From the UHGV virus genome UHGV-0038496: a stretch of DNA of 64,000 nt; one strand, written 5' to 3'. Made by a program: the position numbers and the translations under genes. How positions within the stretch are numbered: the first letter of the stretch is position 1; each line of letters opens with the position of its first letter. Below, in pieces: positions 1-64,000 of this stretch. Origin of the DNA: a virus. Below the pieces are notes generated by a model that did no database searches, had not been told where the DNA came from, and saw nothing but the letters and a program-made list of their open reading frames with translations.

Positions 1-157
1 AACCTGCAACCCGCTCGTAGAAACGTTGCATTGCACGGCACTGAATTGAATGAAGGAGCACTTCTTCCGCTGTATTGTCGATGAGTTCGCCCACTTCACG
101 GGCATCCAGTTCAACCTCTACAGCACGTTCAATGTGCTCTGTGCCTTTAACTTTCAT
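1..157 (-). CDS. hypothetical protein, partial (C-terminus lies beyond the window start)
   Basis: Minus-strand ORF starting at ATG about 155-157 (MKVKGTEHIERAVEV...) and running off the window edge; ATGA-type overlap with the 154..375 ORF. Confidence 0.35.
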   Translation of the reverse strand, partial: MKVKGTEHIERAVEVELDAREVGELIDNTAEEVLLHSIQCRAMQRFYERVAG

Positions 158-375
158 TCCTCTATCTCCTCGAATACAGCGTGAGTGTAAGTACCCACCA
201 CTTCCCACGTACCGTCAAGCTGTGGAGTTGTGTACCATGACTCACCATCATCGTCTATGACCATCAAATTACTAGCTATTTGAGGAGACTTCTGGAGTAC
301 GTAAGTACCACCTTCTGTAAACCAAAATGCTTTAGGGTTGACGAATTTAGCTTTTACTAAGATATAGTCTTCCAT
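154..375 (-). CDS. hypothetical small acidic protein
   Basis: 73-aa ORF in track; C-terminal DG.W.V.G...FEE pattern shared with the neighbouring 387..638 ORF. Confidence 0.4.
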   Translation of the reverse strand: MEDYILVKAKFVNPKAFWFTEGGTYVLQKSPQIASNLMVIDDDGESWYTTPQLDGTWEVVGTYTHAVFEEIEE

Positions 376-386
376 GGTAGTGCCCC

Positions 387-638
387 TTAAAGTTCTTCAA
401 ATTCTGCAATTAGTTCCAGACCTTCGACAGTCCACACACCGTCTTCCTGTTCGATTGCTGACCATTCAAACGGTACTCTTTCGTCTTTAACCAGGTAGAT
501 TCCTTCTTCACCTTCTTCCTCTGACAGGACGAGTACGTACTCATGGCCTTCAACAAATAAACCTTCCAGGTGTGGATAACCGTCATCTTCACCTGCTGCG
601 TAAACACATACTACTGGGATTACTTCACGTTCTGTCAT
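387..638 (-). CDS. hypothetical small acidic protein (weak paralogue of 154..375)
   Basis: 83-aa ORF in track; RBS-like AGGAGAG upstream of the ATG at 638. Confidence 0.45.
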   Translation of the reverse strand: MTEREVIPVVCVYAAGEDDGYPHLEGLFVEGHEYVLVLSEEEGEEGIYLVKDERVPFEWSAIEQEDGVWTVEGLELIAEFEEL

Positions 639-657
639 GGCTCACTCTCCTGATCGG

Positions 658-678
658 GGAGGGGAAGTATTCCCCTCC
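658..678 (-). other. GC-rich stem-loop without a U-tract, just upstream of an RBS
   Basis: 7-bp stem GGAGGGG/CCCCTCC with 7-nt loop between polymerase exon 2 stop and the RBS of the 387..638 gene. Confidence 0.35.
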
Positions 679-695
679 AGTATGTTATTGATTTA

Positions 696-1049
696 TCAAT
701 GGCATTCGCCCCACGAGTATCCCACCAGACCTTCACCTGAGATTTGGAAAGGTGCCTTCATGATGCGAGCTGCTTGGTGGAAGCACTTAACAACCATTTC
801 ACCAACCTTGCAATGAATCAACTGGCATTTGCCGTTTTCGTTTATGATTGGATCATACACGGTTTTACCGTTGCTGTCAACTACTTCTTCACCATTTTCA
901 TCTTTACGGGCTTTTTTGTATTTGTTGCCAGTAAAGATACGACCTTTTGCTTCCTCCTCTGCTTTGAATTTTTCCAGTTCTTCCAGAGTATCAAACTCAT
1001 AAACGGTCTTAAACATGCCGTTATCTGGAATTTCATACTGATATTCATC
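696..1049 (-). CDS. DNA polymerase, family A, exon 2 (C-terminal 117 aa)
   Basis: Reading frame opens after an in-frame stop at about 1125 and ends ...VGYSWGECH, like family A polymerase C-termini (T7 ...NWAICH, E. coli Pol I ...WDQAH, from memory); joining it to exon 1 gives LLVH|DEYQYEI, restoring motif C (HDE). The ORF track calls it as a separate GTG-initiated 118-aa ORF. Confidence 0.65.
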   Translation of the reverse strand, partial: DEYQYEIPDNGMFKTVYEFDTLEELEKFKAEEEAKGRIFTGNKYKKARKDENGEEVVDSNGKTVYDPIINENGKCQLIHCKVGEMVVKCFHQAARIMKAPFQISGEGLVGYSWGECH

Positions 1050-1971
1050 CACATGTTCAAGGAGTTCGTTACGCTCCCCCGCACCTTTACGTGCAAAGCC
1101 ACAAGATTTCTCCTGTGGGTCGGACTATCTCACGTTCCTAGATCAGCCACAGGAACCCTCCCATTTCGACCGCACTTGCTGGCCTACTCTACTCGCTTCT
1201 TCACATCAACCTGTGTTGACGCTATGCTTTCGATAGTCTCTGAACGCGACTACCAGGTGTAGTTTTTAGAGATGTGTTTCCACTGCCTTCTTTGCTTTAT
1301 GGCTCTGACTGTTCCATAAGGATACCCAAGATCCCTAATCTCGCACTGTCTCATACCACTTTGCAACAGTTCACAAATCTCTATCACCTCAGCTTCTGTT
1401 AGCACAGCGTTAGCGTTATACTCGCCTACTGGCCTAACTCTGAGGTCATTATCATAAGCGTGTTTGATATTTTTGCCTTGAGTTGTCCACTCCAGATTCC
1501 AGTATGCATTGTTGTACTTATTCCCATCTTTATGGTTCACATAGGTGAATTTTTCAGGATCAGGATTCGGTACAAAGCATTCAGCAACCAAGCGGTGAAC
1601 ACCTTTTGTACACTGCTTCCCATCAATGAACATGATTACGCAAAGGTAACCTCTACCGTTATCAAAACTGAACATTGTTGTGTGATCACGTTTAGATAAA
1701 GGTATTGTTCCGTCATCAAACACAGTGTATCCATGATAATCAAATGATCTAGCCATTTTAACTACACCTCTTTAGTCTTCGCTGCGGGTTGGCATATTGA
1801 GTTTTACCACATTTTGGCATAAAAGTCAACTTAGCGTTCCCGTCAATTAAAGAGGTTATTCGACATAGATTACTCTATGAAGCCACAATGATGTTTATGG
1901 TAATAGATGATTCTTCTGACACCTAGGTCATACCAAGTTTTATTATCTATTTTCAAGGTCATCAGGTTGCG
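1050..1971 (-). mobile_element. group I intron (about 0.92 kb) in the DNA polymerase gene, carrying an HNH ORF
   Basis: Conserved core elements read on the minus strand in canonical order: P-like AATTGACGGGAACGC (rc of 1834-1848), Q-like AACCCGCAGC (rc of 1781-1790), R-like GTTCAGAGACTATCG (rc of 1231-1245), S-like GAGATAGTCCGAC (rc of 1119-1131). Upstream exon ends in U (CAT), intron ends in G (GTG). Boundaries are predicted, not folded. Confidence 0.7.
1250..1756 (-). CDS. intron-encoded HNH homing endonuclease
   Basis: 168 aa with HNH_3-type motif VHRLVAECF...VNHKDGNKYNN..NLEW.T...N.KHA and a C-terminal HTH-like tail; RBS GAGGTG upstream; lies between the Q and R elements of the intron. 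Confidence 0.8.
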   Translation of the reverse strand: MARSFDYHGYTVFDDGTIPLSKRDHTTMFSFDNGRGYLCVIMFIDGKQCTKGVHRLVAECFVPNPDPEKFTYVNHKDGNKYNNAYWNLEWTTQGKNIKHAYDNDLRVRPVGEYNANAVLTEAEVIEICELLQSGMRQCEIRDLGYPYGTVRAIKQRRQWKHISKNYTW

Positions 1972-4329
1972 ATGAACCAATAAGCCTACCAGATCACACA
2001 ATGAAGCACCACCATTCTGCTGATATGCATTCAGCAAGGAGTGTTTAGAGCGTGTCCAGATGGCATGACCATCGAAAGCATAGATAAATTTCTTACCTGT
2101 CGCCTCCCAGAATTTCTCAAGTGCCTCTTTACGACCTTTCAGGCCGAAGTTGGTATCCCAGAATGCGTCAATTACTTGCTGACCAACCTCTGGCACAACG
2201 TCAAGCATATCCGCTACTTTATCCTTTTGAGCACCATACATCACGCCATAAGTGATTGGCTTACCATCACCACGGGAAACCTCTCTGCCCACAACTTTAG
2301 AGTAGGCTTTGGCGTTCAAAGCATGTGCGTCCCCTTCGCTTATGATCCTGTAATACGCCCCGTTGTCGAAATCGTAAGCACCCCATGCACCTATCAGCTG
2401 TTCAAGGTTGGAACCATCAACACCCAACTGATACTTACCTGGAGCAGGTTTCCAGAGACTACGCATCTCTTTACCCAGCACAACCTTTGGTGAAGGTTTA
2501 GGCTGGTTGGCACATATTTTATGTTTCTGTCGTCCGGTAGCAGTCAAACCGGAGCTTTCTGCTGGTAAGCGGTGATCGATCTGCAATCTCGGATGATTCA
2601 ACAATCCAGTATCAACCTTATCCTCTTTGATTGGGTCGAGTACTGACCTACGGTTACGCAATGACAGCCAGAACACAATGTCTTTTGCCATCTCTCCTTG
2701 CAATCTTGCCAGATTAGGACACAAATGCCCGAAGCTATCTTTCAGCTGTGGGGATGTTGGTAGCCCTCTGGCTTTACGCCGGAACTTGGCGAACACCTCC
2801 TGTTCAACCCTGGGGGAGTTCTTACGACTCATGAACTTCGCTTCTGAAATTTTGAATCGCGCATCCCTGTTCAGTTCACGAATGATCAGGGTACGATACT
2901 CGGATGTTTCCAGTTCATCCATGTACTCCCTTACTTTAGCATCAATTTCAGCATCCGGCAACTGTTTTTTGTGGTAGTCACGGGTTAAATCTTTCGTTCT
3001 CCACATTGTTGGTTGCCAGCCTACAGAGATCAGATAACGCTTGATATCCATCTGGTTATTCATTCTCATGGGCACCATGCAATCAGGCATTTTCTTATCC
3101 TGCAAATCCTTAATTGCCTGCTGCATCAAATCATCCGGCAGAGGTTTAGGTGCTTCCTCTGACCGTGCTGCCCTCAGAAAGTCTGCCTGTTTTTCAGGAT
3201 CAGTGCAACCTCTTTCCTCACACCATTTAACACCTGTAGCACTAACACTCCCATCTTTGTTGAAAGCCCGTTTAGGTGCAGGTTTGAAGTCAAAAGCTGC
3301 TTCATTAACCGGATACCCAAGTTTGTTCTTCAACCAGCTGTAGCCGTGTGAAGAGATACTACCATCTGTATTGAACGGTTTCTGTGGGAACTTAGGCTTC
3401 TGGGCCTCTGAAATTTCTTTCAGTGGCAGCTGTGGTTCCACACGATCAGCGATCTCTTTCATCATGTCATCGCATTTCTGACGTAAAGCTATCGCCCCAT
3501 CAATATCAAAGTAAACACCTTGTCTTGCTTGTAAGCCCATCAAGAAGTGCTGGAGCATACCACGACGCAGAGCATACTTCCAAGTGATTTGTTTGAATCC
3601 GCTGGGTTTCTCTTTGTCTGGATCATACATAAAGTTTTGCATGTCAGATTTGCCGTAGAATGTCCCTTTGGACTCGGCGATCAGTTCGTCCCAGAGCAAT
3701 TCCTGAATGATAACGTCTTCCCATACACGGTCTACGTATTTCCAGAGTGGAAGATTGCGCCAGTCATCAATCTTAACTTTCTGGTTGCCAAGTGCATAGC
3801 CCCAAGCCATCAACCCATGTGGACCTACAGCTTGACTTTTCTTAGTTACCGGATTGAATACCGCCTCTGGACAACCTTTCGGTAACGGGCGATCAGGCCA
3901 CAATATACGACTCATCGGCAAAGTATCAAACAGGTTAACCCTGTGACCGTTGATGGTCCCCATGCAATCTTTATCTTCGAACAGGTCGAAATGAATGCCT
4001 GATAATTTTTCAAATAGGATAAAATCGTAGTCAAAACAGTTGTGACCCACTAAAGCGGTTGGCGACCAATCAGAATGTCCTGTCAGCCACTCTTCCATAT
4101 ACCCAAAGTCAGCAACCCGCACCTGACAGTTTTTGTAAACTGTTTGTTTATTGAGAGCGAATTGTTTCGCTGTTTCTACATCTTCCTCGGAGTAATGAGT
4201 CCTGTCGTTTAGCGGCAGGAATAGTATGAAGTTGTTTTTATGATGTTGTTTGTACAATGTGCAATGATAGTAGAGGTCTTTTTCATCAAGCAACCCACTA
4301 CTTTCTGCGTCAAAAGCCCACAATGCCAT
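1972..4329 (-). CDS. DNA polymerase, family A (T7-like), exon 1 with 3'-5' exonuclease domain
   Basis: N-terminal exo motifs FDAESSGL and HNCFDYD; polymerase motif A VDGSNLEQLIGAW (T7 VDASGLELR); motif B R..GK.ITYGVMYG; the track ORF runs 34 codons into the intron to a stop at 1870 with no HDE motif; RBS AAGGAG before the ATG at 4329. Confidence 0.85.
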
Positions 4330-4345
4330 ATGTTCTCCTTATAAG

Positions 4346-4371
4346 GGGGAGTTGGCTGTACTGCTCTCCCC
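4346..4371 (-). other. GC-rich stem-loop without a U-tract, between primase-helicase and polymerase
   Basis: Stem GGGGAG/CTCCCC with 14-nt loop, immediately upstream of the polymerase RBS. Confidence 0.3.
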
Positions 4372-4386
4372 ACTCTCAGTTAAGCA

Positions 4387-6459
4387 TCAGAACGGACAAT
4401 CTTCATCCTCAGGGAACTCCTGTTGGATTACGCTTTGATCGTCCCCTCCATCATCCTCTTCTTCTCCTTCCGCGTCAACAGCTTTTGGTTGAGGTTTCAC
4501 ATCGGCGGTAACTTTACCTTCTGGAGTTTCCACAACAACATGCTCTTCATTGTCAAACATATCTTGCGGCCTCCAGACAATATCTCCATCTTTGTTCAGG
4601 AAGAAACCTGTCTCCTTATCCCACACCCAGTCGCTGGCATCGGAGAATTTACCAGTCTCAGGGTTCATAATCAGCACATCAGCTATGCCTAAGGTTTTAG
4701 CTGGCCTGTTTTTCAGGCTAACTAAACGAACACGCCCACGGGACCTGTCAGGCATCTCTTCTGCTTCTACCCCTATGACAACCCAACTGAGTTGCTCCAT
4801 CGATCCACTACCACGAAGGTTTTCTTTACGGACAGGATACCAGAACGGTAAAGCCCTGCCTTCTTTATCCTTCGGTGGGATAATCTCTGTGCGACGCAAG
4901 TGGGCAATCGCCAGGATGAACACATTAAATTGCTTACAGAACGCTGCAAGCTGTGTCATTGCAAGGTCTAACTCTTTGCGTTCATCTTTTACATTCAAAC
5001 CAGAGATAACCATCGACAGGTGATCCAGCACGATGTAACGACAATGATACAAGCACACCATCTGTTTCAGTTTTGTGATCAGGTCGTTTACAGGTATTGA
5101 ACCGAAGTGCCGGAATACCCTGATTTTGTCAGCATCAACCCAGGCTTTGTGGATATCAAAGTGCTCCTGCTCGGTTAGATACTTGCTTGGATCTTCCATG
5201 AAATTCTTGATATCGTATCCCAGCTGGTTAGCATACAGTGAGTTGATGGCTTCTTCTGGGTCTTCTTCCAGGTGAATCATACACAACCTGTCTTCTGGGT
5301 CGTAGTCATCAGCTTTAGCCACCGTAGGATCCATCAGGTATTTAGCTATCTGGTGCTCAATTTTCTTGGCTACCGTAGTCTTACCACCACCAGAAGGACC
5401 AGTCAGCATAACCAGTGTGCCTTTATGCAAACCTTTCAGCATTTTCTGTAGTTTAGGGAACTCTGCCCCAATATCAACCCCGTTGGTGGATTTTTTACGT
5501 AAATCTTCGATTGAGAAATCACTCAGGCCTGCTACAGCATCTGGCACGTATTTGATCGGGTTTTTGAACATATCGTGAATTTGATCATACTTTTTAGCCT
5601 GGAACAAATCACGGATATCTTTGTAACCCTCTGGATCATTTACTTCACTCGGATACTGCACATGGAAAACGTTGTCAGCCATCAGGAAAGCTGCAACATT
5701 GTGAGTGGCTTCAACACCTTTGGTGACATGTTTTAGCTTCTCAACATCGTTTGCAGCGTCGTTGTCGAAGGCCAGGACAATCTCATCAAAGCTACGAATG
5801 AACTTCTCGTTGTTGGCAAAAGCATCTACGGCATTCGCGCAACCACAGTTAAGCCCTACCACGTTGATTGTGGGAAAACCTTTAGCAGAACCACCATCCT
5901 GCACCGCTTTAATACCGTCAAGAACGCTTTGTGCCCACGCTTTAGCTTTTTTATTTGATGATGGATCTGTAGCTATTTTCCTCACCATCATCCATTCAGT
6001 CTGCCACGCAGCAATAACGTCGCCTTCACCTTCGCAGACAATGATTTTACGATGGTCCGAGCCTTCCCCAACCATTTTCTGACCAAAGAACTGGCTGTTG
6101 GCCTTAACAACAGAAACTACGGTAAAATGCCCCTTCTGCTCTTTTGGGATAGTCCAGTCACGTTTCTTGTAACCAGTCAGGTTGCCATACTTATCGTAAT
6201 ACGGAAAGTATGTAGCAACAATATCCACCCCGTTCTCTTCTGAAACTGCGGAACGGATCCCGAAGTATTTAGCAGCTTCTAAACCTATGTTTTGCTGCGG
6301 AACTTTCAGTATCTTTGTAGAAGCCAGAACACTTTCGACTGTTTCTTGCTCTTTCTCGTCTCTGTAATCTCTTCTCACACTCCCTCCGCTTCTCCATTTT
6401 GTTGCTTGTGGGTTAGGTTGACCAAACTTGGCATAAGCTGAACTAAAGAAATTACCCAT
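4387..6459 (-). CDS. DNA primase-helicase (T7 gp4-like; TOPRIM plus DnaB-like helicase)
   Basis: TOPRIM-like IIVCEGEGDVIAAW, Walker A MLTGPSGGGKTT, helicase motifs (VLDHLSMV, AIAHLRR); 690 aa. Confidence 0.85.
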   Translation of the reverse strand: MGNFFSSAYAKFGQPNPQATKWRSGGSVRRDYRDEKEQETVESVLASTKILKVPQQNIGLEAAKYFGIRSAVSEENGVDIVATYFPYYDKYGNLTGYKKRDWTIPKEQKGHFTVVSVVKANSQFFGQKMVGEGSDHRKIIVCEGEGDVIAAWQTEWMMVRKIATDPSSNKKAKAWAQSVLDGIKAVQDGGSAKGFPTINVVGLNCGCANAVDAFANNEKFIRSFDEIVLAFDNDAANDVEKLKHVTKGVEATHNVAAFLMADNVFHVQYPSEVNDPEGYKDIRDLFQAKKYDQIHDMFKNPIKYVPDAVAGLSDFSIEDLRKKSTNGVDIGAEFPKLQKMLKGLHKGTLVMLTGPSGGGKTTVAKKIEHQIAKYLMDPTVAKADDYDPEDRLCMIHLEEDPEEAINSLYANQLGYDIKNFMEDPSKYLTEQEHFDIHKAWVDADKIRVFRHFGSIPVNDLITKLKQMVCLYHCRYIVLDHLSMVISGLNVKDERKELDLAMTQLAAFCKQFNVFILAIAHLRRTEIIPPKDKEGRALPFWYPVRKENLRGSGSMEQLSWVVIGVEAEEMPDRSRGRVRLVSLKNRPAKTLGIADVLIMNPETGKFSDASDWVWDKETGFFLNKDGDIVWRPQDMFDNEEHVVVETPEGKVTADVKPQPKAVDAEGEEEDDGGDDQSVIQQEFPEDEDCPF

Positions 6460-7186
6460 TGAGTTTGCTCCTTACAACGGGTTCGTTGGCTTCAAATACT
6501 GCTAATGCCCAACCACGAGGTGTCAGGCTCCTGATCATTTTGGTACGAGGAGATTTTCCTCCCAGCTTGGTATGTTGGAAAGAATACCCATTTACATCAC
6601 AAATCTGCGGCACAGGTCGTTTCTCAGGGACAACAAAACCATTTCCGAACCATCCACAGGTTAGCTTCGGATAAGCATCCCTGGGCTTAATCAGGTCAGG
6701 GAACCACGGGTTCTGATCGTCTTCCGGCAGATAGCCACCATACTCATACGGATGGAACTTGTAGTCCGGTTTACGCCACATATTGGACATAACACCAACA
6801 GGGTTCTCCACATGCCACGGACAATTATACATGTTACCCAGCGTTTCTGCAATACGTGCATCTTTTACAGCATTGACCTGAATCAACGGATCTTTTTGTA
6901 GTTTTTTCTTGAAATGCGCTGCCCCAGATACCGCTAAGTGGGTACATGGTGGAAACGACAGGATGAAATCTGGTGCAGGATACATCCCCAGGGTTTCTTG
7001 TGGAAACCACGGGTCAATCCAGTAGTCGATGTACTGAATGTTAGGGTGTTCCTCTACTACCTCTGCATAGCTCCCGTGATCTGCCCCTTCTGCGTTGAAG
7101 CAGAAGCACAGATACCCTGCATCAGCCCAGGGTTTGACAGCAATATCAGAGCCATTGAATAATGCCCACACTACGCCTTGCTTCAT
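6452..7186 (-). CDS. hypothetical protein (about 244 aa)
   Basis: Track ORF 6452..7258 trimmed to the ATG at 7184-7186 (MKQGVVWALFNG...) because it has an RBS GGAGGG 9 nt upstream and the longer reading frame runs through a terminator hairpin. Confidence 0.5.
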   Translation of the reverse strand: MKQGVVWALFNGSDIAVKPWADAGYLCFCFNAEGADHGSYAEVVEEHPNIQYIDYWIDPWFPQETLGMYPAPDFILSFPPCTHLAVSGAAHFKKKLQKDPLIQVNAVKDARIAETLGNMYNCPWHVENPVGVMSNMWRKPDYKFHPYEYGGYLPEDDQNPWFPDLIKPRDAYPKLTCGWFGNGFVVPEKRPVPQICDVNGYSFQHTKLGGKSPRTKMIRSLTPRGWALAVFEANEPVVRSKLNG

Positions 7187-7212
7187 ACTATTTAGCCCTC
7201 CAAACACAAAAA

Positions 7213-7232
7213 CCCCGCCCTTTCGGGCAGGG
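7213..7232 (-). terminator. rho-independent terminator
   Basis: GC hairpin CCCCGCCC-TTTC-GGGCAGGG followed on the minus strand by TTTTTGTGTTTG; downstream of the 7239..7712 gene. Confidence 0.6.
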
Positions 7233-7238
7233 CTGTTA

Positions 7239-7712
7239 TTACTCGACGCGAATCCCAATTGTATACTCTGTTGAGACTAATGTCAAGTCTATGTTTAAAA
7301 TTTTATTCAGTTGTTCGAAATGTTCCTCTGTCAGATAAATCTTTTCAGAGGCTGTGCCAGTTAAATGATACTTCAGGAACCCAGGGTAATCGCTTATAGC
7401 GTAGCGTAGGCACCGCATTTCAGTTGGGTTGATGTAACCGTCATGCATCACCATCTGAGCTACGCCCAGTCCAGCATAGAAGCTCTGAGACTCTTTCAAG
7501 TAGTGCTCCCATACTGTTGTTTCTTTTTTAATCAATCCGAAGAACTTCTCTTCGACATAACGTTTGTTTTTAAGATATTTCAGAATCCTGTTACCAATCA
7601 CTGCAAGATCACGGAATTTAAGAGCAGCTTTTTGTAGCGTTTCCCGTGGTACTTCAATCAGGTCTTGTGCAGCAGGACCAATCTTCCAGAGATAGTCGCT
7701 TTCGTAAATCAT
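7239..7712 (-). CDS. hypothetical protein
   Basis: 157-aa ORF; overlaps neighbours in operon-like fashion. Confidence 0.5.
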   Translation of the reverse strand: MIYESDYLWKIGPAAQDLIEVPRETLQKAALKFRDLAVIGNRILKYLKNKRYVEEKFFGLIKKETTVWEHYLKESQSFYAGLGVAQMVMHDGYINPTEMRCLRYAISDYPGFLKYHLTGTASEKIYLTEEHFEQLNKILNIDLTLVSTEYTIGIRVE

Positions 7713-7990
7713 TTTTTAGCTACCCTCCTGCTTTGGTTTTTGATCCAGTCTGCTTCCAGTGTTTCCAGAACAAAATCGATATCAATATCTTCAAGTACTG
7801 GTGTCGGCGTAGGAACAATCTTAGCTTCATCTACGTTTTTAACCAGCGTGTAAATGATATTGCCCTGTGGTGTTATACACTGTCCTGTGATAACATAGCC
7901 TTCGTCAACGTATTTGCTTAAATCCTTTTCCATAGAATTAAGGCAGCTATCAATACACGGAACCCCGATAATCTTTACATCAGCAGCCAT
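7709..7990 (-). CDS. hypothetical protein
   Basis: 93-aa ORF; start/stop overlap with flanking genes. Confidence 0.45.
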   Translation of the reverse strand: MAADVKIIGVPCIDSCLNSMEKDLSKYVDEGYVITGQCITPQGNIIYTLVKNVDEAKIVPTPTPVLEDIDIDFVLETLEADWIKNQSRRVAKK

Positions 7991-8286
7991 CAGAAGCCTC
8001 CTGTTTCATCAGCAAACGAAGATAGCACATCCGCAGAGTGTAAGTGTTCTTTCAGAGCTTTGTGGGCTGCAAAGTTGATTTTATTACGTAAACCTTTAGG
8101 CAAAAGGAAGAACGGTAATTTGTTACCATCTTTGTAAACTTCAATCTCTACGATTTCGCGGAAGCCGTAGTAATCAATGTCTGATGCACGTTCATTGTAA
8201 TCTGGCAATTGGACTCGGCACAGGCATTCACATACATACTCTTCATGTGTGAAATCCAGATAGAAACTGTGTAATTTGTTAGCCAT
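7990..8286 (-). CDS. hypothetical protein (about 98 aa)
   Basis: Track ORF starts with GTG at 8313; likely start is ATG at 8284-8286 (MANKLHSF...) preceded by AAGGAGA. Confidence 0.45.
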   Translation of the reverse strand: MANKLHSFYLDFTHEEYVCECLCRVQLPDYNERASDIDYYGFREIVEIEVYKDGNKLPFFLLPKGLRNKINFAAHKALKEHLHSADVLSSFADETGGF

Positions 8287-8304
8287 GACTGTCTCCTTAG
8301 TAGT

Positions 8305-8322
8305 GGGGAGCACCTGCTCCCC
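8305..8322 (-). other. GC-rich stem-loop without a U-tract, upstream of an RBS
   Basis: GGGGAGC-ACCT-GCTCCCC hairpin between the 8353..8706 gene and the RBS of the 7990..8286 gene. Confidence 0.35.
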
Positions 8323-8352
8323 TTCATGCTTCTGATATTACCAAAGTTGGGA

Positions 8353-8706
8353 TTATATGTCAAGTTCTTCTACAACACGAAGAATCAATTCAAACGCAGT
8401 GCCGTCTGCGTCAACGCAATCCAAACCTTCGATAATGAAAGTTACAATGTCTTCCACACCCGTGTCTTCCCCGAAGTTAACAGTCAGGAATTGACCTACT
8501 TCGAAAACAGTATCAGAGAACACAAAAGCATGGTAAACATCATAATCTTCATTGTCTGCCACCAGCAGCAAATCGTGATTCTTATGACGTTGTGTGAAGT
8601 CGTGCACTGTTACATCTTGTGGTTCAGATGTATCAACATCAGCGACGTAATTAACAATATTAGCCAGCAGACTCATTATCGGCCTCCTTTTTAACCTTAG
8701 CTTCAA
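8353..8706 (-). CDS. hypothetical protein
   Basis: 117-aa acidic ORF; overlaps the helicase gene end. Confidence 0.45.
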   Translation of the reverse strand: MKLRLKRRPIMSLLANIVNYVADVDTSEPQDVTVHDFTQRHKNHDLLLVADNEDYDVYHAFVFSDTVFEVGQFLTVNFGEDTGVEDIVTFIIEGLDCVDADGTAFELILRVVEELDI

Positions 8707-10048
8707 GATCTTTTCTTACTTTTTCATCCAACCCAGGGAATGTATCGGCGTAAAACTGTATCACCCTTGGGTCTACGATAATATCACTTTCTCTAACAGG
8801 ACGCAAGAGGGTAATGCTCTGAATTTTCTTAGCACGGCTAAGAGCAACATAAGTCATTCCTGCCGCGAATGCACCTCTCTTACCTAAATCAAGGTTGTAA
8901 GCCTCCAGAGTAAGCCCCTGGCATTTATGGATTGTATAGGCATACCCAGATTTCAAAGGTAACTGTTCGAATGACCCTGTGGTTATTCTTTCAATCACTC
9001 TTTTCTTTTTACGGGTAGCCCAGTCAAATTTGATAGACGGTTTGTATTCGTAACTCTCCCATAACTTAGTAGGTACAGTAACAAGTGTACCATCATCCAG
9101 CTCAATGTCAACCTTATCTGTGTGAAATTCTAAAATTGTGCCACGGGATCCATTCACATAATGTGGAACTTTGTGTTTAGGATCAAGGTCGTTAGCAACA
9201 ATCATAACTTTCATGCCTACTTTCAGATACATAGTATCTTCCACTGGCAAGTGATTAGCAGGAAATCTGCCTTTCAAGACCCCCTTGTACATCTTTTCTT
9301 TGCCATTTACACGATCATAGAACTCCCTGTTTATCTCTTCCACCCTTTTGTTGGTTGAGCACAAAATAATGGCATCAGAAGGTTGACCACCATGATAGCA
9401 ACGGGAGTTTAGTTCCTTCACCACATCTTTGGTTCTGCGACCTTCTCGGACACAGTTTAACATTGTGGCAAACCTAATTGACTCCTGCCTGAATTGCTCC
9501 ACAAGGGCAACACATTTCAGGTTGAGGTCTTTCCAGGATTGTGTGTAGAAGCAAAGGTCAGTGTCCCAATATTTGTAGTAATCCTCTCTTTCTTGCATAG
9601 AGATAACAGGCTCTGCCTGGTAGAAATCCCCAAACATGATCACCTGTAAACCTCCGAAAGGTTCATTAGATTTACGAAGGTGTTGGAGTTTCTTATCCAT
9701 CTCCACAAACTTATCCGCACGAACCATAGACACTTCATCAATGACTAAGGTTCGTAGTGCTTTACTTTTGAGAGGTTTGGCTGTTTTAGAACGAATCTCT
9801 GTGAAATCTTCTGGGACAGTCACACCTGCTGACAGGTCAAAAGCCCTGTGTGCGGTAACACCGCCAGCGTTAAGTGCAGCTACCCCTGTTGGGGCAACAA
9901 CCATACAAGATTCGCCGAGTAAAGATTGTATGTCTTGCAAAAGATGAGTCTTACCAGTGCCACCTGGCCCACTGATATAGACATTTTCACCACATAACAC
10001 AGCGGCGAGAGCGGCATCCGTGCCAATCTCATAGGTTTGTTCTTCCAC
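8660..10048 (-). CDS. ATP-dependent DNA helicase, Dda/RecD/PIF1-like (SF1B)
   Basis: Walker A GPGGTGKTHLL, APTGVAA, and C-terminal AYTIHKCQGLT...ALSRA motifs typical of RecD/Dda helicases. Confidence 0.8.
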   Translation of the reverse strand: MEEQTYEIGTDAALAAVLCGENVYISGPGGTGKTHLLQDIQSLLGESCMVVAPTGVAALNAGGVTAHRAFDLSAGVTVPEDFTEIRSKTAKPLKSKALRTLVIDEVSMVRADKFVEMDKKLQHLRKSNEPFGGLQVIMFGDFYQAEPVISMQEREDYYKYWDTDLCFYTQSWKDLNLKCVALVEQFRQESIRFATMLNCVREGRRTKDVVKELNSRCYHGGQPSDAIILCSTNKRVEEINREFYDRVNGKEKMYKGVLKGRFPANHLPVEDTMYLKVGMKVMIVANDLDPKHKVPHYVNGSRGTILEFHTDKVDIELDDGTLVTVPTKLWESYEYKPSIKFDWATRKKKRVIERITTGSFEQLPLKSGYAYTIHKCQGLTLEAYNLDLGKRGAFAAGMTYVALSRAKKIQSITLLRPVRESDIIVDPRVIQFYADTFPGLDEKVRKDLEAKVKKEADNESAG

Positions 10049-10057
10049 TCTTCCTCC

Positions 10058-11341
10058 TTAGAAGAAGATCTCTTCTATTACGTTGCCATCACGGTCAACT
10101 ACATACTCATTCGGCATATCTTCCGTGCGTTTAACAGGAGCCGTGAGTATTTCGAAGCGGCAGCAACGGCATTTAGCAAAGTCGTAGTCATACGGCACAC
10201 TAACCACATCTGCTGGGTCAACAGCCACTTTAGTTAACACACCGTATCCTTTGGCATACTCAGCGCTTGCACAGTGCAGGCCGTGAGAGCAAGCCACCTT
10301 TGGGTTATCCTCTACAAAGTTACGAGGCATTGAGATAAAGCAGCCTTCGTATTGTGGGACTTTACCAGAATGGTAGTCTACACAGCTTCCGTCAGCCTTC
10401 TGAGTTACACCACGGAAACATTCTATACGACCATCAGGTAGAATGTCAATATCATTTGCCTGCATAAAGTTGTAGAGCATGTCTACAGACTTAGCAGACG
10501 GGTTACGAAGCAGACGGACCAGGAACTTGATGTAGCGTTCATCCAGAGTGCCTTCTGCCGCATCCTTTTCAATCCGTTTGGCGATAGTGGAAGTCAGGTG
10601 CACACCATAGTAGAAGAGTTCACCATCACGCATTACGAGGTGATTTTCCAGGTACACCACTTCAATACTTTCCTCTTCCTCTTTCTCCGCGTCCTTAATG
10701 AGCTGAATTGCACCATCGAAGTCGTTAGCACCAACTCTTGCAAACACTTCTTTGTAGAGTTCTTCGTTGTCCTCATCAGCTGTTACAGTGTAAGTCTCTT
10801 CACGAGTGATAATCTGGATCATGCTGCCGAAGATAACCACGACAGGTTCACCATCTGGCACTTTTGGCACCAGGTCATCAGCATTGTAAATCGCTTCATC
10901 ACTGGATGGTTCAACCTCTAAAGGTGAGGCATCACCGTAGTAAGTCGCTGCGTGTTCTGCTGGGGTGTAAACAAGGTTTTTAGGACTTGCATTTTCCCAG
11001 TGCAATACCCCTACTACATTGCCAGGGTATTTTACCACCCAACGCGGAACAGTCGCATAAGGGCCACGGTCGATGAGTGTGGAACCTTCCATGCAGTTTT
11101 CTTTGAACTTACGAGCCTCTCCACGAGAAGCAAACTCTGCATAGTAGTATTCCACTTCCAAAAATTCATTATCAATGTCGCAATTTTTCGGGGAATGTAC
11201 GTCTATCCACCATTCGCCATCGAGAAGATACGGTTTACCCACAGGAAAGCCACGGCTTTCATATTTTGCTTTTGCTACACGAGCATCGTTACGAGTTTTG
11301 TAAGTACGCACGTATACAGCTACGGTTGAACAGTCTGACAT
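10058..11341 (-). CDS. rIIB-like protein (tentative)
   Basis: 427-aa ORF immediately downstream of, and start/stop-overlapping with, the rIIA-like gene; assignment is by position only. Confidence 0.35.
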   Translation of the reverse strand: MSDCSTVAVYVRTYKTRNDARVAKAKYESRGFPVGKPYLLDGEWWIDVHSPKNCDIDNEFLEVEYYYAEFASRGEARKFKENCMEGSTLIDRGPYATVPRWVVKYPGNVVGVLHWENASPKNLVYTPAEHAATYYGDASPLEVEPSSDEAIYNADDLVPKVPDGEPVVVIFGSMIQIITREETYTVTADEDNEELYKEVFARVGANDFDGAIQLIKDAEKEEEESIEVVYLENHLVMRDGELFYYGVHLTSTIAKRIEKDAAEGTLDERYIKFLVRLLRNPSAKSVDMLYNFMQANDIDILPDGRIECFRGVTQKADGSCVDYHSGKVPQYEGCFISMPRNFVEDNPKVACSHGLHCASAEYAKGYGVLTKVAVDPADVVSVPYDYDFAKCRCCRFEILTAPVKRTEDMPNEYVVDRDGNVIEEIFF

Positions 11342-13353
11342 TATTCAGTCTCCTTCTTAGCTTTCATTAATTCAATATATTCAACAACTTCTGGTTTATC
11401 CCAGTAATCCCCCTGGATGCGTTTCAGCAACGGGTAGCGTTTGTATACACCATCCATGTAGCGACGAGCACATTTCACATGAAGGTTCACAAGATGATCT
11501 GCTCTGTCAGCCAGATCCCTATACTTCCACGAGTAGCATCCCATCCACATACGGACCTTATACTTGTTTTCTTTTACTTCTGGGTCAATGCACATTTTCA
11601 CACCGAGTTTTCCCAGTTGCATTTTATATTTTGTGTAACCTGTTGTGTTTGCAGCTTTCATCAAAAGCCAGTTCCAGGCATCCTGTTCCAGAACAGGTTT
11701 TGCATCAACCTCTGTGATAATTCTACAATCTTCTGTCACCCATGTCAAGCGACTTTCAGCAACCATGTAAACATCTTCATCCTGTGGGATACCAAAGGCT
11801 TCACGGAAGACCACCGGATCCTGTTGGTAGATGTTATTGTTTTCACCCAACCAACTGCGGCCTCTCTGGATATCACCATCATACGGGATGCAGTATTTTA
11901 TATCTTTAAAATCCTGCTTACTGATGCGTTCGCGGCAGAACCAACCGTGTTCATCCATCTTTTTGACATAATAGCCCGGTTGATACGTGCTCGCCTGGCA
12001 TTGGTCTTTTGGTGGCTTAGGTAGCTCAGACAGTAGATACAGCACGTCACTGTAGAACGGATCGTTCACATATTTAGCCAGCTCCTCTGACAGGTACGGG
12101 TCTTCCACATAGTAGACGTTGCGGCCTGTCTCATTAGCCAGATAGTTACATTTAATCCGGTTGAACTTACCGTTTGCGTCATTCAGTACCAGCTTACGGC
12201 CTGCTGAAAACTCTGAAGGGCCGTACATATCTCGTTTCAGAGAGTTAGCACCAATCCGAGTACCACCTACGAACACAGGCAACTCATTGATGACTGGGAC
12301 AGTACGACCTTGCATAATGGCTTTCCATTTAGCAGTCATGAACTTCCAGCCCACCAGACGCGAGAAGAAACCACCAGACTCTTTAATGATACGACGGGCT
12401 TCAACCCCAGAAGTGGCCTTATTCAGCAGCACTTCAATCTCTTCACCACGTTTACTGATACCTTCATCCACAAAGGCTTTCAGCTGTTCGAGGAACCCAC
12501 CATCATCATCACCCTCAATCGTCCATTCACGGCCAAGGTTGATATCGCAATCGCCAATCGGAATCTCTACCACCAGGCGCGGATAATCTACCAGAGATTC
12601 AAGATACTCTGAACGATAAGGTTGGTGACCCATCACAACACGGCTTTCCATAGAGCAAGTATTGCCGTGGTAGATGTACAGAGTCCATCCACCTTTTTTG
12701 TATGTGTAGTCAACGTTGCTTCTAAATTGCTCCAGCATCCGTGTGGTGATCGGATCCGACACCTCGAACGGAAACTTAGCATAGTTCAGGCATGAAGCTA
12801 TCGCATGGCGATACGCAGACACATCCCTTTTGCTCACAGGGAACCGGATTGTGATGCCGTTATGCTGCGTAGAAGGCTCGCTACGCGTCTTAGTGACTTT
12901 CGGTATACCTTTGTCCATAAAGACAAGATATTCGCTTCTTGTGCCGTTATAGACGCTTATAACGTTAAAGGCTTCTACCTTGCTCAGAGGTGCTTTTGAG
13001 CCAATGCCTTTGGCACCTACCAGCTCATTACTCTGGCGCTTAGTGGAGTCGCCCAACGTCATAAAAATTGTGCGTACAGTCTCTTCAGACATGCCGAGGC
13101 CTTCATCCTGCACAGAGAAGTAAGGCTCAAGGTCGGTTGGTGTATGGATCTTGATAGGCACATCTTTACGACCTGCTTCAACATGAGCATCCACAGCATT
13201 GAAGATAGGCTCACGACAGGAAGCGAGTAAAGGATCTTTGTAAATACCTTTGATAATCAGGCCAAACGTCTCCGCATTCAGCGCGATTGTCCCTGTGGTA
13301 ACTTCACTCTTACCGAGAATGTTTGCTTCTTTATGGTCACTTTTAATAATCAT
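11341..13353 (-). CDS. rIIA-like protein with N-terminal GHKL-type ATPase fold
   Basis: N-terminal MIIKSD..., then GHKL boxes NAVDAH, DEGLGM, GAKGIGSKA; 670 aa, similar in size to T4 rIIA (about 725 aa, from memory). Confidence 0.55.
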   Translation of the reverse strand: MIIKSDHKEANILGKSEVTTGTIALNAETFGLIIKGIYKDPLLASCREPIFNAVDAHVEAGRKDVPIKIHTPTDLEPYFSVQDEGLGMSEETVRTIFMTLGDSTKRQSNELVGAKGIGSKAPLSKVEAFNVISVYNGTRSEYLVFMDKGIPKVTKTRSEPSTQHNGITIRFPVSKRDVSAYRHAIASCLNYAKFPFEVSDPITTRMLEQFRSNVDYTYKKGGWTLYIYHGNTCSMESRVVMGHQPYRSEYLESLVDYPRLVVEIPIGDCDINLGREWTIEGDDDGGFLEQLKAFVDEGISKRGEEIEVLLNKATSGVEARRIIKESGGFFSRLVGWKFMTAKWKAIMQGRTVPVINELPVFVGGTRIGANSLKRDMYGPSEFSAGRKLVLNDANGKFNRIKCNYLANETGRNVYYVEDPYLSEELAKYVNDPFYSDVLYLLSELPKPPKDQCQASTYQPGYYVKKMDEHGWFCRERISKQDFKDIKYCIPYDGDIQRGRSWLGENNNIYQQDPVVFREAFGIPQDEDVYMVAESRLTWVTEDCRIITEVDAKPVLEQDAWNWLLMKAANTTGYTKYKMQLGKLGVKMCIDPEVKENKYKVRMWMGCYSWKYRDLADRADHLVNLHVKCARRYMDGVYKRYPLLKRIQGDYWDKPEVVEYIELMKAKKETE

Positions 13354-13375
13354 TGGTCAGGCCCCATAGCAGTTA

Positions 13376-13394
13376 GCCCCTCGGTAAGAGGGGC
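13376..13394 (-). other. GC-rich stem-loop without a U-tract
   Basis: GCCCCTC-GGTAA-GAGGGGC hairpin between the 13407..13775 gene and the rIIA-like start. Confidence 0.3.
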
Positions 13395-13406
13395 AAGTGT
13401 TGTGGA

Positions 13407-13775
13407 TTAATTGTCGTGGAGGAGTTCATCTTCCACTTCCCTGTAAATCTCCACGCATTCATCTTGATAGAAGAATGTCTTATCCTTAAGTTGCAGACCG
13501 AAGAGTTCAGCACTATCTTTGTGGCAAGCTCTCACCATCTCTGCAATGTCATAACGTAGCAGATCGTCATTTTCAAAGAAACCTGCTTTATCCTTAACGT
13601 AGATGAAGAAATACTCACTATCAGAACAAGTTAACATCAACTCATCCCAGATTTCATCACCTTCACGATCCTGAACTGTGATAACCCGTGTTGATCTGCA
13701 ATGATACTCTTCCTCTGGATGGTCTGTCAATACCACCAGGAAATTACCACGGCGTTTCTTACCTAATGCAGCCAT
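13407..13775 (-). CDS. hypothetical protein
   Basis: 122-aa ORF. Confidence 0.45.
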   Translation of the reverse strand: MAALGKKRRGNFLVVLTDHPEEEYHCRSTRVITVQDREGDEIWDELMLTCSDSEYFFIYVKDKAGFFENDDLLRYDIAEMVRACHKDSAELFGLQLKDKTFFYQDECVEIYREVEDELLHDN

Positions 13776-13785
13776 TGTGCACTCC

Positions 13786-14979
13786 TTAAGCCTTAGCTAA
13801 CAAGTCACGGAACTCTTCCCCAAACTGTTTGACGATAGTCATCAGGTTAGGGTATGCTTTAATCAGTTTAGCCATGATTTTCTCACGACCATGCTCTTTG
13901 TTCACCAGAATAGCATTGCCAAGTGCATTCGGGCTAATCATCGCTTTGAACACAGAGAATACGAAGTCTCTGTTGTCATTCTGGAAGTTGCTCCATAAAT
14001 ATTCCAGGAAGTTCGCAGCACTGCTAACCACTTCGTCATCATCGACTTCAATGTTAGCCATCATGTTGCGTAAGCCAATACAACCTTCTGAACCCAGAAT
14101 CCAGATGAGGTCTGGAGATTTCTGGCCTTTGAACTCTTTGACTGCCCCAGCAAAGATATCCCCAATCTCTGGCAGATTGCGTTTCTTCGTGTGGTAAGTC
14201 ATAATCTCCAGCATCATCGTGTGACCAATCGTCCCCTGTAACAGGACACGGGCTTCAGCTTCTGAAACCAGACGGCGATCAAGGTCCCACAGAATATCCG
14301 AAGCAGTTACCCATGAACGAGGTGTGGCGAATGCAGGACAGTTGCAGTCTGCCATTGCTTCGTAGTTCTCAATAGATGACGGCTGGCGTTTCAAATAACC
14401 GATCACAGAAGAATGCACACCTTGTGGGAATGCATAGTCTTCCAGGAAGACGTTGGCATCTGGGATAACTTCTACAATAGTTAAACGGTTTGCCAGAGGT
14501 GCTTCCAATACAGACAGCACTGCACCATCACCAGAACGGTTACCTGCACCTACAAACACCGCACCTTTCGGGAATTTGTAGCAACCGCATTTGTGGTCCA
14601 ACATGATCTGCATGGCTACTTTCTGGAGAAAATTATCTGCATGGTTCATTTCATCCAGCAGAATAATACCTTCCCAGTCTGGATCAGTAGGCCAGAAGCT
14701 CGGTGTGGCAAACACAGTGCGAGTTGTGCCATCTTCCTCTGTTACCGGAACAGGCAGGCCAGACAGGTCTGTTGGGTCTTTATCTGACAAACGAACATCG
14801 ATCAAGTTATCTTCCCGTTCTCCAAATAGTTTATCGGCAGTTTGCTTGATGACCTGGCTCTTACCAACACCAGGAGAACCCAGTATAAATAAAGATTTGC
14901 CGTGACGCTGGGCAAACTTGATCATAGCAGGCAACTCACGAACTGTAATCTGCCCACTTTCGAAAATGTTTCTTGACAT
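13786..14979 (-). CDS. AAA+ ATPase (MoxR/AAA_5-like)
   Basis: Walker A GSPGVGKSQ, Walker B ILLDEMNHA; 397 aa. Confidence 0.75.
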   Translation of the reverse strand: MSRNIFESGQITVRELPAMIKFAQRHGKSLFILGSPGVGKSQVIKQTADKLFGEREDNLIDVRLSDKDPTDLSGLPVPVTEEDGTTRTVFATPSFWPTDPDWEGIILLDEMNHADNFLQKVAMQIMLDHKCGCYKFPKGAVFVGAGNRSGDGAVLSVLEAPLANRLTIVEVIPDANVFLEDYAFPQGVHSSVIGYLKRQPSSIENYEAMADCNCPAFATPRSWVTASDILWDLDRRLVSEAEARVLLQGTIGHTMMLEIMTYHTKKRNLPEIGDIFAGAVKEFKGQKSPDLIWILGSEGCIGLRNMMANIEVDDDEVVSSAANFLEYLWSNFQNDNRDFVFSVFKAMISPNALGNAILVNKEHGREKIMAKLIKAYPNLMTIVKQFGEEFRDLLAKA

Positions 14980-15230
14980 TAGTAAAGCTCCTCTCTTGCT
15001 TCGTAAGTATGTTCAAAGTTTTCAAGTTCTGTCATTACATCGAAGACAGGGATGCCATACGCTATGTCGAAATTATAAGCCATTCTACCAGCTACAACTT
15101 CTTGTGGGTCAATTGCCCGATTAGCGTAGAAGTATGCAGGGGTGCACCTACGTGATCCACCCCTCATGCCGCTATGATAATACTTTTCGTAGTCCCTGTC
15201 AAAGTCTAATTCTCTATATTGGTTTGACAT
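14979..15230 (-). CDS. hypothetical protein
   Basis: 83-aa ORF; ATGA-type overlap with the ATPase gene. Confidence 0.4.
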   Translation of the reverse strand: MSNQYRELDFDRDYEKYYHSGMRGGSRRCTPAYFYANRAIDPQEVVAGRMAYNFDIAYGIPVFDVMTELENFEHTYEAREELY

Positions 15231-15245
15231 AGATCAACCTCCGTG

Positions 15246-15620
15246 TTAGAAAGTAGTTTTCACCCACAGATTGTGCCTGTCTGCCCAGTCATAAAGCTCA
15301 GACATGGCATAATCAAAATCTTCCATAGGTGTGATCAAAATATCAATTTCCTCATTGATATAAGCGTGGACCTCTTTACTAAACTCTTCCGGTGGGAGAA
15401 TTGCCAGGAAGTGCTCAACCACATCGTCAAGATCCCAGTCATATTCTGGGCAATCTGCGTTTAATTGCCGTGGGTAGAGTTCAGCTATTTTTCGGGCTAT
15501 CCGTTTGGCGAACTTGTGGACATTATTGCCAGTCCACTCCTGGATTGTACCATCTTCAAGTGGGAGTCCTTCCCACCAGTCAGACAGATCCAGCGTCTTA
15601 TTCCACCGTGCCATAGTCAT
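15246..15620 (-). CDS. hypothetical protein
   Basis: 124-aa ORF in an overlapping small-gene array. Confidence 0.45.
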   Translation of the reverse strand: MTMARWNKTLDLSDWWEGLPLEDGTIQEWTGNNVHKFAKRIARKIAELYPRQLNADCPEYDWDLDDVVEHFLAILPPEEFSKEVHAYINEEIDILITPMEDFDYAMSELYDWADRHNLWVKTTF

Positions 15621-15883
15621 TCTCCCACATCTACCGTTGTAGAGATGACCAGATTTTTAGGGCCAATATCCAGCTCTGCCAGAGGTTTAGAATCACCACC
15701 TGCATACAAAGCCTGGCACACTGTAGGCATCATATCTTCCGGGATATACTCTAACAGGTTAAGTGAGATGTAACCTTTATCTTCTTTCACGAAGTGGATG
15801 ATCATCAGATCGCCAGCTTCAAAGAGGCTACCATCAACTTTAACGTCTTCTGCATTCAGATAAACATTTACGATTGTTTTCAT
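15617..15883 (-). CDS. hypothetical protein
   Basis: 88-aa ORF with 4-nt overlaps on both sides. Confidence 0.45.
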   Translation of the reverse strand: MKTIVNVYLNAEDVKVDGSLFEAGDLMIIHFVKEDKGYISLNLLEYIPEDMMPTVCQALYAGGDSKPLAELDIGPKNLVISTTVDVGE

Positions 15884-16158
15884 TCTTCGATCTCCACTTC
15901 AAATTCTGCTACACATTCAGCTGGGTCGATAAAATCTTCTGCTTCGCAGATAGGTTGACCATACCCATACTTCAATAAATCTTCTACACCTTTTTTCTGT
16001 AGGTGAGCAATCTTCTTATCCAGATCTTCTGGCAAACACCCCATCAGGAAAGCTAAATCCTTCTCTGGGATACATACAGCCAGACACTCTCCAGCTGTCA
16101 TAAGAATTATTTCATCCAGAACCACAGGTTCCATATTACGCAGGACGACTATTTTCAT
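15880..16158 (-). CDS. hypothetical protein
   Basis: 92-aa ORF with 4-nt overlaps. Confidence 0.45.
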   Translation of the reverse strand: MKIVVLRNMEPVVLDEIILMTAGECLAVCIPEKDLAFLMGCLPEDLDKKIAHLQKKGVEDLLKYGYGQPICEAEDFIDPAECVAEFEVEIEE

Positions 16159-16433
16159 TCTCCAACCCCCAGAGCATATGCAGGAGCTTCTTCAAATGCC
16201 AGAACCAGACGATGATTGTGGCGTGGGTCCAGGAAGATTTTAGTTACCCGTAAGCACACAGTGTAACCGTCCATTGCTGCCACAACGTAGTCACCAGGAT
16301 ACGGCAGTTTATCACCAGGGTTAACGAATGCATGGCCCATAGCCAGTTCGTCATCTGTTGTGTGGTGCATTGCAAACCATACAGCATCTGCCTGTGCATC
16401 TTCACCTACGTGGAAAATCTGAGGTTTTTTCAT
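16155..16433 (-). CDS. hypothetical protein
   Basis: 92-aa ORF with overlaps. Confidence 0.45.
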   Translation of the reverse strand: MKKPQIFHVGEDAQADAVWFAMHHTTDDELAMGHAFVNPGDKLPYPGDYVVAAMDGYTVCLRVTKIFLDPRHNHRLVLAFEEAPAYALGVGE

Positions 16434-17326
16434 TAGAAGTCTCCTTCGTATTTAATCTTAGCTTCTTCATCCCACTTCAACATAGGACGAAGTAATTCTA
16501 ACTCATTACCCAGCAGGTTGTCAACCCATAATTGATCTTTTATTCCCATCGCTTCCATAACTTCAAGAGATTCAGGTGAGAATTTACCATCCTCCCCTTT
16601 GAATGACTCCAAAGTATCCGAGCTAACACGGGCATATTCCATACGGCTATCACGCTTCCGGTACTGGAACATCAGGAATTCCCCTGTTGTGTGATACTTG
16701 TTGATCAGCATAACAGGTTCCCCACCCAGAGCTGTGTATTCCCGTGACTTAATCTGCAACGGGGCGAAGTCACTTACACTCTGGTTACCAGTCATCCTGC
16801 TAGTTATTTTCCCATCGTAGCAGAAAACGTATGGCAAGTCAAGCAGGTCAATAGAAATATCTGAAGAGTAACATACACTCCTGCCGTTCAAACTATAATA
16901 AACATACACCATAAAAGGCTGCATGTCAAATGCTTTTGCAAGCATTTTGAAGAAACCTCTCTCTCCACCGATAATGCCGTTCATAAAATAAGGATGCTCT
17001 GCTATAGAGGCAAAGCCTTGTTGGAAACGGAACATGACACACCCAGCACGCTGCCACGATACAGCCTTATTGATCTCCATGCTGAAGCTACCCATAAAAT
17101 TATGGCCTGGCATATCTTCTTTAGTGAACATCCAGTGGAAATCATCAAACCCTGCACTATTGATCGTAGTGTTGATTGAGTTTGCTATTAAGTTGTAGAA
17201 CGGGTGGCAAGCTGTGAACAGTCTGCGACGATACAGGATACTCTCATACAAAGAAGAAAGTATTGTTCCCACATCTGTTGGGGCTTGACTCATAGGGTCA
17301 AATGGTGTAATATGATGCTCAAACAT
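16433..17326 (-). CDS. hypothetical protein (about 297 aa)
   Basis: Track ORF trimmed to ATG at 17324-17326 (MFEHHITPFD...) with RBS GAGAGGAA 7 nt upstream; the longer version would overlap the divergent promoter region. Confidence 0.5.
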   Translation of the reverse strand: MFEHHITPFDPMSQAPTDVGTILSSLYESILYRRRLFTACHPFYNLIANSINTTINSAGFDDFHWMFTKEDMPGHNFMGSFSMEINKAVSWQRAGCVMFRFQQGFASIAEHPYFMNGIIGGERGFFKMLAKAFDMQPFMVYVYYSLNGRSVCYSSDISIDLLDLPYVFCYDGKITSRMTGNQSVSDFAPLQIKSREYTALGGEPVMLINKYHTTGEFLMFQYRKRDSRMEYARVSSDTLESFKGEDGKFSPESLEVMEAMGIKDQLWVDNLLGNELELLRPMLKWDEEAKIKYEGDF

Positions 17327-17400
17327 GGAAAGGTTCCTCTCTTGTTCTGTTATTGGCGAAGAATAGATCAAGATGAACCAAAAGTCAACAACATTTTTAG

Positions 17401-17429
17401 TTGACAAGGGTAAAATTTCATGTTAATGT
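17401..17429 (+). promoter_or_regulatory. sigma70-like promoter (TTGACA, 17-nt spacer, TAATGT)
   Basis: -35 TTGACA at 17401-17406, -10 TAATGT at 17424-17429, about 35 nt upstream of the ATG at 17464. Confidence 0.45.
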
Positions 17430-17463
17430 TCGCCCTAAATACACACAAGCAAGGACATTTGCT

Positions 17464-18498
17464 ATGGCTAAAACAAACATTCAGTATCTGGAGGGCTGCT
17501 ATCAACCGTGGGAGTTGGAGAAGCTGAATAAAAAGTATAAACGTAAACAGGGTAATGCTAAGAAAAGGGGCATCATGTTTACGTTAACGTGGGAGGAATG
17601 GCTCTTTTTTGGGAAAAAATTATTAGGTGATGGGGTTTGTGACTACTCACTTATCCCATTCGACATGCATACAGATGAAAACGGGATAGGTAACCCGTTC
17701 TATCCTTCTCTCGAACGCATAGATTGTGAAGGTGCATACGCATTACACAATTGTTGTGTAGTGGGCACTCGTTGTAACGAGTTAAAAGACTCACTGGTTG
17801 ATCGTGCCAATGCGGTTCTCGTTAAGGATCGCCATGATCGTAAGATTGTCAAAAACATGATTCTCCATATGTCTGATGAACGAATGGAGGCCCTGAAAGA
17901 AGAATACTCTTTCGAAAACTTCATGCGCCAGTATGGCTCTGAAGAAGACAAAGCTGAACTCGGCCTGTTGGGTGGTGAAGAACTTTTGCAACAAATTGAA
18001 GCTAAGGAGGAAGAACCTATGACACCTGCACAGGAATTACGTGAGTTCATGGACAAACGTGCTGAAAAACATGTCAGGGACATTGCGAAAGAGCCTGTGG
18101 CTGAAGAAACGGCTGAAGTTGAAGAAGTACAAGCCGAAGTTGTTGAGGACCGTACAGACGCTCCTGAAGAGCCTAAACCGCTACCTCAGGCATTACCACC
18201 AGATGTGGCTGTTGCTCAGGCTTATGCTTTCTACTGCCAGGTCTTCTACGACATAGGTATGAAAGTGGATCTGACATTCGGACAGTTCAAACAAGTGTAC
18301 CAGAAAAAATGTTGTGCACTGACTGGTGAACGCCTGGGTGACGGACTTAAATCTATCCTGGTGGCTGATCGTGATAAAGGTTTTGTCAAAGGTAACTTCA
18401 TGGTAGTTACACCTGTGATGGAAAAAGCGATGACTGACCTCATGAAAACGACTAACATGACGATGGCAGAGCTTGCAAACATCTTCAAAAAGGTGTAA
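17464..18498 (+). CDS. hypothetical protein with two Cys-containing domains separated by an acidic linker
   Basis: Start moved to the ATG at 17464 (MAKTNIQYLEG...), which has an AAGGA RBS and sits downstream of the promoter; N- and C-terminal segments share a F.LT...KK..G.C pattern around an EEPVAEETAEVEEVQAEVVED linker. Confidence 0.5.
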   Translation: MAKTNIQYLEGCYQPWELEKLNKKYKRKQGNAKKRGIMFTLTWEEWLFFGKKLLGDGVCDYSLIPFDMHTDENGIGNPFYPSLERIDCEGAYALHNCCVVGTRCNELKDSLVDRANAVLVKDRHDRKIVKNMILHMSDERMEALKEEYSFENFMRQYGSEEDKAELGLLGGEELLQQIEAKEEEPMTPAQELREFMDKRAEKHVRDIAKEPVAEETAEVEEVQAEVVEDRTDAPEEPKPLPQALPPDVAVAQAYAFYCQVFYDIGMKVDLTFGQFKQVYQKKCCALTGERLGDGLKSILVADRDKGFVKGNFMVVTPVMEKAMTDLMKTTNMTMAELANIFKKV

Positions 18499-18517
18499 GA
18501 TAGTAGAAAATAACAAC

Positions 18518-18537
18518 GAGGGGGCTTTTGCCCCCTT
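18518..18537 (+). terminator. weak intrinsic terminator or attenuator
   Basis: GGGGGC-TTTT-GCCCCC hairpin followed by TTTGG; located between the 17464..18498 gene and the RBS GGAGGA of the next gene. Confidence 0.3.
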
Positions 18538-18549
18538 TGGAGGATCGTA

Positions 18550-20004
18550 GTGGACGCAAGAAGTTCAGAACTGATTTTAGCACAGAAACCAGAAGCTCTA
18601 CGTATGCTCCAGGGTGCTCGCATGTGGCTCATGGAAAGACTGAGCTTCTACGGTGTGCTCCTGTCAGGCTTACAATTTGTTGAGAACCACACATGGTGTG
18701 ACACTATTGCCACAGACCATAAGCGGATTTACTACAATCCAGAGTTCATCGTGGGTGTTTGTCAGGAACGCCGTGCTATCATTCTGCCTAAGTGCGATGA
18801 TAAAATGAAAGAACAGCTGGATGCTTTCTATGCACCTAAAACGCTTAAAGAGGTTGCTTTTCTCCTGTGTCATGAGATAGGTCACATCATTGCTGATCAC
18901 ATCAGCCGTGGTAAAGCCTTCTCTGATCACAACCTGTTTAACCAGGCTGCTGACCACGTTATTAATACGGGGCTGATGGAAGATTTAGCTGAACCGCCAT
19001 GTGCAATGTTCCCACACGGCATTCGCACACAGCTGAAAAAAGGCCAGCCGTTTGCATTCCTTGAGTATTGCTATTGTGATAAGAAATACCACGGGTGGAT
19101 AACTGAAAAAGTTTATGCAGACCTGGAAAAACAACAACAGCAGCAACAAGGTAAAGGACAAAGTGCCAGTGGTGGTGGTCTACGAGCCACAGATACTCAC
19201 ATGGGTGACGGACAAGGCCAGTCTGACAACCTCAGTGAAGCTATGGGCTACGAAAAAGGCAACCAGCCACCAATGACTCAGGCAGAGAGAGATGCAGCAA
19301 TGCAGGACTCTGGGGACATGATGGAAGCTGCTATGCAGGCGGCAGGTGGTGAAGGTCCGGCACAGGTGCGTGAGTGGATCAAAAATCGCAATAAGCCTAT
19401 TATCAACTATCTGGATGTGATTCGCCAGCGTATGTTGTCACACCGGAAAGCTGATATGACTTATCGCCGTCCGGCACGTCGCTCTGGTGCTTTAACTCAC
19501 ACATTACGTAACAAAGGGGCTATCAACAATCGCCAGTCTGTTATTCTCCCAGGTCGCAACCAGGAGAAAACGATTGACATAGTGGTTGCATTCGACGTAT
19601 CAGGCTCTATCTCTCAACGAACTCTGAAACGTATCACTTCAGAAATCGGTGGGTTGTGCAGCCTGTATAAAGAGTTCAAAGTTACAATGTTCTGTTGGTC
19701 AACAGAAGTTGGTGATGTTCAGGTATACACTCACCAGAATATTGCACAGATGCCTGACTACCAGATTAAGTCTACGTTCGGTACTCGCGCAGGCTGTGTG
19801 TTTGAATATCTGGATAAACATCTGTCTGATGTTCAGGATGTGATTATCTTTACTGACCTGTATCTTGAATCAGATTTTGAAAAAGAGGTTGACAGGAACA
19901 ACTGGGATAAGTATAATACGCTCTGGATCAGGACAGAAGGTGGTAACAAGAACTATACGCCATCTTTTGGCAGAACTATTGATTTGATTGAAAACGCTAA
20001 ATAG
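18550..20004 (+). CDS. putative zinc metallopeptidase-like plus von Willebrand factor A domain protein
   Basis: GTG start with RBS GGAGGA; HExxH motif LCHEIGHIIADH in the N-terminal half; vWA MIDAS-like VAFDVSGSIS in the C-terminal half; Q/G-rich low-complexity linker. Confidence 0.65.
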   Translation: MDARSSELILAQKPEALRMLQGARMWLMERLSFYGVLLSGLQFVENHTWCDTIATDHKRIYYNPEFIVGVCQERRAIILPKCDDKMKEQLDAFYAPKTLKEVAFLLCHEIGHIIADHISRGKAFSDHNLFNQAADHVINTGLMEDLAEPPCAMFPHGIRTQLKKGQPFAFLEYCYCDKKYHGWITEKVYADLEKQQQQQQGKGQSASGGGLRATDTHMGDGQGQSDNLSEAMGYEKGNQPPMTQAERDAAMQDSGDMMEAAMQAAGGEGPAQVREWIKNRNKPIINYLDVIRQRMLSHRKADMTYRRPARRSGALTHTLRNKGAINNRQSVILPGRNQEKTIDIVVAFDVSGSISQRTLKRITSEIGGLCSLYKEFKVTMFCWSTEVGDVQVYTHQNIAQMPDYQIKSTFGTRAGCVFEYLDKHLSDVQDVIIFTDLYLESDFEKEVDRNNWDKYNTLWIRTEGGNKNYTPSFGRTIDLIENAK

Positions 20005-20015
20005 GAGACACAGTT

Positions 20016-20267
20016 ATGGCAACATCTGTATCTTTAAGAGAGCTTGAACCTGTGGTCAAACCTCTCAGAAATTTTAAACCGGGCACGGTTGTAGAAATCC
20101 TGGTGGCAGCTGAAGCACGCAATGTGTTAATCATGGAGGATAACTCTTATGACGGTGGCATCTACACTGTAGACCTGGAAGACTTCTCTTTACAAATTAT
20201 GGACGGTGATTTATCTGCAACAGAAGTTAATGCAGAAATCGTCCTTTGCGGATACGCTCGTCATTAA
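20016..20267 (+). CDS. hypothetical protein
   Basis: 83-aa ORF following the previous gene by 11 nt. Confidence 0.45.
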   Translation: MATSVSLRELEPVVKPLRNFKPGTVVEILVAAEARNVLIMEDNSYDGGIYTVDLEDFSLQIMDGDLSATEVNAEIVLCGYARH

Positions 20268-20282
20268 CAGGGGGACCCAGCC

Positions 20283-20717
20283 ATGCTGACTAAACGCCAA
20301 TGCCAATCTTCGGGCGAAAAACAATGGAAGAAGGAGTGGTTTGGGGTAGAAGTATGCCAGCTTCGGCTGGGTACTTACCTTGACTACGTTTACTACCGTA
20401 ATAACTATGAGATTGTTCAGTACGAGGCCTTTTACACTAAACATCTGATAGAGATTAGCCGTAAGATTCAGGGGCCTGTGGGGACTAAAGAAGACTGGAA
20501 AGTCATCGTGCCGATGGATATGATCTCTGATCCGGCTCACCCAACAGATGATGAAAATATGATGGTCGAATTGATGTTAGGTCTTGACGACCTTGAAATT
20601 GCGATCTATCATATGTGTGTTGAGGCAGCTGCTGCTGACTTTGAAGAGAAGCTCGACGAGCAGGAATTACAAAGTCTTTTAACAGAAAAACTTAAAGAAT
20701 ATTTTACGGGGGATTGA
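20283..20717 (+). CDS. hypothetical protein
   Basis: 144-aa ORF. Confidence 0.45.
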   Translation: MLTKRQCQSSGEKQWKKEWFGVEVCQLRLGTYLDYVYYRNNYEIVQYEAFYTKHLIEISRKIQGPVGTKEDWKVIVPMDMISDPAHPTDDENMMVELMLGLDDLEIAIYHMCVEAAAADFEEKLDEQELQSLLTEKLKEYFTGD

Positions 20718-20718
20718 T

Positions 20719-20955
20719 ATGTTTGCTCGCAAGCCAGAAATGGATAAAGATGTGTTGGGTCACCTGATGCGTTGCCGTCTGGTATGGCAAGAAGCTCGTC
20801 AAGACCGTAAAGTCGTTGTAGTCAGTAACAGTGACGATCCATTCAAGAACTATCGTGAGATGATGGATCTGTACATCCGTCGTGGCCTTGTCAAAGTGGT
20901 TAAACTGGATGACCTGACTGAAGAAGACCTGGAAGGTACGGTGGTAGAACTATGA
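20719..20955 (+). CDS. hypothetical protein
   Basis: 78-aa ORF, 1-nt gap from the upstream gene. Confidence 0.45.
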   Translation: MFARKPEMDKDVLGHLMRCRLVWQEARQDRKVVVVSNSDDPFKNYREMMDLYIRRGLVKVVKLDDLTEEDLEGTVVEL

Positions 20956-21545
20956 GCAACGTAGAATTTTTTACTAACAATCTCCAGAGGGACCTGGATA
21001 CTTTTCTCGAATCTGAGTGGAATGACTACTGGGATAATTATTTTGCCAGTTCTCGCTTCAATGCCTTCAAGATGATATTCGAAAAGTATATCTTCCCAGT
21101 ACCACGGTACTACAGGGAAGAAACTTACACTACTAAGTGTAAAGTGATGATAAGGGCTTTGAAGAACAATGATCATCCCAGTGTAAGTGATCTTCGCAAC
21201 ATGGTCCACGATGTTGATGGTGAAATGCACGTCAGAATCTGGAGAAAACGCGAGAAGCACAAGAAAGAGCTACTACAGTTCGGAGTTGACCTCCTGACTA
21301 ACCGTAATGCTTGTGGCAATAACGGTGGCCCTTGCGTGATGGAAAAACGTGCACCAAAACTGTTGGATCGCTTACTGCGGGATCCGATGGGGATGGATAT
21401 GCTGCGTTTGAGCCTGTTCAAATACATCAAAAAGTGTGTGGATGGTGAGGGATGGGCAATGTCTGCCAAACACTACGGTGAGGATGATGACCCAAACGAA
21501 GGTATCAACCTTCTGCTTCAATTGTTGGAGGGTAATGATGAGTGA
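20952..21545 (+). CDS. hypothetical protein
   Basis: 197-aa ORF with ATGA overlap with the upstream gene. Confidence 0.45.
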   Translation: MSNVEFFTNNLQRDLDTFLESEWNDYWDNYFASSRFNAFKMIFEKYIFPVPRYYREETYTTKCKVMIRALKNNDHPSVSDLRNMVHDVDGEMHVRIWRKREKHKKELLQFGVDLLTNRNACGNNGGPCVMEKRAPKLLDRLLRDPMGMDMLRLSLFKYIKKCVDGEGWAMSAKHYGEDDDPNEGINLLLQLLEGNDE

Positions 21546-21981
21546 TCCATACAGCAAAGAGCAACTGAAAGCAGACTTCGGTAAAATCTTGATGGAAGAT
21601 GCTGACTGGTACTTCCACAAACAAGGTTGGTACGCCAAGTCAACAGCCGCGACAGGTAGTGTCGGTGTCAACATCGTGTGGAAGCTGATGGAAAACTTTG
21701 ATCAGACAGGGAACATTATCGCCCATATTAGTGAGAATCAGGTCCACATGAGCCGTGTGAGAATCCTGGAAGGCTTGCTGGAGTCTGGGGATAACAACAT
21801 CCAACACGCTAAAGCAGCTTTACAGGATGCCTACACAGAGATAATTATAGCGACCTTAAACCAACGCAGACGCTACGAGAAGGCTTTTATCCACCACTCG
21901 GCAGAGTATTTACTGTATGGCAGGATGGATGGTTATGGTCCACTTCTGGCGCTAAGAGATAAAAACTGCACCAGAGAATGA
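21538..21981 (+). CDS. hypothetical protein
   Basis: Track ORF 21436..21981 trimmed to ATG at 21538 (MSDPYSKEQ...) preceded by GGAGGG; the longer form would overlap about 100 nt of the upstream gene. Confidence 0.45.
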   Translation: MSDPYSKEQLKADFGKILMEDADWYFHKQGWYAKSTAATGSVGVNIVWKLMENFDQTGNIIAHISENQVHMSRVRILEGLLESGDNNIQHAKAALQDAYTEIIIATLNQRRRYEKAFIHHSAEYLLYGRMDGYGPLLALRDKNCTRE

Positions 21982-22148
21982 TGGAATCACCTTGTGGGCC
22001 AGGGGTTGTGGAATTGGTGCTGGCAGAATTTATCAGGCCGTACGTGGAAGAACAACCTCTTCACACAATGCCACCTGGACAATACGGTAAAGGTGAGTAT
22101 ATCAACGAACCAAGTAAACTGATTGATCTGATTTTGCAGTTTGACTAA
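21978..22148 (+). CDS. hypothetical small protein (56 aa)
   Basis: ORF below the track cutoff, read by hand (MMESPCGPGV...LILQFD); ATG overlaps the upstream stop. Confidence 0.3.
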   Translation: MMESPCGPGVVELVLAEFIRPYVEEQPLHTMPPGQYGKGEYINEPSKLIDLILQFD

Positions 22149-22168
22149 AAAAAGAAAGTAAAAATCCC

Positions 22169-22197
22169 TTGACATGGAATGATGGTTGTGTTAAGAT
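22169..22197 (+). promoter_or_regulatory. sigma70-like promoter (TTGACA, 17-nt spacer, TAAGAT)
   Basis: -35 TTGACA 22169-22174, -10 TAAGAT 22192-22197; the track ORF 22179..22403 starts inside this promoter, so its true start is taken as 22251. Confidence 0.5.
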
Positions 22198-22250
22198 GCT
22201 TCCATCAAATGAAGAGAAGCACAGTTCAACAGATAAATAAGGAGTCAGCC

Positions 22251-22403
22251 ATGAAATACAATATCGACAATTTAGCTTGTTTCAAAGAAGATTTTGCAGA
22301 TTCTATGGATCAGGCTTGTCCGGGTGAAATTCCTGTACAAGGTGCAGACAAAGATGAAGTAAAAGAGTTCTGCATTGATAATCTTGGCGCATTCGATAAA
22401 TAG
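22251..22403 (+). CDS. hypothetical small protein (50 aa)
   Basis: ATG at 22251 (MKYNIDNLACF...) with a strong RBS AAGGAG 7 nt upstream, downstream of the promoter. Confidence 0.5.
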   Translation: MKYNIDNLACFKEDFADSMDQACPGEIPVQGADKDEVKEFCIDNLGAFDK

Positions 22404-22414
22404 GGGGGTGGGTT

Positions 22415-22558
22415 ATGAAAATAAGACTCGAAGTTTTAGCACTGGTTGCAATGGGTTTGATAGTTCTGGGTGTTCATGCTATGGATGTTGATTGGGGCGC
22501 AGTAGCTGAGAGCATGGCTCAGGCACATCCGATGGGCCTGATGCAAATGAACTTCTAA
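22415..22558 (+). CDS. hypothetical small hydrophobic protein (47 aa)
   Basis: Hand-read ORF MKIRLEVLALVAMGLIVLGVHA... with G-rich RBS; followed directly by a terminator. Confidence 0.35.
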   Translation: MKIRLEVLALVAMGLIVLGVHAMDVDWGAVAESMAQAHPMGLMQMNF

Positions 22559-22566
22559 CTGTATAG

Positions 22567-22592
22567 GCCCCGCTTCGGCGGGGCTTATTTTT
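22567..22592 (+). terminator. rho-independent terminator
   Basis: GCCCCGC-TTCG-GCGGGGC hairpin followed by TTATTTTTGTCTTTT. Confidence 0.7.
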
Positions 22593-22629
22593 GTCTTTTC
22601 CACACAACTGATTGAGTGAAAGAAAACTG

Positions 22630-22658
22630 TTGACATGCCCCGTGCGTTGTGGTATAAA
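22630..22658 (+). promoter_or_regulatory. sigma70-like promoter (TTGACA, 17-nt spacer, TATAAA)
   Basis: -35 TTGACA 22630-22635, -10 TATAAA 22653-22658, upstream of the ATG at 22690. Confidence 0.55.
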
Positions 22659-22689
22659 TACTCCATCAACAGAACGAAGGACCACTACG

Positions 22690-22965
22690 ATGACTAAAGA
22701 ACAGTTACGCTACCTTGAATACGGCCTGTCGATGGTGCAGGAAGGTCTGTCTGCTGCATACCGCATGAATATGCAAGCCAAAGCTAACGATGCCCGTATC
22801 AACCAGATCCTGGATATGGACTTTGCCGAGTTCACAGTTCATGCCAAAGAGATCCCACAGCTGATAAAAGAAAATGAAGAACTGGATCGCAAGATTCATT
22901 GCATCATTGAAGCTGCGGAAAACACACATGCTTTTGCATACAAATTTTTGAAAAATAAGGAGTAG
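22690..22965 (+). CDS. hypothetical protein (91 aa)
   Basis: Start moved to ATG at 22690 (MTKEQLRYLEYG...) with RBS GAAGGA, downstream of the promoter. Confidence 0.5.
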   Translation: MTKEQLRYLEYGLSMVQEGLSAAYRMNMQAKANDARINQILDMDFAEFTVHAKEIPQLIKENEELDRKIHCIIEAAENTHAFAYKFLKNKE

Positions 22966-22968
22966 GCT

Positions 22969-23460
22969 ATGGATTCTGGCTACGATGACGGTAGTGGGGA
23001 TATTTTTGATTACAGCAGTTTAACCACTTCTCTGCCGTTTGAAACACGTAATGGCACGAAGATTGCTGCATTTGACTTCGATAATACGTTCAATGCAGAG
23101 CCTTTCATCTTCGCCTCATTTGTTGGCGCGTTGCAGAAGGCTGGTTGGTATTGCTGCTTTGTCACATTCCGGTTCCCTGAACAGGACAGCTGTGACATTC
23201 GAATGTGGGCTGAAAAGCTGGGTATGGATATCTTCTACACTTCTGGTGTACAGAAAGCAGCTTACATGGCTACGATGGGCATCTTCCCAGATATCTGGGT
23301 TGATGATAACCCAGCAGGTATCCCAGCTAAAAACCAACTGGAGTTCGCCAGGGATGAAGTGATGTATAAACGTAAAGCTAAACAGAATAACTGGCCTCTT
23401 GTTATAGAGGACTACCCAGAACCTGAAGCTGAACCAGAGGAGTACTTACATGAAAAATAA
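22969..23460 (+). CDS. putative HAD-superfamily phosphatase / nucleotidase-like protein
   Basis: Motif I-like AAFDFDNTF (DxDxT) near the N-terminus; 163 aa. Confidence 0.4.
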   Translation: MDSGYDDGSGDIFDYSSLTTSLPFETRNGTKIAAFDFDNTFNAEPFIFASFVGALQKAGWYCCFVTFRFPEQDSCDIRMWAEKLGMDIFYTSGVQKAAYMATMGIFPDIWVDDNPAGIPAKNQLEFARDEVMYKRKAKQNNWPLVIEDYPEPEAEPEEYLHEK

Positions 23461-23635
23461 AATCAGACAACTCTACCACTTCGTGATGTGGAGAGGTTTA
23501 CGTGCATGGGCTAAAGCTCATCGTCGCTTCTTCGGTTACGGTGATGCTTATATCCATCTACATCTGGCTGCTATTCAGCACCACGATGAATACATCGAAG
23601 CAATCGTTCTTGGGGACAGAGACTTCTTACATTGA
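23450..23635 (+). CDS. hypothetical protein
   Basis: 61-aa ORF overlapping the upstream gene end. Confidence 0.35.
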   Translation: MKNKIRQLYHFVMWRGLRAWAKAHRRFFGYGDAYIHLHLAAIQHHDEYIEAIVLGDRDFLH

Positions 23636-23646
23636 TAAAAATTTTG

Positions 23647-23674
23647 TTGACAGGGACGTTAAATTGTGTATAAT
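23647..23674 (+). promoter_or_regulatory. sigma70-like promoter (TTGACA, 16-nt spacer, TATAAT)
   Basis: -35 TTGACA 23647-23652; consensus -10 TATAAT 23669-23674 preceded by TG; about 35 nt upstream of the RBS GAGGAG and the ATG at 23708. Confidence 0.6.
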
Positions 23675-23707
23675 ACACCACATCAAAGAGAGATGAGGAG
23701 TGCAGAA

Positions 23708-23893
23708 ATGAGTAAACGTTATCCTTCAGACAATCCTTATGTTATCGCACTTGGTGCACTGTGTGTTATGCTTGTACTTGTTGCAGTGATTGTGGCAGAC
23801 TATCTGGACATTCAGCAGCAGATCGAGTGCATGAAGCTGTTAAAAGCTAAAGTTGCAGCATTCCAGGCAGATATTTTCAACATTACACACTGA
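23708..23893 (+). CDS. small membrane protein (one predicted transmembrane helix)
   Basis: MSKRYPSDNPYVIALGALCVMLVLVAVIVADYL...; hydrophobic helix; RBS GAGGAG. Confidence 0.5.
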   Translation: MSKRYPSDNPYVIALGALCVMLVLVAVIVADYLDIQQQIECMKLLKAKVAAFQADIFNITH

Positions 23894-23901
23894 GGCCGGA
23901 T

Positions 23902-24042
23902 ATGGACTTGTATTTCATGGTAGACTTAGCTCTGCAAGGTTTTCTTCCAGGTGTCTTCCTGGATGCTCCACCACTCTGGTTGGCCTTCTGGTTGATGATT
24001 GTGGTAGTGATTAACGGTATTCTGGATGCATGTAAAAAGTGA
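23902..24042 (+). CDS. small membrane protein (46 aa)
   Basis: Hand-read ORF MDLYFMVDLALQGFLPGVFLDAPPLWLAFWLMIVVVINGILDACKK; RBS GAGG. Confidence 0.4.
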   Translation: MDLYFMVDLALQGFLPGVFLDAPPLWLAFWLMIVVVINGILDACKK

Positions 24043-24051
24043 GGTGCCAAA

Positions 24052-24249
24052 ATGTCTCTGTATGATATTATTATGTTTATCTTTTGGTTAATTTTTATTG
24101 TTCTGCAAGCTGTAGCGGGTGTACGAGTAGCGGAAATGAAAGGCTACGAGAAGTGGTGGCAGAAACTGCTGGCATTCTTGTTTGCTCCGTACGCAATCAT
24201 CATGATTGTTTTGTTCCTAAAAGATAAAAAACATCCTTCTGAAGAATAA
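24052..24249 (+). CDS. small membrane protein (two predicted transmembrane helices)
   Basis: MSLYDIIMFIFWLIFIVLQAVAGV...LLAFLFAPYAIIMIVLFL...; RBS GAGGTG. Confidence 0.5.
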   Translation: MSLYDIIMFIFWLIFIVLQAVAGVRVAEMKGYEKWWQKLLAFLFAPYAIIMIVLFLKDKKHPSEE

Positions 24250-24282
24250 TCCTTCCTCTTAATCATCTCCTCAAACAAAAAA

Positions 24283-24301
24283 GGGGGCCATCAAGGCCCC
24301 C
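24283..24301. terminator. bidirectional rho-independent terminator at the convergence of plus-strand early genes and the minus-strand structural cluster
   Basis: Hairpin GGGGGCC-ATCAA-GGCCCCC flanked by an A-run on the plus strand (a U-run for the minus-strand transcript) and by AAATTGTTT on the plus side. Confidence 0.7.
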
Positions 24302-24327
24302 AAATTGTTTCCTCTGTTATTATGCTA

Positions 24328-27300
24328 TTACGCTTCCTTGAAGTTAAATCCCGCACGACAAGCTGTCTGAGAGATTCCTTGTACAGAAACAGAAAGCGAT
24401 ATGTAGGTTTTACCGTTTTCCATATCGTTCCAGTTGAGTTCATAACCGCACCAACCAGATTCACTCAGTGCAACCGTAGGAGAAGAATAACCGAATTTGG
24501 CTAATCTTGACGGGTCGCCTGTGTAAATCGTTAGCTGGCCTGACGGTACACCTTTAAGTTCTGGGATATACATACCACCAAAAACTCTCATCGGGTAACT
24601 TACCAGTGTCTGGTAGCTACACGGTTGAGCAGAGAATGTCTCCATATTGCTTGTACCGTAAGGTTGCGGATAAGCCCCGTCAGTCGGGTTACCTACCCAC
24701 GCCCTGTATTGCGGGTGAATCTCTTTAACCGTAATCGTGGTCGTCTTCGTGAAGACTGTTCCGTTAGTATCAGTACAGGAGTATGTGATAACAGCTGTAC
24801 CTACACCCACGAATTTAACCTGACCTGTATCAGTGGTGATCGTGACGGCATCCGGGTTATTCGTTGACCAGGACTCTGAAGCAGCAACTGCGCCATCAGG
24901 TTGCATAGTCGGTTTACGCATAACACCGCTACCACCTTTGATACCAATTCCGTTGAACGGGTTAGGCAGATCGCTCAAGCCTGTAATAACAGTACCGGAA
25001 CCACATTTCCAGTTATAGAGTTTACTAAAGGTATATGAACCTTCGCCGTAAGAAACTTTAGCTGTAATTGTGATAACCGCTGAACCGTTTTTCAGAGCGT
25101 TGATAGCGAATTTACGGTCAGTGAGTTTGGTAGCAACAAAGACTGTTGGATCACTTGAAGTAACCTCAAAGCTCAGACTTGCTGCACCACCAGGTAAGAA
25201 GTTGTCCGTAACGTAGAAGCCTGACTGCGTACCTGACTGGCTATAAGGATAAGTACCACGTTCCTGATAGGCATTCGTTGGAGAATAGAAGCCTTTCAGC
25301 AAGAACTCATAGGTCACGCTTGAACCAGCGGCCCATGTGTGGTTATTGTTCATTAAAGCCCAGCTGTCAGAGTTACTGAATCCATAAATGGAGACACTAC
25401 CTGATTTCGCAGTTACCCTCGGAGATATTTCCAAAGCACCTTTGGTGTAAGGGCCTGCCATATTATCTCTTAAAGTACTGGTTTCATCAGAAGCCTCAAC
25501 CATGGCGGTAAGTTTTGTACCAGCGGATTCTTTACCTGTTTCATCCGTCCAGCGAATTTCAACTGGAACACACCATGCACCAAGTTCAGCGTTCCCGTTA
25601 GGTATTGTACCATCAGTTGGAGTATGGTAAGTGTATGCAAGATCTTTTCTTACCACGAACTCAGCGAGGTTGCTGTAAGCAGAGTTTGCAGCAATTATTG
25701 CACCGTCCAGAGCTTTTTGCGGGTAAATCAGTATATATTCATCCGCAATCCAACTGGTGTTGGGCATACCCCACCATTTCTTATCGCTGTCTGGAGACAG
25801 TTCGCATCCTGTTCTAACATCCATATACTGAATCCGTTTCGTATATTCGATATTAGAATAAGTTTGTGCAACTCTAGGACCCAAAGCCCCCGAAGTTTTG
25901 TCATAAACCATCATAGATAGTGTGACAGGATCCGGGCGTGATATACCGAAGCATTCTACCAGTTTTTCTTTCGGTAATGCACAACAGTTGTCATTAGACG
26001 CATTGGTTGTGGTGTAAACCAATTTGTTATTACTGTCCCATACCTGCAACTGAATGTTGCCAGGTGTCCAGCTTGTGTACTTGGACATGTCGTCGAAGTA
26101 CAGGAACAAATCCCCATCTGCGTTCGTATTTGCATACGTGTTAGCTGAGGTTTTATTCCAACATGGTAAGGTGAACCAACGAGGAATCTGTTTCTGAATA
26201 AGATTACCGCCTATTGCCTGACAAATTTCTCTAGAGAGAACTTCACGGGCAAGAGGTTTGTAACCCCATTCGATCATTGACCCATTGTAACCTTCCACTT
26301 TGTAGGCATCTGAACCTTCCTGGAACAGGATACGAGTCACAGCTGAGTTATAAGAGTTTACAGGTTTAACTGCAAACTGAGAGTAAACCCTCATCCTCAT
26401 ATTCTGCCATTCTCTACCACCGATCTCCCATTGGTTGTCATAGCAACGCATCAGAGAGGTCCAGCAGATCGGAGCCATACGCAAGCCATCGCCGAATCCT
26501 TTTGTCTGGTCATTGAATATTTTCCAGAGGAAAATGTTTACTGACCACATGGCTCTGTGGAAGTTGAACCAGTTGACAGAACGAGCAGCGTTTTGAAGAG
26601 AAGTACCATCAAGATTAGGCCACACAGCATTAACCAGCATATCTTCTGTACCTGCATCCAGAACTACCCCTCTGATTCTCGGAACACGATTTGCACGGTC
26701 TGCTTCGCACCAATTCTTGATTAGCTGGAGTTGTCTACCATAAACCTCGGACTGATCGGTTTTCTCCAACATCACCTGTTTAACATGAACAATAGGATCA
26801 CCATAGTTACCGTTAATAGCCTCTGGTAGCATAGTCTGACCAAAGTCAAAACGGATACCACTCAAAGTGTTTCCACTGTCGGTTGCCCAATCAGCTACGG
26901 AGCTGAAGTCAAACTCAAACAGCCACCAGCCTGCACCTAACAGAATACGTCTGCATTTTGAGGTGTCTGTGCTGGTGATTTTCCGAACTTCCCTATACCC
27001 CTCGCTATTAATATTATAATAGCAATCAATGATGTAAGGTGATGTACCTGAAGCATTACCTGTAGGCACATTTTTACCGATCTGATCACAACTAACAACC
27101 AGTTTTACTTGCTGGAATCCTGAGGACATTGGTACTGACATAGCGGTAGCAGCCAGATCACCACGCGGATCGTGAACTTTCTCAATACAGATGAAACCAT
27201 CCAGAACACTTGAACCAGATGGTGTTACATTCTGCGGAATAAAGTTGCAGGTCTGGTTCATTTGAGTCCATGAACCTATCTCTTTATCCATCAGGTTGCA

Positions 27301-30159
27301 ACGGGCATCGCTGTAAAGCTCACCAGGCCCCCAGTAATACTGAGCATAGCAGTTAAAGAACCATCTTGTTCCATCATATTTGTTTTTATCCACCTGGACT
27401 TCGTTGGCCTGTTTCAGCAAGAATGTATGAGTCTCCGTGAAGATAGCAGGCAGTGTCTGGCATTGGCGAGGCACATAGCCTTGTCCGTTGTTGAACCATT
27501 GGTTACAGCAATAATCACGCAAATAATCGTAACTGCAATATTTGCTGTTAGCATCTTCACTATCGAACAGCGCCAGGTTAGTACCACCAGCACACATGAT
27601 ATATTCATTAACAAATTTATCACTGCGTACAGTTTTTGAATCGACTGTGAACCATTTGGCTTCTGGATCTGTATCCTTAACACGGGTATCTTTAATACAG
27701 ACGTAACACAGGTTAGTAACACCCAGTTTTTTCTGCATATCACGTTTCATACCAAGCATGAATTTGGTGGCACTGGCACCAGGTGTAACAGTGTAATACC
27801 AGTCAGCATCGTGTGCACCAACAACACGAGGATCCTCTTTGAACGCAGCAATGCTGTATGCTACGTTGTTAGCAGGATTAGCAGGTGTTACTTTCGCCTG
27901 AATATCCCCATAGCTGTTCTTAACAATCTCTACAGTGATATCCCCACCGCGTGGTGTACGGATAATCTTACGTGAAGTATCGGCAGAACCACCACCCAGG
28001 GTTAACCCGATATTCTGGTGAGTACCGTCATAGTATTCAATCGTTGATTCCCAACGTAAACCGAAGAAACCAGCATCGTAGCTGACGACTTTCAATGTGC
28101 GTGCACCTCCAGCAGGTTTTTGAGGCGTAGGCCACGGGTTAGCATGGTCGTGAACGTTCAGAGAAGTCCCATTCTGTTCATTGACCTGGTACATTTTACC
28201 ACCAGCACCGTTAGGGTTGTATTCCCACAATGCCTGATTAGCACCTATGTATTTGTACATCTCAGGGCGTTGGTCGTAAATTTCCTGAGTCACATCGTAG
28301 GTCACAGAACCTGCATCTTTTCTGTGCAATCTGATTTTGAATGCATCAGCGTTTTCAGTTGCAGGCTGTGCAGTATCCAGACCTAAGTAAGTCGTGCTAC
28401 CCAAAGATAAGGAACGGTTCAAACCTGTAGTGTACCATGCACTATCAGCTGGGATCATAGGTATGATCGTGTTCCAGTTAATGTTTCTGGTAAGATGTGT
28501 GTGAGTACCAGTTTTATCATGATAGGTGATTTTTACATGGTACAGACCACGACGATCAATGTTTTTGTTCTGTTGGGTAATAAGACAATCCCATAAACCG
28601 AATTCCGAATGGTTAGCATAAGCTGTATACAAAGGATCAGAAACAACTGTCTGTGCAGCATTGGTGATCTCAACTTTGTCGATAAACCACGTTGCACCCC
28701 TAGGCAGAGGTTTAACTCTCAGTTGAACTGTATCCCCAACATAGATGTTGTTAACAGGGTGTTCAGACCCCCATCCGTTGACTCTACTAACTTCTTCAAC
28801 CTCAAAACTGGATACCGGAACGTTCTTAATCCAGTTTGGGTCTACCTGTGTGAAACCTTGAGAACTAAGTTGACCACCGAACAGGTTATTGCAGCCTGCG
28901 AAGTTACCACGAGGAACACCAGACCACCAAAGTTTACCGTTCACCACGGTCAGTGTGCCCATGTAACCTTCACGGTTAATACCTTGGAAGTAAACATTCT
29001 CTGCCCAACTGACAGGTGTACGTTGCTCAACATATGCAGCTGTAGCAATCGCCTGTTTGTGTTGGAACTGTGCACGGGGGTTGGCTTCAGCAGAAGACCA
29101 GCCAACATCGTTACACAGGTTACGAGAGAAGCCTCTGTACTGTTTTGAACCATTATTGAAGAAGATACCATTGGTAGCGTGACCTCTTGCAATAATCACT
29201 TCGTGAGTGTAGGTAATGTTCAATGAACGCCAGGTTTTATCTCCCCAGGAATTCTGTCCATAAAATACGTATACAGGTAAGCCAGAACCGTCTGTGTGAA
29301 TACGTTCTGTAGCAACTATGGCCCCATTCGGACCACACATAAACCATTTGTAGGTTTCACTATTACCAAGCAGATTTGCCCATGTACCGTGCTCTGGTGG
29401 ATAAACCAGGGTAAGCTGACTGTTATTACGCAAGAAATCGTAACCAGCAACCCAATAGCCGTCTGGGCCACCATAGATCACAGAGTTATCATGAACTTCC
29501 AGATTCAATGCAGGGTTTTTCCACTGGCCTGTTACAGGATCCTGAGAAGTTTCGGCAATTTTAACAGGGTTAGCATGTTGGTTTTTATCCACATGCAAAG
29601 AACCGTAGGTGTTATTACCTGAACCATAGATATCCCAGATACCTTCACCTTCAGGTGCACCAATCACCCAGCAAGTGTTGTTCATACCGCCACAGACTTC
29701 GATTAGGCGCTCAGGATGCGTATCAAGCCCCAGAGTGGTCGTAATTTGTGAAGGTAATGCAGTCCACTTAGTTACACAAACATCGTTACCACCAGCCGCT
29801 GTGGAGCCGATAAGACCAGCTGTACAACCGATGTAAAAGAATTTATGATCGAAACTTTCAATCACAAAAGAACGGTCTGCTCTCCAGACATGGTTGATGT
29901 TACGGATCGACTCGTTCGGATAAATACATTCATTGCGGTTGCCTGTTCCGCATTCGCCATATTTGTTAGCGCCTGTCAGAACCAGTAAACCATCCGCATA
30001 AAGAATTGCCAGACTATTTACATATGCTACTGAGTTGCTTGTGCCATCACTTTTATCTATTGGATAGGACAGAACAGCAAGTTCCTTGATCCCATCCTTC
30101 GAGTCCAGATGGAAATTAGCAAGTTTTAACAGAGGAATTGGAAACATTGTGTTCTCCAT
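24328..30159 (-). CDS. very large tail fibre / adhesin-like structural protein (1943 aa)
   Basis: N-terminal region with RCC1-like repeats (LVLTGANKYGECGTG, YGSGNNTYGSL); C-terminal Ig-like segments (AVITITAKVSYGEG..., VTITTDTGQVKFVGVGTAVITYS...); RBS GGAGAA. Confidence 0.6.
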   Translation of the reverse strand: MENTMFPIPLLKLANFHLDSKDGIKELAVLSYPIDKSDGTSNSVAYVNSLAILYADGLLVLTGANKYGECGTGNRNECIYPNESIRNINHVWRADRSFVIESFDHKFFYIGCTAGLIGSTAAGGNDVCVTKWTALPSQITTTLGLDTHPERLIEVCGGMNNTCWVIGAPEGEGIWDIYGSGNNTYGSLHVDKNQHANPVKIAETSQDPVTGQWKNPALNLEVHDNSVIYGGPDGYWVAGYDFLRNNSQLTLVYPPEHGTWANLLGNSETYKWFMCGPNGAIVATERIHTDGSGLPVYVFYGQNSWGDKTWRSLNITYTHEVIIARGHATNGIFFNNGSKQYRGFSRNLCNDVGWSSAEANPRAQFQHKQAIATAAYVEQRTPVSWAENVYFQGINREGYMGTLTVVNGKLWWSGVPRGNFAGCNNLFGGQLSSQGFTQVDPNWIKNVPVSSFEVEEVSRVNGWGSEHPVNNIYVGDTVQLRVKPLPRGATWFIDKVEITNAAQTVVSDPLYTAYANHSEFGLWDCLITQQNKNIDRRGLYHVKITYHDKTGTHTHLTRNINWNTIIPMIPADSAWYTTGLNRSLSLGSTTYLGLDTAQPATENADAFKIRLHRKDAGSVTYDVTQEIYDQRPEMYKYIGANQALWEYNPNGAGGKMYQVNEQNGTSLNVHDHANPWPTPQKPAGGARTLKVVSYDAGFFGLRWESTIEYYDGTHQNIGLTLGGGSADTSRKIIRTPRGGDITVEIVKNSYGDIQAKVTPANPANNVAYSIAAFKEDPRVVGAHDADWYYTVTPGASATKFMLGMKRDMQKKLGVTNLCYVCIKDTRVKDTDPEAKWFTVDSKTVRSDKFVNEYIMCAGGTNLALFDSEDANSKYCSYDYLRDYCCNQWFNNGQGYVPRQCQTLPAIFTETHTFLLKQANEVQVDKNKYDGTRWFFNCYAQYYWGPGELYSDARCNLMDKEIGSWTQMNQTCNFIPQNVTPSGSSVLDGFICIEKVHDPRGDLAATAMSVPMSSGFQQVKLVVSCDQIGKNVPTGNASGTSPYIIDCYYNINSEGYREVRKITSTDTSKCRRILLGAGWWLFEFDFSSVADWATDSGNTLSGIRFDFGQTMLPEAINGNYGDPIVHVKQVMLEKTDQSEVYGRQLQLIKNWCEADRANRVPRIRGVVLDAGTEDMLVNAVWPNLDGTSLQNAARSVNWFNFHRAMWSVNIFLWKIFNDQTKGFGDGLRMAPICWTSLMRCYDNQWEIGGREWQNMRMRVYSQFAVKPVNSYNSAVTRILFQEGSDAYKVEGYNGSMIEWGYKPLAREVLSREICQAIGGNLIQKQIPRWFTLPCWNKTSANTYANTNADGDLFLYFDDMSKYTSWTPGNIQLQVWDSNNKLVYTTTNASNDNCCALPKEKLVECFGISRPDPVTLSMMVYDKTSGALGPRVAQTYSNIEYTKRIQYMDVRTGCELSPDSDKKWWGMPNTSWIADEYILIYPQKALDGAIIAANSAYSNLAEFVVRKDLAYTYHTPTDGTIPNGNAELGAWCVPVEIRWTDETGKESAGTKLTAMVEASDETSTLRDNMAGPYTKGALEISPRVTAKSGSVSIYGFSNSDSWALMNNNHTWAAGSSVTYEFLLKGFYSPTNAYQERGTYPYSQSGTQSGFYVTDNFLPGGAASLSFEVTSSDPTVFVATKLTDRKFAINALKNGSAVITITAKVSYGEGSYTFSKLYNWKCGSGTVITGLSDLPNPFNGIGIKGGSGVMRKPTMQPDGAVAASESWSTNNPDAVTITTDTGQVKFVGVGTAVITYSCTDTNGTVFTKTTTITVKEIHPQYRAWVGNPTDGAYPQPYGTSNMETFSAQPCSYQTLVSYPMRVFGGMYIPELKGVPSGQLTIYTGDPSRLAKFGYSSPTVALSESGWCGYELNWNDMENGKTYISLSVSVQGISQTACRAGFNFKEA

Positions 30160-30166
30160 ATAGTAA

Positions 30167-30188
30167 AGCCTCTCCCGCAGGAGAGGCT
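30167..30188 (-). other. GC-rich stem-loop between two tail genes
   Basis: 9-bp stem AGCCTCTCC/GGAGAGGCT with 4-nt loop, followed by TTACTATAT and the RBS of the 1943-aa gene; no strong U-tract. Confidence 0.35.
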
Positions 30189-30194
30189 AATTAA

Positions 30195-31949
30195 TTAACG
30201 TTGTGCAATAATAACGTCCACAATATCACCGAAACCTGGGTAGGTAAGTTGACAAAGTGTTACGCTACTGGCTTTGTTGTTAACTACAGGAGTTGCAGAC
30301 AGGATTGCATACTTATCACTGAATGTGACCTGATGCCCTGTAGCATCCTGACGGAAATAAATTACCACTGAGAACGGGTTAGGTTTATCTTCTTCCGAAG
30401 CTGCTGTAACACCAGGCCACGTTGCTACGTTCAGGTTGCCAGTAACTTCGACAACATACATGCTGGCATTGCCTGATGGGGTCCATGTTCCGGTAGCTCC
30501 AGCGATATCCTCAGATTCGAATTCTAGTTTGGTTGTGCGGATCTTCTCAATTGTGGTGCTACCACCAACGCTAAGGTTACCGTTGATACTAACGTTACCT
30601 GAGGCGTTCATGATCCCGCAGTTGAGAGTTTTACCCGTATAATCCGGCATCCAACCTGTTAATGTACCAGAGATTTGGAGGTTATGGATGTAGGTTGTTC
30701 CTGAACCTGCTGCGTTCAGGCTTACATCCCCATTAACTTGCAAATTGCGATTCACATTGCAATCGGTGAAGTTACCAGTATTGATGGTGGCAGTCGTACC
30801 ATTCAAGGTTGTAATTGCAGCTTTATTTGCAACAATACCGTTACCTTCAAAAGTAGCCTGCTGGTTAGATTTGAATGTGTCAGCAGACAAATCTTTAACC
30901 TTCGCATTACCCTGAATAACCACGGATCCACCAACCTGCAAGTCACCGTTGACACGGGCATCATTGGTTGTTTCCAGGTAGTTCGGGTAAATATCCAAAC
31001 CATCAACAGAGTGAACAATACCTTCAACTTTACCAAGTACTTTCAGGTCTTTGACCTGGGTTACACCGTCAACCGTCAGGGTGGGTTCCTGAACATCTTT
31101 TTGAGAATTACCACGAATATAAACGTAGTCAAAGTAGTTGTTACCACGACCATCAAAGTGAACAGTGTTGTTATCACTTACCGGAGCACCATTGTGGATC
31201 ACATCAGAGGTCAACAGGTGAGTCTCGATGTTGTAAGGATCCAGCATTGTAGAGGTCCAGTTAGTGTGGTTCTTGTCTGTCCAGTTAAAATTAATAGCGG
31301 AATCTCTACCTGTCAAGGTCAGCTCTTTGAAACGCCCAGCAAAGTCAGAAGCATTCAAGGGGCCACGTAAGGTCAAAGTACCGTTAATGACGGTATTGGT
31401 TAATTCTGATAAGCCACGAACAACCAGAGAACCAATTGTGACCTCCATACCAGCCATGGCTTCAAAAATGCTGTCTACATAGTCAACAACAAATGTGGTG
31501 TTGGCAATGGACAGAGATTTATCATTCATCGGCGGTGTCGGAACACGCGGATCACCCTGGAAGAGTGGGCTACTCAGTTTAGCATAAAATTCAGCAAGCA
31601 CGTTGGCATCGGTGTACAATCTCCACGCTGTGGATTTGGACGGATCGGATGGCAAACGTACTGGCGTAGATTTAGATGCTCCAGGAGCATACCACCATGT
31701 GATTTTTCCATCTGCTTTGTATTCGTAAATCTGGTTAAATACTGTGGTGGAAGAACCATATACCCACGGGATTGGTGGAGTTTTAAAATACAGGTTATCA
31801 AGTAATGCTTTGCGGATGGTAGGGATGGTTGTACCATCCTCTACCACAACTTCATCCACAGCAGTACCATTGACAACCAGATGGAGGCGCTCAGAGTCAA
31901 TTATGACCTGATCCACGGCCTCTTCAAAGTTTGTCATGTCTTGAGCCAC
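30195..31949 (-). CDS. tail fibre / tailspike-like protein (584 aa)
   Basis: Repetitive N/T/G/S-rich beta-type sequence; position within the fibre cluster. Confidence 0.45.
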   Translation of the reverse strand: MAQDMTNFEEAVDQVIIDSERLHLVVNGTAVDEVVVEDGTTIPTIRKALLDNLYFKTPPIPWVYGSSTTVFNQIYEYKADGKITWWYAPGASKSTPVRLPSDPSKSTAWRLYTDANVLAEFYAKLSSPLFQGDPRVPTPPMNDKSLSIANTTFVVDYVDSIFEAMAGMEVTIGSLVVRGLSELTNTVINGTLTLRGPLNASDFAGRFKELTLTGRDSAINFNWTDKNHTNWTSTMLDPYNIETHLLTSDVIHNGAPVSDNNTVHFDGRGNNYFDYVYIRGNSQKDVQEPTLTVDGVTQVKDLKVLGKVEGIVHSVDGLDIYPNYLETTNDARVNGDLQVGGSVVIQGNAKVKDLSADTFKSNQQATFEGNGIVANKAAITTLNGTTATINTGNFTDCNVNRNLQVNGDVSLNAAGSGTTYIHNLQISGTLTGWMPDYTGKTLNCGIMNASGNVSINGNLSVGGSTTIEKIRTTKLEFESEDIAGATGTWTPSGNASMYVVEVTGNLNVATWPGVTAASEEDKPNPFSVVIYFRQDATGHQVTFSDKYAILSATPVVNNKASSVTLCQLTYPGFGDIVDVIIAQR

Positions 31950-31958
31950 GTTATCTCC

Positions 31959-32273
31959 TTAAGCCTTCGGTTCTTCGTCTTTTTGATGATCAGGATGTTG
32001 GCATCCCCAACGAAGTGCAATAAACTTACTGATTAATTGTGGGCAAGCAACTGAAGGAGCATAGATCCATGCATACCATTCCGGCAGGGTATCGGTGTAC
32101 CCCATGTGCAGGAAGACGATAGTCATGGCAAGCATACCAATGTTGGACCACAACTTAGCCTGAGATACCTTATTGGGATCGTCCGGTGCTGCGACCAGCA
32201 TCCACAAAAAGGATTTGATTTTCTTGAACATCACCCCTTCTTTACAATGTCTGTACTGTGATCCATTGACCAT
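31959..32273 (-). CDS. hypothetical membrane protein
   Basis: 104-aa ORF with hydrophobic segments (FLWMLVAAP..., MLAMTIVFLHM); true start may be the internal MFKKIK. Confidence 0.4.
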   Translation of the reverse strand: MVNGSQYRHCKEGVMFKKIKSFLWMLVAAPDDPNKVSQAKLWSNIGMLAMTIVFLHMGYTDTLPEWYAWIYAPSVACPQLISKFIALRWGCQHPDHQKDEEPKA

Positions 32274-33306
32274 TTACCAGTTTCTGGAGTGGAGCGGCCC
32301 AATAGCCAGCACCACGCAATTGTTTCTTGTTACCATTCTGCCAACCACGCATTACGTAGCCAGCTCTTACACGGTTATCACCTGTACCGTCTATCAGCAT
32401 ACCTCCACAACGAACATCGGAGATAGCTGGTTGCGGTAGCGCTAATGTTAAGTTGCCGTTACCATCTGCTGTGGCACCGTTTACTGACCTGCAAACATGT
32501 CTTCCACCTACGACGTGATAATTACCACGGGTTGTGTGACTATCGCAGTTAAAACTGTTGGTATGAAGGTTACCACAAGAGGTCTGGCTTGATACAGAAG
32601 CTGTACTCCAGATACTAACAGTGTTACCGTTCATAGAACCAGCACGTAAGTTATCAGCAGCGATAATGTCACCTACTACGGACAATCTACCACGGTTTGG
32701 AGAGATAGCACACAGTTTCATCAGTGTGAACAGGCTACCACCTACAGGGTGGAATCTGTAGCGGAACCCTTCTGTACCTGTGTAGTAGGATGCTTCAAGG
32801 TCTGCTGTACCGTAGTTGTCGGACATACGAAAATCGAAATAGGTTTTATCCCCACCTTTATACCCAGGGGTATCTGCAATCGTGGAACAGTAAATCGCAC
32901 AAGTATCTGTATTGGCAGATGTGAAATTAATCCTTGTAACCCCTAAAGTCATGTTACCTTTCAAGGTATCCCCTGTCAGGTGAACATAACGGTCATCCAT
33001 CTCCGCTATTGTCAGGCAACCAAGATTTTCCCTTGCAGCAGCTTTGTCCGGTATCTCTGCCAGGTTGTTAGCAACTCGTAAAAAACGGTCATCCCACCCT
33101 GGGATGGCCTCTTCGTTCATGTATTTCAGCCAGTTACCAATCATGTTGAACTCAAAATTCATATGCTCAACAGCAATTTTCTGACTGAAGTCCCAACCCG
33201 CTAACCTCCGTTCATCATTGGGCTGGACCTTATTCAATTCTCGTGTGGTGTCAAGCAGTGCATCCTGATATGCCCACACCTCAAGTGGATAAGTCGGTTT
33301 TGGCAT
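32242..33306 (-). CDS. tail fibre protein, paralogue A (354 aa)
   Basis: N-terminus MPKPTYPLEVWA... and C-terminus ...RGAGYWAAPLQKLVNGQWITVQTL nearly identical to the 34345..35385 product; central region divergent. Confidence 0.65.
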   Translation of the reverse strand: MPKPTYPLEVWAYQDALLDTTRELNKVQPNDERRLAGWDFSQKIAVEHMNFEFNMIGNWLKYMNEEAIPGWDDRFLRVANNLAEIPDKAAARENLGCLTIAEMDDRYVHLTGDTLKGNMTLGVTRINFTSANTDTCAIYCSTIADTPGYKGGDKTYFDFRMSDNYGTADLEASYYTGTEGFRYRFHPVGGSLFTLMKLCAISPNRGRLSVVGDIIAADNLRAGSMNGNTVSIWSTASVSSQTSCGNLHTNSFNCDSHTTRGNYHVVGGRHVCRSVNGATADGNGNLTLALPQPAISDVRCGGMLIDGTGDNRVRAGYVMRGWQNGNKKQLRGAGYWAAPLQKLVNGQWITVQTL

Positions 33307-33335
33307 GTTTTCTCCTGACTAAAATTCTTGACATT

Positions 33336-33364
33336 ATTTTAGCACTAAACTCCTCAAAATGCAA
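33336..33364 (-). promoter_or_regulatory. sigma70-like promoter (TTGCAT, 17-nt spacer, TGC-TAAAAT)
   Basis: Read on the minus strand: TTGCAT, 17 nt, TAAAAT preceded by TGC; followed by RBS AGGAGAAAAC and the ATG at 33306. Confidence 0.45.
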
Positions 33365-33386
33365 CCAGAGGCTTCCTTGCCGTTGG

Positions 33387-33701
33387 TTATTTCTCCTTGT
33401 TACTCAGGAGAATCTGGATAATTTGTTGAATGTCGCTCCGCAATCCATTAACGTCACTTTTGACCTCTTTCCTTAACTCGTCAAGGTTATCTTGAATATC
33501 TTTAAGACGCTGGTTCAACACCGCGTCAAGTCTATCTTTTGTAACCATATTGCTTTTCACCAAAATAAGGTCCTTCTCTAAATCATCCAATCTTTTAGAG
33601 ACGGCTTTCCACTTTACGTGCCACTGACCAAAAATCCAGACACCTATCGGGACAATAACGCTCATGATTATCTCAAAAAGCGTACCAAAGTCCAGTTCCA
33701 C
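33387..33701 (-). CDS. hypothetical membrane-anchored coiled-coil protein
   Basis: N-terminal hydrophobic helix IIMSVIVPIGVWIFG then heptad-like charged sequence. Confidence 0.4.
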   Translation of the reverse strand: MELDFGTLFEIIMSVIVPIGVWIFGQWHVKWKAVSKRLDDLEKDLILVKSNMVTKDRLDAVLNQRLKDIQDNLDELRKEVKSDVNGLRSDIQQIIQILLSNKEK

Positions 33702-33710
33702 ATTACCTCC

Positions 33711-34328
33711 TTAGAAGGCTGGGCGATCAGGGATATGTATGTTAGGGGCTTTGTTTATATCAATCTCCAGTAGGTGAATCCTGTAAAGTTTCAGTTCCTT
33801 AACAAACTGCTCCTGTTCAGGAGATAGTATATAATCCAAGTCCAGCATGTCGCTGAAAGCTCCAAGCCTTGCTGTAGCCCATTGCAATTCTTCTTCAATG
33901 ATCTGCTGTGCAGCATCGATGTAAGGTTTGTTATCAACAACAAATTTCTCACCATCCCAGCGGTAGGCATTGATCATGTTCTCAATGTCTTCCGGGAACT
34001 CCTCTCGTTTACCGTGCAGGACTTGAAGACCATCACTGGGGAAAATACCTGCGGGATCTGTGGTTACAATTTTCAGTAAACCATCGGATTCTATAACTGC
34101 GAACAGGTATTCTACTCCAGATTCCTGGGCAATTTGCTGTAATTCTCGTGTCTGGGCGTACCAGTCACCGTGCTCATTGCGAAGGAAGTAAGCAGAATAA
34201 CGAGCGTAATCTTCAATCTCCTGCTCTGTTAATTCCAAGGTTTGTGGCTGATCTTCATCGAGAGCCAACACCATCGGGCGAGGCTCTTGCGGATCATACA
34301 GCTCAAAACCTGTAGCCATTTTGATCAT
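33711..34328 (-). CDS. putative tail fibre assembly / chaperone protein
   Basis: 205-aa acidic protein immediately downstream of a fibre gene; assignment by position and composition only. Confidence 0.3.
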   Translation of the reverse strand: MIKMATGFELYDPQEPRPMVLALDEDQPQTLELTEQEIEDYARYSAYFLRNEHGDWYAQTRELQQIAQESGVEYLFAVIESDGLLKIVTTDPAGIFPSDGLQVLHGKREEFPEDIENMINAYRWDGEKFVVDNKPYIDAAQQIIEEELQWATARLGAFSDMLDLDYILSPEQEQFVKELKLYRIHLLEIDINKAPNIHIPDRPAF

Positions 34329-34344
34329 AATATGTAACCCTCAA

Positions 34345-35385
34345 TTATAGTGTCTGAACGGTAATCCACTGTCCGTTAACAAGTTTCTGTAGCGGAGCTG
34401 CCCAGTAACCTGCACCACGGAGTTCTTTTTTGTTACCGTTAGCCCATCCTCTCATAACATAACCCGGACGTACCCTATTATTAGAAACCCCATCGATCAA
34501 CATACCGCCGCAGCGAATATCCTGAACGCCTGAAGCTGGGATACTGATAGTCAAGTTACCATTACCATCCGCGTTCACACCGTTGACTGAACGAACTACA
34601 TGGCGACCACCAACCACACAATACTGGCTACGGACTGTCATGTTATCGACGTTGGAACCACCGTTAGCATAGAAGCTACCTGTGGTCAACTGGCTCGATA
34701 CGCTGACGTTACCGAAGGAAGCTGTACCAGTAATGGTGACTGTGTTGGAACGCACGTTGTCCTGTGCTTCAATGTTACCAATGACTTTGAGAAGTGCACG
34801 GTTAACAGAGATAGCATTCAGATGCATCAGTGTAAACTCTGGGTTGATATCCGGTTGTGTAGGTTGGAATCTCCAACGGAAAGCATCAACTATGGAAGTA
34901 CCACCATCGTCGAATGAACCAACGTTATCCATCAAGCAGAAGTCTAACAAGGTTTTATCTGGACTGATTGTGGTTTCTATCCACGCCGCATCTGTTTCCG
35001 CTGCCGCAAAGTTAATGCGTTGCAATCCCAGAGGACCTGTCATTGTGTCACCAGTGATCTTGACGTAACGTGCGTCAGTCTCAGCTTTAGTAACAATGCC
35101 GAGGTTTTTACGGGCAATCTCTACATTCAAAAGATCGCTCAAGTTGTTGTCCTTAATAAGATAACGTCCTTCCATAGACGGGATCTGATCTTCGGAAATG
35201 TATTTGGCCCAGGTAGCCAGCATGTTGATGAGGTAGTTCAACTCTTCACATGATGGTTTCTGCCCTTTATCCCAACCTTTTCTCCAGAGATCGTCAATAG
35301 GACGCATCTTATTCTGTTTATGGGAGTTGGGGAGGATTTGATCCTCCGCAGCCCATATCTCTAAAGGAAAACTAGGTTTAGCCAT
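34345..35385 (-). CDS. tail fibre protein, paralogue B (346 aa)
   Basis: Shares N-terminal (MAKPSFPLEIWA...) and C-terminal (...RGAGYWAAPLQKLVNGQWITVQTL) blocks with the 32242..33306 product. Confidence 0.65.
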   Translation of the reverse strand: MAKPSFPLEIWAAEDQILPNSHKQNKMRPIDDLWRKGWDKGQKPSCEELNYLINMLATWAKYISEDQIPSMEGRYLIKDNNLSDLLNVEIARKNLGIVTKAETDARYVKITGDTMTGPLGLQRINFAAAETDAAWIETTISPDKTLLDFCLMDNVGSFDDGGTSIVDAFRWRFQPTQPDINPEFTLMHLNAISVNRALLKVIGNIEAQDNVRSNTVTITGTASFGNVSVSSQLTTGSFYANGGSNVDNMTVRSQYCVVGGRHVVRSVNGVNADGNGNLTISIPASGVQDIRCGGMLIDGVSNNRVRPGYVMRGWANGNKKELRGAGYWAAPLQKLVNGQWITVQTL

Positions 35386-35398
35386 TTATTTCTCCTGA

Positions 35399-37477
35399 TT
35401 ATGAAAGGTCTGGTGGTGTCACATCTTCTGTGTAGCTTTTAAGGGCTGTCTGCCCCATGTGAACAACAGTTGACTCTTTCGCACTGAATGTGATACTATC
35501 ATTCATAAGTTGAGGATAAGCCCATACGTACTGCTGTACTTCTGGGTAATGATACTCAGTGGTGCAGATATTACCACAGATCATTCTCCACAAAAATTCC
35601 TGATAGTTCTTCTCTGGGTCATAGCCATACACCGGAGCTAAATCTTTACCTGGTACAAACCCTGCGAGGTAGTGGATTTCGTTCCTGTTCCACCCCAAGG
35701 TTTTACGAGGATGTTCGATAGCTTCGAATGAACGTTCTATTTTCCCATTCATAACCCAATCATAGCATTCTGAACAGAAGAAGTCAAGTACTCCTGACTC
35801 TTTCTTGTACTCATCCGGCAGGTTAAGTTTTTCCATCACTGTACCAACAATGGTGGGATAGAAAACAAGGACTGTAACCTGAGCGCCAGGGAATGCTGCT
35901 TTAATTCCGGCAGAGATTGTTGCAATTCTCTGACCGAATTTTTTACGACAGAATGCGATGTACCTGTCATAAACACCACCAGTTAATGGTTTGTCAATGG
36001 TGCCCATGTCAAGTGCATACTCTCCTGTTTCCCTGTAGAACAGCTCTTTTGTGGTGTAGTCGTAAATACAAGGCTTGCGAGAGTCTGTATTGTACCACCA
36101 CCACGGTTCGCCAATCTGCATAATAACAGGAAGGTTTTTACTTTTCAAGATCTGAGCGAAGTTTTTAAAGACGCTCAGCAGGAATGTCATACCCCCTTCG
36201 ATACAAGGCGATAACAGGTAGCTGCAAGGTGTATACCCTGTCTTAGCGTAGCTATCGTCCCATTCGCGTTGAGTCCATTCCAGAGGACAGGCATCACTAT
36301 AAAGCTCCATGCTGACAGAGAACATTGCATCAGTGAATCCGTAACGAGTCAAATTGTAAGCAAAGTCATCATGCCATGCTTTGGCAGCTTTGTTCAGAGT
36401 ACCTGATCTGTCGATTTCCCATTTGTGAGTTGAGCTTCCCCATGAGTAATTATAATAGTGACTCATACCGCAATAGTGGTTGATTCTACCACGGTAGCCA
36501 AGTTTCTGGAGGTTGTAAAGAACACGCGCTGGGGAAACATTCCACATATCATCGTATGCAGTGCAAGCCCTTAAATCGTGACCTTCTACAGTCAGATCAT
36601 TAAGCTGCATGTATTTCCAGCCAGTGTCCGGCTCCAGCATATCAATGCGAAGTTCACAGTCAACATTAGTTGTGCGAACGTCTGTGCTGTTGGCAACATA
36701 ATCCTTAGGCATTAACGGGATCAGGATCTTGCGAACCTGACGAGGGTCAACTGCCACCAAGTAATTATTTTTGTCAACACCCAGACAATCCTCAAAATTG
36801 AGGTGAATATCTGCTGTGGTTTTATCAGCAGAAATGTTAGAAGCATAGTCCGACATACGGACGTAAACTATTGTACCATCAACAAGAGTGATAGTAATTG
36901 TGGCCTGACCTGGGGTTGTAAAGTCAAGAGCGTTGGTGAACTTGACCCTGAACCACAGCTTGGTATTACGCATCTCATAATGATCATCATATCCTACACC
37001 AAAATGGTCGTATGTGTCAACTGTTTCCCAGATTGCTCCAGACATACCCCCCATCGTACGTGAAGTCATTGTGACAATCACTGTGGAGTTGTCTGACTTG
37101 ATCGATGTACTCTCAGTCGGCTGGCAATTTGTTACCCAGTAGCGTGGGTGGAACATTCGTTCTTCTCGTGTTCCCCATTCAAGTCTGCTCAAATCTTCTC
37201 GTGAAATGATCGTGCATTTTGCTTGTTTGGTCCCAATTACCGTCCCCTGTGAGGGGGTATGGAACTGCATATAGAAGCTACGAGGCAGTCTGTTAGGTTT
37301 TTTATCCACAATATTAACAGGGATATCCACAAAAGCAGAATCCACTGGGATGATCGCCTTGCCTTCGACGTGAGTGTAATCACGCCCAGGCACAGCGGTA
37401 TCTGCCAGGGTGTTATACATAAATTCTGCCTGGAGTGTGGTGTAATCCCTGTAAGTTCTGAATACAGCGGTTGCCAT
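35399..37477 (-). CDS. large tail-associated protein (692 aa), possibly enzymatic
   Basis: Location between baseplate and fibre genes; Trp/Tyr-rich central region (GEPWWWY); no family assigned. Confidence 0.4.
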   Translation of the reverse strand: MATAVFRTYRDYTTLQAEFMYNTLADTAVPGRDYTHVEGKAIIPVDSAFVDIPVNIVDKKPNRLPRSFYMQFHTPSQGTVIGTKQAKCTIISREDLSRLEWGTREERMFHPRYWVTNCQPTESTSIKSDNSTVIVTMTSRTMGGMSGAIWETVDTYDHFGVGYDDHYEMRNTKLWFRVKFTNALDFTTPGQATITITLVDGTIVYVRMSDYASNISADKTTADIHLNFEDCLGVDKNNYLVAVDPRQVRKILIPLMPKDYVANSTDVRTTNVDCELRIDMLEPDTGWKYMQLNDLTVEGHDLRACTAYDDMWNVSPARVLYNLQKLGYRGRINHYCGMSHYYNYSWGSSTHKWEIDRSGTLNKAAKAWHDDFAYNLTRYGFTDAMFSVSMELYSDACPLEWTQREWDDSYAKTGYTPCSYLLSPCIEGGMTFLLSVFKNFAQILKSKNLPVIMQIGEPWWWYNTDSRKPCIYDYTTKELFYRETGEYALDMGTIDKPLTGGVYDRYIAFCRKKFGQRIATISAGIKAAFPGAQVTVLVFYPTIVGTVMEKLNLPDEYKKESGVLDFFCSECYDWVMNGKIERSFEAIEHPRKTLGWNRNEIHYLAGFVPGKDLAPVYGYDPEKNYQEFLWRMICGNICTTEYHYPEVQQYVWAYPQLMNDSITFSAKESTVVHMGQTALKSYTEDVTPPDLS

Positions 37478-38166
37478 TAAGCCTCCGTAACGATAGTTGC
37501 GTCAACAACAATATTTTCACACCAAACAGTGGTGGAACCCCAATCAGGCCGTTCATCCGGTACATAAACCAGAGTAGCAATACCGTCTACCCCGAACTGC
37601 TCATCGTCCCAGACTGATCCAAATCCAGCAGCTGTATCATCTCCAGCAAAACCAAATGCCCTGCCCTGTGATTCTGTCAATCTCAGGTGAGTTGGCAGCG
37701 GCATCATATCAAGGATCTGATCAACTGCCTGACTAATGTCGAAGCAAGTTTTCCTGACGTTAATGTCGAATCGGAAGTTGTCCCCAGCCCATGTATCGAA
37801 ATTGTTTCTGCCCAGCAGCTGTTGTAGCGTAGAGATCACATCCTCACGCGTACCACCACGGGACAAAGATGCCTGTTGAATAATAAGTGTAGCACGATAG
37901 TCTGCATCTTGCAAGCCATTTCTTTTTATGCCAAACTGCTTACCAATCTCATCAAAATATTTACCGCTGGCATTGTTAAGTAGACGGCCTTCTGCAAGAG
38001 CAACTAACATCTCATCAACAGTCTGCAACCTTTTAAGGTAGATAGACAGGAACGTTGTCAGGTCTTCTTTCTCTCTCAGAAAATCGCCGGGGAGGTAATC
38101 CAGACCTCCCTCAACGAAATCTGGCAGAGTGTGAATGTGGTTAACATCTATTTTCTTCTCTGCCAT
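37477..38166 (-). CDS. putative baseplate protein (P2 gpI-like position)
   Basis: 229-aa ORF directly downstream of the baseplate J-like gene; assignment by gene order. Confidence 0.3.
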   Translation of the reverse strand: MAEKKIDVNHIHTLPDFVEGGLDYLPGDFLREKEDLTTFLSIYLKRLQTVDEMLVALAEGRLLNNASGKYFDEIGKQFGIKRNGLQDADYRATLIIQQASLSRGGTREDVISTLQQLLGRNNFDTWAGDNFRFDINVRKTCFDISQAVDQILDMMPLPTHLRLTESQGRAFGFAGDDTAAGFGSVWDDEQFGVDGIATLVYVPDERPDWGSTTVWCENIVVDATIVTEA

Positions 38167-38175
38167 AACTCCACC

Positions 38176-39666
38176 TTAAATGATTTGCTGGAATGTGATG
38201 TTGTTTTCATCAAGGTCAAACACCTCTGACATTGCAGCTGTAATGTCAGTAGCTGTATAAGCCTCATCTGAAGCACCAATCGGTTTCACATGGATGCTCA
38301 ATTTGTTAAAACGACCGATACTAACAGCAGCAGAAGCAGCACCTACAAGCTGAATGTTGTAAAGCGTATCTGCAATATCGAGGCCGTTAACAACTGCCAT
38401 CATGGCATCTATGATTGATTCTTTTTCGGTAGCAGAAAGTGCCACACCGGAATACGTTACCTTAACGTCCAGACGGTAAGTATTTGCTTTGGAGTAGTAA
38501 ATTCTTTCCACCTGACCATCTGAGGTGTTGATATCGTAGAACAGGTTACCGTAAGTCCTGTTCGTACAAGCAACCGTATCATACAGAGCCTGACAAATAT
38601 CAGCAGTGGAGCCACCAAACACAACCACCTGGAACTTATAAGGCGGGATGCCTAAGTTGTTAGTCTTATCTGTGTTGTTGGTGAATACCCTGACTTTACT
38701 TACCCCAGCCACATTGTGAATCGCACTCAGGATCGCAGGACGAGTAGCTTTAGCAGTTACCGTGTTGGTGCTTGTAGCTCTCAGGCGATACTCAGCGTCT
38801 GTCTCTACGTTTGTACCTTCGTTGAACATCTCTCTGTTGGTGAGGGAGATGAAACCACTAGGTGTCGGAGAGATCGTGGTAACAGTGTTTGCTTCACGGG
38901 ACATTTCACCTGCTTCAGAAGCGATGACTTCCAGCACGACTGTACGTTCACCAACAATCGGAGAAATACGGAAGTCAACTTTACTGTTCAGGCCTACACG
39001 TTCAAGAGTGGCATCATAGCCAATCCACAACGTACCTGTGGACATATCCACTTGAATCAAATCTTCGTTCAAAAGCGTGGAGTTGTCAACAATAAATTGC
39101 TTGATCTCACCATAGAAACTAACAAGGTCTGTGGAATCCAGTGCCTTATCAGTAAGAATCATGGTTTTGGTAAAAATAGTGCCATCAACCTGATTGGTCA
39201 TCTGGAATATGTATTTACCAATTCTGAGATCCGGTGCTGTTATCTTGTGAGCAATTATGTTGCCTGCTACCTGTGCATTACTTGCGAGTTTGAAGTTACC
39301 ACTGTCAATGCTATAAGTTTCTGTGTCGTAAATCATATTATAAGGGACAGTACTGTTGATTGTCAACTGGCACTGACCAGAAGCCTTAGTACGCCCTCTA
39401 CGATAAACACCTTGTCTCCCCAGTAATTCATCAAGGTAGATGCCTTCTGCCCCGTACAGCGTCTGGGAGGCGTATACAGCAGCCATCATGAGGATTAACT
39501 GGTATTCACGTTCGTTAAAGATTGTGGTGAGCTTGTCAGCAACCGAGTTGCTCTGGACGTTGAAATTATCCCCGAACGCCCTGATCAAGCTCTGCTTAGT
39601 TTCAACGATCAAATCGTTAAGTGTGGGCAATATAAACCCAGCATCTGTTAAACCATATTTAGCCAT
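38176..39666 (-). CDS. putative baseplate J-like protein
   Basis: Track ORF trimmed to ATG at 39664-39666 (MAKYGLTDAG...) with RBS GAGAGGAAAT, downstream of a terminator-promoter pair; size and position match baseplate wedge proteins. Confidence 0.4.
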   Translation of the reverse strand: MAKYGLTDAGFILPTLNDLIVETKQSLIRAFGDNFNVQSNSVADKLTTIFNEREYQLILMMAAVYASQTLYGAEGIYLDELLGRQGVYRRGRTKASGQCQLTINSTVPYNMIYDTETYSIDSGNFKLASNAQVAGNIIAHKITAPDLRIGKYIFQMTNQVDGTIFTKTMILTDKALDSTDLVSFYGEIKQFIVDNSTLLNEDLIQVDMSTGTLWIGYDATLERVGLNSKVDFRISPIVGERTVVLEVIASEAGEMSREANTVTTISPTPSGFISLTNREMFNEGTNVETDAEYRLRATSTNTVTAKATRPAILSAIHNVAGVSKVRVFTNNTDKTNNLGIPPYKFQVVVFGGSTADICQALYDTVACTNRTYGNLFYDINTSDGQVERIYYSKANTYRLDVKVTYSGVALSATEKESIIDAMMAVVNGLDIADTLYNIQLVGAASAAVSIGRFNKLSIHVKPIGASDEAYTATDITAAMSEVFDLDENNITFQQII

Positions 39667-39700
39667 ATTTCCTCTCAGTTGGGAGAAACCCTTGTGACCT

Positions 39701-39729
39701 ATTTTACCAAAAAACAGCAAAATAGTCAA
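39701..39729 (-). promoter_or_regulatory. sigma70-like promoter (TTGACT, 17-nt spacer, TGG-TAAAAT)
   Basis: Read on the minus strand: TTGACT (rc of 39724-39729), 17 nt, TGG then TAAAAT (rc of 39701-39706). Confidence 0.5.
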
Positions 39730-39745
39730 TTACAGATACAAAAAA

Positions 39746-39761
39746 CCCCGCCGAAGCGGGG
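39746..39761 (-). terminator. rho-independent terminator
   Basis: CCCCGC-CGAA-GCGGGG hairpin followed on the minus strand by TTTTTTGTATCTG; downstream of the 39787..40233 gene. Confidence 0.7.
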
Positions 39762-39786
39762 TAATGTATCAGGAGAAACTTGAATT

Positions 39787-40233
39787 TTATTCTTCCTTGT
39801 TACGCAGTTTTTCAACCACCTGTGTAAGCTCTGCAAGGCTTTTCTCAAGTTCTTGCAAACTTGACACTTGTTGTTCCAGCTCAGCAATCCTGTTCTGTGC
39901 TTCAATCAGTTTAGCTTCCTGCTCTGCAATCAGTAATTGTTCTGTGCTTGGCTCTACAAGCTCTGGTTCTTCCATTTCCAGAGATAGAGGCATAATTGCA
40001 GCTTCCATTGCTTCATCAAAATAATCCACCAAAGCCCATTCTTCCAGCTCAAAATCGAAAATTGCCATCTGGCCTTCAGGAATTACATCCGGCGGGGCAA
40101 TTGTTGTGCACAGTGCAGGCAATCCGGTGTGAGGTGGAATTTGGATATCCACTTCGTTCACGAAGGCAAATGTGTCATTTGTCACATTGTAAACGTGAAC
40201 AACTTGCATTTCATCTGACATTTCAAAAGCCAT
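39787..40233 (-). CDS. putative tail fibre assembly protein
   Basis: Start moved to ATG at 40231-40233 (MAFEMSDEMQ...) with RBS GAGGG; N-terminal domain then C-terminal coiled coil; sits directly after the 1635-aa fibre gene. Confidence 0.4.
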   Translation of the reverse strand: MAFEMSDEMQVVHVYNVTNDTFAFVNEVDIQIPPHTGLPALCTTIAPPDVIPEGQMAIFDFELEEWALVDYFDEAMEAAIMPLSLEMEEPELVEPSTEQLLIAEQEAKLIEAQNRIAELEQQVSSLQELEKSLAELTQVVEKLRNKEE

Positions 40234-40280
40234 AGTTTTAACCCTCATGATTGAAGCGTTTGTTAATCTCTGCAACAGCA

Positions 40281-40311
40281 GAGAGGATTAACGTTTTCAT
40301 GCAATCCTCTC
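40281..40311 (-). other. intergenic stem-loop (9-bp stem, 13-nt loop)
   Basis: GAGAGGATT...AATCCTCTC inverted repeat immediately after the fibre stop codon; no U-tract on the coding strand. Confidence 0.35.
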
Positions 40312-40318
40312 TTTTCTG

Positions 40319-43300
40319 TTACGCTAAACGCACAATATAGTTAAATGCAACGTTCTTAACGGTGTTTTCCGTATTACCCGCAGCATTAACCGTGATTGTG
40401 TGGCTGTGTGCACCAATACCAACTGTATGACTGTGTGAGCCGATACCTACGGAGTGGGTGTGAGTACCATTCCCGTCGATAGATCCACTCAGTGAGTGTG
40501 TGTGGGCACCATCCCAAGAAGTTTTAGCCGCCCTCGACACAGCTGTTTTACCAGTAAACGAGCTACTGGTAAGTTTCCACAAAGTCTGTGAACCCTCAGT
40601 AGTGTAACCATCCTGGAAAGTACTAGCACCTGCACCATCCTGGACCTGACAACCGGAACGAGCGTGTTGGTGAGAACCACCAGAACCAACGCTACCCTTG
40701 AGACTGTGACCGTGCCAGCCACTTTCGCCAGTAGTTTTACTACCATAGTTGAAACCAGAAGTGGTTTTAGTACCAAGATCCACACTGTTGGAACTTGCAC
40801 CGTGGGTGTGTGATTTGATACCGTCAGCTTCGGTTGACAGAACATCACGACCAGTGGCTGGTTTACCTTTAATGGTCTGACCACGCATGTCAGGGAGAAC
40901 CCCGCTCGGATACGCAGCAGCCAGTTTAGGATAAGCAGCTTTGTCGAATCCCTGACCAGCCATGATAGCATAACCAGAAGGTGCTGTGTCAGTAGGCCAC
41001 GGTAGCGGAACACCAACCGGAACTCCTGTTTCAGCAAGGTTAACACCATCCATAGTCAGGAACTGGTTTGCTGTAACAATATTACCAGTAATGTTACCGT
41101 TTACTGAGAAATATTTATGCAAGTTATCTTCAGCTGTACCACAGTGGAATACCCAATCGGAAACACCCTGCTCGATATCGGTAGTATCTAAGATTTGGAA
41201 TTCCAAAACGTTCTTACGAGTACTTCCGTTACCCCAATAGTACAATCTGCCGTTATTAGCAGGTAAATTGGAGTTGTTGCTAGGATTGTCAGAACCACCA
41301 ACATGAATGAGCAACTCTTTATCTGTTTCGTCAACATTACGATTCGAGCGTAACTGGATAGCTTTACCAGAATCGTGCCGCCAAACTTCCCACATGTAAG
41401 TTGACCCAGTTCTATCCATGTTACCAACACGGGTATATCTGTCACCAAAACGTGTGATGTACTCCTGTACGCAGCCTTTCGGATTGTTTGCATTGTTCTG
41501 GTAAACAATCAGAGTACCAGCGTACGGTGCTGGGTAATGCCTTTCAGTTGTACAGTCAGCATCTTTTGGTTGGTGGTAAATACCCTCACGAGTACCATCG
41601 TAAGTGTTCAGGTCTGTAGCGTCAAGGCCTACACCTTTATGAGTTAAGATCCTGTTCCATGGTCTGTGATAACCAGCTTCAATGGATCTTGTATACATCT
41701 GGTCAAGGCGACCAGCCATCTGGAAAGCATAGTTTCCAGAGAATGATACAGATATACCACCAACAACCATTGAACCTTCAGGCCCGTTGGTGCTGCCAGC
41801 CATCACTTTGCACGGATTGTTAGCCCCGAACTGGTTGTTCCAGTCACCACTTGTATGGCATACAAAACCACTAGGTGAGTGGAGAGTACCGTCAGCATTA
41901 AAGTTCCAGAATTTATGAGCAGAACCTGTCATATCCCGGACAATAACCTGACCACCAGAACCTGCTGCACGGAATTCAGCCTGACCTAAGTTACCGCATT
42001 TAGAGGTGAACGTACAGTTGATTAAATCTTCTGTACCCTCGGATCTTGTCAGGAAGCCTGCGTTAGATTCAAGAGCTTTACGGGTTGTCTGGCTACCTGG
42101 GCAGATGTATTTCAGACCATTGAACCAGAGTTCTGTTTCACCCATCTCTGTTTTGTTCTGCAAGAACCATTTTTCTCTGGAACCACGATACATCCATTGG
42201 TTACAGTAGAAACCGCTTACACCACCTGTAAAGTCGAAGAGTGCACGCGTGTTGGTTATGCCGTCACCCAATAATGCCTCTTTAAGGCTGGTGATACCTG
42301 CTTTGTATACAACCCCATCGTTATTTTCCGTAGGAGTACCGGATACAAAGTCGTTAGCATAAGTACGAACATCTGTTACTACAGAACTTGCATAAACATA
42401 GACAGGGAACGCTTTTTCATGGACATAGATGGCAGCATATTGCTGATTGCCACGAGTAGGAACAAGCAACCCCAAAATGGACGCTTCATTCTGGTAAAAG
42501 TTGATAATACCGTAGGCAGAATCACCTCTGTCTGTCCAACCACCAGTGCGATACCAACATCTCAGGGTGGAACAGTTCATAGGTTCACTACCCATCGCAG
42601 ATCTGGTATGAATGAGGAGGTCTGTACCAATTGTACCGTTTACCGAAGGTGTGTTGATAATAACAGGATAATATTTATCCTCTTCCGCACCATCAGGTTT
42701 CTGAATTACGAAAGGTGTCGTGTTTACAGCAGAACCACCTGTACCAGTGCTGCTACCACCGCCTTCACCACCGGAGATACCTATGCGTTCTAACCATGCT
42801 TTAACTTCGGTATCAGATACACAGCCTGTACCACCTTTTTCTACTGGGAGTACACCTGTGATCTTATCATCGGTTAAACCAACAGAATCCATTTTACCTA
42901 AAGCACGACCACCGAGGTTAGTCCATGCAGTGGCTGGATCTTTGGCACCAGTACCACCATTGGCAATAGGAAGTGGGATAGTACCTAGACCTTTAGAAGA
43001 ATAACATCCCCAAGCGTCACCACCAGTATTTACGTACAAATACGCAGTACCTGCTTTATTACAAAGCTGAGTCTCACCACCAGTTGTCTGAGTCAGACGA
43101 TCAACCGAAAGGTTGACACGAGCATCAGCAACGGTTCTCGCACCTGTACCGCCTTGGGAGATACTCAAAGGTTGCCAGTTACCAATTTTAGGGTTAAATG
43201 CCCCCCACTGACCGTCAGCATCAACCTGTAAGTAGCAGCCGTTAGCTTGAACGTCAGTAGAACAAACGATAGTCCTTGTATCGGTGGAACGGATGAAGCG

Positions 43301-45226
43301 GGTTAACTTCAAGCTAGTTTTCAAACCGTCGAGACTGTTTGCACCTGTACCACCTTTAGCCACAGGCAGCACACCAGTGATCTTGCCATCTGTCAACGCA
43401 ATGCTATCAAGTTTACCCAGAGCTTTACCACCCAAGTTAGCCCATGCGGTGTTCGCATCTCTTGCACCAGTACCACCCTGACCGATTGCCAGCGGGATGT
43501 AAGAGCTGTTGGCAATATCATAAGCACCCCAGAGTTTACCCTCTGTAATGATCAGTTTGGCAGTGTTTGTTGGGTTGTTGACGGCAGTTTCAGAACCTGC
43601 CTGTACAAGTCTGTTAACCTGTAAAGTATTACGGGTTGTATTCAGATCACGTACAGTAAAGGTGTTACAAGCAACAGTATACGGAACTTCAAAGTTACCG
43701 TCCTCGTTGAAACCCAGGTATCTGTGAATCTGGTTACCTTCTGGACCTTTTTTCAGGTGCAGGGTTAACCATGTTTTATTATCGTTACGGACTTCTGAGT
43801 AAATACGGAAACCGTGTTCTTCTGTCGTACCGTTAGCTTTGTATTTAGTACCATTCAGAATACCTGAAGGACCAACGTTGTTACTTACAGCTCTCAGATA
43901 CAGATTGCTAAAACTGGGTGAATTACCTGCACCAATCCCTATCCACTCACGGAAGCCGTTCGTGTTCACAGGTCTTGACCAGGTTACCCATTGCTGCCAG
44001 GTTTTTTCACCTGCATTATACCAGCGAGAATAATAGGTATCTTCGGTGTTGAACGGATGATATTCCTGACGGCAACCATCTCCCCCGTTCACGTTGTTCT
44101 GCAATACAATCAGTACACCTGCCTGTTGGCAAGGATAACCGTTAGCAGCAGTAGCAAGAGCTGACACTGGTTGATAGTAAACACCAGCTTCATTACCTTT
44201 CAGGTTATTGATATTGAAATTAGCTTCCAGTGCAGTATGGGATCTGTGGAATACCGCAAAGTTACGACGGAACGAAGCAGCATCACGAACACCTGTACCA
44301 CCCTGTTCTACACCCAGAGGTTGCCAGTTATTAGCAGTAGGGTTGTAATACCCCCAACGACCAGAAGTATCCAGTTGCAGGTACGGGACATTACCAATGT
44401 CTTCACCAGAGAAAATAGCCGTACGAGACGGATTAGTCTGGTCAAAACGGTTGAATTCAGATTTTAATGCATGTCTGTGGCATACCGCTTTGTGAGTTTC
44501 TTTGGAAACACGGATGGTGTAGATCGCACCAGTTTTGCCACCCTGCATAATAGCTTCGTACACGTTGGAAGTGGAGGTTTCCGCAACTTTCGATACGAAA
44601 CCATTTAAAGTGCCTTCACCTCTTGCAACATCAGGGAACTGAACAGTTGCTTTTTCATCCATTACGATGTGGCCTGCATAGCCTTCGAGGTAGTTAGCAT
44701 TTGATACAACAGTTACCCTTTCGAAGCTCAGGCCGTTCAGCACACGTACAGCTTCAAAAGCAGCATCAATAGCTTCATCCATAGTATCCTGAATGGTTCT
44801 ACCATCTTCAGTCAATACCAGGGAAGCACCGATTGTGGAACCTAACTCGTCACGTAAAGACGGGTCAGTGTAAACCGACCATGCACCATCAGTTACGCCA
44901 CCATCTTCGTAGGGACTTGACAATGAAGGTACAGTATGCGGGTATCCACCTGTCCAGCGTAAGTATAAATCTTCTTCCTCGTAGTAGCAGAAGTCCATCG
45001 GACCATTCAGGGTGCCACCGTCATGGAAGTTGACAACGTGGGAGAGAGTCGGATCACCTGCCATCAGATCTTTCACTGAAGTTCTGCGGGTGAGGTCTGG
45101 TTGCTGAACGATCAGATAGTCTTCTTCTTTGTTGACTTCTGTGGTTACAGGCAAAGACTCAATCCTGACAAGTTTCACATCTGCCATTGTTTCTCCTGTT
45201 AGGAGGGCCGAAGCCCTCCAGATCAA
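40319..45226 (-). CDS. giant tail fibre protein (1635 aa) with internal repeats and C-terminal His-X-His array
   Basis: Repeated modules around GGTG (QGGTGARD..., ANGGTGAKD..., GVLPV.KGGTG); C-terminal HTHSLSG...[23 protein letters not shown]...[11 protein letters not shown]. Confidence 0.7.
42826..43500 (-). repeat. tandemly duplicated coding modules within the giant fibre gene
   Basis: Two roughly 60-codon blocks (about 42826-43010 and 43306-43500) encode near-identical peptides (...[25 protein letters not shown]...); also seen as mirrored plus-strand shadow ORFs in the track. Confidence 0.5.
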
Positions 45227-47829
45227 ATATACAAGTTGCGATATTGAGCGTAAAGGCCCAGACCTCTCAGTATTTCACCGGAGTGGAAACCTACAGGATC
45301 TGAGTTAGCCCAACAGCCGTTAAGGATATTAGTGCCATTGACAAAATAATGTCTCTGTAAGTCATTCATGCAGGCTTCAACTACTGGGTCAATCTGTGCC
45401 CATGTGTAACCTGCCAAACCTGCATAACAACAACCAGCTAACCATTCAGCGGTGATCCATTGTCTGTCACCTCTGTCCTGATTGGAATAGCCACCTGTCG
45501 TACTGAAATCTGTGGGTAATCTGCCACCATTCGCTGACTGGAATCTGTTCAGGAAAGCAATCCATTTCTGGCAATACTGTTCCAGACGTTCATCCACAGG
45601 TTTTTTATTTTTCTTCAATTCGTAAAGTGCTCTGCAACCAGCAAGGAATGCTCTGCTTTGCATTTTAGAATTGTCCAGCATCATGAACCCACCAATCAGG
45701 CTACCTTTCTGCCAGTTGTAAGCTGTGTAGACAGGACCTTCTGTGCGAAATACGACTGAATATTGCTGCTGAGCATCATACAGGAATTTAACACAGTTAG
45801 TAAGCTCTGCAAGATCTGTAGGTTCTTCACCCATACAGAATACCGCAGGGTACTGTTCGCCAGCTACCGGATAGGCAGGTCTTTCTTCCAGCAAATAATT
45901 GTCTGGATCAGCAACCTTACCTGTAGGCCATGCCCCTGGTGCATAGTTCAGGCTGTCAAATTTGTAATCTGCGACATAGCAATCACCAAGTTTAGCAGTT
46001 GCTGCCACACGGGATGCGAGATGCATTGAGAATCTTACGATGTAAACATCACCTACAAAGTTAAAGAACTCTGGTAAATTGTTTACACAATATAGATTGA
46101 AAATGCCATCGCCAATCTTAGTAGTTGCCAGCTTAATGGTGATCTGAGTCACCTCTTTCAGGTTGGCAAAGAACGGTTTCACTTCATCAGCAGTGTGATT
46201 AGGCTGCGTAGTTTCAAGCAGAAAATCACCAATTGACAAGTTTTCAGTGACCCAGTTTGCACCTGTGCCATGTAGATCAGTATACCATAACCAGCCATCT
46301 TTATCAAGGAAATTAATCCTGACAATATCTGCTGTGCATTGATAAGTAATGGAACGCAGTGCTCTCGTGCCATTAAAATCAAAAACAACCTGACCGCTTG
46401 AGATATTCAACGAAGCGTAGTTATCGCTGTGGCCTAGCAAGGTACTGGAGTAGCCCATGCTCAGAACAGCACCACCACTGGCTGTTAATCTTTCTTCTTT
46501 TGGCAGAAGATAGGATTCACCGAACTCTGGAGATACCCTTACGAAGTCGCGGATCTCAAAAGTGTTGGTCTGCATACCTGTTCCACCGAACGGAACACCA
46601 ACACGGTACTCTATGTTTTTACCATAACCATCATCAATGGTGAAATATGGCTGGAACAGAACATTATCACCACCGAATTCGATTACTATGGCAGAATCCC
46701 TGTTCACTTTATACGTAAGACCGCGTTGAACAACTTCACAAGGTTTACGTGCCCCCATACCAATGTTGATATAACCTTCGGCATCACGGGTGAGTGTAGG
46801 TCTGTTACCTGTGATTGTCACATTACCATCTGCAAAAGGCGCTCTAATCTCCGTGGTGCGTCTGCAAATCATATCATAGGCATTTGGGTTACAGTACGCT
46901 AATAGCTCGCTGTGGGCCTTCTTATAGGCCTCAAAATACTTGCTTTCGTAAGTGATCGAATAAAGTGCATAGCAAGCATCACACCACATTGCCAGTGCGT
47001 CAACAGGTTCTGGCTGATCAGGTGCTGTCACGTTGCATGGAGAAGTGATCACCGGATCATAGCGTTTGATCTCTTTACCGCCCTGTGCAACAGGTAGACG
47101 TACTGCATAGTTTAATTTGTGTGTGCCGTTAACCGAAGTGCTGGCTAACTGAACAGTACCGTACTCAGAAGCAGCATGTCCTGTATCAGCGATAGTGCCG
47201 TTGGCCCAGTAACGATTACCATCCCAGGCTATGTACCAATCAACAGGGTATTTCGTACCAGATGCATACCAGTTCGGAGCAGCATCTGTACCTGCATACA
47301 CATCAGAATTCATAGAATTACGACCTAAAGCACCATCGTAGGCCATAACTGCAACATCAAGATACTCACCCCAGGTAGGTGAGCCAGAGGGAATTTTAGC
47401 TCTCCCTTTGCTGAAAGAGATGTTCACCCCTTTAAAACCACCATGTTGTGGAATACCGTCATCTGTTAATGGGTAGTGGGAAATACGATTGCATTTTCCT
47501 TCTACTGCAAAGTTACCTGTTAAATGTTTATCATAAGCATCCCAGCAGGCTTTTGCTCTGGCTAACCAGAACTCATCCTCTGTTGCTCTGTATACCTCTA
47601 CGTAACCCAGGATCAACACAGCCTGAGCCTCTGGAGTCGTCCAGTCATTGTTGATAGTGGAACCCTTCCAACCGCTGGCGATCAGATGTTCAGGATCAAC
47701 AAGAAAGTTCTGACTATTCGGGCTAACTGTAAGGCCAGTGTTTTTATCGAGGCACGTCCTGTGCCCCTCTATCATCTGGTATACGTTATCAATGCCGTGT
47801 TGAATACGCATATTACCTAGCTCCTGCAA
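45223..47829 (-). CDS. large tail / baseplate-associated protein (868 aa)
   Basis: Position in the structural operon, overlapping the giant fibre gene start; no family assigned. Confidence 0.4.
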
Positions 47830-48481
47830 TGATTAGTGAGCCGTACCACGTTAATCCGTTATCATACGTCTCAAGTTTAAAAATGTCTGTAGCACCCTGG
47901 GTAAAGGTAAGAATAGGTTTTCTACCAAATGCCCAACGGATGTTATCAGGCCAGTAAATTTTACTGCCACCTGCGGTCTGTGTGACTACAACCGTAACAG
48001 AACGTGCTGTACCTTCAACACCTTCTGTCTCATTGTCAAAGACTAATGTGGTGTCAGTAGTCAGGCGAACAATGAAAGTATCTGCAACTTTAAGGTCAAG
48101 TTCCAGTGTACCACCAATGGCACCATAGTCAATTATGCCACCAGAAGCAGTTACCGGAAGTTCACCGAAGACTGCCCATGCACCAGCTCTCACACCACCA
48201 GCTCCTTCCAACGTGGAGTCCGGCAGGATTACTTTCGGATACTCGCCGTTCCAGGTGTAGTAGCGGTTAGTCTCAGTATCATAGGCAAGGTCTTTTTTGC
48301 TATCTAAATGACCACCTTCGTTAAAATAGACAATCTTCGCAATGCCGATATCATTCAGCATATCATTAATTTTGGCCTTACGTGTGCCATCTGACTGGTT
48401 GACAACTAAGAAGTCATCTGTCAATACTGTAGACACATCATCAAGGTCTGGGATAGGAATTGTAGGATAAGCTACAGCCAT
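47813..48481 (-). CDS. hypothetical tail / baseplate protein
   Basis: 222-aa ORF in the structural operon. Confidence 0.4.
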   Translation of the reverse strand: MAVAYPTIPIPDLDDVSTVLTDDFLVVNQSDGTRKAKINDMLNDIGIAKIVYFNEGGHLDSKKDLAYDTETNRYYTWNGEYPKVILPDSTLEGAGGVRAGAWAVFGELPVTASGGIIDYGAIGGTLELDLKVADTFIVRLTTDTTLVFDNETEGVEGTARSVTVVVTQTAGGSKIYWPDNIRWAFGRKPILTFTQGATDIFKLETYDNGLTWYGSLIIAGAR

Positions 48482-48491
48482 AAGATCTCCA

Positions 48492-49256
48492 TTAGTTCAC
48501 ATCAATACCACGGTCAGATTGGTTAGCGATAGCTTCGCCATCTGTTGTCGAAATAACACCAGAAAATTCACGTTCATCAACAACAGTTTTGAAATTGTTT
48601 CTGTTGATCGTTTGATCAGCATCCGTAAGCAGCAGGTCTTTGTTCTGTGCAAGCAGAGAACCAACTGGGATTGGGTTTTCCATTTCAGGACCAGACCATT
48701 CGCTCCACCATGTAGCATCACCAGTACGCGGTAGACGGAAGTTGATCAGATAGTAAAGTTTGTTAGCCCACTTGATCCAACCATCGTCATCACACAGGGA
48801 TGTAGAGCCAGCTTCTGGTTGTGGGTATTCAAACTGGTCGAAGCCTATGAATGCAATCCTGACGATCTCATTCTCTTTGGTAACCACCTCAAAGAATGCC
48901 TGATAGGTACGGGATCTGCGATCCATTGTGGATTCGAAGTTAATAATGTTCAAAACATCCGGTTCTTCACGGGCAATGGAACGAATCTTGTTATCAAGAA
49001 TGGTTTTCATTACCTTTTTGCCAATGTAATCGAGATATGGGAAACCGAACGTCTCGTCCCAATACCACGACCCTTTCCATGTGTTGAACCTCATCCAAAG
49101 CCTTTGTCGTAGGCTTATCTGGTTTGACTCTATCACCTGAAGACCAGAACGTATGTCCAGGTCCCCCGTAACAGGGTCCATTAAGAAATCTGAATACAGT
49201 GTTGACATTTCTTCTCCTGTTAACCGGGTGTAGAAGTGCGACCGCCATGAGGACAA
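48492..49256 (-). CDS. hypothetical tail / baseplate protein
   Basis: 254-aa ORF in the structural operon. Confidence 0.4.
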   Translation of the reverse strand: MSSWRSHFYTRLTGEEMSTLYSDFLMDPVTGDLDIRSGLQVIESNQISLRQRLWMRFNTWKGSWYWDETFGFPYLDYIGKKVMKTILDNKIRSIAREEPDVLNIINFESTMDRRSRTYQAFFEVVTKENEIVRIAFIGFDQFEYPQPEAGSTSLCDDDGWIKWANKLYYLINFRLPRTGDATWWSEWSGPEMENPIPVGSLLAQNKDLLLTDADQTINRNNFKTVVDEREFSGVISTTDGEAIANQSDRGIDVN

Positions 49257-49903
49257 GCATAAGTGTGGGCTTTGTATTCCTGATAGAAACTATCAAGGTC
49301 AACGCCGTTGGCAGTGATCATTCTCCCTTCAGGAGTGACCTTTGCCCCATTCATCACGATGTTACCATCTGTCTTAGCAGTCAGGCTTGCTGCCCCGTTG
49401 TTGAAGCTAAACTCACCAGATTGATCCACAACCAAAGTACCAGCCGGAGTCTGCAATGTAAAGTCTCCGTTCGGTGTCATTGTGAAATGCACTTGGTCAT
49501 TATACAGCTCAACGTTCTCCGGGTCAATAGGCATTGCATTACCATCTGAATGGACAGAAGTAATCGCCCATCCAGGGAACAGGCCATGAGTTTGCATATC
49601 GTCGTTGTTGTTCTCATTACGTTCAGAGAACTGCAAACCAACGATATCCCCAGGCTTGATTGGTAACGTCAGCCTTGCCTTACCACCATTGGCAGATACC
49701 ATTTGAAGCGGAACATCGTAAATCAGTGGAAAGCGATCCACATCGTCATCTTCAAAATATGTCTCAGCCAGAGGCTGGACAGAAGCAGAAGGAATGGAGT
49801 AGTCCACAGAGACAACTCTTGCTCTCACAGAAGTGTGAAAGCCTCGCATCGTCTCCTCGATGAAACTACGAAACGCTGCATCTTTTCTGGCAAGTGTTCC
49901 CAT
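49220..49903 (-). CDS. putative baseplate spike / assembly protein V-like
   Basis: 227 aa with a beta-rich repetitive C-terminal half, in the position of P2 gpV / Mu gp45-type spikes. Confidence 0.4.
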   Translation of the reverse strand: MGTLARKDAAFRSFIEETMRGFHTSVRARVVSVDYSIPSASVQPLAETYFEDDDVDRFPLIYDVPLQMVSANGGKARLTLPIKPGDIVGLQFSERNENNNDDMQTHGLFPGWAITSVHSDGNAMPIDPENVELYNDQVHFTMTPNGDFTLQTPAGTLVVDQSGEFSFNNGAASLTAKTDGNIVMNGAKVTPEGRMITANGVDLDSFYQEYKAHTYACPHGGRTSTPG

Positions 49904-50568
49904 TATTCCTCCTGACTGTCATCAACTAGTAGAGAATCTCTGTAAGAAATTGCGTCAGATAGGTCTTTAAACTGCCTTCTTCTCTTCCCCGGAACTTGAA
50001 CTCTCCACCTGCCACGTTCTTTAGCAAAACGGATATATTTTTCTCCAGACAGATTATCAGACCTTGCTCTTACCTTAATCTTAGGTGCTATACCTGAGGC
50101 AATATCCTCCTCCGCTCGTTCCCTGGCCTCCACAGCTTCTTCAAAAGTATCAAAACTTCCAAGGCTATATTTATGGTTACCATGCACTACCGCTGCTTTC
50201 CACTTGTGCTTAGTATTGCAATAGTGGACACCCGCGACACCTGAAGTGTTATTAATATTTAAATTTTTTCTTTTAATACAAGAGGTGTTCACAGCAGGTG
50301 TGACCAGCTCTAAATTCTCAATGCGGTCATCCCCCCGAATGCCGTTTATGTGGTTAATAACCAACCCTTCTGGGATAGGGCCATTGAACATTTCCCAGAC
50401 AACCCTATGTCTGTAGAAACGTTCATGACCTACACCAACATGCCAGTACCCGTGCCCCGAATCGCACCCAACTTTTGCCCCTGTGTAATGCCCGTTGCGG
50501 CTGGTTTTCCAGAACAACTCCCCATCTACATATAGAAAATGCTCATGAAAATTAATCATCGCTTCCAT
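49903..50568 (-). CDS. free-standing HNH homing endonuclease with AP2-type DNA-binding domain
   Basis: HNH_3 motif LVINHINGIRGDDRIENLELVTPAVN; AP2-like SGVAGVHYCNTKHKWKAAVVHGNHKYSLGSFDTFEEAVEARERA; likely start is the second ATG at 50559 (RBS GAGGA); overlaps both neighbours. Confidence 0.75.
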   Translation of the reverse strand: MEAMINFHEHFLYVDGELFWKTSRNGHYTGAKVGCDSGHGYWHVGVGHERFYRHRVVWEMFNGPIPEGLVINHINGIRGDDRIENLELVTPAVNTSCIKRKNLNINNTSGVAGVHYCNTKHKWKAAVVHGNHKYSLGSFDTFEEAVEARERAEEDIASGIAPKIKVRARSDNLSGEKYIRFAKERGRWRVQVPGKRRRQFKDLSDAISYRDSLLVDDSQEE

Positions 50569-51601
50569 CCTCTATAACACCAGCGTAACACTCCCCAAGG
50601 CCCAATTCTGTAATCCAATCACCTCCTTCAACTTGCCCTTTGTGGTGAACTGTAATCACTTTGTAGAAGCCTGTGTACCGTCTACTTTTCAGGTAGATTG
50701 TTGATTCAGGGATAATTGCACCATTCAGCACCGTGGTCACCGTCAGGCCAACATCCTCTTTTGGATTTTTCTTTTTCTTTTTCTTACCAGTTACACCAGC
50801 TTGTTCATCTGTGATCGGGCTTTTACCTTCTTTGCCACCACCTTTGGCAGCAGCTTTTGCTTTACGTTTTTTAGCAGGTTCTGGGTTCTTAGGTGTGGGA
50901 GAACCGTGCATACCAGTCTCTGCACTGATCTCGTAGACTGAATCTTTAAACCGTTTACCAGTCTTAGTCCAGTAGACTGCGCCATCCTGAACGCTGAAAT
51001 TAGAGTTGGTAAGACGTGCAAACTTCCTAAGGTTCTCAGCCGTGTTGCCGGAGAAAGCCATAGAATATTGCAAAGTCTGATTCCCGAACTTAACCACACG
51101 TCCACGGGGCAGGTTCATATCGTTCAAAAGATCATTCAACACCGTATCCATCGGAGTACCTTTGGCATACGATCTTGTTGTCTGGCATTTGATAATGTTC
51201 TCTGTACCATCACCGAAGATCAGTTTAGTCTTACGGGTTGGACCATCCCACGTATCTTCCACAAACTCAACTGTGCCGGAGAAGATAACCTGGTTATCGT
51301 TATCATAGCCTGCTTCAAGCAGAACAGCAACGGCATCTGCTTGATGGGCATCAAGATAGTTCACTGTATCATCTGACAAGTTGTAGACAATCACATAGCC
51401 TTTGTTTGGCTCTTTGGAATTATCTTTCTGCAAATCAAACTCGATGTTGGCGAATCCGGTATCGGAGCTGATCTCATAGACACCGGAATCTGATTCACTA
51501 CGCTTTTGAACTGCTTTCGGGATATCCACCTTCGTTTTCCCTTTAGCGACCACACATCTACCGAAGAGTAATCGCCAGGTTCTGTGTCTGTACTCAGCCA
51601 T
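50552..51601 (-). CDS. putative baseplate hub / tail protein with poly-Lys tract
   Basis: 349 aa; position after tape measure and two small tail genes; internal KKRKAKAAAKGGGKEGK...GKKKKKKNPKED. Confidence 0.4.
   Translation of the reverse strand: MAEYRHRTWRLLFGRCVVAKGKTKVDIPKAVQKRSESDSGVYEISSDTGFANIEFDLQKDNSKEPNKGYVIVYNLSDDTVNYLDAHQADAVAVLLEAGYDNDNQVIFSGTVEFVEDTWDGPTRKTKLIFGDGTENIIKCQTTRSYAKGTPMDTVLNDLLNDMNLPRGRVVKFGNQTLQYSMAFSGNTAENLRKFARLTNSNFSVQDGAVYWTKTGKRFKDSVYEISAETGMHGSPTPKNPEPAKKRKAKAAAKGGGKEGKSPITDEQAGVTGKKKKKKNPKEDVGLTVTTVLNGAIIPESTIYLKSRRYTGFYKVITVHHKGQVEGGDWITELGLGECYAGVIEDGSDD
50755..50780 (-). repeat. homopolymer-rich simple repeat (CTTTTT)n encoding a poly-lysine tract
   Basis: Plus strand tttttctttttctttttctt inside the hub-like gene. 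Confidence 0.6.
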
Positions 51602-51604
51602 AAA

Positions 51605-51982
51605 TTACTCCATGTAGATTTCATCGTAGAGGCTTGCAGGTGTACCGTACACCAGTTGCAGCTCAGAACGTGCACCCATATTATAGCGACCACAGCGGCC
51701 CCAGAAAAGCTGATCCTTAAAACTCAGGACTATCAGCTTACCTTTTGGTAAGTCATCCCTGTAATGTAGGCCATCGAGAATGTCCTGGCAGGCGCAAACT
51801 TTTCGGCATACCAGAGGATCATCCCCTAATGCACCGAGAGATAACCACCAGGATTCATCCCTCTCATTCCATTGCAGTCGCATTTCGTAGGTTTCATTAT
51901 CAAGCACAACACGCATAGTTTGGTCTGCATATCCATCAATGTCCCACGTAAACGTGATGACACATACTTCTTTGATTTCCAT
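51605..51982 (-). CDS. hypothetical tail protein
   Basis: 125-aa ORF in the structural operon. Confidence 0.4.
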   Translation of the reverse strand: MEIKEVCVITFTWDIDGYADQTMRVVLDNETYEMRLQWNERDESWWLSLGALGDDPLVCRKVCACQDILDGLHYRDDLPKGKLIVLSFKDQLFWGRCGRYNMGARSELQLVYGTPASLYDEIYME

Positions 51983-51990
51983 ACGCCACC

Positions 51991-52875
51991 TTATTTGTTG
52001 TCATGCATGTAGTTATTTTGCTCAGAAGGAACGATTGTAGAGTTACCACCATATTCCTGACGATAGGCTTCCTGAACAGTCATACCAGAGTTTTTTAGCT
52101 GGATGTTTTTCTGTCCGTCCCACTTCTGTTTAGCATTGGTGTATGTCGTATCTGCATACGGACTGGCATTAGCAGAGTTACCAACGTTACTGTCCTTCGT
52201 GCAATCGTTAACCGCACCTTTCTGTTTTGATTTATCAACCTTTTTAGGATTTGTGTAGACAGTAGCATTGACCATCTTGTTGAGGACGAAAGTTCTGAAC
52301 TCTGTCAGCTCAACATCGAACACCAAAGCAGCACCTTCACCTGTGCTTTTCTTCGCACTACATTTGGTAACTATGTAGTTTTCAAGGATAGCTTCCTCGG
52401 TTACCAACGTAACCAATTGTCTTCTCTTGATAACTTCACCCATTGCCTGTAATGCAGCTTCAGGCCTTGCAGAGTCTGCTGGTCTTTGTGGGTCAGTGTT
52501 TCTGTCAATGTAGTTTTGTTCGTACACTATGTGTGGTGAAGTATTCACCCTACCTGTGAAGGAGAATACTGCATCCTTGATCACTGCGTGATCCGAAATC
52601 GTAACACGGTCTTCGACCGCAAACTGTGTTTTATCAACACTTCTGTCGAAAGTATAATTCTCAATCTGGTCAAATATGATAGCGATATCGTTGGTGAAGT
52701 TTTTACCCTTCAACTCAATGTTACGACCACCATAATTCAAGCCGCTGATGAACAAAGTAAACTGTACGTCCTCTGTCTCTTTCTCAGCTTCTTCTGCCTT
52801 CTCTGACCTGACCAGCTGAGGTTTATATAGGTCTTTTTCATCGACCACTTTTTCTACACCGGGTGTATATGGCAT
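51991..52875 (-). CDS. hypothetical tail protein
   Basis: 294-aa ORF; RBS GGAGAGG; first gene after the terminator-promoter pair downstream of the tape measure gene. Confidence 0.45.
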   Translation of the reverse strand: MPYTPGVEKVVDEKDLYKPQLVRSEKAEEAEKETEDVQFTLFISGLNYGGRNIELKGKNFTNDIAIIFDQIENYTFDRSVDKTQFAVEDRVTISDHAVIKDAVFSFTGRVNTSPHIVYEQNYIDRNTDPQRPADSARPEAALQAMGEVIKRRQLVTLVTEEAILENYIVTKCSAKKSTGEGAALVFDVELTEFRTFVLNKMVNATVYTNPKKVDKSKQKGAVNDCTKDSNVGNSANASPYADTTYTNAKQKWDGQKNIQLKNSGMTVQEAYRQEYGGNSTIVPSEQNNYMHDNK

Positions 52876-52909
52876 AACCTCTCCAGTTGCTAGTAGTCAC
52901 CATTTCATA

Positions 52910-52938
52910 ATTATACCATAGAAATGGGGTTTTTACAA
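52910..52938 (-). promoter_or_regulatory. sigma70-like promoter with extended -10 (TTGTAA, 17-nt spacer, TGG-TATAAT)
   Basis: Read on the minus strand: TTGTAA (rc of 52933-52938), 17 nt, TGGTATAAT (TATAAT = rc of 52910-52915). Confidence 0.55.
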
Positions 52939-52954
52939 GTTACATAAAAGAAAA

Positions 52955-52971
52955 GGGGCCGCGAAGGCCCC
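52955..52971 (-). terminator. rho-independent terminator after the tape measure gene
   Basis: GGGGCC-GCGAA-GGCCCC hairpin followed on the minus strand by TTTTCTTTTATG. Confidence 0.7.
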
Positions 52972-52979
52972 TTGAAAGG

Positions 52980-54088
52980 TTAGTTAGTAGGACTTGCAAA
53001 CAGGTTAATATCTTTCCAATTTTCCCATTCAAATCTTGCATCCAGCATTTCTTCGAACTGAGCAGCGTCAAACTCGATTGTAATTTTACCCTCACCAACT
53101 TCCAGAGGAATTGGAGGAATTTCGAAGGATGGTAACGGATCCAAAGGTGTACTTGGAGTTGGATTAGCTCTGTAGGTAATCGGGTTAAGCATACGGTAAT
53201 CCAGGCCAAGGAAAGATGAAATGCCGTTAACACCATCGACAAGCCACTGCGGATGTTTGGTCACGTCAGTTTCCTGGTGGTAGTTTTGCATCCAATCATC
53301 CAACATACCAGCACCTTCGTACCCCATGTAGCCCAGAGCTAATGGTCCTTTCCATTTCCACAGTCCACCAAGTAACCGTGCAAACAATCCTTTCTTAGCC
53401 ATGGCTGCTGCACCACCCGCAGCTGCACCACCTGCGGCGGCACCACCGAGAGCACCTGCAACACCTCCGGCAGCTTTAATCATACCCAGGGTTGCGGCAA
53501 CAGCTTTGACGATTCTCAGCAATTTCCATACGGCGTTAACAACAACTAAGATGGAGAAAGCATAGCCTACCCATTTAGCTTTGCTGAATGTTTCATCAAC
53601 AGTGTCACTTGTATCTTTGACTTCTTTTTTCAGCAGACCAAAGTGGTCTTTGACTTGCAACCACCAGATACGGATACTGACAATCGTGTTGTTCAATTCA
53701 CCAACAATGTCGTTCAGACCCTGGATAAATCCAGATACAAACTCACCAGCCTGCATGATCATTGGGGTGAATGTTTCTCCTGTGCGGATCAGGGTGTAAT
53801 AAAACTCGGTGAGTTCATCTGACCATGTGGTGAACAGTTTTTGTTTAGTCAATTCGATGAAAGTTTTCAAACGGTTTTCAGCCAGAACGTTAGATTTCTG
53901 CATACGTTCATAACCAGCAGCTGACGCTTCGTTCATGTACTTAGCAACGTATTTCATCATTTTGGCTGTTTTGACCTGGCCTTTCTGCATCATGTCCATG
54001 AATTGTTCCATAGACAGCTCAGACAGGTTGAAAGCCTCTTTTGTTGCTTTAATGAACGGCTCGTAAGCACCTGGCATTGCTTCAGCTA
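52980..54088 (-). CDS. tail tape measure protein, exon 2
   Basis: Track ORF is TTG-initiated with an in-frame stop just upstream at 54108-54110; contains a Gly/Ala-rich hydrophobic segment (GGVAGALGGAAAGGAAAGGAAAMAKKG) typical of tape measure proteins; predicted 3' splice site after G at 54089. Confidence 0.6.
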
Positions 54089-54917
54089 CCAATGTCCAGA
54101 CAGTTCGCTACGCTGTCCCGGTGTGCTAAGACACCCGCCACACATTTCTGTGTGGAGCAGACTATATCTTCTCTGGATAACCAGAGCCAACCATTTCAGA
54201 GGCGCTTGCCTCTTACACCGCTACACTCATCACGGTTAGTCGTTGAGCACATAACTTATAAATCTTTCAGCAGTTTAGACCATGCTTTCTTAGTCTTGAT
54301 TCGAACAATTGCTGATCTGCAAGCACCAAATTCTTCCATCAAATCTGTTGTATTCTCAAACCGCCTGTTATAAATTTCGATAACCTCTTCTGCTGTGAGC
54401 TTATGATTGGCATTTGACTCACCAGAGGCATCATTCAGGCCATTTGCAAAAGCATGTTTCTGATTGCCAGATCGAGTAACATACTCCAGATTATCTTTAT
54501 GGTTGTTTGCTTTATTACCGTCCTTATGGTTAACTTCCATCCCAGGTTGTGGAGGTTCACCAAGGAAAGTAAGGGCAACTATTCTGTGAACAAGATACAA
54601 CACACATTTGCCGTTTACCCGAAAGTAAACGCGTTTGTAACCATTGTGTATTGTCTGCTCAGTCAACTGCTTCCGTGTGTTTCTTCTTGTAGAGAATATT
54701 GCACCGTCCTCTCTACAGAAGTACCCATCGTGACCAGGAACTGGTCGGATTTCTAAGTTACTTCGCTGCGGATTATCCATTGTTACATCCTCCAAACTTT
54801 TTACCATACCCCGAGTAGTTACTTCGGGCCATAAACATGTTACCACATTTATTTGGTATTTGGAAGGCTTTAGGAGCTTCCCGCAATTAGGTTGGTTTTA
54901 TAACAGCTAGTATGTCA
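54089..54917 (-). mobile_element. group I intron (about 0.83 kb) in the tape measure gene, carrying an HNH ORF
   Basis: Read on the minus strand: P-like AATTGCGGGAAGC (rc of 54876-54888), Q AATCCGCAGC (rc of 54765-54774), R-like TCAACGACTAA (rc of 54236-54246), S AAGATATAGTCT (rc of 54159-54170). Candidate P1: exon AACAGU pairs with intron GCUGUU, with U-G at the splice site. Intron 3' end GGACAUUGG is homologous to the polymerase intron 3' end GAACAUGUG. Boundaries predicted only. Confidence 0.65.
54256..54780 (-). CDS. intron-encoded HNH homing endonuclease (paralogue of the 1250..1756 product)
   Basis: HNH_3 motif VHRIVALTF...VNHKDGNKANNHKDNLEYVT...NQKHA; shared LTAEEVIEI block; start taken as ATG at 54778-54780 with RBS GGAGGA (track ORF extends upstream to 54846). 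Confidence 0.8.
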   Translation of the reverse strand: MDNPQRSNLEIRPVPGHDGYFCREDGAIFSTRRNTRKQLTEQTIHNGYKRVYFRVNGKCVLYLVHRIVALTFLGEPPQPGMEVNHKDGNKANNHKDNLEYVTRSGNQKHAFANGLNDASGESNANHKLTAEEVIEIYNRRFENTTDLMEEFGACRSAIVRIKTKKAWSKLLKDL

Positions 54918-56142
54918 ACTGTTGTTTTAGTTCCTCAGACATTACCTGTCCTTTACCAAGCATTTGCTGTATCGCCATAATACCACGCTGATATTTTACT
55001 TCATCAGCACCATATGACGCAGCATATTGCGAATAAGCAGAGAACAGATCACGGACTTCCTGCCCTGTCATTTGGTTTTTGGCGTTTACTGCCATTTGAG
55101 AGTAGCCTTGCAGACCTGATTTCAGGTCGAAGCCTAATCTCATAGCTTCACCTTGTACGAATGCAACTTCCGAGTTAGCTTTCGTAGGATCACCCATAAC
55201 GTTGGTAAGAGCAGCACTCGCACCTTCCATCATGTGACCGGATTTGTTAACACTGACAATTGCAGAGAATGCGGTGTACGCTTTAGTCAAATCCATGACT
55301 GTTGTTCTTAATTTATTAAAAGCGGTGCTCAGAGTCATGGTTCCAGCAGCAGCATTAGCAAACCCCTTCTGCATTGCAGCGATCTGGGCGTTGAAAGTTG
55401 ACTTACCTATCAACCCTTTTGCATATTGCTGTTCAACCTGACGGTAGCCACCTAACATATCCCTAAAATTAGCCCCATAACGAGCTGTCAGACGCGTTGA
55501 CATGTTGGTAAGGTGTGTTAGCCTATCCATACCCACATTATTGCGTTTGGGCGTTCCTGAGCTGCCATTTTGCTTGTGCCATCTGTTCATTGCAGCAGTC
55601 TGGGCACGAACAAGTGCTGGGTTGGAAGCTACACCACCCATGTTGGGGTTACCTGGGATATATCTGAAGGTATTTGCTCTGGACAGAGCACGGGGTGAGA
55701 CTGGTTTGTTGGAGAAGTAGGAACTACCTAAGCCACCACTTTTCTTAGCCAGTTTGGATTGTTCCTGATAGAATTTACGCATTCTCACCAATTCAGGATC
55801 TTTGGCAGTCATCTGACCGACAACCTGTTTCCTTCTGGCGTTCTCACGTTTTTCTATCGCAGATCGTACAGCAGCTTCACGTTTAGCCTGGGATACAGCT
55901 TCCTGATGCATACGGCGTTGCTGTTGCAACTGTTTATTCTGTACCCTCTGAACAATCTGACCAGTCTTCTCCATCGATGCTTGCCAGGCTTTCAGAGGAT
56001 TCCCCTTTCCCAAAGAATCGCCCAGCTTTGTAAACTCCCTGCCTAATCCTTTAATTCTTTCAATAGCTTTTTTATAGCTATTGTTATCGATCTCAAATGT
56101 AATTCGGTTTGTGGTTGTGGCAACCACTTTGTTACCAGCCAT
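54918..56142 (-). CDS. tail tape measure protein, exon 1
   Basis: Long alpha-helical, Q/A/K-rich N-terminal region; RBS AGGAGAG before ATG at 56142; the track ORF continues three codons into the intron to a TAG at 54907. Confidence 0.6.
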
Positions 56143-56167
56143 ATTCTCTCCTGGTTAGTAATAAAAA

Positions 56168-56196
56168 AGGGCCGGATCCTTTCGGAACCAGCCCTT
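56168..56196 (-). terminator. rho-independent terminator (probably partial) upstream of the tape measure gene
   Basis: Long hairpin AGGGCTGGTTCC-GAAA-GGATCCGGCCCT followed on the minus strand by TTTTTTATT; no promoter between it and the tape measure start. Confidence 0.6.
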
Positions 56197-56200
56197 TGCT

Positions 56201-56446
56201 TTAACGTCTACGTTTCGCTTTTGCCTGGGCTATCCTGGCTTCTTGCTCTCTCTCAAACTCTTTGTTTTGAACACCGTCAAGGAACTCTTCTATGTCAAGA
56301 TACTCACACAACATCAAGAAGTAGTCCATGTCGGCGCTGTTGAGAGATTCATAGTTCTCACCACGAAACCCTTTCAACACTTTACACCACAGGAAATCGA
56401 ACCAGCTAAGTGAGCTATGCTTCCTTGCCCACTCGCTGGCCTGCAA
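56201..56446 (-). CDS. hypothetical protein (tail assembly region)
   Basis: 81-aa ORF between the chaperone-like gene and tape measure. Confidence 0.4.
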   Translation of the reverse strand: MQASEWARKHSSLSWFDFLWCKVLKGFRGENYESLNSADMDYFLMLCEYLDIEEFLDGVQNKEFEREQEARIAQAKAKRRR

Positions 56447-56457
56447 TACGACTTTGC

Positions 56458-56922
56458 TTATTCCTGAGTTTCCTGGTCCAGACTGTTGATCTGATGCGCC
56501 ATTTGCAATCCCTGCAACATCGCCATCAGGCCGTCTAAACCTTCTTGCGTGAAAAAAGATCCGTAGTTAACCTCCAGCACTTTACCAGCCAGTTTGAGCA
56601 TTGCAAACAGGTTGCCAGCGAAGAGTGCATCTATGTCTACTTTATCCACGCCATCAACGACAACATCTGCGAACAGGATATCGAACAGTTCGTCAATCGA
56701 TTTATCGTCAAGTTGTTCGAATAAGTACACCAGTGCGGTTGGTAACACTTCTGCGAGGTTTTTACCACCGTTCAACAATTCACCACCAATGGCTCCCATC
56801 GGCACTGCAATAATCCTGCCAATTTTAGGAAGGTTATGCATTGCCTGGCGTGGTCCCCAGTGATTTATAATGAAGTTGTGTCCGACTAAATCTATTTCTG
56901 TAGTAGGTCTGAAGTTTGGCAT
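56458..56922 (-). CDS. putative tail assembly chaperone
   Basis: 154-aa ORF in the position typical of tail chaperones, upstream of tape measure; RBS AAGGG. Confidence 0.35.
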   Translation of the reverse strand: MPNFRPTTEIDLVGHNFIINHWGPRQAMHNLPKIGRIIAVPMGAIGGELLNGGKNLAEVLPTALVYLFEQLDDKSIDELFDILFADVVVDGVDKVDIDALFAGNLFAMLKLAGKVLEVNYGSFFTQEGLDGLMAMLQGLQMAHQINSLDQETQE

Positions 56923-56969
56923 TTCTCGTTACCCTTAAAGTTAGTTGTCATGCGTTATCGCATAGATTT

Positions 56970-56998
56970 ATTATAGCATTGTACTCACTTTTTGTCAA
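56970..56998 (-). promoter_or_regulatory. consensus sigma70 promoter (TTGACA, 17-nt spacer, TGC-TATAAT) followed by a short inverted repeat
   Basis: Read on the minus strand: TTGACA (rc of 56993-56998), 17 nt, TATAAT (rc of 56970-56975) preceded by TGC; the hairpin ATGCG-ATAA-CGCAT lies at about +5 to +20. Confidence 0.6.
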
Positions 56999-57008
56999 TG
57001 CAAACAGA

Positions 57009-57026
57009 AAGCCTCCGAAGAGGCTT
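57009..57026 (-). terminator. rho-independent terminator overlapping the nuclease stop codon
   Basis: AAGCCTC-CGAA-GAGGCTT hairpin followed on the minus strand by TTTCTGTTTG. Confidence 0.55.
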
Positions 57027-58563
57027 ATAACCACTTAGCTCTCCATACCCATTTAATCTTACCACTATCCCACAACCGGATAGCCCCAACCAAATCTTCT
57101 ATCTCCCGCTCTGTACGAGGATCAATAGACTTATCTGGGTTGAAGTCTACATCAGATCTGCCAATCTCCTCCAGACGTTTAGGAATCAATCGACGTTGCC
57201 AGTGTGGTTTCGGACGCAAACCATTAGCAGGGTGGAATACTCTGTAGTCAGGTTTGCCATACGTTTCAGCAACAAATCCCAACACTTCATAAACCCCACC
57301 AGCGAAGTAGTCATTCATACTGAATGAACTAACCTCTTCTGGATTATTCTCCCTGATAAACGTTTTAAACAGTCTAGATGCCCCACCACGAACAGAACAG
57401 CTTGATGCAAATCTTGATAACTCCCATGTTGCCTTAGTCGTACCGTTAGCTCTGGCCTGACCTCTCGTAGTTTTACCGTAGCCGAAGCTCATGATTGCTA
57501 CAATTTCACCTTCTTTCGTTTTCAGAGCCAGATTGATAGGGTTAGGAGAATGGCCCTGCGGGTGGTAAGCGTCGTAAAACTCTTTGCACTCTATTGATTT
57601 TAGATGCACAACTTCACACTCCCTGGCATTTACTTTACGCTCACCATTACACCCCAAAGCATGAGCCAGCAACTGGCTGAACACTTTCTGGTTGTTATCC
57701 CAATCATAGTCCGTGATCTGGATCAGGCGAATACCTTTCTCTTTACAGGCTAACCACTTGTTGTAATGGTAGTCTTTAGACTTATGATTATCACCATGCC
57801 AGAAGACACCGTTAACTTCAATCGCCACACGTTTTGATGGGACAAAGATATCTAACTCTTTGCCATCATCCAAGATAGTGCGGTTAGACTGCTCCGCGTC
57901 TGGACAGATAGATTTTACAAAGTCAAAGACAGATCCTTCCACTTTAGAAGTCAATTTTGCACAATGCCTGCACCCATGACCTCTGTGAATGTGTTCTTTC
58001 ACAGGCTGTTGGAACTCTGATCCACATTTTGTGCATTCAATATTGAGAATGCCTTTCTTCCTTTCATCATAAAACATACTTTTGTAAACGTATTTATCTT
58101 TGTGGACCTCTTTAGCTTGTTCCACAACTTCTTCAAAAGAGTTTCTGCTTTTTCTACCACGAGTCATGTTAGCACAACGAGGGCAGCCCTGTCCTCTCAA
58201 ATGTTTGCTAGGTTTTTGTGAGAACACGCCGTGGTCAGGGCAAATAATGTTCACATTTGTCACTCTATCTTTATACACAACCTCAGAGTAATCGTAACGA
58301 TCACCATGTTTTTCTTTGGCCTTTTCGATAAATTCTTCCCTGTTTCCACGTTTACGCTCAAGGTAACATTCTTTGCACCCCTCCCCTTTTCTGTGAGCAT
58401 TCGCTTCTACCGAAAACACGCCATGTTTTTTGCAAATAATGTTAACTTTTTCTCTGCTACCTTTGTACTCAGTTTGACTGTAATCATACATTTCTTCAAA
58501 CTCAGGGTTTTCTTTGAAGACGGCTGTTAGCCATTCTTCTTTTGTATAACCTTTTCCAGCCAT
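57025..58563 (-). CDS. putative homing-type endonuclease: three tandem zinc-ribbon-like repeats plus Vsr-like PD-(D/E)xK nuclease domain
   Basis: Three roughly 45-aa repeats (Y.YS...Y......NIICP.HGVF......H..G.GC..C); nuclease-like block DIFVPSKRVAIEVNGVFWHGDNH resembling the FVDGCFWHGH core of Vsr (from memory); start set at ATG 58561-58563 (MAGKGYTKEEW...) with RBS AGGAG. Confidence 0.65.
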   Translation of the reverse strand: MAGKGYTKEEWLTAVFKENPEFEEMYDYSQTEYKGSREKVNIICKKHGVFSVEANAHRKGEGCKECYLERKRGNREEFIEKAKEKHGDRYDYSEVVYKDRVTNVNIICPDHGVFSQKPSKHLRGQGCPRCANMTRGRKSRNSFEEVVEQAKEVHKDKYVYKSMFYDERKKGILNIECTKCGSEFQQPVKEHIHRGHGCRHCAKLTSKVEGSVFDFVKSICPDAEQSNRTILDDGKELDIFVPSKRVAIEVNGVFWHGDNHKSKDYHYNKWLACKEKGIRLIQITDYDWDNNQKVFSQLLAHALGCNGERKVNARECEVVHLKSIECKEFYDAYHPQGHSPNPINLALKTKEGEIVAIMSFGYGKTTRGQARANGTTKATWELSRFASSCSVRGGASRLFKTFIRENNPEEVSSFSMNDYFAGGVYEVLGFVAETYGKPDYRVFHPANGLRPKPHWQRRLIPKRLEEIGRSDVDFNPDKSIDPRTEREIEDLVGAIRLWDSGKIKWVWRAKWL

Positions 58564-58596
58564 CGAAAAACTCCTAGTAGTTTTAAACACAGGGGA

Positions 58597-58626
58597 ACTA
58601 TACCACAAAACATTAGCTTTTGTCAA
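58597..58626 (-). promoter_or_regulatory. sigma70-like promoter with extended -10 (TTGACA, 18-nt spacer, TGG-TATAGT)
   Basis: Read on the minus strand: TTGACA (rc of 58621-58626), 18 nt, GTGGTATAGT (TATAGT = rc of 58597-58602); about 30 nt upstream of the nuclease RBS. Confidence 0.55.
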
Positions 58627-58642
58627 ACCCTATAAACAAGAA

Positions 58643-58662
58643 AGGCCACCCGAAGGTGGCCT
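58643..58662 (-). terminator. rho-independent terminator after the tail tube gene
   Basis: AGGCCACC-CGAA-GGTGGCCT hairpin followed on the minus strand by TTTCTTGTTTATAG. Confidence 0.7.
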
Positions 58663-58668
58663 GTAACA

Positions 58669-59142
58669 TTAAATGATACCAGTTAAACCTGCAAGTCCCA
58701 TCATTGCAGATTCAATGTTATCTTTGTTCAACCAGCAATCCAGTACGCCGATTTCCCAGTCCAGTTGTGCAACTTCTGTACCGTAGGTCAGGTCAGGTTG
58801 CTTCTGGATCCAACCGATTGTGGAAATACCAGGACCCTGGCTACCTTCCAGCAGAACAGGGAAGAATACAAGCCCTGTGATAGATGCTTGTTTCTGCCAG
58901 TCTGACAGGTAGGCGTTCCATGCTGCTGTGTTCTGGAGAGATACAGTCATTACACCAGATTGGTTACGGGATAATGCTGCACTCATTTCACCATCCACGC
59001 CTACATGCGGGTAGATGTTATCTTCGTTACGAGAGACAACGATTTTGGTGTCTGCCGCAAAACCTGATACACGCTGACCCATCAAATAAAGTTTTACTTT
59101 TTTCGGGTCATATGCATAGGGTGTTAAAATATCTGTGACCAT
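58669..59142 (-). CDS. putative tail tube protein
   Basis: 157-aa ORF immediately downstream of the sheath gene, with RBS AGGAGGG; gene order sheath-tube typical of contractile tails. Confidence 0.55.
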   Translation of the reverse strand: MVTDILTPYAYDPKKVKLYLMGQRVSGFAADTKIVVSRNEDNIYPHVGVDGEMSAALSRNQSGVMTVSLQNTAAWNAYLSDWQKQASITGLVFFPVLLEGSQGPGISTIGWIQKQPDLTYGTEVAQLDWEIGVLDCWLNKDNIESAMMGLAGLTGII

Positions 59143-59153
59143 TTACCCTCCTG

Positions 59154-60539
59154 TTACGCAGTCATTGCCTGGGCATTCGTGCTGGTTGTACCAGTTTTAT
59201 CCAGCAATACATTGATGCGGATTTTCACGAAGTGCAGAGCATTGTTGTAAACCATTTCTACTTTAACACCTTCCAGGGTACGAGCAGCCAGCTGGTTAGC
59301 AGGGATGGTAGCACGTTTTGGAACAGTGATAATCGGATCGTAGAATACGCTGTTTTCTTCATCATACCCAGTCAGGATAGCACCGTTACGGATACCAACG
59401 TTGATCGGGTCGTTCATCAGAACAGATTTAATAACAGGCAGGTCGTCATCAGACATTTTCATGCTCATGCCCATGTTGGATCTGCGATGCATGTAGCCAA
59501 ACATAGATTCTTCGGAACGGAATTTGATCCAGTGGGAGAATCTGATTACGTCAGCATATTGGCCTGAAGCGCATTTACCTTCCCAGAAGCAACCAACACC
59601 GTTGATCATTCTGTAGAAGTTCAGGTTGTTGTCCCACAATGCCATTCTCTGACCGACACCCATGTTCGGAGGAGTGATACCTGGCATTTTTTTCAGGTGT
59701 AAGCTGTCACCATAAGACGGGTCATTGGATGCCATTGCACCGATGATACCACCTTCTGGGAAGTCCATGTTAGCACGAGGATCCCACATACCTAAAGTAT
59801 CAAGCTGGAGCTGTTTGAGAGCATAACCAATACCACTTTCTACACCCATTGCATCTTGATCAGCAGTGGAGTAAACGTGAAGTTTGTAGTTAGCTTGTGC
59901 CCATTTTGCAAGAGCTGTGATAGCAGTAACGCTGTGGTCTTCGGAGCACAGGAAATACCAGTTACTGTTTTCATCATTAATGTCATCAACGACTGTCTGA
60001 GGAGTTTCACTGGATTTATTTTCAATTTTGAAATCGCCAGCACCGTAGCCAACGGTAGCACCTTTGATGGTAACTTTACCGGAGTTAGCTTTAGCAGTTA
60101 CACTGGCACCTGACAAGATTTCATCACCAGTAATAGCTGTAGCCAAAGCCTCAGCGATTGTGGAAGCAGCAGTACCACCACCAACTGGAATGACTATGGC
60201 GCGATCATAATTAGGGATTGCTACGTTTACGATAACTTGGGATTCAGCTGGGAATACGCCACCAACAAAGTCAACAACAGTTTCTGTTGCAGCCTGACGA
60301 CCGATGACGATGTATTGCGGCGGGAACTCACCACCGAAAGCGTTAGAAGCGAAGGTGTGAGCAGCACTGCCTGGTGCAAAACCATCGTCAACTAACTGAT
60401 CGAGTTCAGCGTAAACGCGAGCGCGTTCAGTAAAATTATTGTGGATGGCAATAAACAAGGGAGTTTCGAAGCCTACTGTGTCAATCGGCTGTGTACCCAG
60501 GTTTACTTGCACATCGACAACTTTATCATTGTAAGGCAT
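59154..60539 (-). CDS. putative tail sheath protein
   Basis: About 461 aa (track ORF is GTG-initiated at 60566; ATG at 60537-60539 has RBS AAGAGGAAA); size, composition and position upstream of the tube gene. Confidence 0.6.
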   Translation of the reverse strand: MPYNDKVVDVQVNLGTQPIDTVGFETPLFIAIHNNFTERARVYAELDQLVDDGFAPGSAAHTFASNAFGGEFPPQYIVIGRQAATETVVDFVGGVFPAESQVIVNVAIPNYDRAIVIPVGGGTAASTIAEALATAITGDEILSGASVTAKANSGKVTIKGATVGYGAGDFKIENKSSETPQTVVDDINDENSNWYFLCSEDHSVTAITALAKWAQANYKLHVYSTADQDAMGVESGIGYALKQLQLDTLGMWDPRANMDFPEGGIIGAMASNDPSYGDSLHLKKMPGITPPNMGVGQRMALWDNNLNFYRMINGVGCFWEGKCASGQYADVIRFSHWIKFRSEESMFGYMHRRSNMGMSMKMSDDDLPVIKSVLMNDPINVGIRNGAILTGYDEENSVFYDPIITVPKRATIPANQLAARTLEGVKVEMVYNNALHFVKIRINVLLDKTGTTSTNAQAMTA

Positions 60540-60611
60540 TTGTTTCCTCTTCAATATCTTGTGCACAGGATATTAACAAGCAGCATAATCATTACGCTGC
60601 ATGGAGAACGA

Positions 60612-61160
60612 TTACTGACCAGGGTCGATAACCGCTTGACTGTCATCAGCAGGGTGGAGAACATGAAGCTCAGCTTCGATGCCCTGAAGATCTTCGAACG
60701 CTGCCATGTCAGTCTCAATAAACCTGACGTTAAACGTCATCATTACTGTGGCTCTTACCTCATATGCTTGCTTATTCATCGGGACTCGCAGAGGTGAGAT
60801 TGTAGAGGCCGAAGAATAGGCGTACATAGAACCACCAGGAAAGAATTTATCGTAAAACATCGGAAGGTTTATTGCTTGCAATAATCTGGACAATGCTGCA
60901 TATGCTTTACCACGGTAGGCAGTTAACATATAGGTAACTGTGTAATTGTGGGTAACGTAAGCAACACCCTCTTCGGTCTGGAACTCGTTATCTTCCCAGA
61001 TGTGAGGTTGGATACCCATCGTTTCAAGAAGGATAAACTCACCATCTGGTTTTGGAATGATCTCCTGATCACCCATGATGACACGTCTGCCTGTGGCAAC
61101 TCTTGCCATCTTAGCGACAATTTCCTCCAGATCATTAAAAACTTTTTCAAACTCTTCCAT
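60612..61160 (-). CDS. hypothetical neck / tail completion protein
   Basis: 182-aa ORF upstream of the sheath gene. Confidence 0.35.
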   Translation of the reverse strand: MEEFEKVFNDLEEIVAKMARVATGRRVIMGDQEIIPKPDGEFILLETMGIQPHIWEDNEFQTEEGVAYVTHNYTVTYMLTAYRGKAYAALSRLLQAINLPMFYDKFFPGGSMYAYSSASTISPLRVPMNKQAYEVRATVMMTFNVRFIETDMAAFEDLQGIEAELHVLHPADDSQAVIDPGQ

Positions 61161-61597
61161 CAGATTGTGTCTCCTTCGTTATTTGTGGGTTCTTCCACAA
61201 CATAGGAGCGGTATCTTTCCACACCTGACGTATGATACTGATCGCATTTCAGAACAGTGAACCATGTTAATTCACCATGCAGGTTAGGCAACTGAATCTG
61301 ATCTGCAAGCTGGTATTCCCCTTCATTTGGGCTACGCAGACGTACAGAGGAATAAACCGTATACGCTTCGTATTGTCTACCACCTTCGGGGTTAATTTGC
61401 GAGGAGTAGTCTTTAGCCGCACGGCCTGTTAAAGGCTGCATAACGCATTCTAAAACATCGAACTCTTCTATCTCAAGCTCAACACCTTTGTTAGCAAAAG
61501 GGCTGTTATCGATGCGTTTAAGCGTTCTGTGACGACCTTTGAAAGTCTTCCTAGGAATTAATTTATTTTTACCAATCAATCTGTAGCCTACAGCCAT
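61160..61597 (-). CDS. hypothetical neck / tail protein
   Basis: 145-aa ORF with start/stop overlap. Confidence 0.35.
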   Translation of the reverse strand: MAVGYRLIGKNKLIPRKTFKGRHRTLKRIDNSPFANKGVELEIEEFDVLECVMQPLTGRAAKDYSSQINPEGGRQYEAYTVYSSVRLRSPNEGEYQLADQIQLPNLHGELTWFTVLKCDQYHTSGVERYRSYVVEEPTNNEGDTI

Positions 61598-61607
61598 TCA
61601 ACCTCCA

Positions 61608-62075
61608 TTAGTCTTTTAATTGTCCGATCTTGAAGGTTGCCGACTCAAGCAACACATCGTAATGACGCATAGCTTCGTTAAAGCCTTTTTCTTGCGCCCA
61701 TTGTTCGCTTACCGTTGGATTGCTGAACATTCCCGCCTCGATAACGAACTTGATGGCCTCGGCCCCGCCTTTACCGATTTGCTTCAGGACAGTATCTGGA
61801 CTTGCCCCGCGCGATAAAGCACGAAGCAGTCGTTCCATCTGCTTGGGGAGTTCCGCATTGTAAAATACGAAAGCTGTTTCCATGAAATTACGAACCGGAA
61901 GACCATTCCAGCCAAAGTTATGAATTGCAGCCAGTGTTGCCATATTCAGGCCGGAGTAATGTTCTTCGTCGTAAAATCCATAGGAGATAGTTTTACTTTC
62001 CAGCTTAATGAGTTCCCTGTGGAACCTTTCAAGCTGCTTAAAATTGGTTTTAGAAGTGCATTTTATTCTAAGCAC
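61608..62075 (-). CDS. hypothetical head-tail joining protein
   Basis: 155-aa ORF (GTG start in track) directly downstream of a promoter. Confidence 0.35.
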   Translation of the reverse strand: MLRIKCTSKTNFKQLERFHRELIKLESKTISYGFYDEEHYSGLNMATLAAIHNFGWNGLPVRNFMETAFVFYNAELPKQMERLLRALSRGASPDTVLKQIGKGGAEAIKFVIEAGMFSNPTVSEQWAQEKGFNEAMRHYDVLLESATFKIGQLKD

Positions 62076-62093
62076 TTTGCCCCCAATAGATAA

Positions 62094-62122
62094 ATTATAC
62101 CACAGGCTGCAACAATTTTCAA
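62094..62122 (-). promoter_or_regulatory. sigma70-like promoter with extended -10 (TTGAAA, 17-nt spacer, TGG-TATAAT)
   Basis: Read on the minus strand: TTGAAA (rc of 62117-62122), 17 nt, TGGTATAAT (TATAAT = rc of 62094-62099). Confidence 0.5.
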
Positions 62123-62137
62123 TACTAATTTAGCAAA

Positions 62138-62800
62138 TTACCTGCGAGATGGGTATCTTTTTGGTTGTCCAGGTGAACCACTCATAGGTGTGATACCAGA
62201 AACATCAAAGCCACAAACACTGTTACTATGACGTTTAACTCTCTGGAACTCATCTTCACGAACACCACCGATGATAACCAGTCTACCACAGGAATCCAGT
62301 TCAGAGTCAACATAGTCTGGGTTAGCAACCAACCAGTCAAGGAAGTCTCTCCAGCCCTGCCATGTGGTCTGGCCTATGCGAACTTCAACACTTTCATCAC
62401 CGATTTTTTCCATACGGGAACTAATGCTGGACTCACCGCTCGCAACTTCCTGGACCATCAGCCAGCGAACAGCTTGTACCATTGCATCGTATTTGACATT
62501 CGGCAATCTTTCTGGATGATTTTCCAGATCATGTCTCATTACTGCCATTTCAACAAACAAGGCCAGAGTTTCAGGTGGTAACACCTCTTTTGATACATTG
62601 CCCAGCAGGATACGAATAAATGCTGACAACGAATCTTCTCGACCGAACTCAGGATCAATATCATCATCTGGTACAGTTGGCAATTCCGGCTCCGGTTCTG
62701 TTGGTTCTTCAGGTTCAACTGGATCTACTGGTGCTTCGCCTTCACCAGTGCCAGGATCTTGAGAAGTAGGGACTACCTCTTCTTCTTCATACCACGCCAT
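62138..62800 (-). CDS. hypothetical head / neck protein with acidic Pro/Glu-rich N-terminus
   Basis: Start set at ATG 62798-62800 (MAWYEEEEVV...) with RBS GAAGGAGA; track ORF starts at an upstream GTG. Confidence 0.4.
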   Translation of the reverse strand: MAWYEEEEVVPTSQDPGTGEGEAPVDPVEPEEPTEPEPELPTVPDDDIDPEFGREDSLSAFIRILLGNVSKEVLPPETLALFVEMAVMRHDLENHPERLPNVKYDAMVQAVRWLMVQEVASGESSISSRMEKIGDESVEVRIGQTTWQGWRDFLDWLVANPDYVDSELDSCGRLVIIGGVREDEFQRVKRHSNSVCGFDVSGITPMSGSPGQPKRYPSRR

Positions 62801-62833
62801 TCTGTCTCCTTCAAGGATTATGGACACTTAATT

Positions 62834-62862
62834 ATTATACCATGATGACTACAAATTAGCAA
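62834..62862 (-). promoter_or_regulatory. sigma70-like promoter with extended -10 (TTGCTA, 17-nt spacer, TGG-TATAAT)
   Basis: Read on the minus strand: TTGCTA (rc of 62857-62862), 17 nt, CATGGTATAAT (TATAAT = rc of 62834-62839); the -35 overlaps the last codons of the HNH gene. Confidence 0.5.
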
Positions 62863-63548
62863 TGTAGCCATTCAAGAGGCTCAGTAAGCTCCATTTTGTT
62901 ATGTTTTTCAAGATTCATTGCTGCTGGGATAAGCTGCCAGTTCATATGCCAGTGTAAACCACCTTTAGACAGTGGAATCATATGGTCTACGTGCCACTCT
63001 ATCCCAGTTTCTTCCTTACGGATTTCTGCAAGCTCAAACATCTCTTGCAGTACAAAATCATCAAAATCTGAATACCATTTTGGTATAGCGTGCCGTTTTA
63101 TCTCATTTCTGCGAATAGTTGCATTAAGAAACAAATGTTTATTTCGACGATAAGATGCTGCCCTGCGAGCTTTCATCTTCTCTGGGTTAGCCTTCTCCCT
63201 ACGCCTCCTGTTCTCACAGATTCTATCCTTGTTTTTAGCATAGCGTTGTTTATCGTACTCTCTTGCCTTTTCAACATCAGCAGCACGTTTCGCTTTGACC
63301 TTCTCTTTTATCTCTTCACCTTTCCTGGCATAATACTTTTTAGCACGTTGCTTGTGCTCTTCCAACAACTTCTCCCTATTATCAGCATAGTTCTGTCTGT
63401 CTTTCTCGCGGCTGCATTCCAAACATGCTCCGTTAACTGTTAATCTTTCACAAATGTGACCATGTTTGCAAGGCTTACCAGTAAAATAGCGCACCATTCC
63501 ACGTTCTTTAGCAATACTTCTTTGAATGATGTGTAAGTAAAGTTCCAT
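62856..63548 (-). CDS. free-standing HNH endonuclease with N-terminal Cys-rich zinc ribbon and basic coiled region
   Basis: Classic HNH core EWHVDHMIPLSKGGLHWHMNWQLIPAAMNLEKHNK; N-terminal CKHGHICERLTVNGACLEC; K/R-rich linker; RBS GGGGGTG. Confidence 0.75.
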   Translation of the reverse strand: MELYLHIIQRSIAKERGMVRYFTGKPCKHGHICERLTVNGACLECSREKDRQNYADNREKLLEEHKQRAKKYYARKGEEIKEKVKAKRAADVEKAREYDKQRYAKNKDRICENRRRREKANPEKMKARRAASYRRNKHLFLNATIRRNEIKRHAIPKWYSDFDDFVLQEMFELAEIRKEETGIEWHVDHMIPLSKGGLHWHMNWQLIPAAMNLEKHNKMELTEPLEWLHC

Positions 63549-63602
63549 AACACCCCCTATCTCATTTCAAAGAAAGTATAACACAACTGAATATAAAAAT
63601 AA

Positions 63603-63630
63603 AGCCCCAGACCCGAAAAGGTGTGGGGCT
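63603..63630 (-). terminator. rho-independent terminator
   Basis: AGCCCCA...TGGGGCT hairpin followed on the minus strand by TTTATTTTTATAT; downstream of the partial gene at 63653..64000. Confidence 0.6.
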
Positions 63631-63652
63631 AGTAGTGGTGTAATTTTTAATT

Positions 63653-64000
63653 TTACGCTCTAAGAGCTGCTTCGAAATCTTTCATCATGTTGGCGAAAGT
63701 TTTATTTCGAGCTAAGCTCACACCGTATTGTTTAGCGAATGCTTCAAGAGCCACTTTAGAGCCACTCTTGTCTGCTTCGTCTTCTAAAGCAGCAGCTTGC
63801 TGTAGGATGGCATCGACGCTATCGGGAGCAGCTTCTTCCATACTCATTGTCATTATAGCTGGCTCCGCATCCTGTGATTCAGCAGGCGCTGGAGTTTCAG
63901 TTTCACCACTGTCTTCTACAGGCGGTTCAGGTTCTTTCGGTTGTTCCGGTTCTGGCTCAGGATCAGGCTCTGGCGCTGCTGTAGAGATCAGACCTAAATT
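63653..64000 (-). CDS. hypothetical structural protein, partial (N-terminus beyond the window end)
   Basis: Continuous minus-strand reading frame from the window edge through a Pro/Glu-rich segment (PEPDPEPEPEQPKEPEPP) into the 66-aa track ORF ending ...FEAALRA. Confidence 0.45.
   Translation of the reverse strand, partial: NLGLISTAAPEPDPEPEPEQPKEPEPPVEDSGETETPAPAESQDAEPAIMTMSMEEAAPDSVDAILQQAAALEDEADKSGSKVALEAFAKQYGVSLARNKTFANMMKDFEAALRA

Follow-up and report, generated by a model that had tools for sequence, protein, structure and literature searches.

The receptor-binding tip of the T4 long tail fibre protein gp37 (PDB 2XGF) consists of a collar (D10) and a needle (D11); in the needle, seven iron atoms are coordinated by the histidines of HxH motifs, and residues of the tip contact the receptor (PMC6957217). 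The tip is carried on a chain of gp34-35-36-37, and a dedicated assembly gene lies directly downstream of gp37. The lateral tail fibres of Vequintavirus phages such as rV5, MaxBurger (Bas54, bas54_0027), and JEP1 (QOC67651.1) contain modules with a GGTG motif and a central body, and the Vequintavirus-type fibres among our relatives (P0109-P0120, including JEP1; ~1270 aa) have a self-cleaving chaperone domain, Peptidase_S74, at their C-terminus. The MaxBurger orthologue has 1272 aa. The fibre described here, which is encoded in a 64,000-nucleotide stretch of the virus genome UHGV-0038496 (the window), has parts of both types, and we are fairly confident that it is a mosaic and serves an uncultured myovirus of the Vequintavirinae-like (rV5-like) kind as its lateral (long) tail fibre, a T4-type tip and its helper being combined with a shaft that has GGTG motifs as joints. 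The mosaic is new and its parts are known; the rule by which the shaft is spliced at GGTG is the only point that may be new.

The open reading frame at 40319..45226 is indeed present. Its 1635 aa, the length given in the initial annotation, are those of the maximal, TTG-started frame that reaches 45226. The start is probably an ATG at 45187, which has a good ribosome-binding site (AGGAG) 6 nt upstream, and the tail fibre gene would then extend over 40319..45187 and code for 1622 aa plus stop. This product is 100% identical to P0001, a protein previously called on public metagenome contigs and located on a contig of 140.7 kb. Among the other window ORFs of at least 150 codons, none reaches two GG[TV]G motifs or three H-x-H motifs. 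The initial annotation did not name a strand; the gene, and with it all fibre features below, is on the minus strand. For comparison, we used a set of 120 fibre homologues, mostly from metagenome assemblies.

Residues 1-240 (44468..45187) form the N-terminal anchor, with a Tail_spike_N domain (PF18668, E=8.6e-11) at aa 52-104 (44876-45034). In the PDB, the anchor matches N-terminal regions of fibres and spikes from phages (9occ, 9lna, 9d84, 9d80) and is nearly invariant among the relatives (column homogeneity 0.90-0.99); judging from these homologues, it would fix the trimer to the baseplate or the fibre network. Over aa 1-300, the fibre shares 52% identity with the N-terminal part of the lateral tail fibre of rV5/MaxBurger (118 phage records). 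Further downstream lie a Gly/Ser linker and the conserved central body (aa 801-1178, 41654..42787), where the match to phrog_6578 'tail fiber protein' is best. The Vequintavirus fibres have a homologous central body, and nt 3273-3574 of the gene are 78-82% identical to tail fibre genes of rV5-like phages. The identity of the window DNA to any phage in the searched collection is at most ~79%, in patches. The gene order is also shared with the Vequintavirus phages: a 222-aa Tail_spike_N protein and a fibre of ~862-866 aa come before the lateral fibre gene. Unlike the S74-tipped type, which occurs in P0087 and P0109-P0120, the window fibre has a gp37 tip and a separate, putative chaperone gene; a domain scan of the fibre detected a Collar domain instead of Peptidase_S74 (PF13884).

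The last 259 aa (aa 1364-1622, 40322..41098) are a receptor-binding tip of the T4 gp37 type. Over their full length they match residues 2-242 of the 2XGF chain, which covers gp37 residues 785-1026, with E=1.7e-66, and they are 52% identical to T4 gp37 residues 782-1026 and 58-60% identical to many Tequatrovirus gp37 proteins. The collar is formed by a Pfam-detected segment at aa 1392-1439 (40871-41014; Phage Tail Collar domain, PF07484, 41.7 bits versus a cutoff of 24) plus the returning C-terminal strand, NTENTVKN(V/I)AFNYIVRLA, which is conserved and near-identical in T4 gp37. The needle (aa 1460-1596, 40400-40810) carries seven H-x-H motifs (aa 1460, 1492, 1506, 1562, 1576, 1585, and 1594), so the C-terminal His-X-His array of the initial annotation, including the quoted string, is real. 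The motifs are spaced by 32, 14, 56, 14, 9, and 9 residues, compared to 32, 14, 37, 14, 9, and 9 in T4, and all seven align. Seven motifs are present in 98 of 101 relatives, in which only the central gap differs (35 to 58 residues), and in 45 aligned sequences 10 of the 14 tip histidines are invariant and the other 4 are at least 90% conserved. With three chains, the seven motifs may build seven octahedral axial metal sites, as demonstrated for T4; metal binding as well as receptor binding by the window tip are predicted by homology.

The array had been said to recall the tips of both T4 long and short tail fibres. The similarity to gp37 is borne out by the match to 2XGF and by all seven motifs, but that to gp12 goes no further than the collar domain. 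A short-tail-fibre tip of the gp12 type in place of a gp37-like needle would explain the Collar domain, which is common to gp12, and the match of aa 1388-1492 to the PDB chain 'Short tail fiber' 9cuy (E=4.6e-6). However, the gp37 match spans the full 259 aa and is better by ~60 orders of magnitude, the seven HxH motifs and the C-terminal strand are conserved with gp37, and a PDB sequence search found no similarity to the gp12 receptor-binding head past the collar, only aa 1388-1492 matching 9cuy. We regard a gp12-like tip as extremely improbable. The rest of the window fibre is unrelated to gp37, and the gp37-type tip is here part of a single 1622-aa, Tail_spike_N-anchored polypeptide, whereas four proteins make up the T4 chain.

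By homology, the chain would turn at a head loop of variable sequence (aa 1509-1561, 40505-40663), located between HxH no. 3 and no. 4, and contact the receptor there. Among the relatives, no other part of the tip is as poorly conserved as this loop. The T4 receptor-contact residues (~933-953) have no meaningful alignment in the window tip, in which the segment is 19 aa longer, and because the loop is both longer and unrelated in sequence to that of T4, a different receptor specificity is to be expected. The mismatch in the head concerns specificity, not fold.

Between the central body and the tip lies knob 2 with a linker (aa 1179-1363, 41099..41653), at which conservation among the relatives falls. 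Its sequence pattern presumably resembles that of the knobs of R-type pyocin fibres, although the window fibre has no match to the R-type pyocin knob (6CL5) at the sequence level. A model of aa 800-1622 gave a weak Foldseek match to the R1 pyocin fibre 6cl5 (probability 0.97, E 0.013), to be read with the low confidence of the model (mean pLDDT 42.5) and with the aligned residues unreported; the same search returned 6eu4 (probability 1.00, E 0.013) and no match at E<=0.001.

Knob 2 is the start of an exchangeable distal cassette, which includes a second gene. This gene (39787..40233, minus strand) begins 85 nt past the fibre stop and codes for a Tfa/gp38-like assembly protein of 148 aa that matches two PHROG families, phrog_105 'tail fiber assembly' with E=5.6e-16 and, with E=5.9e-15, phrog_7290. 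The protein is 48.6% identical to lambda orf-194 (Tfa) over aa 15-84 and 24% identical to T4 gp38 (E=2e-5), which places it closer to the N-terminal domain of lambda Tfa than to gp38; a precomputed match to PF28596 (Caudo_TAP_N) is marked 'weak'. Like lambda Tfa, P2 gpG, and T4 gp38, it has an N-terminal domain of ~70 aa of the fibre-binding type (aa ~8-84), a position after the fibre gene, and co-variation with the tip. In place of the Caudo_TAP C-terminus of lambda-type Tfa, the window protein has an acidic linker and a C-terminal, heptad-like helix of ~50 aa. Caudo_TAP (PF02413) was not detected in it even at E values up to 10, in a scan in which Nonagvirus HdK1 Tfa gave 1.4e-31 and T4 gp38 gave 0.076, and a sequence search of the PDB gave no match for the 148-aa protein.

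The fibre-tfa intergenic region (40234..40318, minus strand) contains a strong hairpin that includes the fibre stop codon (~40273-40321, minus strand; MFE -25.9 kcal/mol, z -4.3) and a micro-ORF of 20 codons (40238-40300, minus strand). The region is nearly invariant in 9 loci, and therefore offers no covariation by which the hairpin could be judged. A hairpin with a T-run that resembles an intrinsic terminator (39745..39762, minus strand) closes the fibre-tfa unit and is followed by a promoter-like site (39701-39729). The extent of the cassette is evident from the comparison with the S74-tipped locus L004, in which DNA homology to the window stops at 41653 and resumes at 39761, in the terminator. 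The window and all 11 distinct relative loci whose tip is of the Collar type have the tfa-like gene, and L004 lacks it. Hence, tip and helper are one exchangeable cassette that begins with knob 2, ends with the terminator, and alternates in the relatives with the self-chaperoning Peptidase_S74 tip.

In the modular model of Tfa proteins, the N-terminal domain binds the fibre and a helical C-terminal domain trimerizes (PMC9608196). By analogy, the N-terminal domain of the 148-aa protein may bind the tip and its C-terminal helix may bring three fibre chains into register, which would make the protein a chaperone. Alternatively, it could stay on the needle as a distal adhesin or cap that aids receptor binding: the Tfa chaperones of Mu and Ur-lambda are found in mature phages (PMC9608196), and the window protein always accompanies the tip and is ~90% conserved. 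But this conservation holds across loci with differing head loops, the variable element of the family thus being the head loop of the fibre and not the 148-aa protein; the latter has only the N-terminal Tfa-type domain and the helix, and no adhesin-like domain; and T4 particles do not contain gp38, the protein that assists the closest homologue of this tip (PMC9608196). A stable cap is, therefore, rather unlikely, and we favor a transient chaperone.

The shaft between anchor and central body may be pictured as a series of small modules plus two knobs (knob 2 lying farther downstream), each shaft module having a Pro-Leu...Gly-Gly-Thr-Gly motif. GGTG occurs six times in the fibre (aa 296, 571, 612, 679, 744, and 785). 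Module A (aa 244-318, 44234..44458) carries GGTG no. 1 (44291-44302) and is followed by the knob 1 region (aa 319-547, 43547..44233), which separates GGTG no. 1 from no. 2. Then come module B (aa 548-627, 43307..43546) with no. 2 (43466-43477) and no. 3 (43343-43354), module A' (aa 627-701, 43085..43309) with no. 4 (43142-43153), and module B' (aa 721-800, 42788..43027) with no. 5 (42947-42958) and no. 6 (42824-42835). Within the shaft, module A' varies most among the relatives (column homogeneity 0.46-0.68). A PDB sequence search with aa 244-830 gave no match. AF2 monomer models were poor (mean pLDDT 49 for aa 1-830 and about 42 for aa 800-1622, with values under 50 in the tip); within aa 1-830, 10-residue blocks with pLDDT in the 70s were confined to knob 1 (aa ~351-410 and ~451-500, maximum 80).

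The duplication of internal modules, as noted before, was confirmed in an ungapped self dot-plot of the protein. Three pairs stand out: aa 548-627 and 721-800 (80 aa, 47 identical [59%], score 234), aa 244-318 and 627-701 (75 aa, 31 identical [41%], score 162), and aa 325-376 of knob 1 and 1192-1243 (52 aa, 24 identical [46%], score 124), versus top scores of 39-46 in five shuffled sequences. The gene itself, for which the initial annotation proposed a dot-plot, likewise has internal repeats. At the DNA level they are weak overall: the best (D1/D2) has 155 nt with 72% identity (42825-42979 versus 43344-43498), a family of 41 nt occurs in five copies around five of the six GGTG codon sets, and the longest exact in-register match is 14 nt. 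In four full-length genes, B and B' have 56-70% DNA identity with exact in-register runs of 6-15 nt. The codon GGT accounts for 81% within GGTG and 70% elsewhere; the GGTG codons are not unusually uniform, and thus nothing marks them as dedicated recombination signals.

Across the 120 relatives, all large indels in the shaft are clean GGTG-to-GGTG splices, giving ~12 architectures if spacing differences of 1-4 aa are ignored. There are eight indel types (65, 67, 108, 132, 173, 275, 383/384, and 448 aa), and each equals a GGTG-GGTG distance, for which the chance is ~0.004 for a single indel length. These are length differences, the direction of the indels being unrooted, also where we speak of a deletion class. 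In the 275-aa class, for example, the knob 1 region is missing as one unit (~25 relatives). Unaligned sequences read directly from the left flank of module i over GGTG into the right flank of module j, and most splice types join non-equivalent modules (no. 1-2, 3-4, 4-5, 1-4, and 1-5) that share only the GGTG core. Relatives of the 173-aa class keep a module that is chimeric between B and B', with at least 2-3 crossover positions within a homologous stretch of ~50 aa: the first GGTG, the second GGTG, and the interval that separates the two (P0068, P0055). P0057 and P0011 differ in architecture despite flanks that are 99% identical, and therefore architecture does not follow relatedness. In this pair (94% and 98% DNA identity), homology is lost within ~8 nt past GGTG no. 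2 and sets in again exactly where the next GGTG common to both begins, a foreign cassette being bounded by GGTG cores. GGTG motifs thus act as splice joints, and the relatives are any-to-any fusions in which modules are deleted or foreign cassettes are swapped in. The length variation that the initial annotation had expected at the duplicated modules is indeed seen in these whole-module indels and in the B/B' chimeras.

One may ask whether the length classes are artefacts of short-read repeat collapse, gene calling, or alignment placement, since nearly all relatives come from metagenome assemblies and one of them, P0080, looks like a truncated gene call without aa 1-213. Repeats with 56-72% DNA identity are, however, far too diverged to collapse in assembly. 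All variants keep the reading frame, and the genes that flank them on their 60-146-kb contigs are intact; the 173-aa deletion recurs in ~18-20 clusters from independent sources; P0067 is present in NCBI, JGI, and ENA; and the junctions are visible without any alignment. An artefactual origin is very improbable, and the classes are taken as genuine.

How the joints arise is less certain. The duplicated DNA blocks had been proposed as recombination sites; length does vary at the duplicated modules, but with 56-72% identity and exact runs of at most 15 nt the blocks are not a substrate for ordinary homologous recombination. Homology-dependent unequal crossing-over between blocks that are kept as substrates would account for the three crossover places of the B/B' chimeras, and the 155-nt repeat with 72% identity does exist; moreover, the single-strand-annealing recombinases of phages tolerate divergence. 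Yet B and B' share only short exact runs, the majority of splices connect modules with nothing but the GGTG core in common, the foreign cassette is GGTG-bounded as well, and the codon use of the motifs is not specially homogenized, all of which makes unequal crossing-over unlikely. In the model that we prefer, microhomology from a 12-14-nt GGTGGTACNGGTG core would enable the GGTG joints, and selection would keep only those splices that preserve the structural register. Microhomology plus selection fits the data better than classical homologous recombination; preferential breakage at GGTG and random breakage followed by selection are both compatible with them.

In T-even phages, recombination at a 'His box' and at 'glycine islands' reportedly swaps adhesin specificity (Tetart et al., 1998, J Mol Biol). 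There, too, short conserved motifs of a fibre gene serve as junctions for segment exchange; the GGTG joint of the window fibre differs in that it lies in the shaft, deletes modules or inserts cassettes, and alters length and domain content, which goes beyond an exchange of adhesins. A search of the accessible literature library turned up no paper on 'tail fiber' together with 'GGTG'. It is quite possible, and we put it forward tentatively, that Pro-Leu...GGTG serves trimeric fibre shafts in general as a joint that keeps their register, so that free fusion of one GGTG to another would leave assembly intact. If so, phages would tune fibre length and insert or remove knobs and foreign domains through GGTG, and the motif would be a ready-made design rule for fibre engineering. 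GGTG-bearing modules are also found in the fibres of T5-like, rV5-like, and Nonagvirus/Seuratvirus-like phages and of ~75-kb podoviruses. HxH motifs are junctions in only two odd variants, P0104 and P0098.

The long (lateral) tail fibre of this uncultured rV5-like phage belongs to a protein family in which shaft modules have been lost and cassettes replaced repeatedly at a Gly-Gly-Thr-Gly (GGTG) motif. The open reading frame of 1635 codons initially annotated at 40319..45226 is real, but it lies on the minus strand and its ATG-started product is shorter: the frame has its first ATG at 45187, preceded by AGGAG, and the resulting protein has 1622 aa (to which all amino acid positions refer). This product is exactly identical to P0001, a protein encoded on a 140,706-bp ENA metagenome contig. 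Between the ribosome-binding site of the 1622-aa fibre and the stop codon of the fibre gene upstream of it (868 aa) sits a G+C-rich 7-bp hairpin with a UUCG loop (45202-45219, minus strand; GGAGGGC-UUCG-GCCCUCC; −15.3 kcal/mol, z −2.4), which is not followed by a T-run.

Duplicated modules had been claimed from inspection of the sequence, and a self dot-plot bore this out. Since a BLASTP self-comparison returned the identity match only, it was replaced by an ungapped BLOSUM62 diagonal scan with five shuffles. Three strong off-diagonal segments were found, aa 548-627 versus 721-800 (80 aa, 59% identity, score 234), aa 244-318 versus 627-701 (75 aa, 41% identity, score 162), and aa 325-376 versus 1192-1243 (52 aa, 46% identity, score 124), compared to top scores of 39 to 46 in the shuffled controls. 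The modules of the shaft follow the order A, knob 1, B, A′, B′, with GGTG motifs (numbered 1 to 6) at aa 296, 571, 612, 679, 744, and 785; two of them lie in B and two in B′. Every GGTG is preceded by Pro-Leu/Val plus two to four residues, and in four cases a hairpin-like W-G-x-(Y/F)...PL segment lies ahead of it as well. In the DNA, these repeats are weak: the top pair spans 155 nt at 72% identity, a 41-nt family with five copies surrounds five of the six GGTG codon sets, and exact in-register matches extend to no more than 14 nt (GGTGGTACTGGTGC). Comparable motif arrays were absent from all other open reading frames of at least 150 codons in the window. Neither Pfam nor NCBIfam holds a family for the GGTG modules, and a PDB sequence search with aa 244-830 gave no match. 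AlphaFold2 monomer models, built from alignments of 45 to 49 sequences, were poor both for aa 1-830 (mean pLDDT 49.2, pTM 0.22) and for aa 800-1622 (mean pLDDT 42.5, pTM 0.29) and give hints of secondary structure only; they suggest that every GGTG sits in a strand-strand-turn-helix pattern, and the knobs are modeled with moderate confidence. A Foldseek search of the PDB with these models gave no match at E ≤ 0.001, and the knob domains may have a weak fold similarity to R-type pyocin fibres in these low-confidence models.

The proposed length variation at the duplicated modules is found in natural relatives, as whole-module insertions and deletions that run from GGTG to GGTG. The 120 homologues can be grouped by length into classes of ~1620, 1555, 1518, 1487, 1447, 1280, 1240, 1165, and 1711 aa, among others, and in pairwise and multiple alignments all large shaft indels lie between GGTG motifs. 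If spacing differences of 1 to 4 aa are ignored, ~12 shaft architectures exist among more than 100 relatives. Deletions of 65 aa (GGTG 4 to 5), 67 aa (3 to 4), 108 aa (2 to 4), 132 aa (3 to 5), 173 aa (2 to 5; about 18 to 20 clusters), 275 aa (1 to 2, removing knob 1; about 25 clusters), 383/384 aa (1 to 4), and 448 aa (1 to 5) were observed, and their lengths equal the distances between the motifs exactly or to within 1 aa. The chance of a random in-frame deletion mimicking such a splice is ~0.004. In the unaligned sequences, the junctions consist of the left flank of one module, GGTG, and the right flank of another. In the class with the 173-aa deletion, the sole retained module is a B/B′ chimera whose switch point is at the first GGTG in most members, at the second in others, and between the two in a small number, so this class originated, or was remodeled, on more than one occasion.

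Insertions obey the same borders. A foreign domain of ~193 aa (…DVPQFRDVVLSHSTDS…NLKVDHLDISGSS.TG.LP.SN) with GGTG at its borders is present in P0057, P0063, P0070, P0071, and P0097 (e.g., locus L018:1501-6636), where it takes the place of knob 1 in some relatives and of the middle modules in others; its only PHROG match, to phrog_5481, is weak. Architecture does not track relatedness: the flanks of P0057 (1711 aa) and P0011 (1621 aa) are 99% identical, whereas P0057 is only 86% identical to another protein sharing its architecture. In the DNA of this near-isogenic pair, which came from the protein database, homology (94% on the left, 98% on the right) breaks ~8 nt past GGTG no. 2 and resumes with the first nucleotide of the next GGTG that both have. 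IMG/VR yielded four related contigs from one metagenome, ~92% identical to each other, with no near-isogenic pair among them.

How the modules are exchanged is a separate question. The duplicated DNA blocks had been put forward as sites of recombination, but as a classical recombination substrate they are too diverged: in four full-length genes, B and B′ are 56 to 70% identical, with exact runs of 6 to 15 nt. Furthermore, most splices join non-equivalent modules. On both counts, ordinary homologous recombination is unlikely to account for the splices in general, although homology-guided exchange probably contributes within the B/B′ pair. The codons of the motif, inspected for a signal of recombination at the DNA level, are not convincingly homogenized (GGT makes up 81% in the motif versus 70% elsewhere). 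The most economical reading would be that microhomology at the 12- to 14-nt GGTG core brings splices there and that strong selection retains those that preserve the structural register of the trimer. An invertase or a diversity-generating retroelement was dropped from consideration as a matter of judgment; the variation is between genomes.

The distal end of the fibre had been likened to the His-X-His (HxH) tips of both T4 tail fibres. For the long fibre the likeness is strong, whereas for the short fibre, gp12, it is limited to the collar. Residues 1364-1622 matched the receptor-binding tip of T4 gp37 (2XGF) with an E value of 1.7e-66 in a PDB sequence search; BLASTP gave 52% identity to residues 782-1026 of T4 gp37 (NC_000866), and translated searches gave ~58 to 60% identity to many Tequatrovirus gp37 proteins. 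Seven HxH motifs pair one to one with those of T4, with spacings of 32, 14, 56, 14, 9, and 9 residues compared to 32, 14, 37, 14, 9, and 9 in T4. All seven are retained in 98 of 101 relatives, and the sole gap that varies is the central one, the head loop (35 to 58 residues), which is also where the tip is least conserved. In T4, seven iron atoms lie along the needle, coordinated by the HxH histidines, and residues ~933-953 in the turn touch LPS and OmpC (PMC6957217). Given the 2XGF match, the aligned HxH motifs, and the variable loop, we regard the tip as a genuine gp37-family tip whose head, which would contact the receptor, is different and larger. Needles of the gp37 type have already been reported beyond the T-even phages (PMC12143355, PMC11990801).

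The needle is altered in two relatives, both of which retain the gene for a small assembly protein (helper) downstream of the fibre. P0104 (L017:3001-6705) has a shorter needle with five HxH motifs, one having been lost from the outgoing and one from the returning strand. In P0098 (L016:3001-6384), nearly the whole needle is missing, and the collar is fused directly to the C-terminal strand, leaving one HxH.

The helper (39787-40233, minus strand, 148 aa) is encoded 85 nt downstream of the fibre. Over its first ~80 residues it matches families of tail fibre assembly proteins (phrog_105, E = 5.6e-16); identity to lambda Tfa is 48.6% over aa 15-84, and that to T4 gp38 is weak (24%, E = 2e-5). 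A Caudo_TAP domain is absent, Pfam and NCBIfam hold no family for the helper, and a PDB sequence search returned noise only. The C-terminal part consists of an acidic linker followed by a ~50-residue helix whose heptad pattern is moderate. In published structures, chaperones of the Tfa type are described as modular: the N-terminal domain binds the fibre, and the helical C-terminal domain trimerizes (PMC9608196). The predicted helper fits this scheme with a minimal C-terminal part, and a simple helix in place of the usual domain fits the published model, in which that domain need only trimerize.

Comparison with L004, a relative locus whose fibre ends in a Peptidase_S74 tip, delimits a second exchangeable segment. 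DNA identity is 86 to 89% up to position 41653 (aa ~1178); the distal fibre and the helper gene then have no appreciable DNA similarity to L004, and identity resumes at 39761, at an intrinsic terminator-like hairpin with a T-run downstream of the helper (39745-39762). The helper gene is missing from L004 but was found in each of the 11 distinct relative loci whose tip is of the Collar type. Thus, knob 2, collar, needle, and helper form one exchangeable unit that extends to the terminator; this two-gene distal cassette, a clear-cut case of its kind, swaps with a self-chaperoning S74 tip in one clade. An S74 domain also ends the ~1270-aa relatives of the lateral-fibre type found in the homologue search (P0109-P0120, including that of JEP1).

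The stop codon of the fibre gene and the spacer of 85 nt that follows it (88 nt in all; 40234-40321, minus strand) can form a strong hairpin (−25.9 kcal/mol, z −4.3) and are almost invariant in nine loci whose flanking genes differ by 10 to 20%, so that there is no covariation by which to judge the structure. Inside this segment lies a micro-ORF of 20 codons (40238-40300; MKTLILSAVAEINKRFNHEG) with its Shine-Dalgarno sequence and ATG within the stem and its stop 4 nt ahead of the helper ATG. The hairpin and micro-ORF may control translation of the helper.

At the other end of the fibre, aa 1-240 are nearly invariant across the family and contain a Tail_spike_N domain that matches the N termini of solved phage fibres and spikes; this region is the predicted anchor. 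Gene order and an N terminus with 52% identity make the gene the counterpart of the "lateral tail fiber protein" of rV5 and MaxBurger. The window DNA is up to ~79% identical, in patches, to rV5-like phages (Vequintavirinae), and no record in the August 2025 phage collection spans most of the fibre gene or positions 46000-64000; the source is therefore placed in an uncultured sister clade of these phages. The protein search returned more than 100 relatives of the fibre on contigs of 60 to 146 kb, which points to an abundant uncultured Vequintavirinae-like clade behind the metagenome sequences.

A 222-aa protein with the same Tail_spike_N domain is encoded two genes upstream of the fibre (47813-48481, minus strand). 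Its family, phrog_7760, likewise matches the large fibre, at aa 16-171. A paralogous anchor common to two neighboring genes suggests alternative or branched fibres at the same attachment site.

In sum, the fibre is, as judged from its sequence, a new mosaic of known parts, a metal needle of the gp37 type, a helper of the Tfa type, and an anchor of the rV5 type; as an annotation it is ordinary, since all parts are of known kinds. The new element is possibly the rule that any GGTG can be spliced to any other, which we did not find described in the literature library searched; a search on repeat length variation also returned nothing relevant. The relatives constitute a natural deletion and insertion series that marks GGTG as the exact place at which modules can be cut out of or pasted into a trimeric fibre. 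These joints can be tested directly and are of use in host-range engineering, in which the choice of the fusion point is the main practical difficulty.

Further genes of the window deserve mention. Within the baseplate/fibre cluster of this otherwise contractile-tailed-looking phage, a 692-aa protein (35399-37477, minus strand) strongly matches the N-terminal and TIM-barrel domains of a "non-contractile tail sheath protein" (PF23844 and PF23845, E = 1e-76). A 1943-aa open reading frame (24328-30159, minus strand) matches phrog_15684, of unknown function, and has weak matches to RCC1-like and Ig-like domains; its product is probably one more large fibre or a decoration protein. At about 16000-24000 the GC and AT skews reverse sign, and open reading frames lie on the plus strand at 17401-23460; this region is a divergent transcription block in an otherwise minus-strand window.

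Follow-up and report, generated by a model that had tools for sequence, protein, structure and literature searches.

A putative free-standing HNH-AP2 homing endonuclease gene docked between the baseplate hub and spike genes of an rV5-like phage

Introduction

In phage T4, the starts of the homing endonuclease genes (HEGs) mobE, segC, segF, mobA and mobC are reported to overlap the upstream open reading frame (ORF) by 1-24 nt. The overlap is 1 nt for mobE (UAAUGA) and 11-24 nt for the other genes, with 20-24 bp for segC, mobA and mobC (PMC2988022). The overlaps are read there as translational coupling or re-scanning, back-scanning, and low-level re-initiation that keeps the nuclease scarce. Proteins with an N-terminal HNH and a C-terminal AP2 domain were described as 'IPA-HNH' in ICP1-like phages; HNH-AP2 HEGs are reported to be enriched in certain phage lineages and often adjoin essential or structural genes, at boundaries of genetic exchange (PMC10448857). 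The Vequintavirinae are described as rich in free-standing and intron-borne HNH genes, with 23 HEGs in Pectobacterium phage CB7 (PMC7344957).

The ORF described here lies in the window, that is, the whole stretch of 64,000 nucleotides of UHGV virus genome UHGV-0038496 that was analysed; all coordinates are positions in it. The ORF is very probably a free-standing HEG of the I-HmuI-like HNH_3 class with a tandem AP2-type module, located in the late baseplate operon of an rV5-like phage.

Genomic context

The HNH ORF and its two neighbours are located as follows.

49903..50568, minus strand: HNH ORF from ATG to TAA, 221 aa (666 nt including the stop)
50552..51601, minus strand: baseplate hub gene, 349 aa (phrog_196, 7.5e-77; 77-81% amino acid identity to Vequintavirus hubs)
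49220..49903, minus strand: baseplate central spike gene, 227 aa, starting at TAATG (Pfam PF18352 N-terminal domain, 2.3e-8)
50552..50568, minus strand: dual-coding overlap of 17 nt, in which frame 0 encodes the hub tail and frame +1 the HNH start (ATG at 50568); the hub stop is at 50552-50554

The spike protein is about 74% identical in amino acids to Vequintavirus spikes, including the 'baseplate central spike' of RudolfGeigy, and is related to the 'baseplate spike' gp138 of phi92. The genes around the locus encode the tape measure, Dit-like, Pam3_gp18-type plug, hub, spike, wedge and tail-fibre proteins. By sequence similarity, this gene set is the baseplate module of an rV5-like (Vequintavirinae-related) myophage. 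Three HNH_3 ORFs occur in the window, one of them inside a group I intron.

The initial annotation had described the HNH gene as overlapping the hub stop and the spike start, and both overlaps can be read from the sequence, at 17 nt and 1 nt, respectively. It had also likened the gene to typical intergenic homing elements, which needs a small correction: there is no intergenic gap here, and the HNH gene sits within the last codons of the hub gene. The HNH ATG at 50568 is without a well-spaced Shine-Dalgarno (SD) sequence, and a GAGG abuts the ATG. A second in-frame ATG at 50559, which would give an overlap of 8 nt, is not conserved in the orthologues. At the other end, the last base of the HNH TAA is also the first base of the spike ATG (TAATG, 49901-49905), and AGGAGG is present just upstream.

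Domain organization and predicted fold

The 221-aa protein matches the Pfam HNH_3 family with 71.1 bits (cut-off 24.8, E=5.9e-20) over residues 52-94, and its PHROGs match is phrog_99, HNH endonuclease (5.5e-56). When the protein is searched alone, residues 109-148 match Pfam AP2 with 25.3 bits (E=2e-5), which is under the cut-off of 33.3 bits. HNH_3 was matched by 25/25 homologues and AP2 by 23 of the 25 at E<=0.01, the best at E=2.8e-12. A profile of the family searched against structures matched the AP2 domain of Arabidopsis WRI1 (1.3e-8) and I-HmuI (2.6e-7), and also TEM1, ERF096 and AtERF1.

Residues H54, H73, N85 and N94 are invariant in the alignment of 25 homologous sequences. In the alignment to I-HmuI (PDB 1U3E), H73 corresponds to H75, N85 to N87 and N94 to N96; Asp74 of I-HmuI is replaced by Asn72. 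Since position 72 is occupied by N, D, R or K across the homologues, N72 is not unusual for the family.

The AlphaFold model of the protein (mean pLDDT 77.5) consists of an N-terminal beta region, the HNH core and two units of three strands plus a helix (residues 114-157 and 179-215). The HNH core is modelled with pLDDT 85-94 over residues 40-90, with strands at 70-73 and 86-89 and a helix at 91-94. The AP2 fold, a three-stranded sheet on one helix, is thus present twice in the model. Foldseek matched the model to I-HmuI with a probability of 0.98, but with E=0.025 and TM 0.34-0.43 for the whole multidomain model; other matches were the AP2 domain of TEM1 (probability 0.98) and the tandem-AP2 proteins WRI1 and PfSIP2. 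The second unit aligns with the clear second AP2 repeats of the homologues P0015-P0020. The domains are assigned as follows.

50287..50415, minus strand: HNH_3 nuclease motif, residues 52-94, with H73, N85 and N94 (Pfam and I-HmuI alignment)
50098..50244, minus strand: first AP2-like repeat, residues ~109-157 (Pfam AP2 E=2e-5; strands 114-117, 122-129 and 132-139, helix 142-157)
49924..50046, minus strand: second AP2-like repeat, degenerate, residues ~175-215 (strands 179-182, 187-190 and 198-200, helix 203-215)

The initial annotation of an HNH_3 protein with an AP2-type domain is therefore retained, HNH_3 being above its Pfam cut-off and AP2 below it in the single protein. The AP2 assignment is upheld at the level of the family, because homologues match AP2, the family profile matches AP2 structures and the model shows two such units. 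By sequence and predicted fold, the protein is an I-HmuI-type HNH nuclease with a tandem AP2-type DNA-binding module.

Distribution among related phages

Six clusters of orthologues, with 58-91% amino acid identity, were found in a large protein collection. In every orthologue contig that was retrieved (L003-L009 and L011), the HNH gene lies between hub and spike, with a hub/HNH overlap of 14-23 nt and an HNH/spike overlap of 1 nt. The carriers form two clades.

Clade A carriers: the window, L003/L004 and L005; hub identity within the clade 92-95%
Clade B carriers: L006, L007-L009 and L011; hub identity within the clade 94-96%

Hub identity between the two clades is about 61%, and Vequintavirus, which is without the HNH gene, is closer to clade A (81-84% hub identity) than clade B is. 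The position of the HNH ATG at 50568 is kept in L003 and L005; the start in clade B is a TTG about 23 nt before the hub stop.

Phages with an empty site were found on both sides of this split. Four IMG/VR phages of clade A (L012-L015) have hubs 89-95% and spikes 94-98% identical to those of the window, and in the sliding-window comparison their nucleotide identity to the window is 85-95% to either side, with a clean interruption exactly where the HNH gene lies. A fifth IMG/VR phage (L016) is an empty-site member of clade B. Among cultured relatives, hub and spike are at 6001-7005 and 7005-7682 in RudolfGeigy (L001) and at 3001-3990 and 3990-4691 in Klebsiella phage P8734 (L002), each pair with a 1-nt overlap. 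In the other INPHARED records with both coordinates listed, hub and spike are adjacent. The full-length tblastn matches in INPHARED were at most 47% identical and are paralogues at other genome sites; IMG/VR and JGI metagenome contigs yielded no orthologues, only paralogues of at most 48% identity.

The HNH gene is optional within both clades. The initial annotation had named universal presence with conserved overlaps, together with evidence of a structural or packaging role, as refuting a homing element. The gene is missing from L012-L015, from L016 and from the cultured relatives examined, so that presence is not universal; the overlaps, on the other hand, are kept alike by the carriers. What this conservation among carriers reveals is a docking architecture that has been kept, and not that the gene is essential. 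The second HEG of the module is that of a group I intron in the tape-measure gene. This intron is present in 3/4 of the HNH-less clade-A phages (comparison of L040-L043), which indicates that the two HEGs assort independently.

Selection and evolutionary history

The dN/dS of the HNH gene is 0.10-0.15 in five informative pairs, compared with 0.04-0.06 for the hub and 0.02-0.08 for the spike. For most pairs its dS is similar to that of the flanks, for example 0.34 versus 0.51-0.52 between the window and L003 and 0.70 versus 0.88 between L006 and L007. Judged from these rates, the gene is constrained, less so than its structural neighbours, and it generally travels with its flanks. The allele of L005 has diverged beyond its flanks, with 75% amino acid identity versus 93-96%, and its dS is saturated. 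Between the clades, the HNH proteins are 58-62% identical, which is about equal to the hub identity. The dN of the HNH gene relative to that of the hub is 1.5-3x within clades and about 0.9x between clades. Together these values hint at a transfer of the HNH gene after the clade split, with dS saturated between the clades.

The same constraint might be expected of an HNH protein that was domesticated for a phage function and is kept for this function and not for mobility; such a protein could regulate spike expression, belong to the virion or act as a packaging or terminase cofactor (HK97 gp74-type). The ORF is intact and under the purifying selection given above, it is found in the same position and with the same overlaps in two clades whose hubs are about 61% identical, and it lies inside an essential late operon. 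This explanation is nevertheless improbable. The gene is absent from phages whose flanks are about 90% identical (L012-L015 and L016) and from the cultured relatives examined, in all of which hub and spike are directly coupled. It is located away from terminase and portal, unlike packaging-associated HNH genes of the HK97 gp74 type, it has no match to virion protein families, and its set of domains is that of sequence-specific HEGs.

Less probable still is an inactive relic of an old invasion, which would no longer cut and would be tolerated since its removal must be precise. The Asp-to-Asn change beside the catalytic His, the degenerate second AP2 repeat and the rarity of orthologues point in this direction. 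However, dN/dS is far under 1 in every informative pair, and the ORF of 221-222 aa is free of frameshifts and premature stops in every carrier; H73, N85 and N94 are invariant, and N72 is within the N/D/R/K range of the homologues. The low dN/dS, taken with the invariant catalytic His and Asn residues, indicates a gene under selection and not in decay, as a free-standing HEG would be.

Anatomy of the insertion

The pairwise alignment of filled and empty alleles contains a single gap of 649 nt (window versus L012 and L015; also L003 versus L013 and L005 versus L014). In clade B, the insert is 646 bp long (L016 versus L006 and L007). The length is 3n+1 in both clades. The insert and the captured hub end, as defined by this comparison, are given below.

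49929..50577, minus strand: insert of 649 bp relative to empty-site relatives; its ends can be placed only to within about 9-12 nt, since GTWGATGAY is found at both
49903..49928, minus strand: native hub 3' end taken in-frame as the HNH C-terminus, with VDDSQEE and stop, the AGGAGG SD for the spike, and a TAA overlapping the spike ATG

The empty junction reads ...GGTGTGGTTGATGACAGTCAGGAGGAATAATGGGG, with the hub tail VVDDSQEE and its stop, followed by TAATG. The hub 3' end of the empty-site phage L012, GTTGATGACAGTCAGGAGGAATAATG, recurs without any change where the HNH ORF of the window ends. It follows that the final 26 nt of the 666-nt ORF belong to the native 3' end of the hub and are read in the frame that they had there. 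The insert, which is shorter than the ORF, has no stop codon of its own; as it is 3n+1 long, the HNH frame enters the native last codons of the hub and ends on the TAA of the hub. The borrowed C-terminus follows directly after the last helix of the model and has pLDDT <50 at residues 219-221.

The hub in turn receives its last 5-7 codons from the insert, as a substitute tail that reads IEDGSDD in the window, VDDGRDD in L003 and VDDEN in L005, each followed by the stop. Read in the +1 frame, the substitute tail also supplies the HNH start. The build is the same in clade B, where the HNH end LLDEDKK matches the hub tail IIDEDKK of L016, both followed by the stop. The original AGGAGG...TAATG junction to the spike is intact after the insertion. 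The insert is entirely coding, with zero non-coding DNA and zero spacer. Its GC content of 0.43-0.45 is the same as that of the flanks and is uninformative on a foreign origin. Annotators of carrier phages should be aware that the C-termini of both the hub and the HNH protein are chimeric. A paralogue of 43% identity at another site (L010) likewise overlaps the genes on either side of it, by 1 and 17 nt, so that tight packing is a habit of this HNH family.

Within the roughly 20 nt before the insert, 3/3 clade-A carriers differ from 4/4 empty alleles at three mostly synonymous positions (GGG versus GGT; not-GCA versus GCA; GTT versus GTR). In this small sample, the differences hint at a short co-conversion tract or at site immunity, with either of which they are compatible.

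A transposition-like insertion, in which a staggered break at the hub tail was filled in to leave a duplicated hub tail on both sides, is very improbable: GTWGATGAY is found at both insert ends in clade A, and the substitute tails are of near-equal length to the native ones and resemble them (VDDGRDD and VDDSQEE; IEEDKKS and IDEDKK), but beyond the 9 nt the resemblance is weak (62-67% within a clade versus about 56% across clades, by hand count), all tails are built of acidic GAN-rich codons, so that selection for an acidic hub C-terminus would look alike, and HNH_3 HEGs move by break repair from a homologous donor (PMC2988022). Beyond 9 nt, the similarity is too weak for the duplicated hub tail to be called a target-site duplication.

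Transcription, translation and RNA features

The initial annotation had stated that the gene is without a promoter or terminator of its own. This agrees with a scan for sigma-70-type consensus, which found no promoter-like or terminator-like site on the coding strand over 49903-51600, and none in the ORF or at its edges. The nearest upstream signals, found by the same consensus scan, precede the run of Dit, plug, hub, HNH and spike genes.

52910..52973, minus strand: terminator-like hairpin (52973..52953) followed by a promoter-like site (52938..52910)

The region does not contain the T4 late motif TATAAATA. RNA folding at the two junctions gave z-scores of 0.07 and 1.10, the same as shuffled sequences. 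A hairpin sequestering the HNH AUG was predicted; it is not significant, and no conservation of it was seen by eye.

Two other readings of the arrangement were considered. An intron or intein is rejected: Rfam searches of the whole window (gathering threshold) and of 49600-50900 (E<=10) gave chance hits only, and the insert is wholly coding; hub and spike are separate genes in the empty alleles. A hub-HNH fusion by programmed frameshift has no support: no slippery motif is common to the overlaps of 6 carriers, and the shift needed would be +1.

Proposed mode of action and significance

The initial proposal of a free-standing HNH-AP2 homing element is supported by the domains, the presence/absence polymorphism, the purifying selection and the exclusion of an intron or intein. 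The status as a HEG rests on comparison and is putative. The anatomy of the hub/HNH junction suggests that translation of the HNH gene is coupled to that of the hub. Ribosomes that end the hub gene and re-initiate at, or back-scan to, the HNH start would then translate small amounts of the HNH protein from the late operon mRNA. The protein would recognize the uninterrupted hub/spike junction of HNH-less relatives, whose sequence would be kept conserved by the SD and the stop-start overlap in it. In mixed infections, it may nick or cut this empty junction in the genomes of related phages, and recombinational repair would copy the insert and some flanking markers into the cut genome. The own genome would escape, its site being split or altered by the insert, and the retained native AGGAGG-TAATG junction should preserve translation of the spike.

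That the gene has stayed at one site in two clades can be explained equally well by active homing and by long vertical carriage with an occasional precise loss, since the hubs (~61%) and the HNH proteins (58-62%) are about equally identical between the clades. Several features may amount to a stealth architecture: the 3n+1 insert without a stop, the captured hub tail, stop, SD and coupled start, and the substitute tail that doubles as the nuclease start. That this seamless docking is evolved and heritable rather than accidental, and represents a distinct and general mode of HEG insertion at stop-start overlaps, is a speculative proposal that is more likely wrong than right. If true, it would allow a near-costless and very long residence of a HEG in an essential late operon, with a balanced presence/absence polymorphism over clades that are ~61% identical, and possibly use of the nuclease as a weapon in mixed infections.

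The locus offers a clean natural example of a selfish nuclease gene, as the ORF is read here, entering a tightly coupled structural operon without breaking it. With filled and empty alleles in two clades, both edges of the insertion can be fixed to within a few bases. The alleles are a ready substrate for target-recognition tests of a tandem-AP2 HNH enzyme, whose module has the predicted fold of plant AP2/ERF factors, and they also allow tests of whether translational coupling throttles expression of the nuclease.

Comparison with known systems

By sequence and in the predicted model, the HNH_3 catalytic core and the N-terminal beta-sheet region resemble those of I-HmuI of SPO1 (PDB 1U3E), a nicking enzyme. 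I-HmuI differs in being intron-encoded and in having a C-terminal helix-turn-helix domain; the HNH gene is free-standing and has AP2 repeats, and the protein has Asn72 in place of Asp74. The likeness to the HNH-AP2 HEGs of PMC10448857 is one of architecture, the lineages highlighted there being Barbaviruses and Flaumdraviruses, unlike the rV5-like phage here. In CB7, the part of PMC7344957 that was available lists no HEG between hub and spike, the site occupied here, and among cultured Vequintavirinae in INPHARED there is no orthologue at the hub/spike site.

The closest resemblance in placement is to the T4 HEGs, which are likewise free-standing between essential phage genes and sporadic among relatives, and of which MobE is also an HNH protein. 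Across the carriers, the HNH start lies 14-23 nt upstream of the hub stop, a geometry that matches the 20-24 bp overlaps of segC, mobA and mobC with their upstream genes. The available parts of the T4, HNH-AP2 and CB7 literature describe no HEG with such a full lack of private signals, with the last eight codons, the stop and the downstream coupling signal all borrowed. Both the HNH-plus-AP2 architecture and the mode of packing have already been described, and the locus is not a new kind of system. It differs from the T4 HEGs in that both ends overlap, the ORF using the last 8 codons, the stop, the SD and the coupled start of the hub gene, in its tandem AP2 DNA-binding module, and in its location in a baseplate operon and not among genes of nucleotide metabolism.

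Putative homing elements and HNH_3 genes

The tape-measure gene is split by a group I intron-like element that carries a second HNH_3 gene, besides the HNH-AP2 gene between the baseplate hub and central spike genes:

54087..54915, minus strand, element splitting the tape-measure gene, 829 bp
54256..54846, minus strand, second HNH_3 ORF, 196 aa, inside the element

The boundaries of the element were set by comparison with L042, an intron-less clade-A relative, and residues 1-414 and 414-775 of the tape-measure protein of RudolfGeigy, a cultured relative, flank it in alignment with nothing lost. The group I intron family RF00028 is matched over its full length at 54138..54927 (Rfam, E-value mode; E=7e-4) with 24.8 bits, which falls under the gathering score of 50. 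The mapped 3' end of the putative intron is not G, unless one additional Val codon is kept. The element is present in L003, L004 (both clade A) and L006 (clade B), all carriers of the HNH-AP2 gene, and in L040, L041 and L043, clade-A phages without it at the hub/spike site. It is absent from the clade-B carriers L007 and L008, from L042 and from RudolfGeigy.

Two further HNH_3 genes were found, one in the window and one in L005, a clade-A carrier:

Window 1250..1756, minus strand, third HNH_3 ORF, 168 aa (Pfam 25.8 bits, barely over the cut-off)
L005 2970..3482, extra HNH_3 gene, 170 aa, between the spike and sheath-initiator/wedge genes

The former lies directly downstream of an 819-aa ORF (1870..4329) with a weak match to DNA polymerase A. 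The latter shares 4 nt with the sheath-initiator/wedge gene, and the window has no gene at the corresponding position.

Baseplate module and putative expression signals

Compared with L003, the module is about 90% identical in nucleotide sequence except for short patches of just 52-69%:

~53600-53800, tape-measure C-terminal part
~52000-52200, Dit C-terminus
~51600-51800, plug gene

On sequence comparison, these patches indicate mosaic exchange inside the module. Two predicted features lie on the minus strand:

52910..52973, minus strand, terminator-like hairpin followed by a promoter-like site, between the tape-measure and Dit genes
50530..50575, minus strand, predicted RNA hairpin UAUAGAGGAUG...CAUUUUCUAUA

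The terminator-like hairpin is strong (8 bp, 6 GC, T-rich tail), and the promoter-like site directly after it scores 10/12 and has an extended TG. Together they may mark a boundary between transcription units, upstream of the hub, HNH and spike genes. The predicted RNA hairpin would hide the HNH-AP2 start codon; its folding does not stand out from that of shuffled sequence (z=0.07), and no obvious conservation was seen in L003 or L005.

Packing of a paralogue

A 142-kb contig encodes, in an unrelated region, a protein 43% identical to the HNH-AP2 protein:

L010 6001..6696, paralogue of the HNH-AP2 protein

Because this gene too overlaps both neighbours (upstream by 1 nt, downstream by 17 nt), this family of HNH genes appears prone to tight, seamless packing.

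Follow-up and report, generated by a model that had tools for sequence, protein, structure and literature searches.

Two adjacent open reading frames (ORFs) on the minus strand of the virus genome UHGV-0038496, at 54907..56142 (411 aa) and 52980..54092 (370 aa), both resemble tape measure sequence and are separated by an HNH endonuclease gene, raising the question of whether the phage carries one interrupted tape measure gene or two genes. The original prediction, made from the 64,000-nt stretch of DNA analysed here (the window), proposed the former, with a group I intron as the interruption. Profile searches place the first ORF on positions 1-431 of phrog_5255 (E 1.8e-138) and the second on positions 430-795 of the same family (E 2.6e-88), and judged by these matches the two ORFs are the N- and C-terminal halves of a single tape measure protein (TMP). 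Our conclusion is that the segment between them, 54917..54089 on the minus strand, is very probably a mobile group I intron in the TMP gene of an uncultivated rV5-like (Vequintavirinae-related) myovirus (Table 1).

Table 1. Features of the interrupted TMP gene, listed in the direction of the minus strand, with positions in the window.
Feature	Positions	Strand	Evidence
TMP exon 1, 1225 nt	54918..56142	-	phrog_5255, Pfam TMP_3; junction mapped against intron-less alleles
Probable group I intron, 829 nt	54089..54917	-	Intron_gpI matches; absent precisely from L002, L020 and rV5-like TMP genes; fold z = -4.9
P1	54902..54923	-	exon AACAGU 54923..54918 / guide GCUGUU 54907..54902, 6/6 canonical pairs
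P3 5' strand CCAACC	54895..54890	-	pairs with GGUUGG 54192..54187
P element / P4 5' strand AATTGCGGGAAG	54888..54877	-	checked to the base
P5 extension: P5a CCUUCCAAA / UUUGGAGG, P5b, two hairpins	54789..54867	-	minimum-energy fold; compensatory helix replacements in L013
HNH homing endonuclease gene, 174 aa + stop, in P6a loop	54256..54780	-	Pfam HNH_3, phrog_59, I-HmuI
Q element / P4 3' strand AATCCGCAGC	54774..54765	-	checked to the base
R element TCAACGACTAA = J6/7 + P7 5' strand GACUA	54246..54236	-	aligned to Rfam consensus
P7.1 (ACCG...CGGU) + P7.2 (AGAGGC AAGC GCCUCU)	54198..54236	-	fold; covariation with Felix O1-like, JSE and L003 versions
P3 3' strand GGUUGG	54192..54187	-	pairs with CCAACC
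P8 hairpin CUCUGG UUAU CCAGAG	within 54159..54192	-	Rfam alignment, fold
S element AAGAUAUAGUCU (J8/7 + P7 3' strand), also given as AAGATATAGTCT	54170..54159	-	checked to the base
P9, P9.1, P9.2 + 3' terminal G (G54089)	54089..54155	-	Rfam alignment, hand-assigned helices
TMP exon 2, 1109 nt incl. TAA stop	52980..54088	-	phrog_5255 430-795; junction mapping
Terminator-like hairpin, then T run	52953..52973	-	just past TMP stop; consensus scan only

Excision of exactly the 829-nt segment would give a TMP of 777 aa. The last base of exon 1, U54918, is the first base of a leucine codon that the opening UA of exon 2 completes (T + TA), and the predicted ligated junction reads ...AAACAACAGT / TAGCTGAAGC... 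at the nucleotide level. Around it the predicted spliced product reads ...SEELKQQLAEAMPGAYEP... / ...EELKQQLAEAMPG..., with Leu at the join, and the residues spanning the junction are ...ELKQQLAEAMPGAYEPFIK... and QQLAEAMPGAYEPFIK. The matching exon phases and the terminal G had been part of the original prediction and hold, and at no position other than G54089 would the intron end in G and at the same time give back the reading frame and the number of residues seen in the homologues.

Comparison with intron-less homologues, which had been suggested as a check, bears out this junction. Across ...EELKQQ-L-AEA... the 777-aa product aligns gap-free with TMPs that are uninterrupted in related phages (92%, 76% and 56% identity). 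Set against the TMP of Escherichia phage EduardKellenberger (778 aa), the gap-free junction region is ...MSEELKQQLAEA(M/L)PGAYEPF.... The intron-less alleles L002 (92% aa identity) and L020 (76% aa identity) are without exactly the 829-nt segment, the uninterrupted site in L002 reading ...AAACAGCAATTGGCTGAGGCA..., and the junction was also aligned as DNA with L002 and EduardKellenberger. The gene being continuous in these close relatives, the halves are not ancestrally separate genes. Additionally, other metagenomic phages carry the intron at this very site, in copies that are 95-100% identical (ribozyme parts 94-100%), against 80-94% for the flanking exons, while exon 1 of the intron-bearing L003 is 97.6% identical to that of the intron-less L002. 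In L013-L019 the same intron, there 95% identical, occupies the homologous codon of a TMP that is only 33% identical. The higher identity of intron than of exons could partly be due to constraint and not to recent transfer.

When the locus was compared by megablast with 50,697 phage records, the only match was a 78%-identical stretch in TMP genes of Vequintavirus, amounting to 11% of the query, and in a sensitive blastn search of the same records with the intron none covered more than 17% of it; no sequenced isolate carrying the TMP intron was found in this collection. Exact-pattern scans of IMG/VR with two intron motifs matched only three contigs, all previously identified.

The anatomy of the segment is that of a group I intron. 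The P, Q, R and S elements had been read in canonical order on the minus strand and could be confirmed to the base, the P3/P7 pseudoknot is present, and P3, P4, P7 and P8 consist entirely of canonical pairs. As had also been proposed, a 6-bp P1 (AACAGT/GCTGTT in DNA letters) forms with all six pairs and with the U-G pair, U54918·G54907, at the 5' splice site; its loop holds an in-frame TAG stop (54909..54907), and only three pairs of a short P10 are readable. The intron is without P2 and carries P7.1 and P7.2, extra hairpins between the 5' strand of P7 and the 3' strand of P3 that are an IA2-type trait, and we take it to be of the nrdD/sunY-like IA2 type. Other kinds of intervening sequence were also considered: an intein was rejected, since stop codons occur in the TMP frame of the insert, the first of them three codons in, and so was a group II intron, no reverse transcriptase or group II match being seen.

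The HNH ORF described between the two halves is indeed there, with a Pfam HNH_3 score of 50 bits against a cut-off of 24.8, a phrog_59 match at E 2.7e-43 and a near full-length match to I-HmuI (PDB 1U3E) at E 7e-13. Its start needs revision: the listed ORF, 54256..54846, begins with GTG at 54846, and the start is most likely the ATG at 54780, after a GGAGG Shine-Dalgarno sequence that lies within the 3' strand of P5a. I-HmuI, the HNH nicking enzyme encoded in the DNA polymerase intron of Bacillus phage SPO1, is likewise intron-encoded and 174 aa long, aligns over residues 10-158 and has the motif HKDGNKxNNxxxNLxxVT in common with the protein found here, whereas the overall sequence similarity is low and the putative target in our case is a TMP gene. 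The ORF is intact in five variants, in which 22 of 36 variable sites are third codon positions and the changes are mostly synonymous. It overlaps the 3' strand of P5, the Q/P4' strand and the 5' strands of P6 and P6a, and its translation might thereby disturb folding of the core.

Covariance models point in the same direction, at scores that need to be read with the large insertions in mind. No Rfam family other than Intron_gpI (RF00028) matches the locus significantly; its match is on the minus strand, as expected, though below the curated gathering threshold of 50 bits. In a permissive search the whole intron scored 24.8 bits (E 7.7e-4), and searched separately its 5' half reached 20.1 bits (E 2.7e-3) and its 3' half 28.3 bits (E 9.2e-6), the latter with P7, P3', P8, J8/7 and P9 aligned; the halves sum to 48 bits, although the pairs of P3 and P6, which reach from one half to the other, do not contribute. 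A scan of the whole window at the gathering threshold gave no matches, which we do not take as a refutation because an ORF-bearing intron is poorly modelled: penalties on two insertions, the 525-nt ORF within P6a and 41 nt at P7.1/P7.2, can account for the low score. In Felix O1-like phages the related nrdD intron, which has no ORF, passes the cut-off with 55.7 bits. We dismissed as chance the remaining weak Rfam matches, among them Mahella-1 (18 bits, E 0.13-0.97). With the ORF deleted, the unconstrained minimum-energy fold of the intron recovers P3, P4, P5, P6, P7.1, P7.2, P8, P9 and P9.1, at z = -4.9 relative to shuffles, consistent with the expected group I structure.

The sub-threshold score, the short P10 and the ORF overlapping the core could also be read as marks of decay, with a ribozyme now inefficient on its own and dependent on a host or phage factor, or with the TMP a pseudogene in a defective genome. 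We regard this as exceedingly unlikely, given that at least 12 independent contigs of up to ~140 kb (window, L003-L005, L013-L019) have intact, conserved TMP exons, that the endonuclease gene changes mostly by synonymous substitution, and that the two insertions explain the score.

A second alternative is that the gene is split but not spliced, the HNH gene and degenerate intron remnants dividing it into halves (411 and ~365 aa) that are translated separately and assemble afterwards. The NrdA gene of Aeromonas phage Aeh1, split by mobE, is reportedly a case of this kind without splicing. HNH interruptions without splicing are documented, and such a split is suspected for one gene of Pectobacterium phage CB7 (PMC7344957). 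In the present case the reading frame of exon 1 meets a stop three codons past the splice site, and gene callers and public records list the halves separately; however, every core element of a group I intron is intact and agrees with the consensus, the boundaries conform to the U...G rule and give back exactly the number of residues that the uninterrupted homologues have, and no Shine-Dalgarno sequence is visible before the candidate starts of exon 2 (UUG 54092 and AUG 54078..54076). The ribozyme parts are also more similar between copies than the exons, and replaced peripheral helices keep their pairing, as detailed below. Taken with these observations, a split gene without splicing appears very unlikely.

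Pairing was compared among the TMP-intron variants and the nrdD introns. MAFFT misaligned a replaced P8, so RNAalifold and pair counting were dropped and the helices were compared by hand. In L003 and L004, P8 is changed from CUCUGG/CCAGAG to CAUAAUC/GAUUAUG, a different 7-bp hairpin, and P7.2 is remodelled; in L013, P5b and both P5c hairpins are replaced. Every listed equal-length version of P1, P3, P4, P5b, both P5c hairpins, P6a, P7, P7.1, P7.2, P8, P9, P9.1 and P9.2 is fully canonical, with the bulged P5a left out of the scoring. Two to four distinct, fully canonical versions exist for P3, P4, P5b, both P5c hairpins, P7.1, P7.2, P8, P9, P9.1 and P9.2, by assignment of strands from printed sequences of about five intron variants and two nrdD relatives and not by an automated covariation statistic. 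Such swapping of peripheral helices with pairing kept points to selection on the RNA fold.

For the preferred reading, an intron that splices, we propose the following course from the sequence features. Exon 1, intron and exon 2 would be transcribed together as one late mRNA; a consensus scan found no minus-strand terminator-like site between the exons. The intron RNA would fold into its P3-P9 core and its guide GCUGUU would pair with the exon end AACAGU, after which free guanosine would attack after U54918 and the freed end of exon 1 would attack behind the terminal G54089, so that U is joined to UA. The ligated mRNA would then encode the 777-aa TMP. By analogy with I-HmuI, the HNH enzyme may cut or nick the intron-less TMP genes of co-infecting relatives, and repair from the intron-bearing copy would insert the intron, i.e. 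homing. Homing is indirectly supported by the presence or absence of the intron among relatives and by the 95%-identical copy in TMP genes of 33% identity. A promoter within the intron that drives exon 2 was considered as well and set aside, with only 9/12 consensus matches and none of them strong; the scanned region has ten promoter-like sites against a shuffle mean of five.

Introns of this kind in TMP genes are already described, in the Vibrio phage ICP1, where splicing is shown, and in Bacillus cereus prophages. The description of a tail-gene intron as uncommon was thus overstated, the TMP gene being a documented intron target (PMC10448857, PMC2504315), and the earlier claim of novelty was too strong because TMP introns with HNH genes had been published. 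The TMP gene of ICP1 has three group I introns, with splicing demonstrated by RNA-seq and RT-PCR (Barth et al. 2023, PMC10448857). The host genes are homologous: ICP1 has an rV5-like tail module, and the annotation of ORF79, its C-terminal TMP ORF, notes similarity to the C-terminal end of rv5_gp049. In both phages the same conserved motif is interrupted (exon 1 end ...NQVMA and exon 4 start EVMPNAM in ICP1; GQVMS-EELKQQ/LAEA-MPGAY here). Rfam matches of Intron_gpI in the ICP1 TMP region score 77.9, 38.9 and 28.9 bits; the middle intron has an HNH-3 homing endonuclease gene, as the intron here has an HNH gene, and the third has in common with our intron and the nrdD introns the P9.2 loop GUAGCGAA and a GAACA...G 3' end. 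The two systems differ in that ICP1 has three introns and four exons against one intron here, an endonuclease of 240 aa against 174 aa, and insertion points that lie a few nucleotides to a few codons away, with the mini-exon boundaries read from the sequence and not from the figure of the paper. Local blastn found no nucleotide similarity between our intron and the ICP1 region.

In prophages of the Bacillus cereus group, IA1/IA2 introns interrupt TMP genes as well as tail tube genes (Tourasse and Kolsto 2008, PMC2504315). Those in TMP genes are at conserved sites and present or absent among related phages, as here. In common with our intron they are of the IA2 class, have homology to introns from phages of both Gram-positive and Gram-negative hosts, and vary in the periphery around a conserved core. 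They reside, however, in temperate siphovirus prophages of Gram-positive bacteria, whose TMP is unrelated and longer than 1200 aa, and several are without a complete endonuclease gene.

In sequence, the 3' part resembles the nrdD introns (Felix O1-like, JSE; T4 sunY/nrdD type), with ~78-80% nucleotide identity over P7-P7.1-P7.2-P3'-P8-J8/7. The helix order is the same, with compensatory differences in P3, P7.1, P7.2, P8, P9, P9.1 and P9.2; the P7.1/P7.2 hairpins are common to the TMP intron and those of JSE and Felix O1-like phages, and in JSE an endonuclease ORF also precedes P7. The nrdD introns differ in host gene (anaerobic ribonucleotide reductase), in P1 and in a compact P4-P5, whereas the TMP intron has an extended P5abc-like arm. 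This 5' arm is similar to introns found in terL of Herelleviridae that infect Bacillus (72% identity), and the 3' core to those of enterobacterial nrdD genes.

Within Vequintavirinae, the subfamily to which the present phage is related, the Certrevirus CB7 has many HNH genes, several of them in introns spliced according to RT-PCR; these lie in terL, the DNA polymerase gene, nrdA/B and a phosphoribosyl transferase gene, and none is reported in the TMP gene (PMC7344957). In the window, too, the DNA polymerase gene probably holds an HNH intron, the second after that in the TMP gene.

A wider reading, to which we give even odds, is that group I introns in general use the motif ...GKGQ(V/I)..EELKQQLAEA.PG... 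of rV5/ICP1-type TMPs as a landing site, and that the present intron is now spreading between lineages with 33%-identical TMPs while swapping entire helices of its periphery (P5b/c, P7.2, P8) with other phage introns. In that case the intron would be a marker of co-infection by distant relatives within a phage community, and its history would illustrate modular ribozyme evolution in nature. The loci compared here, including intron-bearing and intron-less alleles at 92% identity, a host gene at 33% identity and whole-helix swaps, form a comparative set for homing range and ribozyme modularity. Further, an uncultivated rV5-like lineage would join the phages with mobile introns in tail genes, with no new mechanism implied.

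For annotation, recognising the intron would replace two or three seemingly unrelated proteins in public records (one of 411/414 aa named 'tail tape measure' or 'hypothetical protein', an HNH protein, and one of 370-381 aa that belongs to no known family) with one 777-aa TMP, the length relevant to predicting tail length. The anticipated splitting of the TMP by annotation pipelines is found in public calls, which give the halves as separate proteins, e.g. the 414-aa 'MAG TPA: tail tape measure' DAE88285.1. ENA and Logan calls consist of proteins of 432, 174 and 375-381 aa.

The original prediction, that the tail tape measure protein (TMP) gene is interrupted by a group I intron carrying an HNH endonuclease gene, is correct and, as far as sequence analysis can show, has good support. 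The locus lies in a myovirus tail module encoding sheath-like and tube-like proteins, a tail assembly chaperone, TMP, a tube initiator and a baseplate hub, and here an HNH-domain ORF is flanked on the minus strand by ORFs of 411 and 370 aa. Because these two match complementary spans of the same tape measure profile (phrog_5255, 800 positions), they are halves of a single gene and not paralogues; the predicted order, two adjacent minus-strand ORFs of TMP sequence with an HNH ORF between, was borne out by these profile halves and by Pfam HNH_3.

Coordinates of the features discussed (window positions)
Feature	Position	Strand	Evidence
TMP 5' ORF, 411 aa	54907..56142	-	phrog_5255 positions 1-431, E 1.8e-138; Pfam TMP_3
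TMP 3' ORF, 370 aa	52980..54092	-	phrog_5255 positions 430-795, E 2.6e-88
HNH endonuclease ORF, 174 aa	54780..54256	-	Pfam HNH_3, 50 bits vs cut-off 24.8
Tail assembly chaperone gene	56458..56922		
Endonuclease gene, free-standing, 533 aa	57025..58626	-	phrog_559 'HNH endonuclease', E 2.9e-103; phrog_3339 'homing endonuclease', E 1.1e-70; DUF4379 zinc-finger domain (Pfam)
Tail tube gene	58669..59142		
Family A DNA polymerase gene	696..4329	-	
Polymerase ORF, 819 aa	1870..4329	-	weak DNA_pol_A match
HNH_3 ORF, 168 aa	1250..1756	-	in polymerase gene intron region
Polymerase continuation ORF, 118 aa	696..1052	-	continues polymerase gene

When the 829 nt of 54917..54089 are deleted, U54918 is followed directly by U54088-A54087 and the product is 777 aa long; only this segment has the required U ahead of the intron and G as its last base while preserving frame and residue count. 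In Vequintavirus (rV5-like phages) TMP is encoded in one unbroken gene (tblastn), and the spliced product is 57% identical to the 778-aa TMP of Escherichia phage EduardKellenberger, aligning without a gap at the junction (MSEELKQQLAEAMPGAYEPF vs MSEELKQQLAEALPGAYEPF). Among closer relatives, drawn from IMG/VR and Logan, the gene is likewise unbroken in intron-less L002 (92% aa identity) and L020 (76%), and the contigs L003, L004 and L005 (96-97%) carry the insert at the identical nucleotide. In the DNA alignment, intron-less alleles read CAA-TTG-GCT, CAG-CTG-GCA or CAG-CTT-GCT at the site and intron-bearing alleles CAG-T[intron]TA-GCT, so that Leu is encoded with or without the intron. Comparison with intron-less homologues, suggested beforehand as a check, thereby upheld the proposed junction, in which exon phases U and UA combine to Leu. 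An intein and a group II intron were excluded by in-frame stops and by the lack of a matching signature.

The core elements P, Q, R and S, the 6-bp P1 with its U·G pair and the terminal G are each present to the base as originally read. Scanning the whole window against Rfam at the curated threshold gave zero matches; in permissive mode Intron_gpI was the sole significant family at the locus (24.8 bits, E 7.7e-4), in an alignment that misplaced the intron 3' half inside the ORF. Searched alone, the 3' half scored 28.3 bits (E 9.2e-6) and aligned correctly as P7, a 41-nt insertion, P3', P8, the joining segment J8/7 and P9, and the 5' half scored 20.1 bits (E 2.7e-3) with P1, P3, P4, P5 and Q aligned. 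Since the halves total 48 bits against a cut-off of 50 even though P3 and P6, which pair across the two halves, are not counted, the sub-threshold score is due to the 525-nt ORF and extra hairpins and not to a missing core; the predicted family was thus found in permissive and half searches, though below the curated cut-off. In control searches, 55.7 bits were reached by the nrdD intron, which lacks an ORF, of a Felix O1-like phage, ~80% identical to the TMP intron from P7 through J8/7, 44.7 bits by a Bacillus terL intron similar to the TMP intron 5' arm and 35.5 bits by the L003 variant, and intron-less L002 gave no Rfam match. In the record of the Felix O1-like Salmonella phage D1-2 (MN481367), the nrdD region with this above-cut-off intron (~1337..1660) is annotated merely as misc_feature 'similar to' nrdD, and the Felix O1 genome paper (2010) reported no introns. 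An isrL match at 63598..63676 (-), covering 79 nt of a 345-position model (27.1 bits vs cut-off 35, E 7.8e-4), is probably due to chance.

With the ORF loop swapped for GAAA, the unconstrained minimum-energy fold recovered P3, P4, P5, P5a-c, P6/P6a, P7.1, P7.2, P8, P9 and P9.1, at an energy 4.9 standard deviations under shuffles. The TMP intron has P7.1 and P7.2 in the interval from P7 to P3', lacks P2 and resembles nrdD introns, features that under the usual classification assign it to the phage IA2 (sunY/nrdD-like) introns. Five versions of it were recovered (the window, L005, L003, L004 and one common to the contigs L013-L019); outside a few segments, each a whole helix, they are 95-100% identical. 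In L013, P5b changes from UACC/GGUA to UACU/AGUA, the first P5c hairpin from AUAAAUGUG/CAUGUUUAU to ACCAUUGUG/CAUGGUGGU and the second from CCCGA/UCGGG to GAAGG/CCUUC; in L003/L004, P8 changes from CUCUGG-UUAU-CCAGAG to CAUAAUC-UUUUC-GAUUAUG. Pairing also survives single changes, such as C-G to U·G in P9 of L005. Together with the Felix O1-like and phage JSE nrdD introns, P3, P4, P7.1, P7.2, P8, P9, P9.1 and P9.2 each occur in two to four versions, all fully canonical, the strands having been assigned by hand because MAFFT misaligned swapped helices. Besides the different P8, the intron 3' domain of L003/L004, both from IMG/VR (~L003 5925..5985), has a rebuilt P7.2 and two added hairpins (29-nt insertion), the remaining intron and HNH gene being 96-100% identical, which suggests recombination between introns. 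Expression of the TMP from a split gene as two separate polypeptides, the case of Aeh1 NrdA, is unlikely: an intact ribozyme keeps its pairing, no Shine-Dalgarno sequence was seen before exon 2, and a minus-strand terminator-like site is absent between the exons, a strong one following the TMP stop. At least 12 independent contigs have intact exons, which makes a decaying intron unlikely too.

The intron also shows signs of mobility. Between contigs, ribozyme parts are 96-100% identical within type and the ORF 96-98%, against 80-94% for flanking exons, and exon relatedness does not predict intron presence, L003 exon 1 being 97.6% identical to that of intron-less L002. Most telling is that in L013-L019 the homologous codon holds an intron 95.3% identical to that of the window although their TMP is just 33% identical, only the site-flanking sequence being common to both genes (...AAACAACAGT|TAGC.GAAGCA...). 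In L017, an ENA scaffold, an N run directly after the intron is followed by repeated TMP exon 1 sequence (~2230..2320), which seems to have arisen in assembly and not to be biological.

The most likely start codon of the HNH ORF is the ATG at 54780, with GGAGGA eight bases before. It matches I-HmuI (PDB 1U3E; E 7e-13; common motif HKDGNK..NN...NL..VT), the HNH nicking enzyme of the SPO1 polymerase intron, likewise 174 aa, and is unbroken in all five intron variants, with 22 of 36 variable sites at third codon positions. Its cluster at 90% identity has 76 members, one sequence occurring on 30 contigs. The P6a loop is taken up by the ORF, whose opening codons overlap the P5 3' strand, Q and P6 and whose stop codon falls within the 3' strand of P6a. 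As its Shine-Dalgarno sequence is the P5a 3' strand (54796..54789), the folded ribozyme would hide it, a putative control resembling that known for T4 intron ORFs.

TMP genes are often interrupted (Barth et al. 2023, PMC10448857). RNA-seq and RT-PCR in that study resolved the ICP1 TMP into four exons separated by three introns, of which the middle one contains an HNH-3 gene (PMC10448857). This TMP is homologous to that of the window and belongs to an rV5-like tail module. From its exon 1 end (...NQVMA) and exon 4 start (EVMPNAM), the ICP1 introns lie within ~10 codons containing the insertion site of the TMP intron described here, the ICP1 mini-exon boundaries being read from sequence; in Rfam they score 77.9, 38.9 and 28.9 bits. 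Bacillus cereus group prophages have IA1/IA2 introns at three TMP-gene sites and one in a tail tube gene (Tourasse and Kolsto 2008, PMC2504315), introns are spliced in capsid and tail genes of Cluster J mycobacteriophages (PMC3706429), and in Pectobacterium phage CB7 (Vequintavirinae) the terL, polymerase and nrd genes are interrupted by five or six HNH introns, the majority of them spliced (PMC7344957). We found no literature report of the TMP intron described here or of any TMP intron in rV5-like coliphage relatives, and it is absent from every isolate genome of the phage collection. The TMP intron is an added example of a well-described kind; of possible specialist interest are its cross-lineage spread into a 33%-identical host gene, the whole-helix swaps among otherwise near-identical copies and the coincidence of its site with the ICP1 intron hotspot.

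Two further loci in the window concern endonuclease genes. The slot of the 533-aa gene, between the tail tube and chaperone genes, is just a 163-nt gap in EduardKellenberger and holds other large ORFs in L002 (635 aa), L005 (511 aa) and L020 (631 aa), and looks like a variable homing-endonuclease site. The polymerase gene probably contains another HNH-bearing group I intron (~1053..1893), where Intron_gpI matches 1588..1906 (24.8 bits, E 6.5e-4); P (AAUUGACGGGAAC), Q (AACCCGCAGC), R (GUUCAGAGACUA), an S-like element (GUGAGAUAGUCC) and a P9.2 of the TMP intron's family are readable, and the HNH proteins of the two introns are 37% identical.

Follow-up and report, generated by a model that had tools for sequence, protein, structure and literature searches.

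The closest described counterpart of the promoter considered here is P051 of phage rV5 (TTGACAATGCACCATAATCATGGTAAAAT), which Table S4 places upstream of the chaperone gene, with terminator t052 lying between it and the tube gene (Kropinski et al. 2013, Virol J 10:76). A total of 33 σ70-like promoters were predicted in rV5, 11 of them with an extended −10, and the motif TggTAaAAtA was found upstream of late genes, several of which have terminators immediately upstream of it (Kropinski et al. 2013, Virol J 10:76). P051 is one of two rV5 promoters that appear both on the σ70 consensus list and on the "late" TggTAaAAtA list (Kropinski et al. 2013). P051 and its late timing are predictions in rV5 (Kropinski et al. 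2013, Virol J 10:76), as are the activity and the timing of the promoter described below.

The DNA analyzed in this study, referred to here as the window, is a stretch of 64,000 nucleotides of viral sequence, and all coordinates are positions in it unless another genome is named. A megablast search of the phage collection found no near-identical phage DNA. The closest isolates belong to Vequintavirus (amino acid identity approximately 71% in the tail sheath and 68% in the tail assembly chaperone, TAC), and Septuagintavirus (A73) is far more distant, at 34%. The phage, an rV5-like and Vequintavirinae-related myovirus, is a relative of Vequintavirus that has not been isolated. Its clade adjoins Vequintavirus, is without an isolate in the August 2025 phage collection, and is known only from eight metagenomic contigs (L003–L006 and L013–L016), four of them from IMG sample 3300045988 and the other four from ENA metagenome assemblies. 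The metagenome scan revealed no clade of intermediate distance.

The features of the locus, in the order in which they would be transcribed, are as follows:

59154–60566, minus strand: tail sheath gene (phrog_205)
58669–59142, minus strand: tail tube gene (phrog_280)
58643–58662, minus strand: intrinsic terminator directly after the tail tube gene, with an 8-bp stem containing 6 GC pairs, a UUCG loop, and a T-tract (−16.1 kcal/mol, z −3.9)
58597–58626, minus strand: promoter of the homing-endonuclease-like gene, TTGACA-18-TATAGT, with TGg as extended −10
57025–58563, minus strand: freestanding homing-endonuclease-like gene (HEG), matching phrog_559 at 2.9e-103 and phrog_3339 "homing endonuclease" at 1.1e-70, with a treble-clef zinc-finger domain
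57009–57026, minus strand: terminator-like hairpin at the 3′ end of the HEG, AAGCCUC-UUCG-GAGGCUU and then UUUCUGUUU (−10.5 kcal/mol)
56970–56998, minus strand: the whole σ70-type promoter, a 12/12 match and the orthologue of rV5 P051
56998–56993, minus strand: −35 hexamer TTGACA, read from the sequence
56978–56976, minus strand: TGc, the extended −10, forming the last bases of the 17-nt spacer between the −35 and −10
56975–56970, minus strand: −10 hexamer TATAAT, read from the sequence
between the −10 and the inverted repeat, minus strand: 6-nt AT-rich discriminator aaatct
56950–56963, minus strand: inverted repeat ATGCG-ATAA-CGCAT, 5 bp with a 4-nt loop, the predicted first 14 nt of the transcript
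56932–56936, minus strand: ribosome-binding site AAGGG, 9 nt before the TAC ATG, read from the sequence
56458–56922, minus strand: TAC gene, the first gene behind the promoter, a 154-aa ORF matching phrog_3840 at 3e-55 and PF21822 Phage_TAC_15 at 6e-24
56201–56446, minus strand: small ORF of 81 aa in the −1 frame relative to TAC (phrog_10409), with the tape measure gene next

The initial annotation had described a perfect consensus promoter followed by a short inverted repeat, and both were found where it had placed them: TTGACA, 17 nt ending in TGc, and TATAAT at 56998–56970, and the repeat at 56963–56950, all on the minus strand. The two hexamers agree with the σ70 consensus at 12 of 12 positions, the 17-nt spacer falls within the 17 ± 1 bp of σ70 promoters, and TGn stands directly before the −10. 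The promoter is intergenic and lies 47 nt ahead of the TAC ATG at 56922. From standard spacing, transcription is predicted to start at A56963, the seventh base after the −10 and a purine preceded by T. Because the usual 6-nt discriminator puts the start at this base, the inverted repeat would span approximately +1 to +14, and not +5 to +20 as had been proposed. The leader between the repeat and AAGGG was unstructured, and folding predicted that the AAGGG ribosome-binding site lies outside the 5′ hairpin and is unpaired with it.

The promoter had also been placed at the resumption of the structural genes behind a nuclease cassette. The gene order of tube, terminator, HEG, terminator, promoter, and TAC bears this out. 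The terminator at 58643–58662 is the counterpart of rV5 terminator t052. The HEG is an ORF of 512–533 aa with its stop codon at 57025–57027; its probable start is the ATG at 58563 (MAGKGY...), which has an AGGAG ribosome-binding site before it. The hairpin at 57009–57026 overlaps the HEG stop codon and reaches just past it.

Downstream of the promoter, the −1 frame relative to TAC is open from at least 56539 to 56201 and crosses the last ~25 TAC codons. The ORF at 56201–56446 is likely a frameshift extension of the chaperone, fitting the conserved G/GT-like chaperone frameshift; no obvious canonical slippery heptamer was found for it between 56201 and 56539. The chaperone gene also contains a mosaic patch at 56612–56882 (codons ~14–103, +40 to +310), which is 60–80% identical to eight relatives and is bordered on both sides by sequence that is 93–100% identical to them. 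Such a patch points to recombination with a lineage that is less closely related.

A group I intron of ~829 nt (54089–54917, minus strand) divides the tape measure gene into exons at 54918–56142 and 52980–54088, and an HNH endonuclease ORF (54256–54846) lies inside the intron. Rfam Intron_gpI matches the intron over the full model with E=6e-4, which is below the gathering score. The relative L015 has an uninterrupted tape measure gene (...KQQL|AEAMPG), and this intron-less allele places the splice junctions after T54918 and after G54089. The junctions have the U at −1 and the terminal G expected for group I introns. L004 also carries the intron.

The same promoter was read in the rV5-like phages HeinrichReichert and JEP1, and it was kept at the same position in the eight relatives of the window. 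Alignment of the window promoter with the rV5-type promoter revealed an invariant ATTGACAA and ATG.TA.AATA; at the positions of the late motif TggTAaAAtA the window has TGcTAtAAtA. Across two genera, TTGACA-17-TA(T/A)AAT with TGn was kept in four upstream contexts:

Context 1, no HEG: L001 (HeinrichReichert, no nuclease gene)
Context 2, HEG plus a spacer, inserted between the terminator and the promoter: JEP1
Context 3, HEG plus its own terminator: the window, L003, L006, L015, and L016
Context 4, HEG coding 3′ end overlapping the −35 and the spacer: L004, L005, L013, and L014

Its retention in all four contexts is good comparative evidence for selection on the promoter and shows that the cassette is not its source. 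The possibility that the nuclease cassette had brought the promoter with it was rejected, since HEG-free rV5-like genomes carry the orthologous promoter at the same place. The promoter is ancestral to the window clade and Vequintavirus and predates the HEG insertion.

The intergenic site between the tube and chaperone genes is a homing endonuclease hotspot, which spans 57025–58626 in the window, 2297–3919 in L002, and 1293–2945 in L004. Three divergent but homologous zinc-finger nuclease genes were found at this site, the window HEG having 34% amino acid identity with that of JEP1 and 35% with that of L004. The site is occupied in the window, JEP1, L003–L006, and L013–L016 and empty in L001 and L007–L012, so that a nuclease-family ORF is present or absent at one intergenic site among relatives, as in a freestanding HEG cassette. 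Vequintavirus genomes other than JEP1 were empty at this site. The HEG-free rV5-like allele still has, after the terminator, the TTGACA that serves elsewhere as the −35 of the HEG promoter. At 2925–2950 of L004, and also in L005, L013, and L014, the last HEG codons (…EWIDKHGK and the stop codon) supply the −35 of the chaperone promoter together with part of its spacer.

Seunavirus, Avunavirus, and Klebsiella phage K54_rec4 (L009) are without a promoter between the tube and chaperone genes. Between these genes L007–L012 have a conserved nested hairpin of ~75 nt (CGTGTGCCACATGGAxGTGGC...ACACG), which may be an RNA processing or stability element. Because Seunavirus, Avunavirus, and K54_rec4 have the hairpin only, the terminator-promoter couple is specific to the rV5 lineage and the window clade.

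The number of promoter-like sites in the window was compared with that in 200 first-order Markov simulations. Perfect 12/12 sites occurred five times with 0.05 expected, and sites matching at least 11 of the 12 consensus positions occurred 16 times with 1.6 expected. The promoter class is far beyond chance, about tenfold or more over expectation. Six intergenic promoter-like sites are located in the structural module (62862, 62122, 58626, 56998, 52938, and 39729); all have TGn, and their −35 varies. Promoter-like sites matching at least 11/12 positions in the first ~24 kb, on both strands, have a perfect −35 and are without TGn. This division between a TGn group in the structural module and a perfect −35 group in the first ~24 kb suggests two promoter classes, as in rV5. 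Four of the six structural-module promoters directly follow an intrinsic terminator (terminator/promoter at 58662/58626, 57026/56998, 52973/52938, and 39762/39729), and the resulting terminator-promoter couples punctuate the module on the minus strand (39729–39762, 52938–52973, 56998–57026, and 58626–58662). The promoter at 56998 is a further member of a class already predicted, that of rV5 P051 and the late-motif promoters.

A different arrangement was observed at 7134–7286. A minus-strand promoter, TTGACA-17-TACAAT, at 7286 is followed ~25 nt on by a strong, bidirectional-looking terminator (7211–7234) and then by a ribosome-binding site and an ATG, and a plus-strand promoter at 7134 faces it. 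This arrangement may produce a short transcript or act as an attenuator.

We hold with moderate confidence a reading, drawn from sequence, in which the locus is an internal σ70 extended −10 promoter of the TAC/tape-measure unit and the inverted repeat would be not an operator but a 5′-terminal mRNA hairpin, whose effect, if any, would be a modest stabilization. Host RNA polymerase with σ70 would recognize the −35, the 17-bp spacer, TGn, and the −10. Transcription of the sheath and tube genes, which are highly expressed, would end at the terminator, and transcription would end again after the HEG; the promoter, which completes a terminator-promoter couple, would start it anew for the chaperone, its frameshift extension, and the tape measure gene. 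The mRNA would then begin with the 14 nt of the inverted repeat (pppAUGCGAUAACGCAU), which, if they fold in vivo as predicted, would form a small 5′-terminal stem-loop with no unpaired 5′ nucleotides. Such a stem-loop would be expected to hinder RppH and 5′-end-dependent RNase E and, if it had any effect, to lengthen the life of the mRNA modestly.

In E. coli, 5′-terminal base pairing protects mRNAs from RppH and from 5′-end-dependent RNase E. Protection by 5′-terminal pairing in E. coli was reportedly found by Emory, Bouvet, and Belasco in 1992, by Bouvet and Belasco in 1992, by Arnold and coworkers in 1998, and by Bricker and Belasco in 1999. Review PMC3997798 lists work of Emory, Bouvet, Arnold, Bricker, and Belasco as its refs 92–95.

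The geometry of the repeat, which starts at the predicted +1, makes a 5′-terminal protective hairpin plausible. Its folding energy was −4.0 kcal/mol alone (z −3.5) and −4.7 kcal/mol in context. A flanking U·G pair extends the stem to 6 bp and −6.0 kcal/mol and needs one base upstream of the predicted start. The hairpin was the only structure predicted in the leader, and the z for the whole leader was only −0.5 to −1.4.

A rival explanation, which we consider tentative but serious, is that the promoter is real and the repeat arose by chance and has no function in either DNA or RNA. Perfect inverted repeats of at least 5 bp with a loop of 3–8 nt were present in 7.2% of all 25-nt windows in the sequence, and 6.6% of random 25-mers folded as well as the 25-mer containing the repeat. 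Because there are 16–22 strong promoter-like sites and the frequency is ~7%, approximately one coincidence of a promoter and an inverted repeat is expected in the window. The repeat is thus no more than chance would give and is statistically unremarkable. Other short inverted repeats in the same 180 nt are broken in relatives, which indicates that such repeats arise freely here. One of these, a perfect 9-nt inverted repeat (TAAATCTAT / ATAGATTTA) at 56887–56895/56962–56970, links the discriminator and start region to chaperone codons 10–12; it is broken in type-B relatives, is probably a chance occurrence, and was rejected as an element. A nearby repeat pair, GCATTG/CAATGC, was rejected in the same way, being broken in type-B relatives.

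In a search for further copies, as the initial annotation had proposed, the repeat proved to be single-copy in the 64-kb window and to occur once per genome in four related contigs. When the 64-kb window was searched for the arms with any loop and up to one mismatch, one match was found with 1.1 expected; with up to two mismatches in the arms, 20 were found with 17.9 expected. A search of the same 64 kb for the full 14-mer with up to three mismatches gave 5 matches with 4.3 expected, and none of these were at promoters. Comparable start hairpins were not found at the other structural-module promoters of the window. The IMG/VR scan for the 16-mer CTATGCGATAACGCAT located a single site per contig in four related contigs of 118–141 kb, always at the chaperone promoter, and nine further sites in unrelated contexts; chance matches to the 14-mer in IMG/VR were found among the matches listed. 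A search of Rfam gave no family at or near threshold over the inverted-repeat region or the window.

The sequence TCTATGCGATAACGCAT was unchanged in eight relatives, four IMG/VR contigs and four metagenome contigs. Because these genomes are 93–100% identical outside the mosaic patch, the invariance of the repeat carries little weight, and no signal of covariation in the stem could be read from the eight nearly identical leaders. The homologous leader of the rV5 genus (AUAUGGUGCACAACAUGAC) has only a 4-bp pairing of −1.0 kcal/mol. Because this orthologous leader pairs only weakly, the 5′ hairpin is not a conserved requirement of the promoter.

Three points do not fit readily with a chance origin. 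The start of the repeat exactly at the predicted +1 would be an extra coincidence. The leader haplotype shared by L004 and L013 has seven differences between the −10 and the ATG and none in the 17 nt spanning the repeat (chance p ~0.08), so that the repeat was left untouched in a leader that changed elsewhere. A 5′-terminal stem of −4.7 kcal/mol would, moreover, form regardless of selection and should affect 5′-end-dependent decay. We regard an unselected coincidence and a stabilizing hairpin as about equally likely.

The suggestion in the initial annotation that the repeat is an operator for a phage or host regulator fared worse, and we consider it improbable. By this account, a dimeric phage or host protein bound to the 14-bp near-palindrome at +1 to +14 would block or time the promoter. 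In the duplex ATGCGATAACGCAT, 6 of the 7 pair positions are symmetric; the duplex overlaps the start site, which is the classic position for a repressor, and a full-consensus promoter before late structural genes might need early restraint. The rV5 orthologue has a different inverted repeat, TGCACCAT...ATGGTGCA, flanking its −10; however, substitutions in the natural variants L019 and L020 break that repeat, and it was rejected as a parallel operator. Against an operator in the window are the absence of any copy or near-copy at the other promoters in the 64 kb, the occurrence of the exact 16-mer once in each of the four related genomes of 118–141 kb, and the loss of the site in the rV5 orthologue, so that the two genera do not share it. 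The analysis identified no candidate binding protein.

In a broader form of this idea, the 14-nt repeat would be a dedicated control element of the chaperone/tape-measure unit that evolved in the clade after colonization by the HEG, acting either as an operator, possibly for the neighboring zinc-finger endonuclease, or as a 5′ cap-like hairpin setting a low, long-lived dose relative to the sheath and tube. We think this equally doubtful. Perfect-consensus promoters are escape-limited, and two-codon minigenes, such as lambda bar, are known. A role of the first transcript bases in translation or initiation, either as a leaderless two-codon mini-ORF (the predicted 5′ end reads AUG-CGA-UAA) or as an escape-tuning initial sequence, is nevertheless wholly speculative and very improbable, with the AUG buried in the stem, conservation only in near-identical relatives, and the first 20 nt free of any −10-like pause element. 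A σ-dependent pause element or a lambda-Q-like arrangement was rejected because no −10-like hexamer is present in those 20 nt.

The promoter marks a transcription unit boundary for the tail chaperone and tape measure genes in an unisolated rV5-like clade. Whatever occupies the upstream site, selection has maintained the promoter, and in one lineage its −35 is encoded within the 3′ end of the invading HEG. Its full consensus and defined leader could make it useful as a strong portable promoter part. Should the +1 hairpin prove to stabilize the mRNA, it would represent a natural 5′ stabilizer of compact size and a small example of a well-known mechanism. To a phage specialist nothing here is surprising; the finding is an ordinary one and matters little beyond annotation.

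The locus can be compared with four known systems. With start-site operators, such as the I-TevI autorepression site and the 14-bp lambdoid operators, the repeat shares a dyad, a 14-bp near-palindrome overlapping +1. It differs from them in being single-copy, in having neither a cognate protein nor conservation between genera, and in being unlinked to the nuclease's own promoter. Like the leader stabilizers of E. coli ompA and papA, reportedly described by Emory, Bouvet, and Belasco in 1992, the predicted hairpin would stand at the very tip of the transcript, and a start at A56963 would leave no 5′ nucleotide unpaired. In size and strength it falls well short of these stabilizers (5–6 bp, −4 to −4.7 kcal/mol), its start is a predicted one, and it is neither conserved in the sister genus nor accompanied by covariation.

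In the T-even phages, freestanding seg and mob homing endonuclease cassettes lie between conserved genes and have their own promoters. The HEG resembles them in that a nuclease gene with its own promoter and terminator occupies an intergenic site that is empty in relatives, and in that differing homologous nucleases occupy one hotspot across lineages. Unlike the seg and mob nucleases, the family found here consists of treble-clef zinc-finger proteins (phrog_559/3339) for which homing is only predicted, and the downstream promoter is older than the insertion and not part of the cassette.

The closest resemblance is to rV5 P051. The two promoters differ in the −10, which is TATAAT here and TAAAAT in rV5, and in the extended −10, which is TGc here and TGg in rV5. 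An HEG with its own terminator stands between the tube terminator and the promoter here, and the leader has a predicted +1 hairpin, whereas the rV5 leader is without a comparable one (−1.0 kcal/mol). In both phages, the promoter follows the tail tube terminator and lies directly upstream of the TAC gene, and in both it is composed of ATTGACAA, a 17-nt spacer ending in ATGn, and then TA(T/A)AATA.
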